In this document: piece after piece, positions 1 to 32,000 of the stretch
How positions within the stretch are numbered: position 1 is the first letter of the stretch
Layout: each line of letters begins with the position of its first letter
Assembly (NCBI RefSeq): GCF_000009045.1
Contig: NC_000964.3
Coordinates: 4,170,001 to 4,202,000, forward strand
DNA from: Bacillus subtilis subsp. subtilis str. 168
GTDB taxonomy: Bacteria; Bacillota; Bacilli; Bacillales; Bacillaceae
DNA: 32,000 bases
Direction: 5' to 3'
The notes under the pieces: model-generated
The model's database searches: none
What the model saw: the letters and a program-made list of their open reading frames with translations, nothing else
What the model was told of the DNA's origin: nothing
Program-made: the position numbers and the translations under genes

Positions 1-44
1 TGGTATTTAAAATTTGAATGGTTTTTCTATCAGGAGATCATGCT

Positions 45-1352
45 ATGACAGAGGAGGTTTTCATCATGAGTCAAGAGCGCGTGAAACGGCCTGGGCATAC
101 CAGATGGTACATATCTTCGTTACTTAGCGGCATTATTATTCTTAATTATTTTGACCGAGTGGCCATCTCGGTAGCGGCCCCTGCGATACAAGATTCGTTT
201 CACCTTACTGCAACTGAACTCGGCATCGTGTTTTCCATTTACACCTATTCCTATACACTGATGCAGCTGCCTGTCGGAAGTTTGCTGGACCGTTTTGGGG
301 TCGCATGGGTCACGAGGGTTGGAATGACAATATGGAGCTTTTTAACGATCCTTCTTGCTTTTTTGCAAGGAAAATTGCTGTTGTATCTGTTCCGGTTTCT
401 CATTGGGCTGACGAGCGCCTCTGCGTTCCCTGCTGCCTCTAAAGCAACCGCTCTCTGGTTTCCTCCAAGTGAGCGGGGATTGGCAAACTCACTGTTCGAT
501 TCGGCCGCCAAGTTTTCAAATGTAATCGGCGCGCCATTGGTCGCCTTTCTTGTCACAACATTTGACTGGCGTGTCGCTTTTTTGACGATTGGATGCATCA
601 ATGTGCTGTTTACGATCTTTTTCTGGCAGTATTATGAACAGCCTGAACGGCACAAACGCATTTCTAAAAGTGAACTAAACTATATTCAAAAACACAATGC
701 CATTACAACAGAGCAAATCCCTTACAAAACGGGCCCGCTTTTAAAAAAGCTTTTCACCAATCGAAAAGTATGGGGCTTAATGATCGGATTTACAGGGTAC
801 GGGTATACATTCAACCTGCTGCTCACCTGGCTTCCGACTTTCTTTAAACATACATACGGTATGGATCTCATGTCGTCCGGTTTATTTACGGCAGTGCCGT
901 GGCTGATCTCAACCATTTCCGGAATTGCCGTCGGCGGCTGGCTCGTCGATTATTTTATTAAGAAAGGCTATCCTAATACCAAGGTGTACCGAACCGTAAT
1001 CATAGTCGGAATGAGCTTTGGCTTTTTCTTTTTAGGATCCATTCTGACGAACAATATTACCGTAGCCATTATTTGCATTTCCATCGGACTCGCCGGAATT
1101 TCCGCAACCGCTCCGGTCGGCTGGTCCATCTCCGCAGAACTCGCGCCGATCGGTTCCGTATCCATGCTGAGCTCCATGGTGAATCTCGCAAACAACCTGT
1201 TCGGAGGCATTATTGCTGCGTCACTGACAGGGTATTTGTTTGATGTGACAGGCTCCTTTACCCTCAGCTTTCTGGTAGCTGGTTTTGTGCTGTTGCTGGG
1301 ATTGGTTTTTTATGTGTTTGTATTAGGGGATGTAAAACGAATTAAACTATAG
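45..1352 (+). CDS. yybO: MFS transporter, anion:cation symporter (hexuronate/galactonate-like) subfamily
   Basis: ORF 18-1352. ATG 45 follows GGAG (33-36); an alternative ATG 66 follows GAGGAGG (51-57). Multi-TM protein with motifs GSLLDRFG and LWFPPSERG typical of ACS-type MFS carriers. Confidence 0.9.
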   Translation: MTEEVFIMSQERVKRPGHTRWYISSLLSGIIILNYFDRVAISVAAPAIQDSFHLTATELGIVFSIYTYSYTLMQLPVGSLLDRFGVAWVTRVGMTIWSFLTILLAFLQGKLLLYLFRFLIGLTSASAFPAASKATALWFPPSERGLANSLFDSAAKFSNVIGAPLVAFLVTTFDWRVAFLTIGCINVLFTIFFWQYYEQPERHKRISKSELNYIQKHNAITTEQIPYKTGPLLKKLFTNRKVWGLMIGFTGYGYTFNLLLTWLPTFFKHTYGMDLMSSGLFTAVPWLISTISGIAVGGWLVDYFIKKGYPNTKVYRTVIIVGMSFGFFFLGSILTNNITVAIICISIGLAGISATAPVGWSISAELAPIGSVSMLSSMVNLANNLFGGIIAASLTGYLFDVTGSFTLSFLVAGFVLLLGLVFYVFVLGDVKRIKL

Positions 1353-1357
1353 AACAT

Positions 1358-1392
1358 GAAAAAGAGAGCTGCCAGTTGGCAGCTCTCCCTTT
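1358..1392. terminator. Hairpin terminator between yybO and the convergent minus-strand remnant
   Basis: 10-bp stem GAGAGCTGCC (1364-1373) / GGCAGCTCTC (1378-1387), loop AGTT. A-run on the left gives a T-run on the minus strand; the T-tract on the plus strand is weaker. Confidence 0.6.
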
Positions 1393-1395
1393 ACA

Positions 1396-1635
1396 TCAAA
1401 GAATCGGCCCGTCCCCATTTACCTTCTCCTCGTCCTGTTCCTCTATATCAAGCCCCGAAGCTAGCATTTCCTGCTCTATCTGTTCGAGCACCTGCTCGTT
1501 TTTTCCTTGAAGACCACCTTCATAATGAAAAGCATCCTGTGTGCCGTTTTCCTCTATTGTCGCTAAAATATCGTGGATATCATTATGGTCTCCTGAAATG
1601 GAGCCGAATCCCTGGTTTTGTTTTTTATAATTCAC
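1396..1635 (-). pseudogene. Orphan 3' end of an unknown gene (acidic C-terminal tail); probably a truncated remnant
   Basis: 79-codon ORF starting at GTG with no SD. Its frame stays open upstream to ~1680, where homology to yybH begins. The stop abuts a good minus-strand terminator. No family recognised. Confidence 0.35.
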
Positions 1636-1677
1636 AAAACCGCTGGGGAGGTTGTTTCCGAGGTTTACACATGATGC

Positions 1678-1793
1678 GCTCCGAGTAGTAATTCATCAGT
1701 GTATCAAAATCTTCATTTTGGATTGCCACATCACATGCAGAGATGATGTCTTTCAATTGCTGTTCCAAATGAATTCCCCTAATCATCATGATT
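1678..1793 (-). pseudogene. Duplicate of the yybH 5' end (RBS plus first ~35 codons), truncated
   Basis: 1689-1808 aligns to 8067-8186 with ~4 mismatches in ~120 bp. It translates [37 protein letters not shown], then diverges and stops (...RFCEL*). Confidence 0.75.
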
Positions 1794-1853
1794 GGATATA
1801 TTATACAATGTTTGACACGTAGGGATCCTTTTCATTTTTGTTTTTACGGTTTC

Positions 1854-2090
1854 GCTGGTCCATTTCCGCAGAGCTGGCGCCGATCGGTTCCGTATCCATG
1901 CTGAGCTCCATGGTAAATCTGGCAAACAACCTGTTCGAAGGCATTATTGCGGCTTCATTGACGGGGTATTTTGTTTGATGTGACAAGGCTCCTTTACGCT
2001 CAGCTTTCTGGTAGCCAGTTTTGTTCTGCTGCTTGGATTGGTTTTTTACGTGTTTGTCTTAGGGGATGTAAAACGAATTAAGCGGGAATA
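1854..2090 (+). pseudogene. Decayed copy 2 of the yybO 3' end
   Basis: Aligns to 1120-1352 at roughly 88-90% identity by eye, with small insertions that break the frame (TATTTTGTTTG, GACAAGGCTCC). Ends ...AAACGAATTAAGCGGGAATAA. Confidence 0.85.
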
Positions 2091-2096
2091 AAGAGT

Positions 2097-2135
2097 GCTT
2101 GTAGAGAAAACGTTGTTCTTTCTACAAGCTTTTTA
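2097..2135 (+). terminator. Rho-independent terminator after yybO copy 2
   Basis: Stem GCTTGTAGA (2097-2105) / TCTACAAGC (2121-2129) followed by TTTTT (2130-2134). Confidence 0.6.
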
Positions 2136-2166
2136 GTTTTGTGCTGTTTTTCAAGATATTCAGCTG

Positions 2167-2785
2167 TCATAAAAAGAAAATGAGCTCCCACATACCGGCT
2201 AGGTATGTGGCGTTCTTCTTCATGTTCTGGCATGCAGCTGTGAGGAGGATTTGTTTGCTCACCCCCTGAACCTGCGATAGCTAAGCCCGTGCAGTTGTTT
2301 TGAACCTACAAAGCTTCGTTCTATTTTTTCTTTTCTTTTTTTAGAGATTTCCTGAAATAGAAAAGCAATCTTTTCTAACCTTTTCTTTATGGTTTTGCCA
2401 TACATACCGAGTAACGACTTTCTGGCGTTTCGTTGATTTTGTGTAATATTCTCAAACATATTTCAGGATTTGATTTATATGACCGATAGTCTTTGCGATC
2501 AATTGTTGAGTACGTAAGTGTATGCTGATTCAACAAATGTATCTGTATTGTTCACTTTATAATGAAATTTCCATTTTGGAAGCAAACCCCTGACTGGGTG
2601 ATAACGTCTATGTGCGATGGCACCAAAAACTTGGAGGTCAAATAGTCCTTTAGAGATGAGAGTTGTTAAGTAGCCGGAATCTAGAGCGACGGCTTCTACT
2701 TGAAAATCAAATCATGCAATTTAGTGATCCAATCGGTCAAGGTAGGGCTTGGAACAGAATCATGGACTTTTCTGGAGTTGCAAAC
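2167..2785 (-). mobile_element. Degenerate C-terminal half of a DDE transposase (IS1182/IS5-superfamily type), multiple frameshifts and stops
   Basis: Minus-strand translations in shifting frames: VHDSVPSPTLTDWITKLHDLIFK; FQVEAVALDSGYLTTLISKGLFDLQVFGAIAHRRYHPVRGLLPKWKFHYK; KKRKEKIERSFVGSKQLHGLSYRRFRG; VSKQILLTAACQNMKKNATYLAGMWELIFFL*. The D(A/S)GY and ...HG.RY.R.RG...LLTA.CQN.KK tail is the hallmark I recall for this transposase group. Confidence 0.7.
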
Positions 2786-2889
2786 TATTAATCGTCCTCA
2801 TTAAATTTATAATAAAAATATTCTCAATTGAGCAAATCGCCCACCCTTTTTCCTTTATAACATAAAATCCAATACTATCAATAAAATTC

Positions 2890-2918
2890 TTTACAGGTTA
2901 TTACAGTTAAGATATAAT
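2890..2918 (+). promoter_or_regulatory. Candidate sigmaA promoter upstream of the yybN operon
   Basis: TTTACA (2890-2895), 17-nt spacer, TATAAT (2913-2918). This would give a ~190-nt leader before the yybN ATG. Confidence 0.5.
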
Positions 2919-3113
2919 ATAGTTAATCTTTTACGTAAAAGGAGGTTTTTATTACTTGTGTTGAAGTTTTAAATAGGAGTAACTCCATCTCCCCATTACG
3001 GTCTTCATTTAATTTCATCCTGAGTTTTATTTAGTTAGATATAAAAACGAAAATTTCACATTATTTTTAACTAACCGATAGTATAAAATATATATTGAAA
3101 GGATTGTAAAATT

Positions 3114-3551
3114 ATGAATAAATTCCTGAAGAGCAATTTCCGTTTCCTTCTTGCGGCTGCTTTAGGCATATCATTACTTGCTAGTAGTAATTTTATAAAA
3201 GCCAGCAATGATAACTATAAATTCCATTTACTTGTACCTTATGGCTATGGTAATGCCTATTCAAATGATGCATTTAGACAGACCACTCATACAGATAATC
3301 CTTGGAAAGTAAATTTACAGAAATCGGCAGAAGGTAAAGGTACAATCATGACATTTTGGTTGATTAACACAGGGAATAGTAAAATTCCAAAAGCTTCTAA
3401 AATACATAACGTAAAACAAGGAAGCGGAGCTCATTATTATCATGCAAATAGCCAGGGAAGCCATACATATGTAGCCTTAGCAGTTGAAAACAACAATTAC
3501 AGTGCAAGTTCTTATGGTATAGATGGTGTATGGGATGAAGAAACTTGGTAA
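3114..3551 (+). CDS. yybN: Small secreted protein of unknown function (Sec signal peptide, no lipobox)
   Basis: N-terminus [30 protein letters not shown]|SN (basic n-region, hydrophobic core, AXA-like site). Mature part is rich in N/S/Y/H/G/W. AAAGGA lies 10 nt upstream of the ATG. Confidence 0.85.
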
Positions 3552-3603
3552 ACAAGAACCTTCTAAAAACGTTGGCACCTTTTAGCCACGCGAAAAAATT
3601 TAG

Positions 3604-3640
3604 AATGATAATCTTTTTATAAGATTATCATTTTTATTTA
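3604..3640 (+). terminator. AT-rich hairpin terminator or attenuator after yybN
   Basis: 12-bp stem AATGATAATCTT (3604-3615) / AAGATTATCATT (3621-3632) followed by TTTTTATTT. Confidence 0.55.
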
Positions 3641-3664
3641 TTCTATTAAGAATTGAGTGAGAAC

Positions 3665-4420
3665 ATGGAAAGTCATATTTATCGCATTATCAAAAATAAA
3701 TTAACTATAATAATATTTACTATAATCATATTAATTCCTTGTGTTGATATATCACTATTGTTAATGACTAACACAGAATACCATCCTGCATATGCGTTTT
3801 TCCTTTCTGGCACTTCCGTAGGGCATGCTTCACAAATGATCCTATTATGGTTTCTTCCGCTTTATTTTTTGTTACTATGTGCTGACGATTCTATACAAGA
3901 TTATAAAACAGGATATCATTACATTCTTATAAGCAAAGTTGGCAGAAAAAAATATTGTTTGGAAAAAATATTTACCTCTTTTATCATTTCATTTTTGACA
4001 ATGTTTTTGTCACTAATATTAAACTTTTTATTGGTTCAGGTTTTCTTTTTTAAAGGTACATTTAAAAATGACTTAGACCAAATTAAATTCCCTGATAACA
4101 GCCTTTATACTTTTAGTATGGCCCATCCTTATATAGCAATTGTGTTATTTTCTATTATTTGTTGTATTATGTCTGGATTTGTTGGAGCACTTGGTTCAAG
4201 CCTCAGTTTACTTTTTCGTGATAAGAAGTATGCCTACCCAGCAAGTTTTTTTATTTGGTTCGTACTTATACTAAAAAACAAATCATTAATGTTTTTATTC
4301 CAACCGTTTACAGAATACGGTTATAATGTACTTCTCCCTATCCTATGTTTGTCTATCTTTATTTTTCTAATAATAATTTCTAGTATTGTTTTATATGAGG
4401 CAAAATACAATGAAAATTAA
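3665..4420 (+). CDS. yybM: Polytopic membrane protein, ABC-2 / lantibiotic-immunity-like permease subunit
   Basis: ORF 3653-4420; first ATG at 3665. About 6 predicted TM segments. Its end overlaps the yybL start. Confidence 0.85.
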
Positions 4421-5120
4421 AAGACTACTATTAATTTTATGTTTACTACTATTTTTAGTTACTTTATGGTTCAACCAGAACCACACTTATCTTGGAAAGA
4501 ATTCTATCGCGTCATTACTATATATGAATAATAGTACATTCGGATATAGTTCAATATTTGCATATACCTTGTTTTATATTGTCCCGTTTCTTATGTTACT
4601 TAGTAACTTTTTTCATTCAGAAAACCCCTACAAAGTAATGAGGATGGTTAAGCGTAAAAATTACTACAAGTCTAAAATTATGGAGATTGGGTTTGTTTCT
4701 TTACTTTTTTCTTCAATACATACTGTTATTAATATTACGTGTACACATATTTTCTTTAGTAAAAACTTGTTGGTCGAAGCAAACTTTTTATCAATTTGTT
4801 TATTAAACATGATTAGTTTAGTGTTTTTCTACTTATCAGTAGGTATTATGTTTAGACTTACATACGATCTGTTTAATTCAGTAGCATTAGCAATTTTTAT
4901 TGTGTATATAATTTTAGATAGCTTGTATTTCGGCGTTAAATTATTACTTCCTAATGGATATTGGGAACCCTTTAGAGACTTGGCTATATTCACAAATATG
5001 CTCAATAGATATTGGTCAACTTCAAATCTTATAATAGTTTATATTAGACAGATAATAATAGTTTTTATTTTTTATTTAGTTGGATCTTCAATTTTTTTGA
5101 ATAAGGATTATAAAAAATGA
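4410..5120 (+). CDS. yybL: Polytopic membrane protein, ABC-2-like permease subunit
   Basis: ORF 4386-5120. ATG 4410 is preceded by GAGG (4397-4400) and overlaps the yybM stop (4418-4420). Multi-TM. Confidence 0.85.
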
Positions 5121-5872
5121 GGATTAAAGGCTTTTTCATAACTTTAGTTGCGATAATATTTCAGGCGTCATTATCGAGTTATAATAATAATAAAAATGTC
5201 TTTCCTTTTTTAGATGGCATACCAATAAGCACCTCGGGTCATTATGAGTATCAAAATATTTTATTGTGGTTTGTACCTATTGTTTCCCTAAGTTTTTGTT
5301 TCTCTGGGAGTATTAGAGATACATACATTTCGTATGAGCAATTAAAGTTAGTAAGAGAACATAGTAGAGTTAAATGGGTAACATCTCAATTCTTAATAAT
5401 TACAGTTGTACTTTTAATCTTTACTTTATCTCAGATTGCTATATTTTATATTTATTCACTTGTATCTCTTCATAACCTTGATATTAATTCCGTTATCAAT
5501 AAAAGATTTGTTATGATGACACTCATGTATTATCTAACCTTACTTAACTTATTTAGTTTTCAATTATTTATGGAGCTTTATTATAAATCTCAAATAGCAC
5601 AATTAAATATAAGCGTTTATATTATTTTTTCGTTAATTTTAGCAAAGAAGTTAGTGCAATTAAATTCTCCGAAAGTTATTCACTACTTTTTAATTCCAAA
5701 CTACAGTAATGGATTAAGAACTGGGTTAAGCTATTATTCCCAATCTGGAACTGCTATTATTGAACCATTATTAGGTTTGTTTATTATAATCATTTTACAG
5801 ATTTCAATAGTTATATTATCTGTCTTAAAGTTCAAAAAAATAGATATGCTAAAAAGTGAGGGCTTACAATGA
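5117..5872 (+). CDS. yybK: Polytopic membrane protein, ABC-2-like permease subunit
   Basis: ATGA start/stop overlap with yybL (5117-5120). Multi-TM. Confidence 0.85.
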
Positions 5873-6525
5873 TTGAGGTATTAAACCTAACAAAAAAAAT
5901 TAAAAAGACTACAGTTTTAGATAATATCTCTTATACATTTGAAAAAGGAACAATTTATGGACTATTTGGGAGTAATGGTTCTGGAAAGACCATGCTACTT
6001 CGTGCATTATCCGGGTTAATAGTCCCTACTGAAGGGAGTATAACTATTAAAGGTGAACAATTACATAAAGATATCTCTTTTCCTAAAAGTGTAGGATTAA
6101 TTATAGAAAATATGCAGTTACTTCCTCAGTATGATGCTTTTACTAACCTTAAAATTTTGTCAAAAATTAAAAAGATCGCATCAGATAATGATATATTAGA
6201 TTCTATTAGTAGAGTTGGTTTGGAAAATTTTAATAGTGTAAAGGTTAGTAAATTCTCGTTAGGAATGAAACAACGATTAAATATTGCACAGGCTATTTTT
6301 GAAAAACCTGATATATTGCTACTTGATGAACCAACAAATGCGATTGATGAAAAAGGAGTTGCATTTGTTCATGACATTCTTTTACAAGAGAAAAAAAGGG
6401 GAGCTACCATTATTATTACTAGTCATCACAAGGAAGATATTATATCTTTATGTGACATTGCATTAGAAATGAATCATGGACGTCTAGAAACTTCAGAAAA
6501 AGTAATATATAAGAAAGATAGTTAG
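5869..6525 (+). CDS. yybJ: ABC transporter ATP-binding protein
   Basis: Walker A GSNGSGKT, signature FSLGMKQR, Walker B ILLLDEP, H-loop TSHH. ATGA overlap with yybK; GAGGG RBS. Confidence 0.95.
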   Translation: MIEVLNLTKKIKKTTVLDNISYTFEKGTIYGLFGSNGSGKTMLLRALSGLIVPTEGSITIKGEQLHKDISFPKSVGLIIENMQLLPQYDAFTNLKILSKIKKIASDNDILDSISRVGLENFNSVKVSKFSLGMKQRLNIAQAIFEKPDILLLDEPTNAIDEKGVAFVHDILLQEKKRGATIIITSHHKEDIISLCDIALEMNHGRLETSEKVIYKKDS

Positions 6526-6680
6526 TTTAAACTGGCTATTTCTTATCCAATGATAGACTGCAGACAAGTTCAACTGCTGTAATGCTAGAAAATCCAATGA
6601 AATGCTGATAATTGCGAAGAGATATGATCAGTCAGAAAACAAATCTTAAAAAGAAAAAGTAAATTCATCAATATTTCTAA

Positions 6681-6854
6681 TAAACCTGGCAAACAACCTG
6701 TTCGGAGGCATTATAGCTACTTCACTGACGGGATATTTATTTGATGTGACAGGCTCCTTACGCTCAGCTTTCTGGTGCCGGTTTTGTGTTGTTGCTGGGA
6801 TTGGTTTTTTATGTGTTTGTATTAGGGGATGTAAAACGAATTAAACTGGAATAA
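6681..6854 (+). pseudogene. Decayed copy 3 of the yybO 3' end
   Basis: Aligns to ~1181-1352 and to 1914-2090. Two single-base deletions break the frame. Ends AAACGAATTAAACTGGAATAA, sharing the GAATAAAGAGTGCTTG tail with copy 2. Confidence 0.85.
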
Positions 6855-6884
6855 AGAGTGCTTGCTGAAAAGCACTCTTTTTCT
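6853..6884. terminator. Bidirectional terminator (yybO copy 3 / yybI)
   Basis: 11-bp stem AAAGAGTGCTT (6853-6863) / AAGCACTCTTT (6870-6880), with T-runs on both strands. Confidence 0.7.
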
Positions 6885-6899
6885 GCATCGAAAGAATAC

Positions 6900-7688
6900 T
6901 TAAGATAAGTCACTCCCAAAAATCGTAACAGTCTGACGGTTAAACATAAACCTCTGCCCGTTCCATTTTAATACGGTTTGAACATATCCCAATGAGTCGG
7001 CGTTATACCTTCCCGCTATCCGCTGGTACGCCAATAATTCGTATACGCCGTCTCTGTCAAAATCAACCGGATACAAGCCCGATAAAGGATTCACCCATCC
7101 TTCTATCGGCATTTTTAACACACCTTGGCTGTTATAAATCTCATTCAAATATTCCCTGCCCTTGTAAGTAAGGTCGAGGATATACGTTTCGTTTTGCTGA
7201 TGACTGATAACGCTCGCTTTATATTGATTTTGATACCTCACACTGTACTTTAATTCATCATTCAATACATCTGAATTGAAAATTCGCCGGAACTGCCTGT
7301 TTAGATAGGCAAACACATATGCATAAATAGCACCGCCGCTTCCCCCTGTGTCCATTACTACTGCCACATCCTCAATCTTGTCGCCTGTCATATCCCCCAG
7401 AAAAAGTGACGGATTGTATCCCATATTGTTTTGAAGCTGAATCCGCTGCTCCTGATGGGTTCTGCCATCACGGATCACCAATGTGATATTTCTCCATAAC
7501 GGGCTGCCGGGCATTTGATTTCCAGTTAGAAAGACCTCGTCAATAACGCCGTCTCCCGTTACATCGCCGCGGGTAGATACAATGATTGCACGTGAGGAGA
7601 CAGGCTGCCGAAATACGTATGGATGTTGAACAAGTCCTCTGCCTTCATAAAACCAATAAGGAGCCATTCTGATGTCATACACATTCAA
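6900..7688 (-). CDS. yybI: Protein with FG-GAP/VCBS-like Asp-Gly repeats (recalled as a spore-coat-associated protein)
   Basis: ORF 6900-7697. TTG at 7688 lies 6 nt after GGAAGGTG. Repeats DVTGDGVIDEVFL, GDMTGDKIEDVAVV, DFDRDGVYELLAY. Confidence 0.85.
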   Translation of the reverse strand: MNVYDIRMAPYWFYEGRGLVQHPYVFRQPVSSRAIIVSTRGDVTGDGVIDEVFLTGNQMPGSPLWRNITLVIRDGRTHQEQRIQLQNNMGYNPSLFLGDMTGDKIEDVAVVMDTGGSGGAIYAYVFAYLNRQFRRIFNSDVLNDELKYSVRYQNQYKASVISHQQNETYILDLTYKGREYLNEIYNSQGVLKMPIEGWVNPLSGLYPVDFDRDGVYELLAYQRIAGRYNADSLGYVQTVLKWNGQRFMFNRQTVTIFGSDLS

Positions 7689-7755
7689 TTGTGTCACCTT
7701 CCCTAATCAGCTGAATGAATCATTATATGCAGGAATGGCACATCAAAGACATATC

Positions 7756-8145
7756 TTACACACCAATTAAATCCGTACCATATGAATTATCAATTACACA
7801 AAGCCACTCGCCTTGCGCATTCTTTTTAAATACATAGGTCGCCCTTCTTTCCATCGCATACTCGGAGTCCTTTTTATCCGAATCAAGCAGTGTCTGAGAA
7901 AGAACGAGTACCGTGTCACCTGCTTCCAACAGGATCATTTTCCCTTGTGTCGGGACAATATGATGATTGAAATAGTTCGCAATCGTGATAAACGCTTTTT
8001 TGATTTCTTCCTTGCCTCGCGCGATCATGCCCGGCTTCACAACTAAAACGGCATCTTCCGAATAATAATTCATCAGTGTATCAAAATCTTCATTTTGGAT
8101 TGCCAAATCACACGCAGAGATGATGTCTTTCAATTGCTGTTCCAA
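7756..8145 (-). CDS. yybH: NTF2-like (SnoaL/DUF4440-type) small protein
   Basis: ORF 7756-8166. TTG at 8145 is preceded by GGGGGA. About 130 aa alpha+beta cone-type sequence. Family call is from memory. Confidence 0.8.
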
Positions 8146-8290
8146 ATGAATTCCCCCAATCATCATGATTGGATATATTATACATCGCTAGACCACTGAA
8201 ACCTTGAAAACAAAATGAAAAGTATCCTTTTTTCCTATATAATCAAATAGATATATTTAACAAAGTACCCAAGTGAAGGGGTGAACATTA

Positions 8291-9130
8291 TTGTCTGCGG
8301 AAGTAACGTTACATGACAATATACATTATGATTTAAGTGCGGATTGCCAGCACTGTTTTGGCCTGTGCTGTGTCGCCTTGCCTTATGCGAAGTCGGCAGA
8401 TTTTGCTTTTGATAAAGACGGGGGCACGCCTTGCCGCAACTTACAATCAAACTATCAATGTTCTATACATAAAGATCTCAGAGAAAAAGGATTTCGAGGC
8501 TGCTCTGCATATGAATGCTTTGGCGCCGGCCAAAAAGTATCCCAAATCACTTATGAGGGAAAGGATTGGCGAAACAGCCCCGAAACGGCCAACCAGATGT
8601 TTGACGTTTTTCCTATCATGCAGCAGCTGCACGAAATGCTCTGGTATTTACATGAAGCTCTTTCTATAGATATAGCCAAGCCGATTCATTCTGAACTGAG
8701 AACCACTTTCGAAAAAATAGAAAGGCTCACCAGACTCAGCAAAGAACGCTTGCTGACACTGCAGGTGGACGAGCATCGAGCTGAGGTCAATGAATGGCTG
8801 TTAAAAACAAGTGAACTGGTGCGTGCCCAAGCCCGCCATCCAAAACTCCCGAAAAAGGTCAGCCGGGGAAGTGTCCTGATCGGCGCGAAACTGAAAGGGC
8901 TTGATCTGCGAGGAGCAAATCTAAGAGGGGCGCTGCTCATAGCCGCCGATCTGAGAAATGCCGATTTGAGAATGACAGACTTTATCGGTGCAGATATGAG
9001 AGACGCTGATCTCAGCGGCGCCGACCTGACCGGGAGCATCTTTTTGACACAGGCACAGGTGAACGCCGCCAACGGCGATTCGAATACAAAGCTGCCGCTG
9101 TCTGTACGAACCCCTGCCCATTGGAAATAA
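8291..9130 (+). CDS. yybG: Pentapeptide-repeat protein with Cys-rich N-terminal domain
   Basis: TTG start after AAGGGGTGA. N-terminus CQHCFGLCCVALPY...PCRNL...CSIH...GCSAYECFGAG. C-terminus GANLRGALLIAADLRNADLRMTDFIGADMRDADLSGADLTGS (A(D/N)LXX repeats). Confidence 0.9.
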   Translation: MSAEVTLHDNIHYDLSADCQHCFGLCCVALPYAKSADFAFDKDGGTPCRNLQSNYQCSIHKDLREKGFRGCSAYECFGAGQKVSQITYEGKDWRNSPETANQMFDVFPIMQQLHEMLWYLHEALSIDIAKPIHSELRTTFEKIERLTRLSKERLLTLQVDEHRAEVNEWLLKTSELVRAQARHPKLPKKVSRGSVLIGAKLKGLDLRGANLRGALLIAADLRNADLRMTDFIGADMRDADLSGADLTGSIFLTQAQVNAANGDSNTKLPLSVRTPAHWK

Positions 9131-9160
9131 AAAAGGACCCGCTAACGGTCCTTTTTTACT
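9128..9160. terminator. Bidirectional terminator between the convergent genes yybG and yybF
   Basis: AAAAAAGGACC / GGTCCTTTTTT stem around the loop CGCTAAC. Confidence 0.7.
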
Positions 9161-9162
9161 GA

Positions 9163-10377
9163 TCAATTCAATCCTTTTTCGTTCCTCTTATCCGGCATTT
9201 TCACACTTCTTGCCAAGTATCCCGACAGCCATAACGCAACCAGCAGCATGAAGGTGATCATACCGACGACGCCCAGCCAGTGAAAACCAGACCAGAATAG
9301 CCCTCCGATTGTTCCGAAAACACTTGAACCGGCGTAATAAAAGAACAAATACAGCGATGAAGCCTGTGCTTTGTTGTGAAGGGCTCTCCTGCCCACCCAG
9401 CTGCTGGCAACTGAATGCCCTCCGAAAAAACCGAATGTAAAGAGGGCAATCCCCAGAATTTTCACTGCCAGCATATTGTTTATCGTAAATAACGCACCTG
9501 CAATGACGATGAAAATATTCATCACCAATATTTTCGGATAGCCATACCGATCAACCATTCTTCCAATGAAAGACGAGCTGAAAATGCCTACAATCATCAC
9601 AATAAAGATCCAGCTGGAAAATGCTTTATTAAGCGAATACGGCGGGCCCAACAGCACATACACAATGTAATTAAACAAGGCAACATTGCTTCCAAGCAGC
9701 AAAAAACCAATGAGAAACAAGCTGAATAGTTTACGGTCCCTCAAGTGGCCGATCAGAGACATTCCCAATTTCCCGAGCTTCAATTTTCTTGGCGTAAAAT
9801 GCCTGGATGGCGGCAAATTTATAAAAAATATAACACTAGCAATCAAACTAATGACACCAATTGTCCCCATCGCCATATGCCAATTCAAGTACTCGCTCAG
9901 GAGCCCGGAAACGATCCTTCCGAAAACGGCGCCGATTGCATTTCCGCTGATATATAGCCCCATCGCTGATCCAAGACTTCCGGGTTCAATTTCTTCCCCA
10001 AGATAAGCCATCGCAATCGACGGAAGGCCTGCGAGCGCAACGCCTTGAATGGTTCTCAATACGAGCAGTGTATGAAAGCTCGGACTAAAGGCCGATGCCA
10101 GACAGAGAACCGATGCGGCCAGCATGGAAATACCCATAATAGGCTTGCGTCCCCACACCTCGGATAATGAACCAAAGACAAGCATGCTCACAGCTAACAG
10201 CATTGTGGTAACAGATAAAGAAAGACTCGCCGCAGTAGGCGTTACATGAAATTCCCGCGTGAATTCCTCCATGAGCGGCTGTACGCAATATAGAATCGCA
10301 AATGTATTGAAACCCGCAGCGAAGAAAGCAAACGTAATTTTTCGAAAAACCGGTGTGCCTTTTCGAATGTATGTCAT
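9163..10377 (-). CDS. yybF: MFS transporter (YnfM-like)
   Basis: 12-TM profile; MFS motif A GSLSEVWGRKPIM. Confidence 0.9.
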   Translation of the reverse strand: MTYIRKGTPVFRKITFAFFAAGFNTFAILYCVQPLMEEFTREFHVTPTAASLSLSVTTMLLAVSMLVFGSLSEVWGRKPIMGISMLAASVLCLASAFSPSFHTLLVLRTIQGVALAGLPSIAMAYLGEEIEPGSLGSAMGLYISGNAIGAVFGRIVSGLLSEYLNWHMAMGTIGVISLIASVIFFINLPPSRHFTPRKLKLGKLGMSLIGHLRDRKLFSLFLIGFLLLGSNVALFNYIVYVLLGPPYSLNKAFSSWIFIVMIVGIFSSSFIGRMVDRYGYPKILVMNIFIVIAGALFTINNMLAVKILGIALFTFGFFGGHSVASSWVGRRALHNKAQASSLYLFFYYAGSSVFGTIGGLFWSGFHWLGVVGMITFMLLVALWLSGYLARSVKMPDKRNEKGLN

Positions 10378-10485
10378 CGGGACTTTATCGGTCCCTCATC
10401 ATGTTGTGGAGCACTGCCATTCATAAACAATCATCCTTTATTTCTTACGAATTCAAACATCCTCGAGTCTGTTTATATTATTATC

Positions 10486-10513
10486 TTAGCACCGTTGATA
10501 TATGTTGTATAAT
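10486..10513 (+). promoter_or_regulatory. Candidate sigmaA promoter for yybE-yybD
   Basis: TTAGCA (10486-10491), 16-nt spacer, TATAAT (10508-10513), in the divergent yybF/yybE intergenic region. Confidence 0.4.
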
Positions 10514-10563
10514 GCATATAAAATATCCTTTTCATGCTTATATGTAATAAGGAGAGATGATAA

Positions 10564-11442
10564 TTGGAATGGGAACAACTTGAATATTTTCAAACACTGG
10601 CCCGGATGCAGCACGTCACGAAAGCCGCAAAAAGCCTCTCCATCACACAGCCTGCACTTTCACGCTCTATCGCCAGGCTGGAAAATCATTTGGGCGTCCC
10701 GCTATTTGACAGGCAAGGACGATCCATCAGCTTAAATCAATACGGACACATTTTTTTACGACGGGTTCAGGCGATGATGAAGGAGTATACCGAAGGAAAA
10801 GAAGAAATCCAAGCCTTATTAAAGCCAGACCAAGGCGTAGTCTCTCTCGGTTTTTTACATACATTAGGCACCACGCTCGTGCCCGATCTCATCGGCTCCT
10901 TTCAGCAGGAATACCCCAACATTTCCTTCCAGCTGAAGCAAAACCACTCTTATTGGCTGCTTGAACGATTAAAATCCGGAGATCTGGACCTCTGTCTCCT
11001 CGCTTCGATTAAGCCTGAAAATCCGATCCAATGGATCAAGCTGTGGAGTGAAGAACTCTTTGTATTTGTGCCAAATGATCACCCATTAGCCAGTCGCGAA
11101 AGCATTACCCTGAATGAGATTGCCGGGGAGCGTTTTATTTTATTGAAAAAGGGCTATGCGCTTCGGATGACGGTCGATGAGCTGTTTGAGAAGGCCAATA
11201 TACAGCCGAACATTATGTTTGAAGGAGAAGAAGCAACTACTGCCGCAGGTTTTGTGGCAGCCGGTCTGGGCATATCTATTCTCCCAGACCTGAAAGGCTT
11301 AGACCAAAGCAAAATCACCAAAATCCGCGTCAGCTGGCCGGAATGTCAGCGTGTCATAGGAATTGCCTGGATAAAAGGCAGGTTTTTATCACCGGTTGCT
11401 GAGACCTTTAAACAATATGTGATCAGCCATTTTTCTGAGTAG
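10564..11442 (+). CDS. yybE: LysR-type transcriptional regulator
   Basis: TTG start 7 nt after AAGGAGAG. HTH LEYFQTLARMQHVTKAAKSLSITQPALSRSIARLE. Divergent from MFS gene yybF, the classic LysR layout. Confidence 0.9.
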   Translation: MEWEQLEYFQTLARMQHVTKAAKSLSITQPALSRSIARLENHLGVPLFDRQGRSISLNQYGHIFLRRVQAMMKEYTEGKEEIQALLKPDQGVVSLGFLHTLGTTLVPDLIGSFQQEYPNISFQLKQNHSYWLLERLKSGDLDLCLLASIKPENPIQWIKLWSEELFVFVPNDHPLASRESITLNEIAGERFILLKKGYALRMTVDELFEKANIQPNIMFEGEEATTAAGFVAAGLGISILPDLKGLDQSKITKIRVSWPECQRVIGIAWIKGRFLSPVAETFKQYVISHFSE

Positions 11443-11455
11443 GAAGGATTCAAGC

Positions 11456-11899
11456 ATGAATGTCAAAAAAATCACGTCAGAACAGGATTTACATACAGCG
11501 TTTGAAATCAGAAAGGCAGTATTTGTAGAGGAACAAGGCTGTCCCATTTCGGATGAATTCGATGAGTTCGATACACTCCACGGTGACTGCCAGCACATCC
11601 TGGCTTATCATCAGAATGTACCTGTTGGCACTGCACGTGTCCGTATCGTTGGCCACACGGGGAAACTGGAACGAATCTGCATTCTGAAGTCTTACCGCAA
11701 ATTCGGTTTGGGAAAAGTGATCGTCGATGCATTAGAACGTATTGTAAAAGAACAAGGCATTTCTGCCTTCAAACTGCACGGCCAGACACAGGCGGCAGGC
11801 TTTTATGAAAAGCTCGGCTATCGGACTGCATCAGAAGAATTTATGCTGGACGGCATTCCGCATGTGCTGATGACAAAACAAGACGATTCTGCGCTATAG
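11456..11899 (+). CDS. yybD: GNAT N-acetyltransferase
   Basis: Acetyl-CoA motif ICILKSYRKFGLGKVIV. About 65% aa identity by eye to the product of 14017-14463. Confidence 0.9.
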   Translation: MNVKKITSEQDLHTAFEIRKAVFVEEQGCPISDEFDEFDTLHGDCQHILAYHQNVPVGTARVRIVGHTGKLERICILKSYRKFGLGKVIVDALERIVKEQGISAFKLHGQTQAAGFYEKLGYRTASEEFMLDGIPHVLMTKQDDSAL

Positions 11900-11981
11900 A
11901 TTGTTCACAAATTTGTCACTTATGAGCATGAACGGTTCATTGGTATACTAATCACCGATTATGGAGAGAAGGAATGATTGT

Positions 11982-12461
11982 ATGCCAGCAAATAAAAAAG
12001 AAGGCCTTATATTTGGCGTGATGATGTGCTTTGGAATGGTTTGCGTCATGTCGATTTACAATGCCATCATCAACCGAGCCATCTACGATTTTTCACTGAT
12101 GACCGTTTTTGAAATGGTCATCGGTTTTATGATCGCCCTCCTGTTAGATTTACTGTTAGTGGGCCCCCTCGCCAAGAAGATTGCATTCCGCATGCCGTTC
12201 GACAAGACTAAAAAAATTTATGTCATCCTTGCCATGTCAACTTGTATGGTGATTGGCATGGTACTTTGTATGTCTGTGTTCGGTTTAGTGACAGCGGTTC
12301 TAGCAAATGGGCTGAACGGGGACAGCCTCTTCAGTGCTTATCTTATGATTGTGTTGAAAAATTTCATCCTGGCCTATCCGTTGCAATTACTGATTATGGG
12401 CCCATTAGTCAGAGGAGTTTTCATGAAATTTGTAAAACCAAAGCTCACAGCCGCAATTTAA
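11982..12461 (+). CDS. yybC: Small integral membrane protein (DUF2798-like)
   Basis: ORF 11961-12461. ATG 11982 follows GAGAGAAGGAA. 4 TM segments. Confidence 0.8.
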   Translation: MPANKKEGLIFGVMMCFGMVCVMSIYNAIINRAIYDFSLMTVFEMVIGFMIALLLDLLLVGPLAKKIAFRMPFDKTKKIYVILAMSTCMVIGMVLCMSVFGLVTAVLANGLNGDSLFSAYLMIVLKNFILAYPLQLLIMGPLVRGVFMKFVKPKLTAAI

Positions 12462-12465
12462 ATAG

Positions 12466-12497
12466 AAAAGGAGTGAGCCTGACACTCACTCCTTTTG
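12466..12497 (+). terminator. Rho-independent terminator after yybC
   Basis: Stem GGAGTGAG (12470-12477) / CTCACTCC (12485-12492) followed by TTTT. Confidence 0.7.
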
Positions 12498-12630
12498 CTC
12501 ATGAATCGAATGTAAAACAAGCTCCGCAAAAGCCTCTGCGGCAGGCAGCTGCCATTTTTTCTTTTTGGGTGTGAGTAAATCGGATCGAGGGCTTCACCAT
12601 GCTGGAGATTTTTCAGCTTATGTTTTTCAC
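12478..12630 (-). pseudogene. Possible C-terminal relic of a LysR-type regulator
   Basis: Minus-strand frames read LKNLQHGEALDPIYSHPK and, after a shift in an A-run, KKKWQLPAAEAFAELVLHSIHEQKE*. The L.PAA.AF..L tail resembles LysR C-termini (compare YybE ...FLSPVAETFKQYV). Confidence 0.3.
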
Positions 12631-12635
12631 TTCCA

Positions 12636-13298
12636 TTAATCCCTATACCTTACCACATAGTTTTTATACAATTCTTCGTTATAAAGGATTTCTTCGCCAT
12701 GTGAAGAGCAAATGAGCGTTGGTTTGATTTGATCTATGATTGAGCCGCTGTCGATGTTCTCATTTATATCAACACTGAATCTTCTTATAGGTGGGTGTAA
12801 ATCCTCCTTACTTGTGATAAAAAGGTCGCCCGTCAATAGCGTACGATCGATTTTATGATAATACACAACATGCCCCGGCGAATGGCCAGGTGTTAAATAG
12901 TATTTCAGAGGCAGATGAGCAAGCGTTTGCTCCGTCAGCGGCTGTACAATATGGGCTACCCCTGTGTTCTCCACTTCATTTTTGTTCGGATATGGCTCTT
13001 CCCCATTGATGTACTTTAGTTCTTTCTGGTGCGCAAAAATCGGAATATCAAATCTCTCTAACCATTTTGATGCACCCCCGATATGATCACTGTGGCCATG
13101 GGTAAGCAAAATGGCTTTTGGATTGCCGATCGCTAACGCTGCCCTAATTTGAGCATCAGCAAAACGTTCTATTCCCGTATCAACAATATAAACATCATCA
13201 CCATCTTTGATAAACCAGGTATGAACCGGAATACGAAGAGGCACATCAAGCTCAAATTCACATTGAAAGACATGTTCTGATAGTTGTCTCAAATTCAC
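12636..13298 (-). CDS. yybB: Metallo-beta-lactamase-fold hydrolase
   Basis: ORF 12636-13370. GTG 13298 lies 9 nt after GGAG. HxHxDH motif LTHGHSDHIGG. Confidence 0.9.
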   Translation of the reverse strand: MNLRQLSEHVFQCEFELDVPLRIPVHTWFIKDGDDVYIVDTGIERFADAQIRAALAIGNPKAILLTHGHSDHIGGASKWLERFDIPIFAHQKELKYINGEEPYPNKNEVENTGVAHIVQPLTEQTLAHLPLKYYLTPGHSPGHVVYYHKIDRTLLTGDLFITSKEDLHPPIRRFSVDINENIDSGSIIDQIKPTLICSSHGEEILYNEELYKNYVVRYRD

Positions 13299-13444
13299 GC
13301 AAACCATCTCCTGTGGAAATTTTTTGATAGTTTTAAAGAAAACAGAAGTGAACGGACTATTTTCACCCACGCTCGAGCTGACTGGATTCTTGAGAGGAAA
13401 CGCCGATTTTCGCCAGCATCAGCTCAACTTGTTAACGTTGTCCA

Positions 13445-13897
13445 TTAATAATCCCTTTTGTTCCCCTTCTTCACATATTCCCAATCACGTTCTATATTCT
13501 TCCTCACTCTATGAAGGAGTGCAGAAATGGTTTCCTTTTCCTCTGAAGTAAAACCGGACAAGGCCACTTCCGTGGAATGTTCTCCTTCTCTTCTTAACAA
13601 TGGATATACCTTTTTCCCTTTCTCAGTCGGGAACAGTTTTTTTATTTTTTTATTTTGCTCATCCGGCAGTTTTTGAATAAATCCCTGCATTTCCAGCTTC
13701 TTAATGGCCCGCGCGGCCGTTGTCCGGTCCACTTTTATCATTTCCGCCAATTTTTCTTGAATAATTCCCGGATTTTCGTATATACGCACGAGATAGAGAT
13801 ACTGCCCTCTTGTTAAGTCTAAATCTTTAAATTCGATGTTGCTTATGGAATCCAACGCTCTTGCTATCATGCCGATCTCACGCAAAATATCATTCAT
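13445..13897 (-). CDS. yybA: MarR-family transcriptional regulator
   Basis: Winged-HTH region LTRGQYLYLVRIYENPGIIQEKLAEMIKVDRTTAARAIKKLEMQGFI. Divergent from yyaT. Confidence 0.9.
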   Translation of the reverse strand: MNDILREIGMIARALDSISNIEFKDLDLTRGQYLYLVRIYENPGIIQEKLAEMIKVDRTTAARAIKKLEMQGFIQKLPDEQNKKIKKLFPTEKGKKVYPLLRREGEHSTEVALSGFTSEEKETISALLHRVRKNIERDWEYVKKGNKRDY

Positions 13898-13917
13898 TCC
13901 TAAAACCCCTCACGTAT

Positions 13918-13941
13918 TTTTGTTGCAATTACAACAAAAAT
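13918..13941. promoter_or_regulatory. Near-perfect 24-bp palindrome, candidate YybA (MarR) operator overlapping a yyaT promoter
   Basis: TTTTTGTTG-CAATTA-CAACAAAAA. A possible -35 TTACAA inside it, a 17-nt spacer, then TACTAT. Confidence 0.5.
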
Positions 13942-14016
13942 GTTTTAACCTTACTATTATAAGACCACATGCGTGCTGTACAGTCCAGACTAATATCAGA
14001 AAAGGATTGATTCATA

Positions 14017-14463
14017 ATGAATATAAAAAGAATAACAACTGAAGCTGATTTACATGAAGCTTTAAAGATTAGAAGAGGCGTTTTCATTGAGGAGCAACAT
14101 GTGTCTGAAGCCGATGAGTTCGATGAATTTGATACGCTTCAGGAACAATGCCAGCATATCTTGGTATATCATGAGAATCAGCCTGTCGGCACCGGACGCG
14201 CGCGCATCGTTGGCCATACAGCAAAGCTGGAAAGAATCTGCATCCTAAAACCTTACCGTAAGTACGGATTGGGGAAGATCATCGTAAGCGGGTTAGAGGA
14301 AATCATGAAAGAAAAAGGACTGACTTCATATAAGCTGCATGGTCAAACACAAGCGGCAGGCTTTTATCAAAAACTGGGCTACCAGATTTCTTCACAGGAA
14401 TTTATGGAGGACGGCATCCCTCACGTCTTGATGACAAAAGAAATATCGCGGAATATAACATGA
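14017..14463 (+). CDS. yyaT: GNAT N-acetyltransferase (paralog of yybD)
   Basis: Motif ICILKPYRKYGLGKIIV. Collinear similarity to YybD over the full length. Confidence 0.9.
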   Translation: MNIKRITTEADLHEALKIRRGVFIEEQHVSEADEFDEFDTLQEQCQHILVYHENQPVGTGRARIVGHTAKLERICILKPYRKYGLGKIIVSGLEEIMKEKGLTSYKLHGQTQAAGFYQKLGYQISSQEFMEDGIPHVLMTKEISRNIT

Positions 14464-15065
14464 AATATATGTATTACGGAATAGGCATACTCATATTAAG
14501 TTTGGGCATTTCCTTAACCATACAATCAGGACTGGGCACATCACCCTTCGATGCCCTTTTGGTTGGTCTGTCAAAAAAAATCGGTCTTACCGTAGGAAGC
14601 TGGGAGGTCCTTATTTCTGTGATCCTCTTAATCTGCAACGCTATATTAACGAGAAAAAAACCTATTTTGCTGGGCTTGATTACAGCATTCATTACTGGAA
14701 TAGGCATTGACCTATGGTTGTTTGTTGTAAAAAACACCATCTATCTAAACTCGTTGTTAAGCAAACTGATTTGTTTTGGAATTGGTTTGGTGCTCATCGG
14801 TCTTGGAACAGCCATCTATCTTCAGACGAAATTCGCATCAACACCGATCGATCATTTAACACTTATTATCCGAGATCTCTCCAAAAGAACAATATTGTTT
14901 TCAAGGACATTGGTATACGCTCTTTTCTTAGTATTAGCCATCATCTTTAAAGGCCCTATCGGCATCGGAACTCTTTTAACGGTTTGTTTGGGAGGAATGC
15001 TCCTTCACGTTTTTATGCCTATTGTGGAAAGACATTTCTTATCAAAGAATAGAAGAGGTTATTAA
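14460..15065 (+). CDS. yyaS: Integral membrane protein (YczE/YyaS/YitT-like)
   Basis: ATGA overlap with yyaT. About 5-6 TM segments. Confidence 0.85.
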   Translation: MKYMYYGIGILILSLGISLTIQSGLGTSPFDALLVGLSKKIGLTVGSWEVLISVILLICNAILTRKKPILLGLITAFITGIGIDLWLFVVKNTIYLNSLLSKLICFGIGLVLIGLGTAIYLQTKFASTPIDHLTLIIRDLSKRTILFSRTLVYALFLVLAIIFKGPIGIGTLLTVCLGGMLLHVFMPIVERHFLSKNRRGY

Positions 15066-15084
15066 GAAACCTCTTCTCGATCCA

Positions 15085-15120
15085 AAAAACGAAACGCAAA
15101 ACAAGCCCCGTTTCGTTGTC
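15085..15120 (-). terminator. Terminator downstream of satA (minus strand)
   Basis: Minus strand reads AACGAAACG...CGTTTCGTT followed by TTTTTT. Confidence 0.6.
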
Positions 15121-15159
15121 AATTCTTTATCTCTGGTACTGTTGAGGTTTTATAATCAA

Positions 15160-15681
15160 TTAAAATTTATAGTACCAAAAAATCGCAATTTCATTTGCTG
15201 TTGGAAAGTTGGAATAAAGCATCGTATCAACCGCACCTATTATAAAGTGATGTTTGGCATAAAAATGACAAGCTGAAATATTAATATCTTGGGTTTCAAG
15301 CATAAGACCACAAAAATGATTCTCCTTTGCCCACTCAATCGCTTTATGTAATAATGCTGTTCCAACACCTTTTTTTCTATAGTCTTTTGCCACGGCAATG
15401 TCCTCTATTAGTGCATACCCATTCCAGTTAGAACGGATCTTAATCCGGCCAATGCAGTTGTTTTCAAGATAATATAAAAAAGCCGCTTTCCCCTCTTCTT
15501 CAACATAACTAACATCCATGTCATCATCTTCATATTGTTTAAAATAAGGTTTAGAAAATCGTTCCTCAGTATATGTCCAAACACCGTTTTCAAAAGCAGG
15601 TATCATTCTCCCAAAAACAACGAAAGGTTCGTTTGGTTTATTGAAATCTTTCATATTCAAATGAGTCATTTTCATGATCAT
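15160..15681 (-). CDS. satA: GNAT acetyltransferase, streptothricin acetyltransferase type
   Basis: ORF 15160-15696. ATG 15681 lies 7 nt after GGAG. Motif IEDIAVAKDYRKKGVGTALL. Recalled as YyaR, renamed SatA. Confidence 0.88.
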   Translation of the reverse strand: MIMKMTHLNMKDFNKPNEPFVVFGRMIPAFENGVWTYTEERFSKPYFKQYEDDDMDVSYVEEEGKAAFLYYLENNCIGRIKIRSNWNGYALIEDIAVAKDYRKKGVGTALLHKAIEWAKENHFCGLMLETQDINISACHFYAKHHFIIGAVDTMLYSNFPTANEIAIFWYYKF

Positions 15682-15870
15682 ATCAATCTCCGCCAATCGA
15701 GATAATATTTAGTAAACTCGTTTCGATACTATTCAACAACAGCTTCCAAAAGTGTACTCTTTAAGAGAACAGCATTAGATAAGGCATCCATTACCTTATA
15801 TATTTCACTATCTTAATGAGGTATTTCAACAGAGGCTTGTGGTACAGTAAAAAGGAATAGAAACAAGAGA

Positions 15871-15981
15871 AAAGAAGATGAACCTATGCCCACTAACAAT
15901 AAACTCAATGAGAAATATCATACTTCCTTCAACTCGCCCACAACCCTGTTGACTAGTATCCGTGGAGAGAGGAAGCTTTGA
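15871..15981 (+). pseudogene. Most decayed copy (copy 1) of the yyaL RBS plus 5' coding end
   Basis: AAAGAAGATGAACCTATGCCCACTAACAATAAAC...CGCCCACAACCCTGTTGACT...GGAAGCTTTGA aligns to 21183-21310 with an ~18-bp deletion and many substitutions. Confidence 0.6.
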
Positions 15982-16091
15982 CACAGCTTCTGCCATTGAT
16001 GACATCTCTATTGAAGTATCCAAAGGACAACCAAGGATCGCTCTTTGACTTTTTCAAGAAGAAAGTAGAGTGAATAAAGGAGTGATTGAGT

Positions 16092-16448
16092 ATGTTAACA
16101 AGAGAAGATATCTTTAAACACGTCAAAGAAAAATACGGTACATCGCCTGATTACCCGTGGGAGAAATACCCAAACTATGCTTCTTTGAGACATACATCAA
16201 ACAAAAAATGGTACGGTCTTATCATGAATGTTCTCCCAGAAAAATTAGGCTTGGATGGTCATGGCGAAATAGATATTCTAAATCTAAAATGTCCCCCTGA
16301 AATAAGTGATCGCTTAAGAAACGGGGAAAATATCTTACCCGGATATCATATGGATAAGGAACATTGGATTTCAATTGTTTTAGAACGGACAGATCCAGAA
16401 GGCGAAATCTATAACTTAATCGAGCAGAGCTTTCATTTAACCAAGTGA
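16092..16448 (+). CDS. yyaQ: MmcQ/YjbR-family small protein
   Basis: ATG 16092 after AAAGGAGTG. Motifs DYPWEKYPNYASLRH, KKWYGLIMNV, LNLKC. Confidence 0.85.
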   Translation: MLTREDIFKHVKEKYGTSPDYPWEKYPNYASLRHTSNKKWYGLIMNVLPEKLGLDGHGEIDILNLKCPPEISDRLRNGENILPGYHMDKEHWISIVLERTDPEGEIYNLIEQSFHLTK

Positions 16449-16607
16449 AGATAAAGAGTGTTCCTGCTAATCAAGCTGCGAAGAGTAGTGGGCACTTTCA
16501 TTTTAGGATACTGTTCTTCACTCTGTCCACAAACGCAACTTAGTTCATCTGGTGCGAGAGTGGGAGAAGAATTTCAACCAACTTCTTATGTAAAAGGATG
16601 AATAGTT

Positions 16608-17174
16608 ATGACAAATAACTTAAAACAGAGAAGAATCATTTTAGATTTAGCAGTTACTTTAGATGGTTTTATTGAAGGGAAAAATGGAGAAGTTGATTGG
16701 TGTATTATGGACCCTGATATGGGGTTTACTGATTTTTTAAATCAAATTGATACTATTTTATATGGTAGAAAAAGCTTCGATTTATGGGGACAATACATTC
16801 CAAAAAATGAAGACCCTGATACAGAAAAGGAACTTTGGAAATTGGTTCATAGTAAAAAGAAATATGTTTTTTCCAGAACACAAAATGAGATTGATAATCA
16901 AGCCATATTTATAAATGATAATATTCTTGAAGAAGTAAATAAATTGAAGAAAAATCCTGGTAAAGACATCTGGCTATATGGTGGAGCGAGTCTCATTACA
17001 ACTTTTATAAATTTGGGGCTTGTTGATGAATTTAGATTATCTATTCACCCTGTTGTTTTGGGAGAAGGAAAACCGTTGTTTATTGATGTAAAACAGAGGA
17101 TAAATTTAAAAATGGTGAATACAAGAACATTTTCCTCTGGCGTTGTGCAAATCGTTTATCATTGGAATGGCTAA
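16608..17174 (+). CDS. yyaP: Dihydrofolate-reductase-like protein (RibD C-terminal domain family)
   Basis: ILDLAVTLDGFIEGKNGEVDW, LYGRKSFD, IWLYGGASL, LSIHPVVLGEGKPLF. The gene is AT-rich. Confidence 0.9.
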   Translation: MTNNLKQRRIILDLAVTLDGFIEGKNGEVDWCIMDPDMGFTDFLNQIDTILYGRKSFDLWGQYIPKNEDPDTEKELWKLVHSKKKYVFSRTQNEIDNQAIFINDNILEEVNKLKKNPGKDIWLYGGASLITTFINLGLVDEFRLSIHPVVLGEGKPLFIDVKQRINLKMVNTRTFSSGVVQIVYHWNG

Positions 17175-17218
17175 CATTGTAAAGTAACACTCGACAGTAA
17201 TCCTTCTTATTGAACTAA

Positions 17219-17252
17219 AGGGGAATCCATAAATAATGGGTTCCCCTTAATA
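17219..17252 (+). terminator. Terminator after yyaP
   Basis: GGGGAATCCAT / ATGGGTTCCCC stem (one mismatch), then TTAATAT. Confidence 0.5.
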
Positions 17253-17398
17253 TACTATGGAATTATCAATATCAAATTTTCTGTAATAAAAGAGGATTGA
17301 AAAGGACGATGTCTCCTCAATTAACATCATTAAGCATTATAGTATATTTTCTTCTCCCTCTTTTAAGTAATCGGCTAAGTTTTGTATTTATAAAAAAA

Positions 17399-17575
17399 CG
17401 AAAGAAGGTGATCCAATGCCTACTAACAATAAACCCAATAGATTAATCGCTGAGAAATCTACTTATTTTACTTCAACATGCTCATAACCCTGTGGACTGG
17501 TTCCCTTGGGGAGAAGAAGCATATGAAAAAGCGAAACGCGAAAACAAGCCTGTTCTCGTATCTATTGGGTATAGC
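17399..17575 (+). pseudogene. Copy 2 of the yyaL RBS plus 5' coding end, frameshifted
   Basis: GAAAGAAGGTGATCCAATGCCTACTAACAATAAACCCAATAGATTAATCGCTGAGAAATC..., roughly 80% identical to 21183-21360. A 1-nt insertion creates in-frame stops. Confidence 0.8.
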
Positions 17576-17625
17576 TAACGATGGCTAATCTAAAGAACAT
17601 GCTATTGATGCCATGTTTATTCATT

Positions 17626-17675
17626 TTACAAAAAAGGATCAACCTTGAATTACTTTCACAAGATTGATCCTTTCA
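17626..17675 (-). terminator. Terminator of tetB
   Basis: Arms AAAGGATCAA (17633-17642) / TTGATCCTTT (17664-17673). A T-run follows on the minus strand. Confidence 0.65.
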
Positions 17676-17680
17676 CTCAT

Positions 17681-19057
17681 TTAGCCATGTCTCCGCGAAC
17701 GTTTATATACATTCAAGATTACTAGCCAACAAATAACAATGATTCCTGCAAAAAGTATGAGCATATTGCTATACAAATAGGTAGAGTGATCAACGTCAAT
17801 AGGCAGCAGCCTATGATCTAGGAAGCCGATAGATAATAAACCGCCTACAATCGCAATACCCGTTCCCTCTGATAAAAAGCTCGTGAAATTAAGCAAACTC
17901 ATTCCAGCGCCCGCTTCCTTTTCTTTCAAACTGCTAGACACAACTGTAGATATAACTGTTTTTGTGAAAGATAGCCCCCCAAAAACAAAAATTACTATAA
18001 TTGTCATGATCCATGGTGCTGCATCTATAAAAAAGGCAGCGATTAAAAAGCCGGAAGAAAGCAATGCACTTCCAATAGTTAGTACATACAAGGAACCTTT
18101 CCGATCAACAAGCAATCCCCCAATGTAACCAAAGATGATGACACTCATTGTTCCGGGGAAAATAATGCCGCTTCCAATTGCTGCAGTACTTAAATGGTGA
18201 ACATCTTTCATCATGTAAGGAACCATAGAGACAAATCCTGCTACTGTACCAAATATTAGTCCTCCGCAAAGGGTTCCAATCACAAAAAAGACGTTTTTCC
18301 CTAATTCAGGGTCAACAAAAGGGTCCTGAGCTTTCCTAATGTGTTGCACAAATATGAAGAAAGCAAGGATACTGATGATCAGAAAAGAAAATCTATAAGA
18401 TGTTGTAAACAGCATAAAAAATACGATACCTGCAGACATCAATATAATCCCTGCCATATCAATGTGTCCTCTTATTCTCTCTTCCTTTTTCAACAATTTT
18501 ATAAGGAATGGAACGGTGATAATTGTTGCAGTTGGAATAAGCAGCAAATACGACCAATGGATATAATGAGCAACCATTCCGCCAATAGCTGGCCCAACAC
18601 CTTCTCCCATTGCTACCAGGGACCCGATCAGGCCAAATGCTTTCCCCCTGTTCTCTTTTGGAATATAGCGCGCAACGACAACCATCACAAGAGCTGGGAA
18701 TGCGGCTGCACCAATTCCTTGAATAAATCGGGCTAGAATGAGAATAGGAAAGAAAGAGTGTCCAACAAATCCAATGATCGACCCTAAGCCATTTACCATA
18801 ATCCCAAATAGAAGCAGATTTTTGATGCCCAGCTGGTCTGATAGCTTTCCATATAGAGCTGTTCCAATGGAGAAGGTTAACATAAAGGCTGTATTCACCC
18901 AGTTTGCACTTGCTGGCAGTTTATTAAACTCGTTGGCAATATCAGGTAATGAGACGTTCAGAACCATTTCATTTAATACGCTGAAAAATGATAGAACACA
19001 AAGCCAAATCAAAACTTGATTGTGCCGTAAAGTTGACTGTGAATAAGACGTATTCAC
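17681..19057 (-). CDS. tetB: Tet(L)-type tetracycline-metal/H+ and Na+(K+)/H+ antiporter, 14-TM MFS
   Basis: GTG start after GGAGGGGAAATT. Motif [13 protein letters not shown]. 458 aa, DHA2-type. Preceded by the characteristic leader peptide. Confidence 0.95.
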
Positions 19058-19063
19058 AATTTC

Positions 19064-19080
19064 CCCTCCATTAATGAGGG
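19064..19080 (-). promoter_or_regulatory. Hairpin sequestering the tetB RBS
   Basis: Minus strand reads CCCTCATTAATGGAGGG. The 3' arm is the tetB Shine-Dalgarno sequence. Confidence 0.55.
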
Positions 19081-19090
19081 CAGACGCAGT

Positions 19091-19153
19091 TTATAGGGTC
19101 ATTGATACGCTTCCCTCTTTTAATTGTACCCTGTTCATTTTATTGCACTTCAT
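19091..19153 (-). CDS. tetL: tet(L) leader peptide (20 aa)
   Basis: MKCNKMNRVQLKEGSVSMTL*, preceded by GGGGGAG. Lies 33 nt upstream of the tetB start. Confidence 0.8.
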   Translation of the reverse strand: MKCNKMNRVQLKEGSVSMTL

Positions 19154-19405
19154 AATAACTCCCCCTACATTTGATTGATATGATCTTATTATATATAGAC
19201 TAAGGATTAAACTTTTACTTTTTTTATAAAAATTTGACCAGATTGCGAAACAAGGAAAAACGTTATTCGCATTTATCTCAAGTGGCAAAATGAAACATTA
19301 GTTTATATTTTCACATCACAATTATCGATAAGCAGTCAGTTATTGTATTTGTTTAGGATAACTGTGGTAACCTGAATATAACCAACTTAGGAAGAAGGTG
19401 ATCCC

Positions 19406-19645
19406 ATGCCAAATAAAAGTAAACCCAATAGATTAATCGCTGAAAAGTCTCCTTATTTACTCCAACACGCCCACAACCCTGTGGACTGGTTCCCGTGGGG
19501 AGAAGAAGCATTTGCAAAAGCAAAACGCGAAAACAAGCCGGTTCTGGTCAGCATCGGTTATTCGACGACTTGTCATTGGTGGCCTGGGATAATCAAATCG
19601 TGTGGAACTCCATTAAAAGATAACAGAAGCCATTTTAAACGATAA
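19406..19645 (+). pseudogene. yyaO: Copy 3 of the yyaL 5' end (truncated paralog)
   Basis: 19388-19581 aligns to 21180-21370 with ~9 mismatches and a 3-bp insertion (CGA). [36 protein letters not shown]...[11 protein letters not shown], then unrelated sequence. Confidence 0.85.
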
Positions 19646-19694
19646 TACTATTTGTTCAAACAATACAGTCTACCTTTTATTTCATTCATTTTCT

Positions 19695-19737
19695 AAAACC
19701 TGTAATCCGTAACCACGCGGTAGCAGGTTTTTTTATT
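19695..19737 (+). terminator. Terminator after the yyaO fragment
   Basis: AAAACCTG...CAGGTTTT stem followed by a T-run. Confidence 0.55.
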
Positions 19738-19740
19738 TGC

Positions 19741-19771
19741 TTGACTTAGAGTTAACTCTAAATTGTAAACT
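19741..19771 (+). promoter_or_regulatory. MerR-type promoter/operator of yyaN-yyaM
   Basis: TTGACT (19741-19746), 19-nt spacer containing the perfect palindrome TTAGAGTTAACTCTAA, then TAAACT (19766-19771). Confidence 0.65.
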
Positions 19772-19783
19772 AACTTTAATTAA

Positions 19784-20212
19784 ATGAGAGGGATGATGTT
19801 GTTGTATTCCATTAGTAAAGCTGCTGAGAAGACTAGTATTAGTTCGTATACATTAAGATATTACGAAAAGATTGGGTTACTTCCACCACCAAAACGAAAA
19901 AACAGTGGAAGGCGTTTTTATACGGAGACTGATATTCAGTTCATGTTATTCCTGAAAAGTTTAAAGGAAACAGGTATGTCTTTGGAGGATATTAATGAGT
20001 TTGTCAAAGACGGATGCATTTTGGAAAAAATCAATTCGGATGTTAAATCGGCACAACTCTCCCCATCTATAAATAAACGTATTGAGATTTTAACCAAGCA
20101 CTTAGAGAAAATGGAAATTAAAAAAAGGGAGCTGGAAGAAGTGATTTCTACTACAAAAGGAAAACTGGATACATATTATTCAATTTTGAAAGAGGAAGTG
20201 GAAAACAAATGA
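19784..20212 (+). CDS. yyaN: MerR-family transcriptional regulator
   Basis: HTH YSISKAAEKTSISSYTLRYYEKIGLLPPP...GRRFYTETDIQ and a C-terminal coiled coil. Exact start uncertain (ATG 19784/19793/19796). Confidence 0.9.
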   Translation: MRGMMLLYSISKAAEKTSISSYTLRYYEKIGLLPPPKRKNSGRRFYTETDIQFMLFLKSLKETGMSLEDINEFVKDGCILEKINSDVKSAQLSPSINKRIEILTKHLEKMEIKKRELEEVISTTKGKLDTYYSILKEEVENK

Positions 20213-21126
20213 AACATTTAAATATATACATAATGTTACTTGGCTTCTCTATTTTCACGGGAGCTACTTTTAATCTTGCAAAATATACAGTTGGATATTT
20301 TTCTCCATCGTCTTCTGCGGCATGGCGTTTCGGTTTAGCGGCTGCAGTGATGCTCATCATTTTGATTTTTACTGAAGGTATAAAGAAGAGTCAATTACGG
20401 AAAAACGCCGTTTCATACATTGTTCTTGGAATTATAGGAATCTTTGGATTTAATGCCTTGTTTTTTGTTGGTTTAAAATATACATCTCCCGTTAACGGAG
20501 CATTAATAATGGGGCTGAATCCTTTATTAACAGCAATTCTCGCTCGAATTATCTTAAAGGACAACATGACAAAAAAACAAGTACTCGGCATATTCTTTGC
20601 ATTCATCGGTGTATTGTTAGTCATTACACAAGGTTCTATCGAAACCATTAAAACCTTATCAATTTCAGGAGGAGACTTAATAATCTTTACAGGTAACGTT
20701 TGTTGGGCACTTTATGGCGTACTTGGACGTCGGTTTGTAAAGGATGGTACACCGCTATCTACAACCACTTATACGATGGTTATTGGTGCTGTTAGTTTAA
20801 TAGTAGTTTCCTTATTTACATCCAAACCTGTTTCTTTATCGAACATCCCGATTGGAGTTTGGGGGGCAATTGCTTTTATGGCTTTTTTTACAAGTGTTTT
20901 GGGTTACCTATGGTGGAATCAGGGGATTAAAGAGATTGGAGCTAGTAAAACATCTTTATTTTTCAACCTTGTTCCCGTTGTAACGATGATTATTTCATTT
21001 GCCGTTGGAACACCAATAAAGGTATTTCAAGTTATTGGGGCTGTGCTAGTTATATTAGGCGTTTTAACCGCTTCGGGGGTAATACGTATTCCTAAGTACA
21101 ATACTAAAGAACAGTCAGCTATATAA
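20209..21126 (+). CDS. yyaM: EamA/DMT-family transporter (10 TM)
   Basis: ATGA overlap with yyaN. Two EamA-like halves. Confidence 0.9.
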   Translation: MKHLNIYIMLLGFSIFTGATFNLAKYTVGYFSPSSSAAWRFGLAAAVMLIILIFTEGIKKSQLRKNAVSYIVLGIIGIFGFNALFFVGLKYTSPVNGALIMGLNPLLTAILARIILKDNMTKKQVLGIFFAFIGVLLVITQGSIETIKTLSISGGDLIIFTGNVCWALYGVLGRRFVKDGTPLSTTTYTMVIGAVSLIVVSLFTSKPVSLSNIPIGVWGAIAFMAFFTSVLGYLWWNQGIKEIGASKTSLFFNLVPVVTMIISFAVGTPIKVFQVIGAVLVILGVLTASGVIRIPKYNTKEQSAI

Positions 21127-21197
21127 AGAAATAGGGAGTATTTTTGAGAAAATGTGTTAAGTTAAATATACACTAATTATAGGAAGAAGGTGATCCC

Positions 21198-23267
21198 ATG
21201 CCAAACAAAAGTAAACCCAATAGATTAATCAATGAGAAATCACCATATTTACTCCAACACGCCCACAACCCTGTGGACTGGTTCCCGTGGGGAGAAGAAG
21301 CTTTTGAAAAAGCAAAACGCGAAAACAAGCCGGTTCTGGTCAGCATCGGTTATTCGACTTGTCATTGGTGCCACGTGATGGCCCACGAAAGCTTTGAAGA
21401 CGAAGAAATCGCGCGTCTTCTCAATGAACGGTTTGTGGCGATTAAAGTCGACCGGGAAGAGCGGCCTGATGTGGATTCTGTTTATATGAGAATCTGCCAG
21501 CTGATGACCGGGCAGGGCGGCTGGCCGCTGAATGTGTTTATCACGCCTGATCAAAAGCCGTTTTACGCGGGTACATATTTTCCAAAGACGAGCAAATTCA
21601 ATCGTCCCGGTTTTGTTGATGTGCTTGAGCATCTGTCTGAGACGTTTGCGAACGACCGCGAGCATGTCGAGGATATTGCGGAGAACGCCGCTAAACATTT
21701 GCAGACCAAAACAGCTGCAAAAACTGGTGAGGGCCTTAGCGAATCAGCGATTCACCGGACATTCCAGCAGCTTGCCAGCGGGTTTGACACGATCTACGGC
21801 GGTTTCGGGCAGGCACCGAAATTTCCAATGCCTCATATGCTGATGTATTTGCTACGTTATGATCACAATACAGGGCAGGAGAACGCTCTATACAACGTGA
21901 CGAAAACATTGGACAGCATGGCGAATGGCGGCATTTACGATCATATCGGCTATGGGTTCGCCCGCTATTCGACCGATGACGAGTGGCTCGTTCCCCACTT
22001 TGAAAAAATGCTGTACGACAATGCGCTGCTGCTGACCGCTTATACAGAAGCCTATCAGGTCACGCAAAACAGCCGCTATAAAGAGATTTGTGAGCAGATC
22101 ATTACGTTCATTCAGAGGGAAATGACTCATGAAGACGGAAGCTTTTTCTCGGCTTTGGACGCGGACACAGAAGGAGAAGAAGGAAAGTACTACGTGTGGT
22201 CAAAGGAAGAGATTCTAAAAACGCTCGGGGACGATCTCGGAACGCTGTATTGCCAAGTGTATGACATCACTGAAGAAGGAAACTTTGAAGGCAAAAATAT
22301 TCCTAACCTCATTCACACAAAGCGAGAACAAATCAAAGAGGATGCCGGGTTAACCGAAAAAGAGCTCAGTCTCAAACTCGAAGACGCAAGACAGCAGCTC
22401 TTGAAGACACGCGAGGAAAGAACCTATCCGCATGTCGATGATAAAGTGCTTACCTCATGGAACGCGCTGATGATCGCGGGTCTTGCGAAAGCGGCAAAGG
22501 TATACCAGGAGCCGAAATATCTCAGCCTAGCGAAAGACGCCATCACATTTATTGAAAACAAATTAATCATCGACGGCCGTGTGATGGTCCGATATCGTGA
22601 TGGCGAAGTGAAAAACAAAGGCTTTATCGACGATTACGCTTTTCTCCTATGGGCTTATCTGGATCTCTATGAAGCTTCGTTTGATCTTTCTTATTTACAA
22701 AAAGCGAAGAAACTGACAGACGATATGATCAGCTTATTTTGGGATGAGGAGCATGGCGGATTCTACTTCACCGGACACGATGCAGAAGCCTTAATCGTAC
22801 GGGAAAAAGAAGTGTACGACGGCGCCGTGCCTTCAGGAAACAGTGTGGCAGCTGTTCAGCTGCTGCGTCTCGGGCAAGTCACAGGCGACTTATCACTGAT
22901 CGAAAAAGCGGAAACAATGTTTTCCGTGTTCAAGCCAGACATAGAAGCGTATCCGAGCGGCCATGCTTTCTTTATGCAAAGTGTGTTAAGGCATCTGATG
23001 CCTAAAAAAGAAATCGTGATTTTTGGCAGCGCAGACGATCCAGCCAGAAAACAAATTATAGCGGAGCTTCAAAAAGCCTTTAAGCCCAACGACTCCATTC
23101 TGGTGGCAGAGCAGCCCGAGCAATGCAAAGACATTGCGCCATTTGCAGCAGACTACCGCATCATAGACGGCAAAACAACCGTTTATATTTGTGAAAACTT
23201 CGCCTGCCAGCAACCGACAACAAATATTGAAGAAGCGATCCACACATTAATAAGCAGCAGGGATTAA
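21198..23267 (+). CDS. yyaL: Thioredoxin-fold (DUF255) plus six-hairpin domain protein
   Basis: [24 protein letters not shown] redox-like motif, [10 protein letters not shown]. 689 aa. Confidence 0.95.
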
Positions 23268-24163
23268 GACCCTTGCTGCTTACTTTTTGATTTCTTATGG
23301 TACCATAAAGCGATCCCCGCAAACACAAGGTTGACCGCTATCGTAAAGAAAGCCTCCCACATCGGGTTCCCCCGCGTAACGGTAAACAGAGAAGGAATTC
23401 CTCCATACACACTGTTTTTTTCTGTAATAAACATACACAAAAACATATTATTCGCGGCATGGGCGCCAAGTGATATTTCGATGCTCCCAGTTTTAATCGT
23501 GTAATACGTCCACACAAACCCAAATGTTAAGTACTCAATTCCTGCCCAGACAGCGCCATTGTTCATTTCTGGATTCGCAAAATGCAATACGCCAAACAAT
23601 CCTCCGACAATCAGTGTCAAAAATAGAGGATTTTTCGTCAATCTCCCGAAAGCTTGAAGCAAAAATCCCCTGAAAAATAGTTCCTCAGCTGATGTCTGAA
23701 TCGGAACCAAAATGAGGGCAGCCGCTAGCAGCCAGATAAATCGTGATGCATTAAACTCTTGCATTGAATAGCTATCAGGATGAATCACAAAATCAATCAA
23801 TTGTACGGCGATCATTAGCAAGAAATAAGCAATAAAACCAAAGGAAATTCTCCGCCAATTCATCTTTGAATTTGGTGTTATCACCGTTCGGAAAGGCCGC
23901 TTCAAAATAAAGCGCACAGCCAGCCAAACTCCCGGAATGGCGAATAAATAAATCACATGGGACAAATAAAGATCTACGAGGGGATCACTCAGCACAGCTT
24001 CATCCAAATCAAACGTGATATTGGGATTCACAATAACCGTGAACAATATAGCGAAAAGGTAAGCTATATTCCCTAATACATATAACCCTACCATCACCAA
24101 AAAAGCGAAAAAATATCTCCACAACGTATTGTTTCCTTCTATAGGACGGATAAATGAATTCAT
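23264..24163 (-). CDS. yyaK: CPBP (CAAX/Abi) intramembrane metalloprotease family protein
   Basis: ORF 23264-24187; ATG 24163. Motifs [18 protein letters not shown]. Its stop overlaps the yyaL stop. Confidence 0.9.
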
Positions 24164-24388
24164 TCCTTCTATGTCTCTTCCTTTCAATGAGAATATTACT
24201 ATATATTTGCATAAATTGGTCTATGAATCTACTGTTTTGGAAATCTTTTAAGCAAAATTAAAATATAAAGTGTGAATTTAGTTCTTCCATCTAGTGATTT
24301 GAACTCTGTTGCCAATGAACCAAGATACTTATAATAGTCCCAAGAGGGGAATTTTCAGTCTTTTCTACTACTCAAAAGGGGGTTTTTT

Positions 24389-25744
24389 ATGAATACGATC
24401 TTCAAACAAAAGAATACACATCCTTTCTCAAACGCAGCGAATCGTTTAGACCGCCTTCCGATTTCACGCGTTCATTTCCAAGTGTTAACCGCTCTCGGCA
24501 TTGTTTATTTCTTTGATCTCGCAGATTTATTTACCCTCAGCAACGTAGCGCCGGCACTGATCGAGCATTGGGGCATCCCGCTTTCAACTATTGCTAACGT
24601 AACGGCCGCTTCGTTTTTAGGCATGTTTTTAGGCGCTTCACTGGGCGGACGGCTGTCCGATCGAATCGGCCGCAAAAAAGCCTTAAATCTATTTGTCTTT
24701 GTTTTCTCAATCGCATCGCTATGCAATGCTGCGGCATGGGACATTCCATCTTTAATGACATTCCGTTTCCTCACCGGATTTGGCGTTGCAGCCGCCATGG
24801 TCATTACGAATAGCTATTTGGCGGAATTTTTCCCTTCAAGTGTACGTGGAAAATATATTTCTTTTTGTGCCATGATTGGATTGATTGGGGTTCCGATCAC
24901 CAACATTGTGTCTGCCTTTGTCATTCCTCTTGGTTCATGGGGATGGAGGCTAGTATTTGTATGGGGTGCCGTCGGCCTTATTTATTTTTTCTTCATCCAC
25001 CGTCTGGAAGAGTCACCTCGCTGGCACGAAAATCGCGGGGAATATGCGAAAGCCGATGCGATCCTCACCCGAATTGAAGAACAGGTTGAAAAGGAGAAAG
25101 GCCCGCTTCCGGCAGCATCCCAGCCTAAAGTAAGCGAAACTGTTAAGCAGAATGCAGGTTACGCAGGCTTATTGAAAGGCAGAAACCTCAAAATTACCAT
25201 CGTATTATCTGCTGTATGGATTTTTGAAACGTTTGGGTTTTACGGATTTGCTTCATGGGTTCCAAGCCTGCTAAAAAGCAATGGCGTAACCATGGAAAAT
25301 ACATTATGGTATAACGTATTGCATTCCGTCGGCGCTCCACTTGGCGCACTGCTCGGCTCCATGATTTCCGAAAGATTTCAAAGAAAATGGATTTTAGCTG
25401 CGAGTGCGTTTCTGACGGCCATCGCCGGGCTCTTATATGGTATGACTTTTATTCCCATCATGATCATTGTATTTGGTTTTATCGTGAATATCACAGAACG
25501 GGTCTTTACCTCGAACTTATACGCCTATACATCTGAACCTTATCCGACTGAATACCGCTCGTCTGGCAGCGGTTTAGCCTATGGTCTTGGCCGTTTTTCA
25601 AACATTTTTGGCTCATTGCTTGTCGGATTTATTGCCGTTCAGCTCGGCTATATCAGCGTCTTCTTATTTATTGGGGGCTGTTGGCTCGCATGCTCCTTGC
25701 TGTTAATCTTCTTCGGTCCTAATACGAATGCAAAACAGATTTAA
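24389..25744 (+). CDS. yyaJ: MFS transporter, sugar-porter-like
   Basis: RBS AAGGGGG. Motifs GGRLSDRIGRKKAL and EESPRW. Confidence 0.9.
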   Translation: MNTIFKQKNTHPFSNAANRLDRLPISRVHFQVLTALGIVYFFDLADLFTLSNVAPALIEHWGIPLSTIANVTAASFLGMFLGASLGGRLSDRIGRKKALNLFVFVFSIASLCNAAAWDIPSLMTFRFLTGFGVAAAMVITNSYLAEFFPSSVRGKYISFCAMIGLIGVPITNIVSAFVIPLGSWGWRLVFVWGAVGLIYFFFIHRLEESPRWHENRGEYAKADAILTRIEEQVEKEKGPLPAASQPKVSETVKQNAGYAGLLKGRNLKITIVLSAVWIFETFGFYGFASWVPSLLKSNGVTMENTLWYNVLHSVGAPLGALLGSMISERFQRKWILAASAFLTAIAGLLYGMTFIPIMIIVFGFIVNITERVFTSNLYAYTSEPYPTEYRSSGSGLAYGLGRFSNIFGSLLVGFIAVQLGYISVFLFIGGCWLACSLLLIFFGPNTNAKQI

Positions 25745-25775
25745 AAAAGTCAGTGCGGATCTGCCGCACTGATCT
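25745..25775. terminator. Terminator between the convergent genes yyaJ and maa
   Basis: TCAGTGCGG / CCGCACTGA stem. A clear T-run on the minus strand. Confidence 0.65.
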
Positions 25776-25777
25776 CA

Positions 25778-26332
25778 TTACAATTGCTTCAAAATCCTTG
25801 CGGGGTTTCCGCCTACAACAGTATTAGCGGGTACATCCTTAGTGACAACAGATCCAGAAGCAATCACTGCGTTATCACCGATTGTCACTCCCGGGTTAAT
25901 CACCGCCCGGCCTCCAATCCAAACTTGATCTCCAATTGTCACAGGCTTACCGAACTCCTTCCCGGATTTCCTTTCGATCGGATCAAGAGGATGACCGGCC
26001 GTGTAGATATGTACACCTGGCGCAATCAAACAATGACAGCCGATACGCACCTCACACACATCTAAAATGACACAGTCAAAATTAACAAATGTATGATCTC
26101 CGATATGAATGTGATAGCCATAATCACAGCGGAATGTCGGCAAAATCGTGACTTGATCCCCAACCGAACCGAGCAGCTCCTTCAAAAGCTTCGTCCGCAC
26201 TGCATCATCTTCCGGTGTTTCGTTGTATTGTCTAATCAGCTGTCTCGCATGCTTGCGTTCTAGTAATAGTTGTTGATCTTCCGAATTGTATAATTCTCCG
26301 GCTGCCATTTTTTCTTTTTCTGTCCTCAGCAT
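25778..26332 (-). CDS. maa: Maltose/galactoside O-acetyltransferase (hexapeptide-repeat LbH)
   Basis: N-terminal Mac domain ([15 protein letters not shown]...), then hexapeptide repeats. RBS GGAGTGA. Lies 17 nt after the yyaH stop. Confidence 0.9.
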
Positions 26333-26349
26333 TTAAGTCACTCCAGATG

Positions 26350-26730
26350 TCAGATTGTAATCTCGATCAAATTTCCTTCATCATCCTCAATCACGCTTTC
26401 ATAGTAGCCGTCTCCTGTTGTCCTCGGGCCGTTTACTACTGCGAAACCATCCGCCTTCAATCGATCAGTCAGTTCGTCAACTTTCTCCCGGCTCCCAACG
26501 GAAAAGGCAATATGTGCCCAGCCTGTCATTGTTTGTGAGGGCGGATCGGTCACATTCCCTTTTTTCATAATTTCCAGCCTTGCTCCGGAATCAAACGTAA
26601 TAAAATAAGACTTAAAATCTTTTTTCTCATTATGATACAAATCATTCGCTTCGCCATTAAAATACGATTCATAAAAAGACTTCATTCGCTCTAAATCATT
26701 GACCCAGACCGCTGTATGTTCAATCTGCAT
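26350..26730 (-). CDS. yyaH: VOC/glyoxalase-family protein
   Basis: ORF extends to 26877, but ATG 26730 follows [33 protein letters not shown]. Confidence 0.85.
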
Positions 26731-26785
26731 TTCTTCCTCCTCCTTCGCCTTCAATGAAGTTATAAGGTATGAAATGCATTTCAGT

Positions 26786-27721
26786 TCAAGCTTTTTTCTT
26801 AAATTTATGCTGAATTTTGATATCAGCGGGTTCATCCTGCAAAAATAGAGAAAATGCTGCGATGCCGAGCTGCTCAAGATTCAAATCAAGCGACGGAAAA
26901 CCAAGAACACGGCTGATAGAAGTATTTCCCTCGCCTATGATTTCAACATCCCAATTATTCTTTTTGGCAAATAGATGAATTCCAGCTGCCACTTCATCAC
27001 TATTTGCATAAATAGCAGTCGGAACCCGCCCGCTCATATAAAAATGTTCAGCTGCCAGCTCACCATCATTCATATCGTTGCATCCGGACAGCATATGGCG
27101 GTCTTCCAACCTTCCGCAGACAGCTTTATAGGCCGCAGCTTTATCAGCCGTGCTCGGGCTCCTATCAGCTTCTCTGACACACGTAAAAGCAATATTCTCA
27201 TGCCCGCGGCTCTTTAAATAGCGAAAGCTCTCTGCATAAGCAGTTTTTCTGTCATTAAAAGCACAAGGGACATCAATGTCTCCGGTATCCTCACAAGCGA
27301 TGACCGGCCCATATTCCTGATAAGCTAAAATGCTGTCCCAATGATTGGCGCGGGAAGTAATGATGAGACCGTCTATTTTCTTCGTTCTTAACAGCTCTAA
27401 ATATTTGATTTCAATATCGGGGTTATAATTGGTGGGGAGAAGGGTCGTTGCATACTCATGCTGAAAAGCCGCCTTGGTGATTCCGTTAACGATTTTATCA
27501 AAGCAGGGATGATCGCTATAAGGCAGAATCACACCGACCGTATGGGTTTTCCCGCGAATGAGATCGATTGCGGTTCGATTTGGTGTATAATCCAATTCCT
27601 TCATGACTTGATGAACAAGCTTTCTCTTTTCTTCAGATACATACGGATGATGATTCAATACACGCGAGACAGTCGAAACAGATACATTTGCCAGTCTTGC
27701 GATCTCTTTTATATTTGCCAT
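26786..27721 (-). CDS. ccpB: LacI-family regulator (catabolite control protein B)
   Basis: ORF extends to 27991, but ATG 27721 follows [38 protein letters not shown]. Confidence 0.9.
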
Positions 27722-27739
27722 CTCTTTCTCCTTTTCATA

Positions 27740-27775
27740 TAAAAAAAGCAGTAAGTGTAAAATCCTTACTGCTAT
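27740..27775 (-). terminator. Terminator after exoA
   Basis: AGCAGTAAG / CTTACTGCT stem, with TTTTTTT on the minus strand. Confidence 0.7.
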
Positions 27776-27779
27776 CTCA

Positions 27780-28538
27780 TCATATATTGATGATAAGTTC
27801 AACAGGACAATGGTCGGAACCCATGACGTCCGCTGATATGCTGGCATCTTCAATCTGTTCCTTAAGGCTTTCAGAAACAACAAAATAATCAATCCGCCAT
27901 CCAATATTTCTGTCCCGGGCGCCGGCACGATACGACCACCAGGAATAAGCGCCTTCAAGATCAGGATAAACATGACGAAAAGAATCAACAAAGCCAGCTT
28001 CTAAGAAACGAGTGAATGCCTCTCTTTCTTGATCTGAAAATCCAGCGTTATTCCGGTTCGCCTTTGGATTTTTCAAGTCAATCTCCTGATGGGCTACATT
28101 CAAATCACCGCATAAAATCACTGGTTTTTTCTGATCCAATTCAAGAATATAAGACAGTAAAGCCTCTTCCCATTGCATGCGGTAATCAATCCGCTCTAAT
28201 CCCCTTCTGGAATTGGGCGTGTAAACAGTCATCACAAACACGTTTTCAAATTCCAGCGTAATCACTCTGCCTTCTTGGTCATGCTCTTCTACTCCGATAC
28301 CGTAGATGACCTGCAGCGGTTCTTGCTTAGAAAAAACAGCTGTGCCGGAATATCCTTTTTTCACTGCATAATTCCAGTACACATGATAGTCTTCAGGCTG
28401 GAGATCAACCTGGCCGTCCTGTATCTTCGTTTCCTGAAGACATATAATATCTGCATCCTCTTCTTTCAAATAAGAGAGGAAATCCATTTTTCTCATCACA
28501 GCCCGCAGGCCGTTTACATTCCATGAAATCAACTTCAT
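27780..28538 (-). CDS. exoA: Exodeoxyribonuclease III-type AP endonuclease
   Basis: [33 protein letters not shown]. Confidence 0.95.
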
Positions 28539-28555
28539 GTTTCATCCTCCCCCCT

Positions 28556-28593
28556 ATAAAAAAGAGCAAGAACCCGAAGGTCCTTGCTCTTTA
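28556..28593 (-). terminator. Terminator after rpsR
   Basis: AGAGCAAGGACC...GGTTCTTGCTCT stem followed by TTTTTT on the minus strand. Confidence 0.7.
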
Positions 28594-28602
28594 CATATCA
28601 GC

Positions 28603-28869
<267 letters not shown>

Positions 28870-28885
28870 TTAGGCGATAATCACA

Positions 28886-29404
28886 TTAGAATGGAAGATC
28901 ATCATCCGAGATGTCAATCGGTTTGCCGTCGTTGGCAAATGGGTCATCATTAAAGCTGTTCCCCTGATTGCGTCTCTGGTTGTTTTGATTTCCCCCAAAT
29001 GGATTATCATTTTGGCCTCCGCCAAAGTACTGGCCTCCGCCGCTGTTTCCTTCGTTGTATCCACCTGAACCAGAACCGCCGCCGTTTTTCGGCTCAAGAA
29101 ATTGAACACTTTCAGCTTGGACCTCTGTCACGAAGACACGCTGTCCTTGCTGGTTTTCATAGTTTCTTGTTTGTAAACGGCCATCTACGCCTGCAAGGCT
29201 TCCTTTTTTCAAGAAGTTTGCAACGTTTTCGGCTTGTCTTCTCCAAGTGACACAATTAATGAAATCGGCCTCACGTTCTCCGGACTGGTTCGTAAATGTA
29301 CGATTCACAGCAAGAGTAAACGTAGCAACAGCCGCACCGTTTGGCGTATAACGAAGCTCTGGGTCTTTTGTCAGTCTTCCGACTAATACAACTCGGTTAA
29401 GCAT
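28886..29404 (-). CDS. ssbA: Single-stranded DNA-binding protein
   Basis: [25 protein letters not shown] fold, Gly/Asn/Gln-rich linker, DDDLPF tail. Confidence 0.97.
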
Positions 29405-29444
29405 AAGAAAGACCACCTTTTACCATTATATATTTCAAAATTGC

Positions 29445-29810
<366 letters not shown>

Positions 29811-29816
29811 TACCAA

Positions 29817-29845
29817 AGCTCTTGTCCCTTTACAACTGCATCCTA
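29817..29845 (-). promoter_or_regulatory. sigmaA promoter of rpsF-ssbA-rpsR
   Basis: Minus strand: TTGTAA (29845-29840), 17-nt spacer, TATAAT (29822-29817). The -35 box overlaps the ychF stop codon. Confidence 0.6.
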
Positions 29846-30943
29846 TACATTAAATCGGAAATGAATAACATCTCCGTCTTGGACCACATATTCTTTCCCT
29901 TCAAGGCGGACTTTTCCTGCCTCTTTAGCTCCTGCCATACCGCCGCCCGCAAGAAGATCCTCATAAGCAACTGTCTCAGCACGAATGAAGCCCCGCTCAA
30001 AGTCACTATGAATAATTCCTGCACACTCAGGGGCTTTCATGCCTTTTTTGAATGTCCAAGCTCTGACTTCCTGTTCTCCGGCTGTGAAATATGTTGCGAG
30101 GCCGAGAAGAGAGTAAGACGCTTTGATCAGCTGATCAAGACCTGATTCTTGAATGCCCAGCTCTTCCAAGAACATTTGCTTTTCTTCGCCTTCAAGCTCA
30201 GCGATTTCAGATTCGATTTTTGCACACACAACGATAACTTCTGCGTTTTCGCCGGCAGCGTACTCGCGAATCTTCGCTACATTTTCATTGCCAGATGGAT
30301 CAGCAACTTCATCTTCACTTACGTTGGCCACGTACAAAATAGGCTTCGAAGTCAGTAAATGGAGCTGCTTCACAAGCTTTTGCTGCTCTTCAGTGAATTC
30401 TACAGATCGAGCAGGCTTTTCACTCTCAAACGCTTCTTTCAGTTTAGATAAAATCTCAAACTCAAATACAGCGTCTTTATCTTTTTGCTTCGCAAGCTTG
30501 CTGACGCGTGTAATCCGCTTTTCAACTGTTTCCATATCAGCGAGGATCAGCTCAAGGTTGATCGTTTCAATGTCATCAATCGGATCAACCTTTCCGGAAA
30601 CGTGTGTAATGTTGTCATCGGAAAAAGCACGGACAACGTGGCAAATCGCGTCAACTTGGCGAATATGAGATAGGAACTTGTTGCCGAGTCCTTCTCCTTT
30701 AGATGCGCCCTTTACAATCCCTGCAATATCAGTGAATTCAAAAGCAGTCGGCACAGTCTTCTTCGGGTTGACCAGCTCAGTCAGCTTTTGCAGACGATCA
30801 TCCGGCACCTCTACAATTCCCACGTTCGGATCAATTGTACAGAACGGGTAGTTGGCTGATTCGGCACCGGCCTGTGTAATTGCGTTAAATAGTGTTGATT
30901 TTCCGACGTTCGGCAAACCAACAATTCCAGCTGTTAAAGCCAT
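29843..30943 (-). CDS. ychF: Ribosome-binding ATPase YchF (Obg-family GTPase fold)
   Basis: ORF extends to 31030, but ATG 30943 follows [30 protein letters not shown]. 366 aa. Confidence 0.97.
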
Positions 30944-31069
30944 TCTTTCATCTCCTCTATATAAAACCGTCATTGTATGAACGTATTTTGAACCTAGAGC
31001 AATTATAAGGAGGTTCACTGGAAAAGACAAGCTGACAAAAAAGCATTTTCAGCTTGCCAATCCCTTTGA

Positions 31070-32000
31070 TTATGCTTTTTTCAAGCCTACTAAACAGTCA
31101 AAAAGCGTACTTCCCATTCCATTATCAGAATTTGTATCATTTGTCAGTGCATTGACTGACCCTCCAAAAGCCGCCCACATGCCTTCATCTATATTAATCG
31201 TCTTCGCATGAGCCTGCTTCATCACTTTCACCTTGCCCTTCATGCTTCCGCGGTCATTAAAGATGACAACTTCGTCTCCATCCTGAAGATCCTGCCCAGC
31301 CGCTATATCTGGAGAAATATCGACCTGAACGTGCTGAAGCTTTTCAATAAACGGCACATGCTGTGAATGATTGGAACGCTGCGGATGAATGGATAAGAGC
31401 GTATAAGGGTACTTTCCAGCTAACTCCTCATTATGGAAAACAGATTCTTCGGGCACATTTAATTGAAGCGAGCCGCTAAATCCTTTTTGCTCAGCTAGCG
31501 ACGAAGTAAATTCAAATTTTCCACTCGGCGTCAAAAACTGATAATCATCCCACGGCACCTGTTTTACTGGAAGAGGGAGGTGGCCTTTTTCTTTTAAACG
31601 CTCAAGTGTCACATCCTCTGCTTCCAATGAAGAAAGCCCCATCTCTAAAAATTCTTGAGTGCTGTATTCAAACAGCTCGCCAAACCCAAGACGTTTTGCA
31701 AGCTCTGACCAGATCCAGCTGTCCGATTTCGCTTCACCCTGCGGCTCCACAAGCTTCTTCCCGTACTGAACATAATGATGATACATACTGGAATAGTAGA
31801 TATCTTCTTCTTCAAAAACAGTGGCAGTCGGCAAAACATAATCACACAGCTCTGCGGTATCCGTCATAATGGAATCAATCGCGACCGTCATTGGAACCTT
31901 TTCAAATGCTTGTCTCACCTTATTTGTATTCGGCACCTGAGTCAGCGGATTTCCGCACGTCACAATAATCATCTCAATCGCAGGATCAGCAGCGGTCAAC
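31070..32000 (-). CDS. yyaE: Molybdopterin oxidoreductase (MopB superfamily), C-terminal part; 5' end lies outside the window
   Basis: Frame is open to the window edge. C-terminal molybdopterin-dinucleotide-binding barrel (...DGDEVVIFNDRGSMKGKVKV...). Confidence 0.9.
   Translation of the reverse strand, partial: LTAADPAIEMIIVTCGNPLTQVPNTNKVRQAFEKVPMTVAIDSIMTDTAELCDYVLPTATVFEEEDIYYSSMYHHYVQYGKKLVEPQGEAKSDSWIWSELAKRLGFGELFEYSTQEFLEMGLSSLEAEDVTLERLKEKGHLPLPVKQVPWDDYQFLTPSGKFEFTSSLAEQKGFSGSLQLNVPEESVFHNEELAGKYPYTLLSIHPQRSNHSQHVPFIEKLQHVQVDISPDIAAGQDLQDGDEVVIFNDRGSMKGKVKVMKQAHAKTINIDEGMWAAFGGSVNALTNDTNSDNGMGSTLFDCLVGLKKA

Follow-up and report, generated by a model that had tools for sequence, protein, structure and literature searches.

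Triplicate yybO 3′ ends in Bacillus subtilis 168 as possible junction scars of alleles stacked at a variable locus

Why does the 3′ end of the transporter gene yybO occur three times on the chromosome of Bacillus subtilis 168? The original prediction, made from the sequence alone, took the repeats for the footprints of two nested islands, insert A between copies 1 and 2 and insert B between copies 2 and 3, which had entered the gene end and brought a replacement 3′ end, as seen at tRNA or tmRNA genes. We analysed the whole 32,000-nucleotide stretch (NC_000964.3:4170001-4202000), which will be referred to as the window, and found this reading to be partly supported (features in Table 1). On balance, the yybO 3′ ends are probably junction scars of alternative alleles of one locus that were added side by side and not swapped. 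The case looks like real but fairly ordinary genome mosaicism, not like the footprints of integrase-driven islands.

Table 1. Features of the yybO-yybH region, in window coordinates.
Feature	Position	Strand	Basis
yybO, MFS transporter, 435 aa, intact	45..1352	+	ORF; Pfam MFS_1; exact protein on many B. subtilis contigs
Copy 1, apparently native yybO 3′ end	1120..1348	+	Repeat comparison; 1-2/164 differences to yybO end of insert-A-free B. subtilis
Type II tail: final bases and stop of yybO, then hairpin T1 (1359-1392)	1349..1395		100% identical to B. stercoris L023
geneX 3′ fragment	1396..1679	-	98.6-98.9% to B. stercoris L023/L024; 91% to B. tequilensis
yybH′, second copy of yybH 5′ end with upstream/promoter region	1680..1819	-	93% to 8057-8193; 98.6% to L023 yybH (1680-1818)
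34-bp inverted segment of yybH-yybG intergenic region	1820..1853		Matches CTGAAACCGTAAAAACAAAATGAAAAGGATCCCTA in B. stercoris, and window 8194-8227, as the reverse complement
Copy 2, 5′-truncated, twice frameshifted yybO 3′ end with left arm of T3	1854..2096	+	Repeats, translation
IS1182-family relic within T3 loop: terminal hairpin and ~3′ 615 bp of transposase gene, several indels	2097..2772	-	Homology
yybN promoter-like site (TTTACA-17-TATAAT) and ~190-nt leader	2890..3113	+	Predicted from sequence
yybN-yybM-yybL-yybK-yybJ operon	3114..6525	+	ORFs, Pfam
Right-hand non-coding island end (Y)	6526..6680		99-100% identical in window, B. subtilis L025 and B. inaquosorum L028
Copy 3, 5′-truncated yybO 3′ end, then complete bidirectional hairpin T3 (6853-6880)	6681..6881	+	Repeats, folding, translation
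yybI, convergent on yybO	6900..7688	-	Collinear with B. inaquosorum and Bacillus sp. N13C7, where directly 3′ of yybO-T3
yybH and upstream region, source-type sequence for duplicated 1680-1819 and inverted 1820-1853	7756..8227	-	Sequence matches

Self-BLAST of the window clearly confirmed the three copies, all in the same direct orientation and with pairwise identities of 86-92% (1120-1345 versus 1854-2081, 91.2%, 228 bp, E=1e-71; 1182-1348 versus 6683-6847, 92.2%, 167 bp, E=2e-51; 1914-2126 versus 6681-6887, 85.9%, E=4e-53). The reading frame of copy 1 is open to ...DVKRIKL(stop). Copy 2 contains two +1 frameshifts, a surplus T within the run 1969-1972 and a surplus A at 1985-1986, and ends in ...IKRE(stop), while copy 3 contains two -1 frameshifts (1-nt deletions at ~6758 and ~6776) and ends in ...IKLE(stop). 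As predicted, copies 2 and 3 have in common CTGGCAAAC, at the place of which copy 1 carries CTCGCAAAC, as well as GGAATAAAGAGTGCTTG and the C-terminal IK(L/R)E; the full hairpin is present only 3′ of copy 3, and the homology of copy 2 stops at ~2096-2101. Copy 2 is the most diverged of the three, with 13-20 differences in 164 positions to each orthologue as well as to copies 1 and 3. B. subtilis L025 has an identical copy 3, whereas that of B. inaquosorum L028 is in frame.

Comparison across the clade indicated which end is native. Window 1-1348 differs at only 7 positions (99.5% identity) from yybO of the B. subtilis strains without insert A (L025-L027), with no difference in the final 86 bp, and CTCGCAAAC is the lineage state of B. 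subtilis/stercoris. By this comparison the coding part of copy 1 appears native, and only the sequence from 1349 onward is different; the view of the functional copy as the newcomer was not supported. Nine subtilis-clade loci carry a T3-type tail, that is, IKLE(stop) followed by the TAAAGAGTGCTTG...AAGCACTCTTT hairpin; the tail of copies 2 and 3 (IK(L/R)E(stop), then T3) is thus the common yybO end type of the B. subtilis clade, which supports the original prediction on this point. The search for strains with yybO directly convergent on yybI was likewise successful. B. inaquosorum KCTC 13429 and Bacillus sp. N13C7 possess yybO-T3-yybI, collinear with window 6683-12000, and represent the predicted empty site. 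The refuting condition set in the original prediction gave a mixed outcome: most island-free relatives agree with copy 3, whereas B. tequilensis and part of the B. stercoris strains agree with the left copy, terminator included.

The interval between the convergent genes yybO and yybH has long been variable in the B. subtilis group, with at least four allele classes: yybO-T3-(merR)-yybI-yybH; yybO-T3-yybI-yybH; type II, yybO-T1-geneX...HSP20...gerPA-like-yybH; and the island allele alpha, yybO-T3-45 bp-X-yybNMLKJ-Y-'yybO(1182..end)-T3-yybI. The alpha configuration, which has the island without insert A, copy 2 and IS, was detected in B. subtilis L025-L027 and B. inaquosorum L028. Alignment to these classes showed the window to be a composite of type II and alpha alleles, in which native yybO up to 1348 is followed by a type II remnant, an illegitimate joint that includes the 34-bp inversion, the diverged copy 2, the IS1182 relic and a diverged left island; the right part (right island half, copy 3 and flank) is 98-100% identical to alpha strains.

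Insert A, predicted to be an island, is by these alignments chromosomal DNA of this very locus, namely what a deletion left of an alternative allele, together with a second yybH 5′ end. B. stercoris L023/L024 and B. tequilensis contain a full geneX (115-131 aa) and the type II cassette between yybO and yybH, in the order geneX, two small ORFs, an HSP20 gene, an 81-aa ORF and a gerPA-like gene. Terminator and geneX 3′ end (1349-1679) match B. stercoris L023/L024 at 98.6-100% identity, compared with only ~95% between yybO and the B. stercoris type II strains. The identity to these strains switches abruptly between 1340 and 1349, and a crossover at the very edge of homology is therefore needed in one lineage, which counts against stacking. 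T1 is the terminator of the convergent geneX; its folding energy is -21 kcal/mol (+ strand) or -27 kcal/mol (- strand), and a terminator scan placed it on the - strand. Comparison with the complete cassette showed that a 2.26-kb deletion joined geneX to yybH′, the fusion being out of frame with a near-blunt junction at 1679/1680. The adjacent 1820-1853 carries, in inverted orientation, the 34 bp that lie next to the yybH 5′ end (8194-8227) and forms the illegitimate joint to copy 2. The yybH′ segment, the inversion and the geneX end with its terminator had not been noticed in the original prediction.

The transposase relic is real, as 2097-2772 matched the IS1182 family transposase region on the B. 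subtilis plasmid NZ_CP032858 (CP032858) with 79.5% over 676 bp, terminal hairpin included. It is incomplete, with one end and ~45% of the transposase gene left and with no second end, intact transposase or target duplication. Strains without the relic possess a complete T3, then ~45 bp of chromosomal intergenic sequence, also seen in spizizenii, rugosus and mojavensis, and then island DNA. The break at 2097 is thus due to a later IS insertion into the hairpin and not, as supposed, to an island beginning at 2101. Like IS1182-family insertion sequences, the relic comprises the 3′ part of the transposase gene and a terminal hairpin and is hairpin-inserted; unlike them, it is cut down, indel-degraded and one-ended. 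These comparisons showed a secondary insertion into the T3 hairpin, and the relic is a secondary passenger, not the cause of the repeats.

Insert B carries the yybNMLKJ operon, encoding a DUF2712 protein, a DUF2705 protein, a 236-aa protein without family assignment, a second DUF2705 protein and an ABC ATPase, with a G+C content of 25-31%. The region is known to be bound by Rok and is thought to be horizontally acquired (PMC2978689); the length of the yybN leader fits the reported 189-nt leader ncr1471 (PMC2965217). Island positions 2796-5400 are only 85-92% identical to alpha strains, compared with 98-100% for 5500-12000. Copy 2, IS relic and left island half are all about 10-15% diverged from their counterparts in other B. 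subtilis strains (9-15% for copy 2 and the left half), and so came in as one block. The junction 6680/6681, with at most ~5 bp of shared bases, is the same in the window, B. subtilis L025 and B. inaquosorum L028. Two nested events had been predicted, and the B. subtilis strains with the island but without insert A place insert B before insert A.

Under the allele-stacking explanation, each step would have integrated chromosomal DNA of another lineage, most likely via natural transformation, one end entering by homologous recombination and the other being joined illegitimately upstream of the homologous anchor. The mechanism would be homology-facilitated illegitimate recombination (HFIR) or, equivalently, a Campbell-type single crossover with a circularised fragment; whatever part of the anchor gene lies between two such joints is necessarily duplicated. 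Duplicated anchors in direct orientation around added DNA were found for yybO (1120-1348/1854-2096/6681-6852) and for the yybH 5′ end (1680-1819/8057-8193). The added DNA includes same-locus chromosomal sequence of another lineage (insert A, copy 2 with the left island, and the ~45 bp of alpha), and one border has an illegitimate joint with little or no homology (1853/1854 with the 34-bp inversion; 6680/6681).

In the simplest version of the second event, which is one possible direction, a type II B. subtilis would have received the island allele, anchored on the right and with its left joint in the yybH upstream region. The intact yybO would then be native and no crossover at 1348 would be needed. 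This version requires an intact type II B. subtilis and a pre-deletion intermediate; no B. subtilis strain with the intact type II allele and no intermediate preceding the geneX::yybH′ fusion was found. In B. inaquosorum L028 both repeats are inaquosorum-like, with 1 difference between them and 2-3 to the empty-site strain, which a one-step B. subtilis-like donor does not predict, so that later gene conversion or a within-species donor would be needed. HFIR is documented in other naturally competent bacteria; it is experimentally undescribed for chromosomal transformation of B. subtilis, which counts against stacking (PMC6382021). The yybO locus shares with HFIR in Acinetobacter, S. pneumoniae and P. 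stutzeri, and with Campbell-type insertion-duplication in B. subtilis genetics, one homologous anchor, one illegitimate or microhomology joint, the addition of foreign DNA and an anchor segment duplicated directly around the insert. It differs in that the case is read from natural sequence only and in that microhomology joints are usually simpler (3-10 bp) than the one seen here with its 34-bp inversion.

For insert B only, an unlikely alternative is site-specific integration as in e14, by an element whose attP mimicked the last ~200 bp of yybO. The element would have entered the gene end, given it a new 3′ end in exchange and lost the integrase afterwards. By arrangement of parts, e14/icd is the closest geometric analogue. 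E14 (and phage 21) in E. coli icd, leaving the icdC/icd′ pseudogene, likewise kept the functional 3′ end of a protein-coding gene and placed a diverged, 5′-truncated copy of its last ~160-200 bp, in e14 a 163-bp icd′ pseudogene, in direct orientation at the far side of the insert, and recombination between the copies would yield a chimeric gene (PMC6379469, PMC13626634). Such integration would also suit the occupied and empty sites within B. inaquosorum (L028 versus L003), the right junction common to three lineages and the vicinity of the B. mojavensis module homologue to serine-recombinase gene fragments. However, e14 has an integrase, defined att sites and SOS-induced excision, whereas no site-specific recombinase was found in the beta locus (L019) or the alpha loci (L025-L028), where called genes and Pfam gave only DUF2712, DUF2705 and ABC_tran, and no recombinase-size ORF or integrase relic in window 1353-3113, 6526-6680 or alpha X. 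DNA searches matched only the IS1182 relic in window 2090-3110 and nothing in the 640-bp alpha X region. No yybO-3′-like attP was detected in the phage, plasmid or viral (IMG/VR) collections, and no YybM relative in IMG/VR; in the phage set, the only matches to island DNA were distant Listeria ones. Moreover, in B. mojavensis and B. paralicheniformis the yybN-like module is found at loci unrelated to this one, and the left repeat of alpha runs past T3 into the ~45 bp of chromosomal intergenic sequence, which belongs to another, merR-type allele. Of the two inserts, one is simply a different allele of this locus, and site-specific integration leaves insert A wholly unexplained. Direct repeats of the target 3′ end do flank the insert and the gene is intact, as at tRNA/tmRNA islands, but here the target codes for protein, there is no tyrosine integrase, and the repeats, with their 165-230 bp, are long and show 8-14% divergence over their whole length, whereas those of tRNA/tmRNA islands have an identical core. 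The proposed tRNA/tmRNA-like integrase insertion was therefore not borne out, although the original island insertion may have occurred through a lost integrase or a larger decayed element.

It is highly improbable that the island came with, or was captured by, a hairpin-targeting IS1182 element that inserted in the yybO terminator, whether through a cointegrate, within a composite element or by an unusually long target duplication. In favour of this, the relic begins exactly where copy 2 departs from T3, and the related plasmid copy lies inside a palindromic hairpin duplicated on both sides. Target duplications of the IS1182 family range up to some tens of bp, which we counted in favour of this origin, but the ~200-bp repeat is well above known target duplications. 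In the alpha strains, island and copy 3 are present and the left T3 is intact, yet there is no IS sequence, and island and copy-3 duplication are thus independent of this IS. Also disfavoured, and slightly less probable again, is an in situ tandem duplication of the yybO end, with the yybO-to-yybH segment, by replication slippage or template switching, followed by insertions at the joints and decay of the spare copies. Joint 1853/1854, between the yybH upstream region and yybO nt ~1118, has the topology of a tandem-duplication junction, and a 34-bp inversion is typical for template-switch events. Nevertheless, the supposed units are unlike in content (type II cassette versus island and yybI). 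Copy 2 is ~9% apart from copy 1 and differs at 17-20 of 164 positions from alpha strains, whereas yybO of the strains without copy 2 is only 0.5% different from that of the window, a background in which in situ divergence cannot yield 9%, and the co-variation of the left island half with copy 2 indicates that diverged material was imported and not duplicated in place.

The direct repeats should now permit insert A, or the 5.5 kb as a whole, to be lost by RecA-dependent loop-out. The same window also contains a mirrored series of four copies of a yyaL-like 5′ end, an observation that we counted in favour of allele stacking.

By gene content and exact-protein look-ups, the window represents the yybO-yybA region of a 168-like B. 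subtilis. Comparison of the window with itself bore out the prediction that the 3′ end of yybO is triplicated, yielding three direct copies with E-values far past chance: 1120-1345 matched 1854-2081 (91% identity, E=1e-71), 1182-1348 matched 6683-6847 (92%, E=2e-51), and 1914-2126 matched 6681-6887 (86%, E=4e-53). Copies 2 and 3 both end in ...IK(R/L)E* followed by TAAAGAGTGCTTG, and folding located the complete terminator hairpin T3 (-18 kcal/mol) 3′ of copy 3 only.

Features of the yybO locus and of further repeats, in window coordinates
Feature	Position	Remarks
yybO 3′ end, copy 1	1120-1348	in frame (translation)
Different gene tail and hairpin T1	1349-1395	T1 stronger as terminator on minus strand (folding, terminator scan)
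geneX 3′ end	1396-1679	minus strand
Second copy of yybH 5′ end and upstream region (yybH')	1680-1819	93% identity to 8057-8193
Inverted 34-bp copy of the adjoining yybH-yybG spacer	1820-1853	joined to copy 2 at yybO nucleotide ~1118
yybO 3′ end, copy 2	1854-2096	two 1-base insertions (translation)
IS1182-family remnant	2097-2772	79.5% identity to copy on B. subtilis plasmid
Near-consensus sigma-A-type promoter	2890-2918	TTTACA-17-TATAAT, 11/12 matches, ~190 nt upstream of yybN
yybN leader	2919-3113	
Y, right non-coding island end	6526-6680	
yybO 3′ end, copy 3	6681-6852	two 1-base deletions (translation)
yyaL-like 5′ end, four direct copies	15855-15987, 17361-17572, 19345-19590, 21138-21379	start of the yyaL-like ORF (~180-240 bp) with its ribosome-binding site
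yyaL-like ORF	21198-23267	689 aa

A scan for yybO with one genome per species yielded 17 Bacillus/Metabacillus loci. The IKLE*+T3 tail was present at nine subtilis-clade loci (N13C7, two spizizenii lineages, inaquosorum, rugosus, halotolerans, mojavensis, mexicanus and the stercoris representative D7XPN1), and the original prediction was judged right in regarding the tail of copies 2 and 3 as the ancestral yybO end. The predicted empty site, with yybO directly convergent on yybI, was detected in B. inaquosorum and Bacillus sp. N13C7, in which yybO-T3-yybI is collinear with window 6683-12000; other relatives carry a merR-like gene between T3 and yybI. Context look-ups with the exact YybO and YybI proteins returned 24 contigs each, all with the same arrangement and no intermediates, and the informative variant loci were obtained from homologues of a 79-aa ORF and of YybM. 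The 3′ end of yybI exists in two versions (window 6886-6960; L015, the D7XPN1 locus, 12185-12260; L002 12279-12350). The window version (...QRFMFNRQTVTIFGSDLS) is shared only with merR-less alleles of the B. inaquosorum type, and the merR-type alleles of B. stercoris and B. spizizenii end in ...RRFAVDRQNVSIVGGAVS; as B. stercoris matches the remainder of yybI at 98% identity, a further recombination breakpoint lies within the gene. In D7XPN1 the yybO locus is 1 nt shorter than in other species and the frame is broken (L015 10714-11289), only a 191-aa C-terminal ORF being listed, which reflects either a frameshift or a sequencing error.

Homologues of YybM led to a second configuration, alpha, in three B. 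subtilis strains (L025-L027) and one B. inaquosorum (L028) whose flanks show 99% identity to the species representative KCTC 13429. These strains carry the island (the yybN-J DNA lying between copies 2 and 3 in the window) without insert A (the DNA between copies 1 and 2), copy 2 or the IS relic. The order is yybO (436 aa, IKLE*), complete T3, ~45 bp, a 640-bp left end X, yybN-J, Y, copy 3, and T3 with yybI. The ~45 bp match spizizenii/rugosus/mojavensis intergenic sequence, and the alpha-specific X had no ORF of note, no plasmid match and no database matches. Since T3 and this chromosomal spacer precede the island intact, the island does not begin at ~2101, as had been proposed; its true left border lies beyond an intact T3. 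The right junction (6680/6681) is the same in the window, B. subtilis L025 and B. inaquosorum L028, and the latter retains an in-frame copy 3.

Window yybO (1-1348) differs from the alpha B. subtilis strains at 7 positions, and its final 86 bp are identical, which marks the copy 1 coding sequence as native, with new sequence starting only at 1349. The proposal that the functional copy is the newcomer is therefore not supported. Copy 2 differs from the native yybO end at 17-20 of 164 aligned sites. An attempt to assign a donor species to each copy from these sites failed, as 7-20 differing sites leave the lineages unseparated, although the same sites still establish copy 1 as native and copy 2 as the outlier. 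Compared with alpha, the island shows only 85-92% identity over 2796-5400, and 5500-12000 shows 98-100%. Together with copy 2, this divergence argues that copy 2, the IS relic and the left island half entered the 168-type lineage together, from a donor lineage ~10% diverged which itself had the island behind yybO. At least two haplotypes of each island half occur in recombinant combinations, indicating a long residence of the island at this locus and its exchange through homologous recombination.

The yybN operon is A+T-rich, Rok-bound and thought to be horizontally acquired (PMC2978689). Its leader agrees with the published 189-nt leader ncr1471 (PMC2965217). An 'rsmY-like' element was predicted between yybO and yybN (PMC1488887); at the gathering threshold Rfam gave no match in the whole window, including the yybN leader, leaving this prediction without family support here. 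B. mojavensis and B. paralicheniformis carry homologous five-gene modules at loci unrelated to this one. In B. mojavensis GCA_035810775.1 (L029 14007-16795) the yybN-like module has a sixth gene (208 aa) and is neighboured by a NACHT gene, resolvase/recombinase gene fragments, and RapH_N and Abi genes, a neighbourhood that looks like a defence or mobile-element type unrelated to yybO.

The repeats themselves had been recognised correctly, but the parts of insert A (1349-1853), namely the other tail with T1, geneX, yybH' and the 34-bp inversion, had been overlooked. In B. tequilensis the order is a tail of the copy 1 type (IKL*+T1), geneX, small ORFs, an HSP20 gene, a gerPA-like gene and then yybH, and yybI is absent. 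The same arrangement, referred to as the type II allele, was reached in two B. stercoris strains via homologues of the 79-aa ORF and was also present on a tequilensis-like contig (L032). Identity of the window to the type II B. stercoris strains is 98.6-100% over 1349-1679 and 98.6% over 1680-1818, whereas the adjoining yybO reaches only ~95%, with mismatches as far as position 1340; so sharp a switch between 1340 and 1349 would call for a crossover right at the homology edge in one lineage. This contrast indicates that insert A derives from the alternative allele of this locus and survives as a remnant, shortened by a 2.26-kb deletion that fused geneX to yybH'. Neither an intact type II allele in a B. 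subtilis strain nor a pre-deletion composite was among the loci recovered.

The reported transposase relic is real and represents an IS1182-family remnant whose terminal hairpin starts within the T3 loop; the break at 2097 is due to a later IS insertion followed by deletion. The relic was rejected as carrier of the island, which is present without it in the alpha strains. Plasmid NZ_CP032858 (L021) holds an intact IS1182-family copy with the palindrome ACAGCAATTTAATTGCTGT on both sides (2476-2514, 4040-4078); a hairpin was apparently the target of this copy and became duplicated on insertion, suggesting that this IS group targets terminator-like hairpins.

The best-supported explanation is that incoming chromosomal DNA would have been integrated additively, with a homologous crossover at one end and an illegitimate joint at the other. 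The repeats consist of alleles of the chromosome, intergenic DNA included, and the joints are illegitimate: one carries the 34-bp inversion and another is a near-blunt deletion joint. An event of this kind would resemble HFIR or, in equivalent terms, Campbell-type integration of a circularised fragment by a single crossover, and would duplicate part of the anchor gene. In the simplest version of the second event, a type II B. subtilis would have received the island allele, with the homologous anchor right of yybH and the illegitimate joint in the yybH upstream region; the intact yybO would then be native and no crossover at 1348 required. The reverse direction would result in an identical structure. 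HFIR is documented in other competent bacteria, and the locus resembles a footprint of such one-sided homologous recombination, which is stated as not described for B. subtilis chromosomal transformation (2019, PMC6382021).

Integration of an island by an integrase, as originally proposed, was not supported, given the occurrence of the module at unrelated loci and the lack of a recombinase gene or relic in any configuration of the locus. A yybO-3′-like attP was found neither in phages and plasmids (BLASTN) nor in IMG/VR viral contigs (peptide patterns), and IMG/VR contained no YybM relatives; matches to island DNA were limited to distant Listeria ones among the phages and scattered ABC-ATPase ones on plasmids. 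The geometry is that of e14 in icd of E. coli, in which the prophage has a 163-bp icd'/icdC pseudogene at its far end and recombination between the icd copies yields chimeric icd (PMC6379469, PMC13626634). A protein-coding target is thus not new in itself, but the yybO locus falls outside this class on account of recombinase and attP. Duplication in situ with later decay was rejected on divergence arithmetic. In L028 both repeats are inaquosorum-like with 1 difference between the two, which under additive integration would need later gene conversion or a within-species donor and otherwise hints at a mechanism duplicating recipient sequence. The latter would fit a true insertion hot spot at the yybO terminator region, served by a mechanism so far unrecognised and poor in recombinases; one example would be insertion targeted to hairpins, with target duplications as long as ~200 bp copied from recipient sequence. 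We regard such a hot spot as improbable. It would also accommodate a mirrored four-copy yyaL-like series 15 kb away and, if true, would make series of gene-end 'ghosts' the mark of a general way of acquiring cassettes in Bacillus that has not been described.

Under additive integration, the model organism B. subtilis offers here a well-resolved natural case of a variable locus whose alternative alleles became stacked rather than swapped, with the population intermediates at hand (empty site, island-only configuration, alternative allele and composite). The locus corrects the tempting misreading that gene-end repeats imply integrase islands. No new element type is involved; the locus belongs with insertion plus gene-end duplication and with recombination-made locus mosaicism. 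The repeats are predicted to be able to loop out the Rok-silenced yybN island or to yield chimeric yybO alleles, comparable to icd/icdC. No paper on the yybO-end triplication was found within an incomplete literature coverage.

The yyaL-like series, the most useful lead, mirrors the yybO series with 5′ instead of 3′ ends and suggests that stacking is recurrent in the window. Divergence of its copies rises with distance from the functional copy (identity 88%, 78-85% and about 70%), and distinct modules set the copies apart: a couple of small genes, a minus-strand tetB-like MFS gene, and a merR-like + EamA pair. A further pair of segments, 11434-11881 and 13996-14442, shows 71% identity over ~450 bp; judged from the Pfam context of related loci, these appear to be paralogous GNAT acetyltransferase genes.

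Follow-up and report, generated by a model that had tools for sequence, protein, structure and literature searches.

A mobile cassette of Bacillus subtilis couples a secreted DUF2712 protein to a four-gene ABC transporter and may encode an effector with its own self-protection

The yybN-yybJ island of Bacillus subtilis is a horizontally acquired cassette that is patchily distributed across Gram-positive bacteria, and it is already in the literature as the horizontally acquired, Rok-silenced yybN operon. Our best reading, held tentatively and at somewhat below an even chance, is that the island encodes a secreted effector together with its own self-protection ABC pump. Anatomy, secretion signal, folds, strict co-inheritance, mobility and purifying selection are established directly, and Rok silencing from the literature; we infer an effector role for YybN, a target for it and a protective role for the transporter. 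Coordinates refer to the window, the whole stretch of 32,000 nucleotides that was analysed (strain 168, NC_000964.3, positions 4,170,001 to 4,202,000), and the features are collected in Table 1.

Results

The island carries five plus-strand genes (3114-6525), and the ORF coordinates bore out the three start/stop overlaps proposed by the sequence-only reading: 4410/4420 (yybM/yybL), 5117/5120 (yybL/yybK) and 5869/5872 (yybK/yybJ). The core (2796-6682) has a G+C content of 28.3%, against ~45% in the flanks. Its 60-nt lines average 28% (range 15-47%) and those of the flanking genes 45% (range 27-65%), while the span first given for the island, 2102-6680, comes to 29.8%. The claim of an AT-rich island was therefore correct, but the 45-55% given for the flanks was slightly high, their mean of 45% placing them at about 40-50%.

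The 3' end of the host gene yybO is the insertion target. Two copies of it had been described as bracketing the island; the bracketing is real, but three copies were found, the one at the end of intact yybO having been missed. Copies 2 and 3 align across 186 nt, and copy 1 is 92% identical to copy 3; 1-nt indels have put copy 2 out of frame. Relatives show the same repeat layout, as does locus L028, where another gene is the target; we count the presence of such bracketing gene-end repeats in both the island and L028 in favour of the effector reading. Between copies 1 and 2 lies an extra segment, of which only the yybH-like part found matches in relatives L032-L035. It holds a terminator-like hairpin (1359-1392) and, both on the minus strand, an acidic 79-aa ORF (1396-1635) and a duplicate of the yybH 5' end together with sequence upstream of it (1625-1816); within this duplicate, 1680-1816 matches the yybH 5' end at 8057-8193.

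The transposase relic noticed earlier at the start of the island is genuine, sharing 46% identity over 168 aa with annotated IS1182-family transposases (E 4e-34), with two corrections: it lies on the minus strand, and it was not found in the same island of related strains. This degenerate relic is all that was found in the island when a functional integrase or transposase was looked for. Atypical composition, direct repeats of a target-gene end, and patchy distribution with varied insertion sites together mark a horizontally acquired island.

Table 1. Features of the yybN-yybJ island and its flanks, in window coordinates.
Feature	Position	Strand	Remarks
yybO, MFS transporter, host gene	18..1352	+	ORF; 99.5% identical to yybO of L032
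yybO 3'-end repeat copy 1	1120-1352 (last ~230 nt of intact yybO)	+	repeat families D1/D2/D4
Lineage-specific extra segment	1353..1853	.	hairpin, minus-strand ORF and yybH 5' copy
yybO 3'-end copy 2, left bracket	1854..2101	+	91% identical to copy 1, 88.7% to copy 3
IS1182-family transposase relic, C-terminal DDE part	2150..2730 (about)	-	stops and frameshifts
Predicted sigma-A-type promoter, TTTACA-17-TATAAT	2890..2918	+	11/12 matches
Long 5' leader, ~189 nt	2925..3113	+	SD-like AAAAGGAGG at 2937-2945
yybN, Sec-secreted DUF2712 protein	3114..3551	+	8-strand jelly-roll model, no anchor
yybM, 6-TM ABC-2-type subunit	3665..4420	+	closest solved fold NosY
yybL, WxPxxD-family membrane subunit	4410..5120	+	NF035952
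yybK, DUF2705 membrane subunit	5117..5872	+	E 4.5e-76
yybJ, ABC ATPase	5869..6525	+	Walker A, signature-like motif, Walker B
yybO 3'-end copy 3, right bracket	6683..6868	+	ancestral stop codon context kept
Ancestral yybO terminator hairpin	6853..6882	+	AAAGAGTGCTT...AAGCACTCTTT

A survey of distribution and synteny supported the horizontal acquisition proposed from composition, in agreement with the published description of a Rok-bound, horizontally transferred region. The cassette is patchy across Bacillota, with hosts in Bacilli, Clostridia and Erysipelotrichia, non-sporulating Vagococcus, Leuconostoc, Oenococcus and Listeria among them, and it is also carried by Priestia plasmids. In other Bacillota it occupies differing chromosomal sites, adjoining IS elements or recombinases, or resides on plasmids. 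YybN and the transporter co-occur strictly 1:1, and gene orders are rotations of N-M-L-K-J (the letters standing for yybN to yybJ), with N directly upstream of M in three of four. Many loci have a sixth gene, X, whose product is membrane-anchored and extracellular; it is missing from B. subtilis.

Several observations on these loci favour the effector reading. The five genes are adjacent in every evaluable locus, and no unit other than the cassette moves. In L031 and L044 a truncated or split N lies beside an intact transporter, and no locus showed the opposite pattern; L046 carries N as two tandem paralogs, and in the distant locus L050 a LytTR regulator and a membrane kinase lie upstream. 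In B. subtilis itself, a divergent allele has taken the place of the N-M-L half (dS 0.23-0.40 vs 0.03-0.05 in the flanks). The divergence of N follows that of the transporter only in part (r 0.6-0.7, compared with 0.83-0.94 among M, L, K and J). All five genes are under purifying selection, with dN/dS below 1 throughout (0.1-0.5 against two relatives, 0.06-0.35 against B. velezensis), which we also count for this reading. On the other side, no orphan transporter was found in a limited sample, which is as compatible with an obligate partner as with immunity. Mature YybN is better conserved across hosts (mean identity 0.47) than the three permeases (0.39, 0.26 and 0.26), and with a gene-wide dN/dS of 0.08-0.24 for yybN there is no arms-race signal.

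The predicted promoter is kept in L032 and L035, and the start predicted from it agrees with a 189-nt leader reported as ncr1471. The SD-like element lies close to the 5' end of this leader, for which an Rfam search returned no family match. Downstream, the ancestral yybO hairpin probably now terminates the yybN operon. Rok has been reported to bind the island region and repress the operon; it also represses the sdp, sun, sbo and yyd antimicrobial operons, which we count for the effector reading. In exponential LB cultures, a published transposon msfGFP fusion in yybN gave a signal sufficient for sorting. Rok binding and repression, the relic with its rearranged flanks and the lack of the sixth gene could suggest that, in B. 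subtilis, the island is foreign DNA that has been silenced, is decaying and currently serves no function. We consider this very improbable: the five ORFs are intact, promoter and leader are conserved, and the purifying selection, together with the bright msfGFP signal, largely refutes it.

YybN, which could not be placed in a family by eye, belongs to Pfam DUF2712 (PF10916; 134.4 bits, cut-off 22, E 3.4e-39). The family comprises 255 clusters at 50% identity, and the best 150 of these are nearly all single-domain proteins of 130-165 aa. The Sec signal peptide was correctly recognised: it has n, h and c regions and an invariant Ala30 at position -1 (IKA-S). The mature protein (115 aa, 12.9 kDa) is rich in N/S/G/Y/H and ends in WDEETW; the whole of YybN is Cys-free, in line with the lack of a lipobox Cys noted earlier. 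Across aligned homologues, no lipobox, TM anchor or wall-sorting signal was found. A released protein suits an effector better, because Gram-positive transporter subunits are normally anchored. A GxWDEE(TW) motif near the C-terminus is near-invariant and mostly terminal in the family; in our model, GxWDEE lies on the last strand and is followed by a lower-confidence tail.

The modelled jelly roll is of a type used as a binding module, which we count for the effector reading. Its top structural matches are PirA, YPM, C-CPE and CBMs, with Ena2A spore-appendage subunits also present, but they are generic (TM 0.34-0.5), and YybN has no sequence relative in the PDB. Profile, PDB-sequence and structure searches gave no similarity to known toxin or bacteriocin families, and the homologues (pI 4.0-9.3) are mostly acidic, unlike typical membrane-active bacteriocins; both points count against an effector. 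The acidity, and the conservation of YybN above that of the permeases, also fit a non-toxic partner protein.

The only phenotypes that have been reported on deleting yybN are a changed spore morphology, with distortions and cavities, and mild dipyridyl sensitivity; that no killing activity has been attributed to the operon argues against an effector. The spore defect, the detection of YybL by spore proteomics and the matches to carbohydrate-binding modules and Ena2A could point instead to a structural or surface protein (for example, a lectin-like component of the spore, the matrix or the cell wall), with the ABC-2 complex exporting a glycolipid or polymer that YybN binds. Glycopolymer export is a common job of ABC-2 transporters. 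Such a role is improbable in our estimation: some host genera of the cassette do not sporulate, no linked gene for a glycosyltransferase or for polymer synthesis accompanies it, the screen that gave the spore phenotype included no complementation, and the fold matches are generic.

YybJ is an ABC ATPase (PF00005, E 2e-35) with Walker A GSNGSGKT, a signature-like SLGMKQR, and LLLDEP as Walker B plus catalytic Glu. YybL matches the NCBIfam WxPxxD family (262 bits, cut-off 70), its motif being WEPFRD in the TM5-TM6 loop, and weakly ABC2_membrane_4; YybK matches Pfam DUF2705 (PF10920) at 255.5 bits, and YybM does so marginally (23.0 bits, cut-off 22.4). The earliest in-frame start of yybM is TTG 3653, relatives' proteins being 251 aa, and that of yybL is 4386. 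The three permeases had been called paralogs; they are homologous, but only remotely (hhalign probability 95% for L-K, 79% for M-L and 44% for M-K). The YybM model (pLDDT 89.8) has NosY as its closest solved fold (PDB 7o0z, 7o12, 7znq; TM 0.57-0.60, probability 1.0), followed by weak matches to LptF and LptG. With the ATPase motifs and 6-TM subunits of ABC-2 fold, as judged from the YybM model and remote homology, YybJ-M would form an ABC-2/type V exporter. The three different TMD genes are kept in all loci, and a simple immunity pump would not need three, which counts against the effector reading. Genome-wide B. subtilis knockout libraries contain single yybJ, yybK, yybL and yybM deletions, so under laboratory conditions cells survive the loss of "immunity", a further point against. 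A published AlphaFold model presents YybJ2KL as a type V exporter but omits YybM, and without it leaves an implausible gap between the TMDs.

That gap also favours a different role for YybN, as the non-toxic extracytoplasmic partner of the ABC machine, docking on conserved outer loops of YybM and YybL. ATP would then power the delivery to YybN of a ligand that is lipid-linked or hydrophobic, or the removal from YybN of an exogenous antimicrobial, in a resistance or envelope-maintenance module resembling LanFEG with LanI, NosDFY or LptB2FG-LptC/A. We regard this as the main rival to the effector reading and a real possibility, if short of probable. NosY is an ABC-2 TMD that carries periplasmic NosD, the LptF/LptG likeness being weaker, although the resemblance to NosY is that of a generic ABC-2 fold (E only 0.02). 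YybM is the best conserved membrane subunit, with near-invariant polar residues in predicted extracellular loops (H44, P45, G57, H58, Q61; Q217, P218, F219, E221, Y222), and WEPFRD of YybL lies in the equivalent loop. The permease outer loops are very short, so the complex has no extracellular domain of its own. The high conservation of YybN, GxWDEE and the tail behind it, the 1:1 co-occurrence and the position of N before M all agree with a partner role. However, no membrane or lipid anchor occurs anywhere in the family, so only very tight binding would keep YybN from escaping into the medium. The anchored product X would more naturally serve as a fixed partner, yet B. subtilis does without it; distance correlation with the transporter is weaker for N than among the transporter subunits, and the island has no sensor or regulator, which are usual for resistance modules.

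Discussion

The sequence-only reading had likened the island to lactococcin-972 and LanFEG loci. As membership this did not hold. In YybN no Lactococcin_972 domain was detected (Pfam, E up to 1), YybJ, at 112 bits, falls far short of the 255 bits that TIGR03608 (L_ocin_972_ABC) requires, and there is no large bacteriocin-associated membrane protein, M, L and K each being ~250 aa with no such NCBIfam match. For LanFEG, YybJ reaches 153.6 bits where TIGR03740 requires 309.75, M, L and K match no LanE or LanG NCBIfam family, and no lanthipeptide biosynthetic ORF was found within 1-9500. Both are therefore analogies only, and a layout of secreted effector plus immunity is plausible by analogy rather than a demonstrated identity. 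The best-scoring NCBIfam family for YybJ, below its cut-off, is nevertheless the lantibiotic-protection ATPase galliderm_ABC, which favours the effector reading.

Lactococcin 972, from Lactococcus lactis pBL1, is an unmodified bacteriocin that depends on Sec for export and is accompanied by a putative ABC transporter for immunity. Like the yybN cassette, its locus is mobile, has no modification enzyme or dedicated exporter, and places a small Sec-exported, Cys-free, unmodified all-beta sandwich beside an ABC ATPase and a membrane partner. The two differ in fold (a 115-aa 8-strand jelly roll vs a 66-aa 6-strand sandwich), in the mostly acidic character of YybN homologues, and in having three ~250-aa ABC-2 subunits rather than one large membrane protein. 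LanFEG, with LanI lipoprotein or LanH accessory, likewise joins one ATPase to several ABC-2 subunits, and the optional X takes a LanI-like place; the yybN cassette differs in its three polytopic subunits and in a soluble partner that is not lipid-anchored. In NosDFY(L), too, an ABC-2 core works with a beta-rich partner that is exported separately, but that system serves respiratory assembly in Gram-negative bacteria. Its NosD is a large beta-helix, its NosL is a copper lipoprotein, and YybN is homologous to neither. YybN models as a jelly roll, not as a NosD-like beta-helix, no Nos family matched, and the likeness of YybM to NosY is at fold level only. The sdpABC, sunA-sunT, sboA-alb and yydF-J loci share Rok, an AT-rich signature and extracellular products with the yybN operon, but their products are characterised peptides that come with genes for processing or modification, whereas the yybN operon has no such genes and a folded 13-kDa product. 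A PADLOC search for anti-phage defence gave generic ATPase matches for YybJ alone and no non-ATPase component.

In the effector reading that we favour, a self-contained mobile cassette would have entered the yybO 3' end, and one sigma-A promoter with its 189-nt leader would drive both YybN and the ABC complex. YybN, an unanchored 13-kDa jelly-roll binding protein exported by Sec, would be released from the cell and diffuse to neighbouring Gram-positive cells, where, as an effector, it would bind a conserved target in the envelope. The ABC-2 (type V-like) complex of the ATPase YybJ and the three different 6-TM subunits YybM, YybL and YybK could protect the producer by clearing YybN, or target-bound YybN, from the outer side of its own membrane at the expense of ATP. 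In many other hosts, the sixth, membrane-anchored extracellular protein may assist this protection.

The absence of a modification enzyme or regulator from the island and its uncharacterised function agree with what had been read from the sequence. What is new is that YybN and a set of three permeases and one ATPase travel together, in rotated gene orders and with a sixth gene elsewhere. Also new are the jelly-roll model of YybN with its GxWDEE motif, the ABC-2 model of YybM nearest to NosY, and purifying selection on all five genes.

The yybN operon and its expression

The window corresponds to the yybO-yybF region of Bacillus subtilis. Five successive ORFs, yybN, yybM, yybL, yybK and yybJ, lie on the plus strand with three start/stop overlaps among them, just as the sequence-only reading of this DNA had described. 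The block 2796-6682 has a G+C content of 28.3%, single genes ranging from 26 to 35%, and the flanking genes stand at 42-47%. Over the whole window (1-32000) G+C is 40.3%, and over 8167-32000, outside the island, it is 41.8%. The B. subtilis genome average is higher than these window values, and further low-GC stretches may lie beyond the island within the window.

A near-consensus promoter predicts a yybN leader of ∼189 nt, in agreement with ncr1471, the yybN leader identified previously by cDNA sequencing. Promoter and leader are kept in two relatives, and zero Rfam families matched in the 189-nt leader or the rest of 1300-7000. A Shine-Dalgarno-like site, AAAAGGAGG at 2937-2945, is close to the predicted leader 5′ end (∼12 nt) and far from any start codon; it is kept in relatives as AAAAGGGGG, with no conserved upstream ORF after it. 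We take this site to resemble the STAB-SD 5′ mRNA stabiliser (cryIIIA element).

Previous work identified the operon as a direct target of Rok, whose binding spans >5 kb, and others have proposed that this AT-rich region was acquired horizontally. The operon underlies 'Rok cluster 8', also linked to DnaA, and was described as 'of unknown function'. Deletion of yybN gave misshapen spores in a screen and mild dipyridyl sensitivity. FACS of exponential LB cultures yielded a yybN transposon msfGFP fusion of 'punctate' look. The TnFLXmsfgfp tag maps to 3156-3164, codons ∼15-17, within the signal peptide; the fusion therefore shows expression and does not address the location of mature YybN. The 'punctate' look was discounted as localisation evidence, since the fusion joins a truncated signal peptide and not mature YybN. 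Literature searches on DUF2712, DUF2705 and WxPxxD returned nothing useful.

Features of the yybN island (window coordinates) and examples of the optional sixth gene X (coordinates of the locus named)
Feature	Position	Strand	Remarks
yybO 3′-end copy 1	1120-1352		end of intact gene
Extra segment between copies 1 and 2	1353-1853		∼500 bp; different terminator, 79-aa acidic ORF (minus strand), yybH 5′-end copy
yybO 3′-end copy 2	1854-2101		
Promoter	2890-2918		near-consensus TTTACA-17-TATAAT
yybN	3114-3551	+	ORF
yybM	3665-4420	+	ORF; earliest in-frame start 3653
yybL	4410-5120	+	ORF
yybK	5117-5872	+	ORF
yybJ	5869-6525	+	ORF
yybO 3′-end copy 3	6683-6868		
X in L002	11434-12060		others exist
X in L027	11254-11874		
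X in L028	11833-12453		
X in L030	9848-10459		
X in L038	11366-11992		

Insertion at gene ends in Bacillus genomes

The island had been read as bracketed by two copies of the yybO 3′ end. The repeats are present but number three, 89-92% identical pairwise, and separate two inserts, the ∼500-bp segment and then the island. Copy 3 still has the ancestral stop context, together with the terminator hairpin that follows yybO in relatives. Only two copies were found in another B. subtilis strain (L032) and in B. inaquosorum (L035). The yybH 5′-end copy in the ∼500-bp segment (1680-1816) matches 8057-8193, and this yybH-like part alone is present in relatives. We infer that one site took up two insertions in succession, of which the three gene-end copies are the traces.

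The transposase relic noted at the start of the island proved real: a stitched minus-strand translation (∼2150-2730) has 46% identity over 168 aa to annotated IS1182-family transposases (E 4e-34). The relic is degenerate, an unrelated 694-bp segment takes its place in the same island of L032 and L035, and it is unrelated to the IS1182-type transposase adjoining the cassette in locus L031.

Both B. subtilis and B. inaquosorum carry the island at the yybO site. B. velezensis has it at a rearranged neighbouring site without yybO, yybI, yybH and yybG, and in B. mojavensis and B. vallismortis it lies at different loci with recombinases alongside. Such a site pattern within the B. subtilis group is not that of vertical inheritance with native composition, and supports horizontal origin.

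In B. vallismortis (L028) the cassette is held in a ∼7.1-kb insert near split serine-recombinase genes, with 195-nt direct repeats (5967-6161 and 13100-13294, 92% identical) that correspond to the 5′ end of a thioredoxin-like gene (Pfam Thioredox_DsbH). This gene-end-repeat architecture is the same as that of the yybO site. In B. mojavensis (L038, 2139-12352), seven diverged copies of a 48-nt element reading GGTTATTCGACTTGCCATTGGTGCCATGTC... lie between blocks of 1-2 genes, one block being the cassette. The element is coding (a 10-residue string) and its sequence recurs at the L028 repeat edge; it is absent from the window. The array looks like the product of repeated integration at one site.

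A conserved cassette of five to six genes

YybN-seeded searches recovered relatives from Listeria, two Priestia plasmids, Alkalibacillus, Vagococcus, Leuconostoc, Oenococcus, Sporolactobacillus, Terribacillus, Niallia, Siminovitchia, Eubacterium, Anaerostipes, Lachnospiraceae, Clostridium chrysemydis and Erysipelotrichia. Three permeases and an ATPase were adjacent, on the same strand, in all such loci with enough flank. Seeding with YybM returned the same three records from the plasmid collection, and N was present in 3/3 genomic look-ups and in 8/8 metagenomic loci that had both an intact M and upstream flank. No YybM relative was encoded on viral contigs. A phage-borne cassette was considered, but two 'Listeria phage' records and a 2.9-Mb Listeria 'plasmid' are unannotated and were discounted as evidence for it.

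Across hosts the gene orders, NMLKJ, MLKJN, LKJNM and JNMLK, are without exception rotations of one circular order (loci L001, L008, L014, L016, L017 and L019 versus L002, L015 and L020-L022). Such orders would result either from tandem duplication with later trimming or from a circular intermediate.

Many NMLKJ loci carry a sixth gene, X, translationally coupled to the ATPase gene. Its product (203-258 aa) is anchored by an N-terminal TM segment, carries a duplicated GxYxVGxDIxxGxYD-like motif in its ∼170-aa extracellular domain, and matches the NCBIfam Rv1352/Rv1906c domain; a profile search of the PDB with the X family found nothing. Six-gene loci occur, for example, in Listeria and Alkalibacillus. 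X is missing from B. subtilis, B. velezensis, Priestia and all MLKJN versions, and locus L005 has an LRR_5 lipoprotein at its position. In L046, a metagenomic locus, two tandem diverged DUF2712 genes (3842-4339 and 4380-4796), one with a C-terminal extension after WDEE, precede M-L-K-J. In L050 (853-2863) a LytTR-type response regulator and a multi-TM kinase-like protein lie upstream of a distant YybM relative (30% identity), on a contig that stops short of the remaining cassette genes. Such regulators are typical of peptide-signalling and bacteriocin loci. Two loci, L031 and L044, have a decayed N and a spared transporter.

Selection and exchange

All five genes had dN/dS <1 against three relatives (0.24, 0.23 and 0.08 for N), which together with the intact ORFs ruled out a decaying pseudo-operon. 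Across 18 cassettes, mean pairwise identity was 0.60 for YybJ, 0.47 for mature YybN, 0.39 for YybM and 0.26 for both YybL and YybK. Distances correlated at r 0.83-0.94 among M, L, K and J, and at 0.6-0.7 between N and the transporter.

Between the two B. subtilis strains (window 3114-5120 and L032 9421-11456), dS was 0.38 for N, 0.40 for M and 0.23 for L, about ten times the 0.03-0.05 of the flanking genes, so the island has undergone exchange of its left half. The divergence values of L032 yybM equal those for the L035 (B. inaquosorum) allele, and those of yybN and yybL are close. This pattern indicates a recombination mosaic within the island. We conclude that the cassette is functional, self-contained and mobile.

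Three membrane subunits and a secreted protein

YybL belongs to the NCBIfam 'WxPxxD family membrane protein', YybK is a DUF2705 protein, and the match of YybM to DUF2705 is marginal. Profile-profile comparison (probabilities L-K 95%, M-L 79%, M-K 44%) indicates that the three permeases are indeed paralogous, as had been claimed, but remotely so. YybJ is a standard ABC ATPase, and PADLOC gave generic ATPase matches only. Within NCBIfam, YybJ scores best against the lantibiotic-protection ATPase, at half the cut-off. Family membership in lactococcin-972 and LanFEG was tested and scores stayed below the cut-offs; the likeness is an analogy for how the cassette might work, not a classification.

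Others have modelled YybJ2KL as a type V ABC exporter, leaving out YybM and assigning no function, and remarked on an implausible gap between the two TMDs. The nearest structure to our YybM model (pLDDT 89.8) is NosY of the NosDFY(L) ABC-2 complex (TM 0.57-0.60), followed by weak matches to LptF/G and Wzm. The NosY-like fold is one argument for a rival reading, that YybN is a partner protein of an ABC-2 machine, which we regard as possible and only slightly less likely than the reading preferred below. It is also favoured by conserved residues in the outer loops of YybM and YybL, by YybN being both highly conserved and acidic, and by the strictly 1:1 linkage; the requirement for three TMDs would otherwise be unexplained.

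The sequence-only reading was right about the Sec signal and the missing lipobox Cys of YybN; the protein, which that reading could not place in any family by eye, matches Pfam DUF2712 (E 3e-39). The signal peptide is classical, with an invariant Ala at position -1; a SipW/TasA-type signal was ruled out, there being no NCBIfam match. Mature YybN (115 aa, 12.9 kDa, pI 7.0) has no Cys and no anchor, and its homologues range in pI from 4.0 to 9.3, mostly acidic. The AlphaFold2 model is an eight-strand beta sandwich (pLDDT 82.8). Foldseek matched it only to generic jelly rolls (TM 0.4-0.55), namely PirA, GOLD domains, YPM, C-CPE (the C-terminal domain of Clostridium perfringens enterotoxin), CBMs, capsid and tail-fibre domains and Ena2A, and a profile search of the PDB found no sequence relative. 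DUF2712 is a small family, with 255 clusters at 50% identity among 1.84 billion representatives; in the best 150 of these, almost all members are stand-alone proteins of 130-165 aa. Alignment invariants include R55, T57, N62, W64, K65, E73, G74, N126-N128 and G138-x-W-D-E-E-T, and WDEE is followed by a short extension in a few metagenomic members.

Possible roles of the cassette

The earlier observation is confirmed, with corrections, and its interpretation is supported in part; an effector and self-protection cassette is the reading we tentatively prefer. YybN is the sole non-transporter product and is released without an anchor, and its predicted fold is that of binding modules. Decay that strikes N and leaves the transporter (L031, L044), tandem N paralogs in one locus (L046) and a LytTR two-component system in one distant locus (L050) would all suit an effector. 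So would an ATPase nearest to lantibiotic-protection ATPases, and an optional anchored X placed where an immunity lipoprotein would be.

A more specific proposal, which we consider unlikely, is that the cassette encodes either an unanchored soluble-shuttle machine (three-TMD ABC-2 complex plus YybN) or a DUF2712 bacteriocin family with a three-subunit ABC immunity complex. As a shuttle, the three-TMD complex would spend ATP loading or unloading a ligand on YybN, a freely secreted jelly-roll carrier, and would be a Gram-positive extracytoplasmic machine of an undescribed kind. Its working would be similar to that of LptA or NosD, but the carrier would lack an anchor and be spread as a mobile unit. 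As bacteriocins, DUF2712 proteins would form a new family of Sec-dependent 13-kDa protein bacteriocins.

Published work already covers the island, including its horizontal origin and silencing. The present analysis adds a conserved cassette of five to six genes, defined across Bacillota, together with the YybN and YybM folds, the selection pattern and the gene-end-repeat insertion architecture. In a model organism, the cassette offers a tractable unknown. B. subtilis 168 is the best-studied Gram-positive bacterium, yet it carries a five-gene operon, expressed and selected, without an assigned function, and the same cassette is also found in Listeria, among lactic acid bacteria and gut Clostridia, and on plasmids. 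Should YybN prove to be an effector, it would define a new family of unmodified protein antimicrobials with immunity genes already known; should it prove to be a transporter partner, it would offer a tractable model for three-membrane-subunit ABC-2 complexes working with an extracellular protein. Both outcomes are directly testable using existing B. subtilis genetics.

Follow-up and report, generated by a model that had tools for sequence, protein, structure and literature searches.

Repeated yyaL gene starts in Bacillus subtilis 168 mark a probable attachment site of recombinase-encoding conjugative elements

Introduction

In Bacillus subtilis 168, the start of yyaL is repeated upstream of the intact gene, with cassettes of other genes between the copies. 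Here we ask how this array was built, using a 32,000-nucleotide stretch of the chromosome (NC_000964.3, positions 4,170,001 to 4,202,000; hereafter the window). We consider it likely that yyaL codons 47-66 are the chromosomal attB of an ICE family that encodes a large serine recombinase (LSR), and that the window is the residue of at least three insertions. Repeated docking at yyaL would account for the arrival of the tetracycline-resistance gene and its neighbors.

Results

The yyaL gene start is present four times

The yyaL RBS and about 57 codons occur four times in the window, all in the same direction, with successive copies spaced 1.6-2.0 kb apart (BLAST E on the order of 1e-18 to 1e-83). 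Queried with the intact yyaL 5' end, BLASTN returned the other three copies in the window sequence (locus L081) at E = 2.5e-18, 2.8e-49, and 6.2e-83, so the direct copies noticed in the original prediction are real.

15869..15997, plus strand: copy 1, a decayed yyaL RBS and 5' end with internal deletions, of the element-type lineage E (marker ACTAACAATAAAC)
17399..17575, plus strand: copy 2, an E-lineage mimic of the yyaL 5' end (RBS and codons 1-53), ending in GGGTATAGC and then a TAA stop
19388..19584, plus strand: copy 3, a host-type (H) 5' end with a 3-bp insertion and its core at 19571-19584; a putative attL-type junction, followed by GGTGGCCTGGGAT
19406-19645, plus strand: yyaO, a fragment ORF that begins within copy 3
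21180..21373, plus strand: copy 4, the functional yyaL RBS and codons 1-59
21198..23267, plus strand: yyaL, the target gene (ATG at 21198), encoding a DUF255 thioredoxin-domain protein of 689 aa (Pfam PF03190, E = 4.4e-80)

Two right limits had been set too short in the original prediction: copy 2 reaches 17633 with its junction arms and copy 1 reaches 16024, since the orthologous copy in B. mojavensis shows 15998-16024 to be a decayed junction arm. Copy 3 is 94.8% identical to the intact gene, the 5' part of copy 2 is 84% identical to it with a 1-nt insertion, and copy 1 is 63-64% identical to the other copies. The stretch missing from copy 1 is retained in the B. mojavensis ortholog (L083, 483-586). 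Decay thus does rise numerically with distance from the intact gene, as first proposed, but it does not serve as a clock, being confounded by two sequence lineages. These lineages, already suspected from ACTAACAATAAAC versus AAAYAAAAGTAAAC, are borne out by comparison of the copies. The copies abutting yyaL in B. tequilensis and B. subtilis CP195112 share 94-95% identity with copy 2, whose divergence from the intact gene therefore reflects lineage rather than decay in place.

Direct orientation and similar spacing are what local duplication would give, with the yyaL 5' end multiplied by slippage or unequal crossing-over and other, unrelated genes drifting in afterwards. However, the nearest relatives of copy 2 are in B. 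tequilensis and licheniformis-group metagenome contigs rather than next to it in the window, cargo at the site differs entirely from species to species, and foreign att arms lie at the junctions. The phylogeny of the copies already contradicts local duplication, which we regard as very improbable. The yyaL start also appears to have a history separate from that of the gene body, as judged by decoupled third-codon identities. Compared with B. subtilis, B. atrophaeus and B. velezensis both have a third-codon identity of 79% in the first 174 nt versus about 50% in the rest of yyaL; for B. mojavensis it is 65.5% in the first 174 nt versus 70-75% elsewhere.

Cassette cargo

The three intervals between the copies hold the following genes, assigned by Pfam.

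16086..17174, plus strand: cassette 1, yyaQ (YjbR family, 16086-16448) and yyaP (RibD_C family, 16608-17174)
17630..19211, minus strand: cassette 2, a tet(L)-like segment with tetB (MFS_1, 17681-19057) and its leader
19784..21126, plus strand: cassette 3, yyaN (MerR family, 19784-20212) and yyaM (EamA family, 20209-21126)

Cassette 1 also occurs in other B. subtilis strains and in B. mojavensis; cassette 3 is absent from B. subtilis strains L097, L107, L108, and L109. Identity to plasmid tet(L), at about 80%, is confined to 17630-19211 and begins at the end of the P' arm that follows copy 2. The region from 15.2 to 21.2 kb has a GC content of 0.31-0.41 versus 0.46-0.50 for yyaL, in line with the expectation that the cassettes would be more AT-rich. 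A separate terminator for each cassette was not borne out, with a scan giving three sites versus 4.2 expected by chance.

A common breakpoint and attachment-site arms

The limits of the copies are uniform. In 23 of 23 copies from eight genome backgrounds, the start lies at -17 to -20 and the end at TGYCAYTG. The window copies begin at about -17 and share the end point TGTCATT/GGTGCCA, which codes for the CHWC motif, and interspecies synteny to the right resumes exactly at 21180-21184. In L095 and L096, the insertion point falls at 21373-21376. From these limits, the att site appears to be centered on TGTCATT/GG, with the following candidate elements.

15998..16024, plus strand: decayed P' arm (element left end) after copy 1, with which it would form an attL-type junction
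17576..17606, plus strand: P arm of an attP-type site, with about 20 nt that the yyaL coding sequence lacks
17607..17633, plus strand: P' arm after copy 2, which with the P arm would form an attP-like (P-O-P') site centered at 17606/17607
21340..21393, plus strand: putative attB, with core TGTCATTGGTGCCA at 21360-21373 (codons C55-H59, CHWCH) and crossover near 21366/21367

Of the 27 bases in the arm after copy 1, 22 agree with the P' arm at the orthologous junction in B. mojavensis. After copy 2, the P' arm falls into one family with those that adjoin the LSR gene in B. mojavensis and L097. The P arm there, with its arm sequence at 17580-17606, agrees when reverse-complemented with the B. licheniformis ICE P' arm at 20 of 27 bases. 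Over the 17 outer bases, P arms agree with the reverse complements of P' arms at 8.8 positions, versus 4.57 +/- 0.48 in shuffles. The junctions had been thought to lack inverted repeats, but the P and P' arms of copy 2 are such repeats. The motif GGNTA lies 24 nt from the center in the P and P' arms (GGCTA in the copy 2 P arm) versus 19 nt in attB (GGTTA), which matches the 5-bp attP/attB offset described for LSR sites (PMC11722253). Judged by this architecture, copies 1 and 3 appear to be attL-type, copy 2 a mimic of the element lineage with a complete attP-like site, and intact yyaL the probable holder of a still-usable attB. Neither the junction after copy 3 nor that after the L095 restriction-modification cassette resembles the P' arms beside LSR genes; the junction motif after copy 3 is also found in B. 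atrophaeus.

LSR-encoding elements occupy the same site elsewhere

yyaL is intact in B. licheniformis L086-L090, and at the same place in L099-L105 there is a 52-aa fragment followed by genes for an LSR, a Rap regulator, a CwlT-like hydrolase, and a VirB4-like ATPase. In B. subtilis L096, L097, L107, and L108, an LSR gene and ICE genes lie directly past the breakpoint. The LSR gene is within 75 bp of the junction in the polymorphic insertions. Its 502-aa product has Resolvase, Recombinase, and Zn_ribbon_recom domains, is encoded next to conjugation genes, and gives a full-length alignment to SPbeta integrase structures (E = 2.7e-28). Among Bacillus species its orthologs share 58-97% identity, and the B. 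mojavensis array retains a decayed 233-aa remnant (75.5% identical).

The early guess of a recombinase acting in trans thus proved right, with the enzyme carried on conjugative elements of other strains. The window had been read as recombinase-free, and tblastn with the LSR family found at this site elsewhere indeed gave no remnant in it. The window likewise has no DNA homology to the ICE backbones compared with it; the att footprints are the one putative link between the strain 168 cassettes and ICEs.

An integron-like platform had also been suggested, in which a dedicated integrase captures cassettes at an attI-like site at the yyaL start. Resistance and detoxification cargo serially ordered at one point, in units bounded by repeats, fits such a platform. 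But no tyrosine (IntI-type) integrase lies beside the array, a repeat search gave no attC-like imperfect palindromes, and promoterless single-gene cassettes are absent; the cassettes are multi-gene, with their own regulators and in both orientations. Where a recombinase does lie at this site in other genomes, it is of the serine class and element-borne. We therefore reject the integron label, which has only the slightest chance of being correct, as the repeat consists of a target-gene end and LSR att arms.

The number and content of cassettes vary within and between species, so the array is not present or absent as one block. Among B. subtilis strains, L109 and L115 have two cassettes, the window has three, and L095 and L114 have four; L097 has other cargo, and three cassettes plus an ICE are also seen. 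B. subtilis CP195112 (L095) is identical (100%) to the window up to 21373, where a 2.5-kb restriction-modification cassette follows and the gene body is abutted by a different 5' copy (78% identical); this one cassette is all that distinguishes it from a 168-type strain. CP103328 (L109) lacks yyaN-yyaM, and its functional 5' end has the upstream flank and diagnostic bases of copy 3, which is thus its counterpart. Both strains support repeated insertion at one point with the older 5' end displaced to the left and a further copy placed beside the gene, though these are two-state comparisons, each compatible with gain or precise loss.

Some copies are chimeric. The L097 copy at 1647-1840 has a left part resembling copy 2 and a right part of host type, the gene start of B. 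mojavensis is mosaic in a similar way, and copy 3 mixes L109-type and copy-4-type bases on a fine scale. This suggests that homologous recombination spreads and repairs the array. RecA-dependent recombination could also have built it alone, if foreign DNA with a yyaL 5' segment of about 190 bp, circular or linear, entered by natural transformation and integrated through a Campbell-type event or a double crossover, without help from a site-specific recombinase. The mosaics, the window cassettes without a recombinase, and the near-identity of L095 to a 168-type strain all favor this. It would leave unexplained, however, why every copy ends within the same few bases, why inverted P/P' arms have a 5-bp offset, and why LSR genes lie so close to the junctions, and it has no source for a fragment with such fixed limits. 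We consider it unlikely as the sole cause; homologous recombination is most likely a secondary process of spreading and repair. The homology-facilitated illegitimate recombination raised earlier is not needed, with ordinary homologous recombination probably helping, as the chimeric copies indicate.

Discussion

A model for the array

In the LSR-mediated insertion that we favor, integration would cut yyaL so that the host RBS and 57 codons remain to the left, away from the gene body, where they form attL with the element P' arm. The element end beside the gene body would be its own yyaL 5' mimic, comprising the RBS, 53 codons, a stop, and then the P arm. As the host 5' end stays and the element brings a mimic, each event would add one gene-start copy. 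A constant junction, a shared lineage, and co-variation of the P arm with the P' family suggest that the mimic and P arm are element-borne. Later deletion may have removed the recombinase and transfer genes, leaving only cargo. Precise excision may have restored intact yyaL, as may gene conversion or homologous recombination in the copies of about 190 bp, and a usable attB would have returned with it for the next element to land on.

Read in this way, the window would run from copy 1 (attL-type) and yyaQ-yyaP to copy 2 (mimic and P-O-P') and tet(L), then to copy 3 (attL-type), yyaN-yyaM, and copy 4. We infer that the LSR catalyzes the insertions, and that such elements, not transformation with DNA of a donor array, brought the three cassettes to strain 168. 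The P-O-P' site of copy 2 is not the product of a simple attP x attB reaction, and would call for insertion in tandem or as a dimer, or else for an attR x attP event of an atypical kind. Since B-type arms lie on both sides of yyaNM (copies 3 and 4), a repair step must be assumed there.

Relation to known systems

Bacillus LSR elements are found in protein-coding genes, with SPbeta/SprA in spsM, skin/SpoIVCA in sigK, and phi3T in kamA (PMC4191935, PMC5499854, PMC6957869). The elements at yyaL resemble them in recombinase class (with the full-length match to the SPbeta integrase), in having the recombinase gene at the element edge adjoining attL, in targeting a short, partly symmetric site within coding sequence, and in their similar attP/attB half-site offset. 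However, the yyaL-site LSR is only about 32% identical to those integrases, its vehicle is a conjugative element rather than a prophage, the element side has a mimic of the target gene start of about 180 bp, and the site holds a remnant array of several generations rather than one element.

Accretion arrays and cis-mobilizable elements devoid of a recombinase include the CIMEs beside ICESt1 and ICESt3 at fda in Streptococcus thermophilus and the composite SCCmec/pseudo-SCC arrays at the end of rlmH (orfX), where SCC uses large serine recombinases (Ccr) as the yyaL-site elements do. These arrays likewise have elements and remnants in tandem at one att site, units bounded by repeated att copies, some without a recombinase, and cargo rich in resistance and defense genes. 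For a review of IMEs, see PMC5704250. In contrast to their direct repeats of 15-30 bp at the 3' end of a gene, the yyaL repeat combines about 195 bp of gene start with att arms, and its target is a gene 5' end. Most window units are also no longer legitimate attL/attR pairs, and so are probably immobile.

Other elements carry a substitute gene end. Phage 21 and e14 bring the last 165 bp or so of icd in E. coli, and SXT brings the 5' end of prfC in Vibrio. As at yyaL, the insert is flanked by a long, diverged duplicate of the target gene end, and for phage 21 and e14 the displaced original end persists as a pseudogene (icdC there, yyaO in the window). These three differ from the yyaL-site elements in relying on tyrosine integrases and in supplying a substitute end that restores the gene, whereas the yyaL mimic closes with a stop codon and the 20-nt P arm. 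Next to the element-lineage mimic, yyaL is split into ORFs of 53 aa and 629 aa, and an intact gene appears to be regained only through a later step. As a guide to how common such arrays may be, DUF255 N-terminal fragments of 48-92 aa form 580 clusters across Bacillales.

Four copies of the yyaL gene start separate three cassettes

By repeat search and alignment of the window, we found the yyaL ribosome-binding site and first ~57 codons at four places, all in direct orientation. BLASTN also confirmed these four copies, which had been claimed from the sequence alone, and the Pfam assignments of the genes between them match the cargo originally predicted.

Copies of the yyaL 5' end in the window, with identity to the functional copy and BLASTN E value, and the cargo between them (Pfam families)
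near 15869-16024, plus strand: copy 1; 63.5% identity; E = 2.5e-18
between copies 1 and 2: cassette 1, yyaQ (YjbR family) and yyaP (RibD_C family)
17399-17633, plus strand: copy 2; 83.7% identity; E = 2.8e-49
between copies 2 and 3, strand opposite to the copies: cassette 2, tetB (MFS family)
19388-19584, plus strand: copy 3; 94.8% identity; E = 6.2e-83
between copy 3 and the functional copy: cassette 3, yyaN (MerR family) and yyaM (EamA family)
21180-21373, plus strand: copy 4, the functional copy; yyaL ATG at 21198

The GC content of the array is 0.31-0.41, compared with 0.46-0.50 for yyaL. The original prediction gave each cassette its own terminator, which was not confirmed, as a simple terminator scan of the window performed only at chance level. 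Just downstream of tetB, at 17625-17670, an inverted repeat (GGATCAACCTTG...CAAGATTGATCC) is followed by a minus-strand T run. This looks like a putative tetB terminator, with a loop too long for the limit of the scan. The integron-like label given to the array was abandoned: no IntI integrase occurs among the ORFs and Pfam matches of 13.0-24.5 kb, a repeat search gave no attC-like paired inverted repeats, and the cassettes occur in either orientation and bring regulators of their own.

The genes yyaS and satA/yyaR (14460-15696) are AT-rich like the cassettes, with a GC content of 0.35-0.39, and B. velezensis homology to the window ends at about 14441, before both. Possibly they are older cargo that no longer has its bounding copy. 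In the B. subtilis locus L096, SatA is only 89.7% identical, compared with 96-99% for the neighbouring genes. Two GNAT acetyltransferase genes at 11441-11881 and 14003-14442 are ~71% identical at the DNA level and appear to be paralogs flanking a MarR/metallo-beta-lactamase region.

The copies share their limits across Bacillus species

Comparative loci were obtained via exact-protein look-ups, one of which gave a B. subtilis genome whose gene order agrees with that of the window, the yya region of a 168-type chromosome. A genome-collection scan with full-length YyaL, dominated by the universal DWFPWGEE motif, returned, among the matches listed, relatives of at most 56% identity, none from the B. 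subtilis group. We aligned 23 copies from the window, B. subtilis loci L095, L096, L097 and L107-L109, B. tequilensis, B. mojavensis, B. atrophaeus, B. halotolerans, B. velezensis and B. licheniformis. All 23 begin at -17 to -20 (GAAAGAAGGTGATCC), and all 23 end at TGYCAYTG, within the codons of the thioredoxin-type CHWC motif. Mapping the breakpoints in search of a common core, as had been suggested, thus gave a single shared endpoint. Rightward collinear homology between species begins exactly at window position 21180-21184. Left of this point all sequence differs between species, except for the copies and the yyaQ-yyaP (yyaQP) cassette, which is common to B. mojavensis.

Copies of the yyaL 5' end within 10 kb upstream
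B. subtilis: 4
B. tequilensis: 3
B. mojavensis: 3
B. halotolerans: 3
B. atrophaeus: 2
B. velezensis: 1, plus an inverted 51-bp piece
B. licheniformis: 1

The B. velezensis piece (L085 5668-5718, minus strand) is 100% identical to its own gene and lies inverted ~4.3 kb upstream of yyaL, with no other part of a copy around it. In B. mojavensis (L083 ~415-445) and B. halotolerans (L092 ~1885-1915), an extra P'-like arm (GGTGCCATGTTCGTTTAGAATAACCAAAA) without a preceding 5' copy is found ~60 nt upstream of the leftmost partial copies, which indicates that both arrays extend further left with more decayed junctions.

A large serine recombinase and conjugative elements lie at the breakpoint in other strains

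Locus L096 (JBTYIL010000001), reached through a look-up of the yyaO fragment protein, is 96.6% identical to the window up to 21376. Past this position, a gene for a 502-aa recombinase starts 75 bp on and is followed by conjugation-type genes. The protein contains Resolvase (PF00239), Recombinase (PF07508) and zinc-ribbon (PF13408) domains, and its residues 7-481 align with the SPbeta integrase structure 9dxh (E = 2.7e-28). Based on this domain set and the whole-length alignment to a solved SPbeta integrase, we identified it as a large serine recombinase (LSR). Its start lies at most 75 bp past the junction in L096, B. licheniformis L099 and B. subtilis L108, at the edge of the element. Relatives with 58-97% identity occur in B. 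subtilis, B. velezensis, B. amyloliquefaciens, B. licheniformis, B. pumilus and others; no close relatives were found on plasmids or phages, where the best match was ~32% identical.

In B. licheniformis, the occupied allele (L099) encodes a 52-aa YyaL fragment followed by an LSR ortholog and genes of an integrative conjugative element (ICE), and the empty allele (L086) has intact yyaL at exactly the same chromosomal position, with flanks identical up to TGTCATTG. Empty and occupied alleles with precise junctions at a short shared core are also seen for the window versus L095/L096 and for L109 versus L107/L108, all B. subtilis. An LSR-ICE occupies this breakpoint in three more B. subtilis strains, two of which have additional genes between the junction and the recombinase, an arsenic operon in one and a DAC-domain gene in another. 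Within flanks of at most 10 kb, in related strains only, Pfam identified conjugation genes linked to the LSR: an NLPC_P60+SLT hydrolase, an AAA_10 VirB4-like ATPase, large 736-816-aa proteins, DUF4467 and a Rap regulator. No relaxase, coupling protein or element right end was seen in these flanks, nor was a directionality factor identified. The B. mojavensis array contains a truncated 233-aa LSR remnant.

The earlier observation that no recombinase is visible holds for the window itself, where the LSR gave no tblastn match at E <= 1e-3 and no DNA homology to the ICE backbone was found, but the recombinase is present at the same site in other strains. Local duplication was rejected as the origin of the array, as was homology-facilitated illegitimate recombination, which had been offered as a mechanism, as the primary process. 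A search of plasmids, ICEs and phages for a yyaL-5'-like segment beside the cargo had also been suggested. Plasmids gave only full-length YyaL homologs, on large Paenibacillus and other replicons, and plasmid tet(L) homology is limited to window 17630-19211 and includes no yyaL piece. The E-copy/P-arm junction and the attL junction, both described below, had no match in viral contigs.

Within ~2 kb upstream of yyaL, B. velezensis has an HTH and Peptidase_M78 pair (L085 8062-8948), an ImmR/ImmA-type mobile-element regulatory module, and B. mojavensis has a lone Peptidase_M78 gene (L083 8550-9068). Both are consistent with remnants of ICE right ends.

Attachment-site architecture

Right of the breakpoint, the left ends of the elements (P' arms of attP) fall into three sequence families, GTTCGTATAGCTACACA, GGCATGTTTATAAAAATACCCA and GGCATGTTTGCTAGATTACCCA, each represented at one or more junctions that precede an LSR gene. 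Putative right ends occur where a copy abuts the gene body, in B. subtilis CP195112 (locus L095), B. tequilensis, a licheniformis-group Logan contig and 4 of 6 metagenome contigs (two of those 4 being identical at the junction). In all of these, GGGTATAGC is followed by a stop codon, ~20 extra nt and ACATGYCAYTGG. The ~20 extra nt (P arms) form an imperfect inverted repeat of the P' arms, with a mean of 8.8 of 17 outer bases matching versus 4.57 +/- 0.48 in shuffles.

Attachment-site arms in the window
15998-16024: P' arm after copy 1
17580-17606: P arm of copy 2
17607-17633: P' arm of copy 2, forming an attP-like site with the P arm
21360-21373: uninterrupted core in intact yyaL

In large serine integrases, the outer motifs for DBD2 and the zinc ribbon lie ~5 bp further from the centre in attP than in attB half-sites (PMC11722253). 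Here, both the P arms and two of the three P' families have a GGNTA that starts at a distance of 24 nt from the centre, and in the yyaL B arm of attB this distance is 19 nt. The pattern is less distinct in the right (B') half of attB, with GGGCC at 17 nt. The predicted sites therefore have the attP/attB offset of LSR-type junctions, matching the 5-bp outward shift. The P-O-P' layout of copy 2 would call for either an atypical reaction or insertion as a tandem or dimer. Neither the sequence that follows copy 3 nor the one that follows the CP195112 restriction-modification cassette matches P' arms adjoining LSR genes; the former has 13 nt in common with a B. atrophaeus junction.

Cassette number varies between strains

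The number of cassettes varies within B. subtilis: two, three, three plus restriction-modification, and three plus ICE. Alleles with only yyaQP and tet, and intact yyaL directly after tet, are found in CP103328 (locus L109), four similar places and one metagenome contig. Others have the three cassettes of the window, these three with an EcoO109I-type restriction-modification cassette (CP195112 and one metagenome contig), or these three with an LSR-ICE at the fourth copy (L096). In L097, yyaQP is followed by wholly different cargo and an ICE. Together with the common breakpoint and the att-type junctions, the LSR-ICE insertions in other strains support the predicted serial insertion at the yyaL site.

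Pairs of alleles place the displaced 5' ends. In CP195112, the copy on the left side of the extra cassette matches the functional copy of the window at 100% identity up to 21373, and the copy adjoining the gene is of the E type with 78% identity. The functional 5' end of CP103328 has the upstream flank and diagnostic bases of copy 3, so the yyaN-yyaM (yyaNM) unit (window 19582-21373) parts the displaced 5' end from the current one. Read from such pairwise alleles, each cassette difference may be a gain or a precise loss, and in both cases it is bounded by the core. The CP195112 restriction-modification unit is 2.5 kb, recombinase-less, and the only one with an attL-type and an attR-type site at its ends. 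Judged by sequence, the units in the window pair attL with attP or attL with attB, and such pairs are not legitimate substrates for LSR excision.

Cargo at this site in other strains has mostly defence and detoxification functions.

Cargo at the yyaL site in other strains (locus coordinates)
L107 12237-14547, B. subtilis: arsenic-resistance operon
L097 8507-9973, B. subtilis: DAC-domain protein
L095 12173-14266, B. subtilis: EcoO109I-type restriction-modification pair
L083 5292-7208, B. mojavensis: SIR2 protein
L106 2710-7333: sulfur-transfer/rhodanese cluster

In a comparison of shared cargo, yyaM was rejected as an ortholog of the EamA gene adjoining B. velezensis yyaL.

Two lineages of the copy and probable rebuilding of yyaL

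The two sequence variants noted originally correspond to an element-type (E) and a host-type (H) lineage. The E lineage, marked by ACTAACAATAAAC and GTATCTATTGGGTATAGC, contains window copies 1 and 2 and every copy that has a P arm after it; window copy 2 shares 94-95% identity with the E-type copies of B. tequilensis and CP195112. The H lineage includes copies 3 and 4 together with intact yyaL genes from several species. The E-type copy is joined to the P arm at a constant base and is found with several P-arm versions, which vary in parallel with the P' families. This argues that it travels with the element, and we infer that the E-type 5' mimic is element-borne, the ICE sequence seen being left ends within 10-kb flanks. 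An E-type copy directly beside the gene leaves yyaL as two ORFs, one of 53 aa and one of 627-629 aa that starts at M61, and the CHWC motif goes untranslated. The copies beside yyaNM in the window and beside tet in L109 are in frame and possibly arose after repair.

The gene start also bears signs of homologous recombination. A chimera in L097 (1647-1840) resembles copy 2 in its left part, flank included, and is host-type in its right part; the gene start of B. mojavensis has an E-like beginning and an H-like end; and copy 3 is mosaic on a fine scale. When B. subtilis is compared with distant species, third-codon identity is 70-79% in the first 174 nt of yyaL and ~50% over the remainder. In the comparison with B. 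mojavensis, a close relative, the first 174 nt fall below the gene body. This pattern indicates that the yyaL gene start has its own, horizontally mixed history.

Since an in-frame B-type arm cannot double as a P arm, the intact genes beside cargo were presumably rebuilt. Possible routes are transformation with an intact allele and, inside the copies, recombination or gene conversion; any of these would regenerate attB for the next insertion. A further proposal, which we consider rather unlikely, is that the 5' mimic beside attP is a working part, serving as a left homology arm with which host recombination rebuilds yyaL and a fresh attB while the cargo is kept, making an LSR landing site into an open-ended cassette accumulator. 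If so, it would be a functional integron analogue made from a serine recombinase and RecA, and attL/attR units such as the CP195112 restriction-modification cassette would retain the ability to be mobilised in trans.

Comparison with known systems and wider distribution

The recombinase and site logic resemble those of the LSR elements SPbeta, skin and phi3T, although the yyaL-site enzyme is only ~32% identical and the vehicle here is conjugative. The array, with its recombinase-less units, is similar to ICE/SCC accretion sites of the CIME or pseudo-SCC type; L096 has the three recombinase-less window cassettes followed by an autonomous LSR-ICE at the same site. Phage 21/e14 at icd has a similarly long duplicate of a gene end, but the element-lineage duplicate of yyaL appears not to restore the gene.

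This reading of the array gives a concrete origin for a well-known oddity of the model strain 168, namely its chromosomal tet(L), yyaO fragment and orphan drug and detoxification genes beside the replication origin. It places the docking site of a widespread family of Bacillus conjugative elements at yyaL codons 47-66. We found no description of this element family, or of yyaL as an attachment site, in the literature searched, with most subscription journals and ICE databases outside that search. The array appears to record a mobile-element landing site becoming a durable reservoir of resistance and defence functions (restriction-modification, SIR2, arsenic, tetracycline), and the attP/attB pair, together with the LSR, could be developed as a new orthogonal integration tool for Bacillus.

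Short fragments of the YyaL N-terminus make up 580 protein clusters, from Bacillus, Paenibacillus, Exiguobacterium, Lentibacillus and Sporolactobacillus. Their presence in several genera suggests that the site is probably in wide use, well beyond B. subtilis. The 56-kb plasmid NZ_CP013207.1 of Paenibacillus sp. IHB B 3084 (match H26) matches the YyaL N-terminus at two places, which may reflect a similar duplication outside Bacillus.
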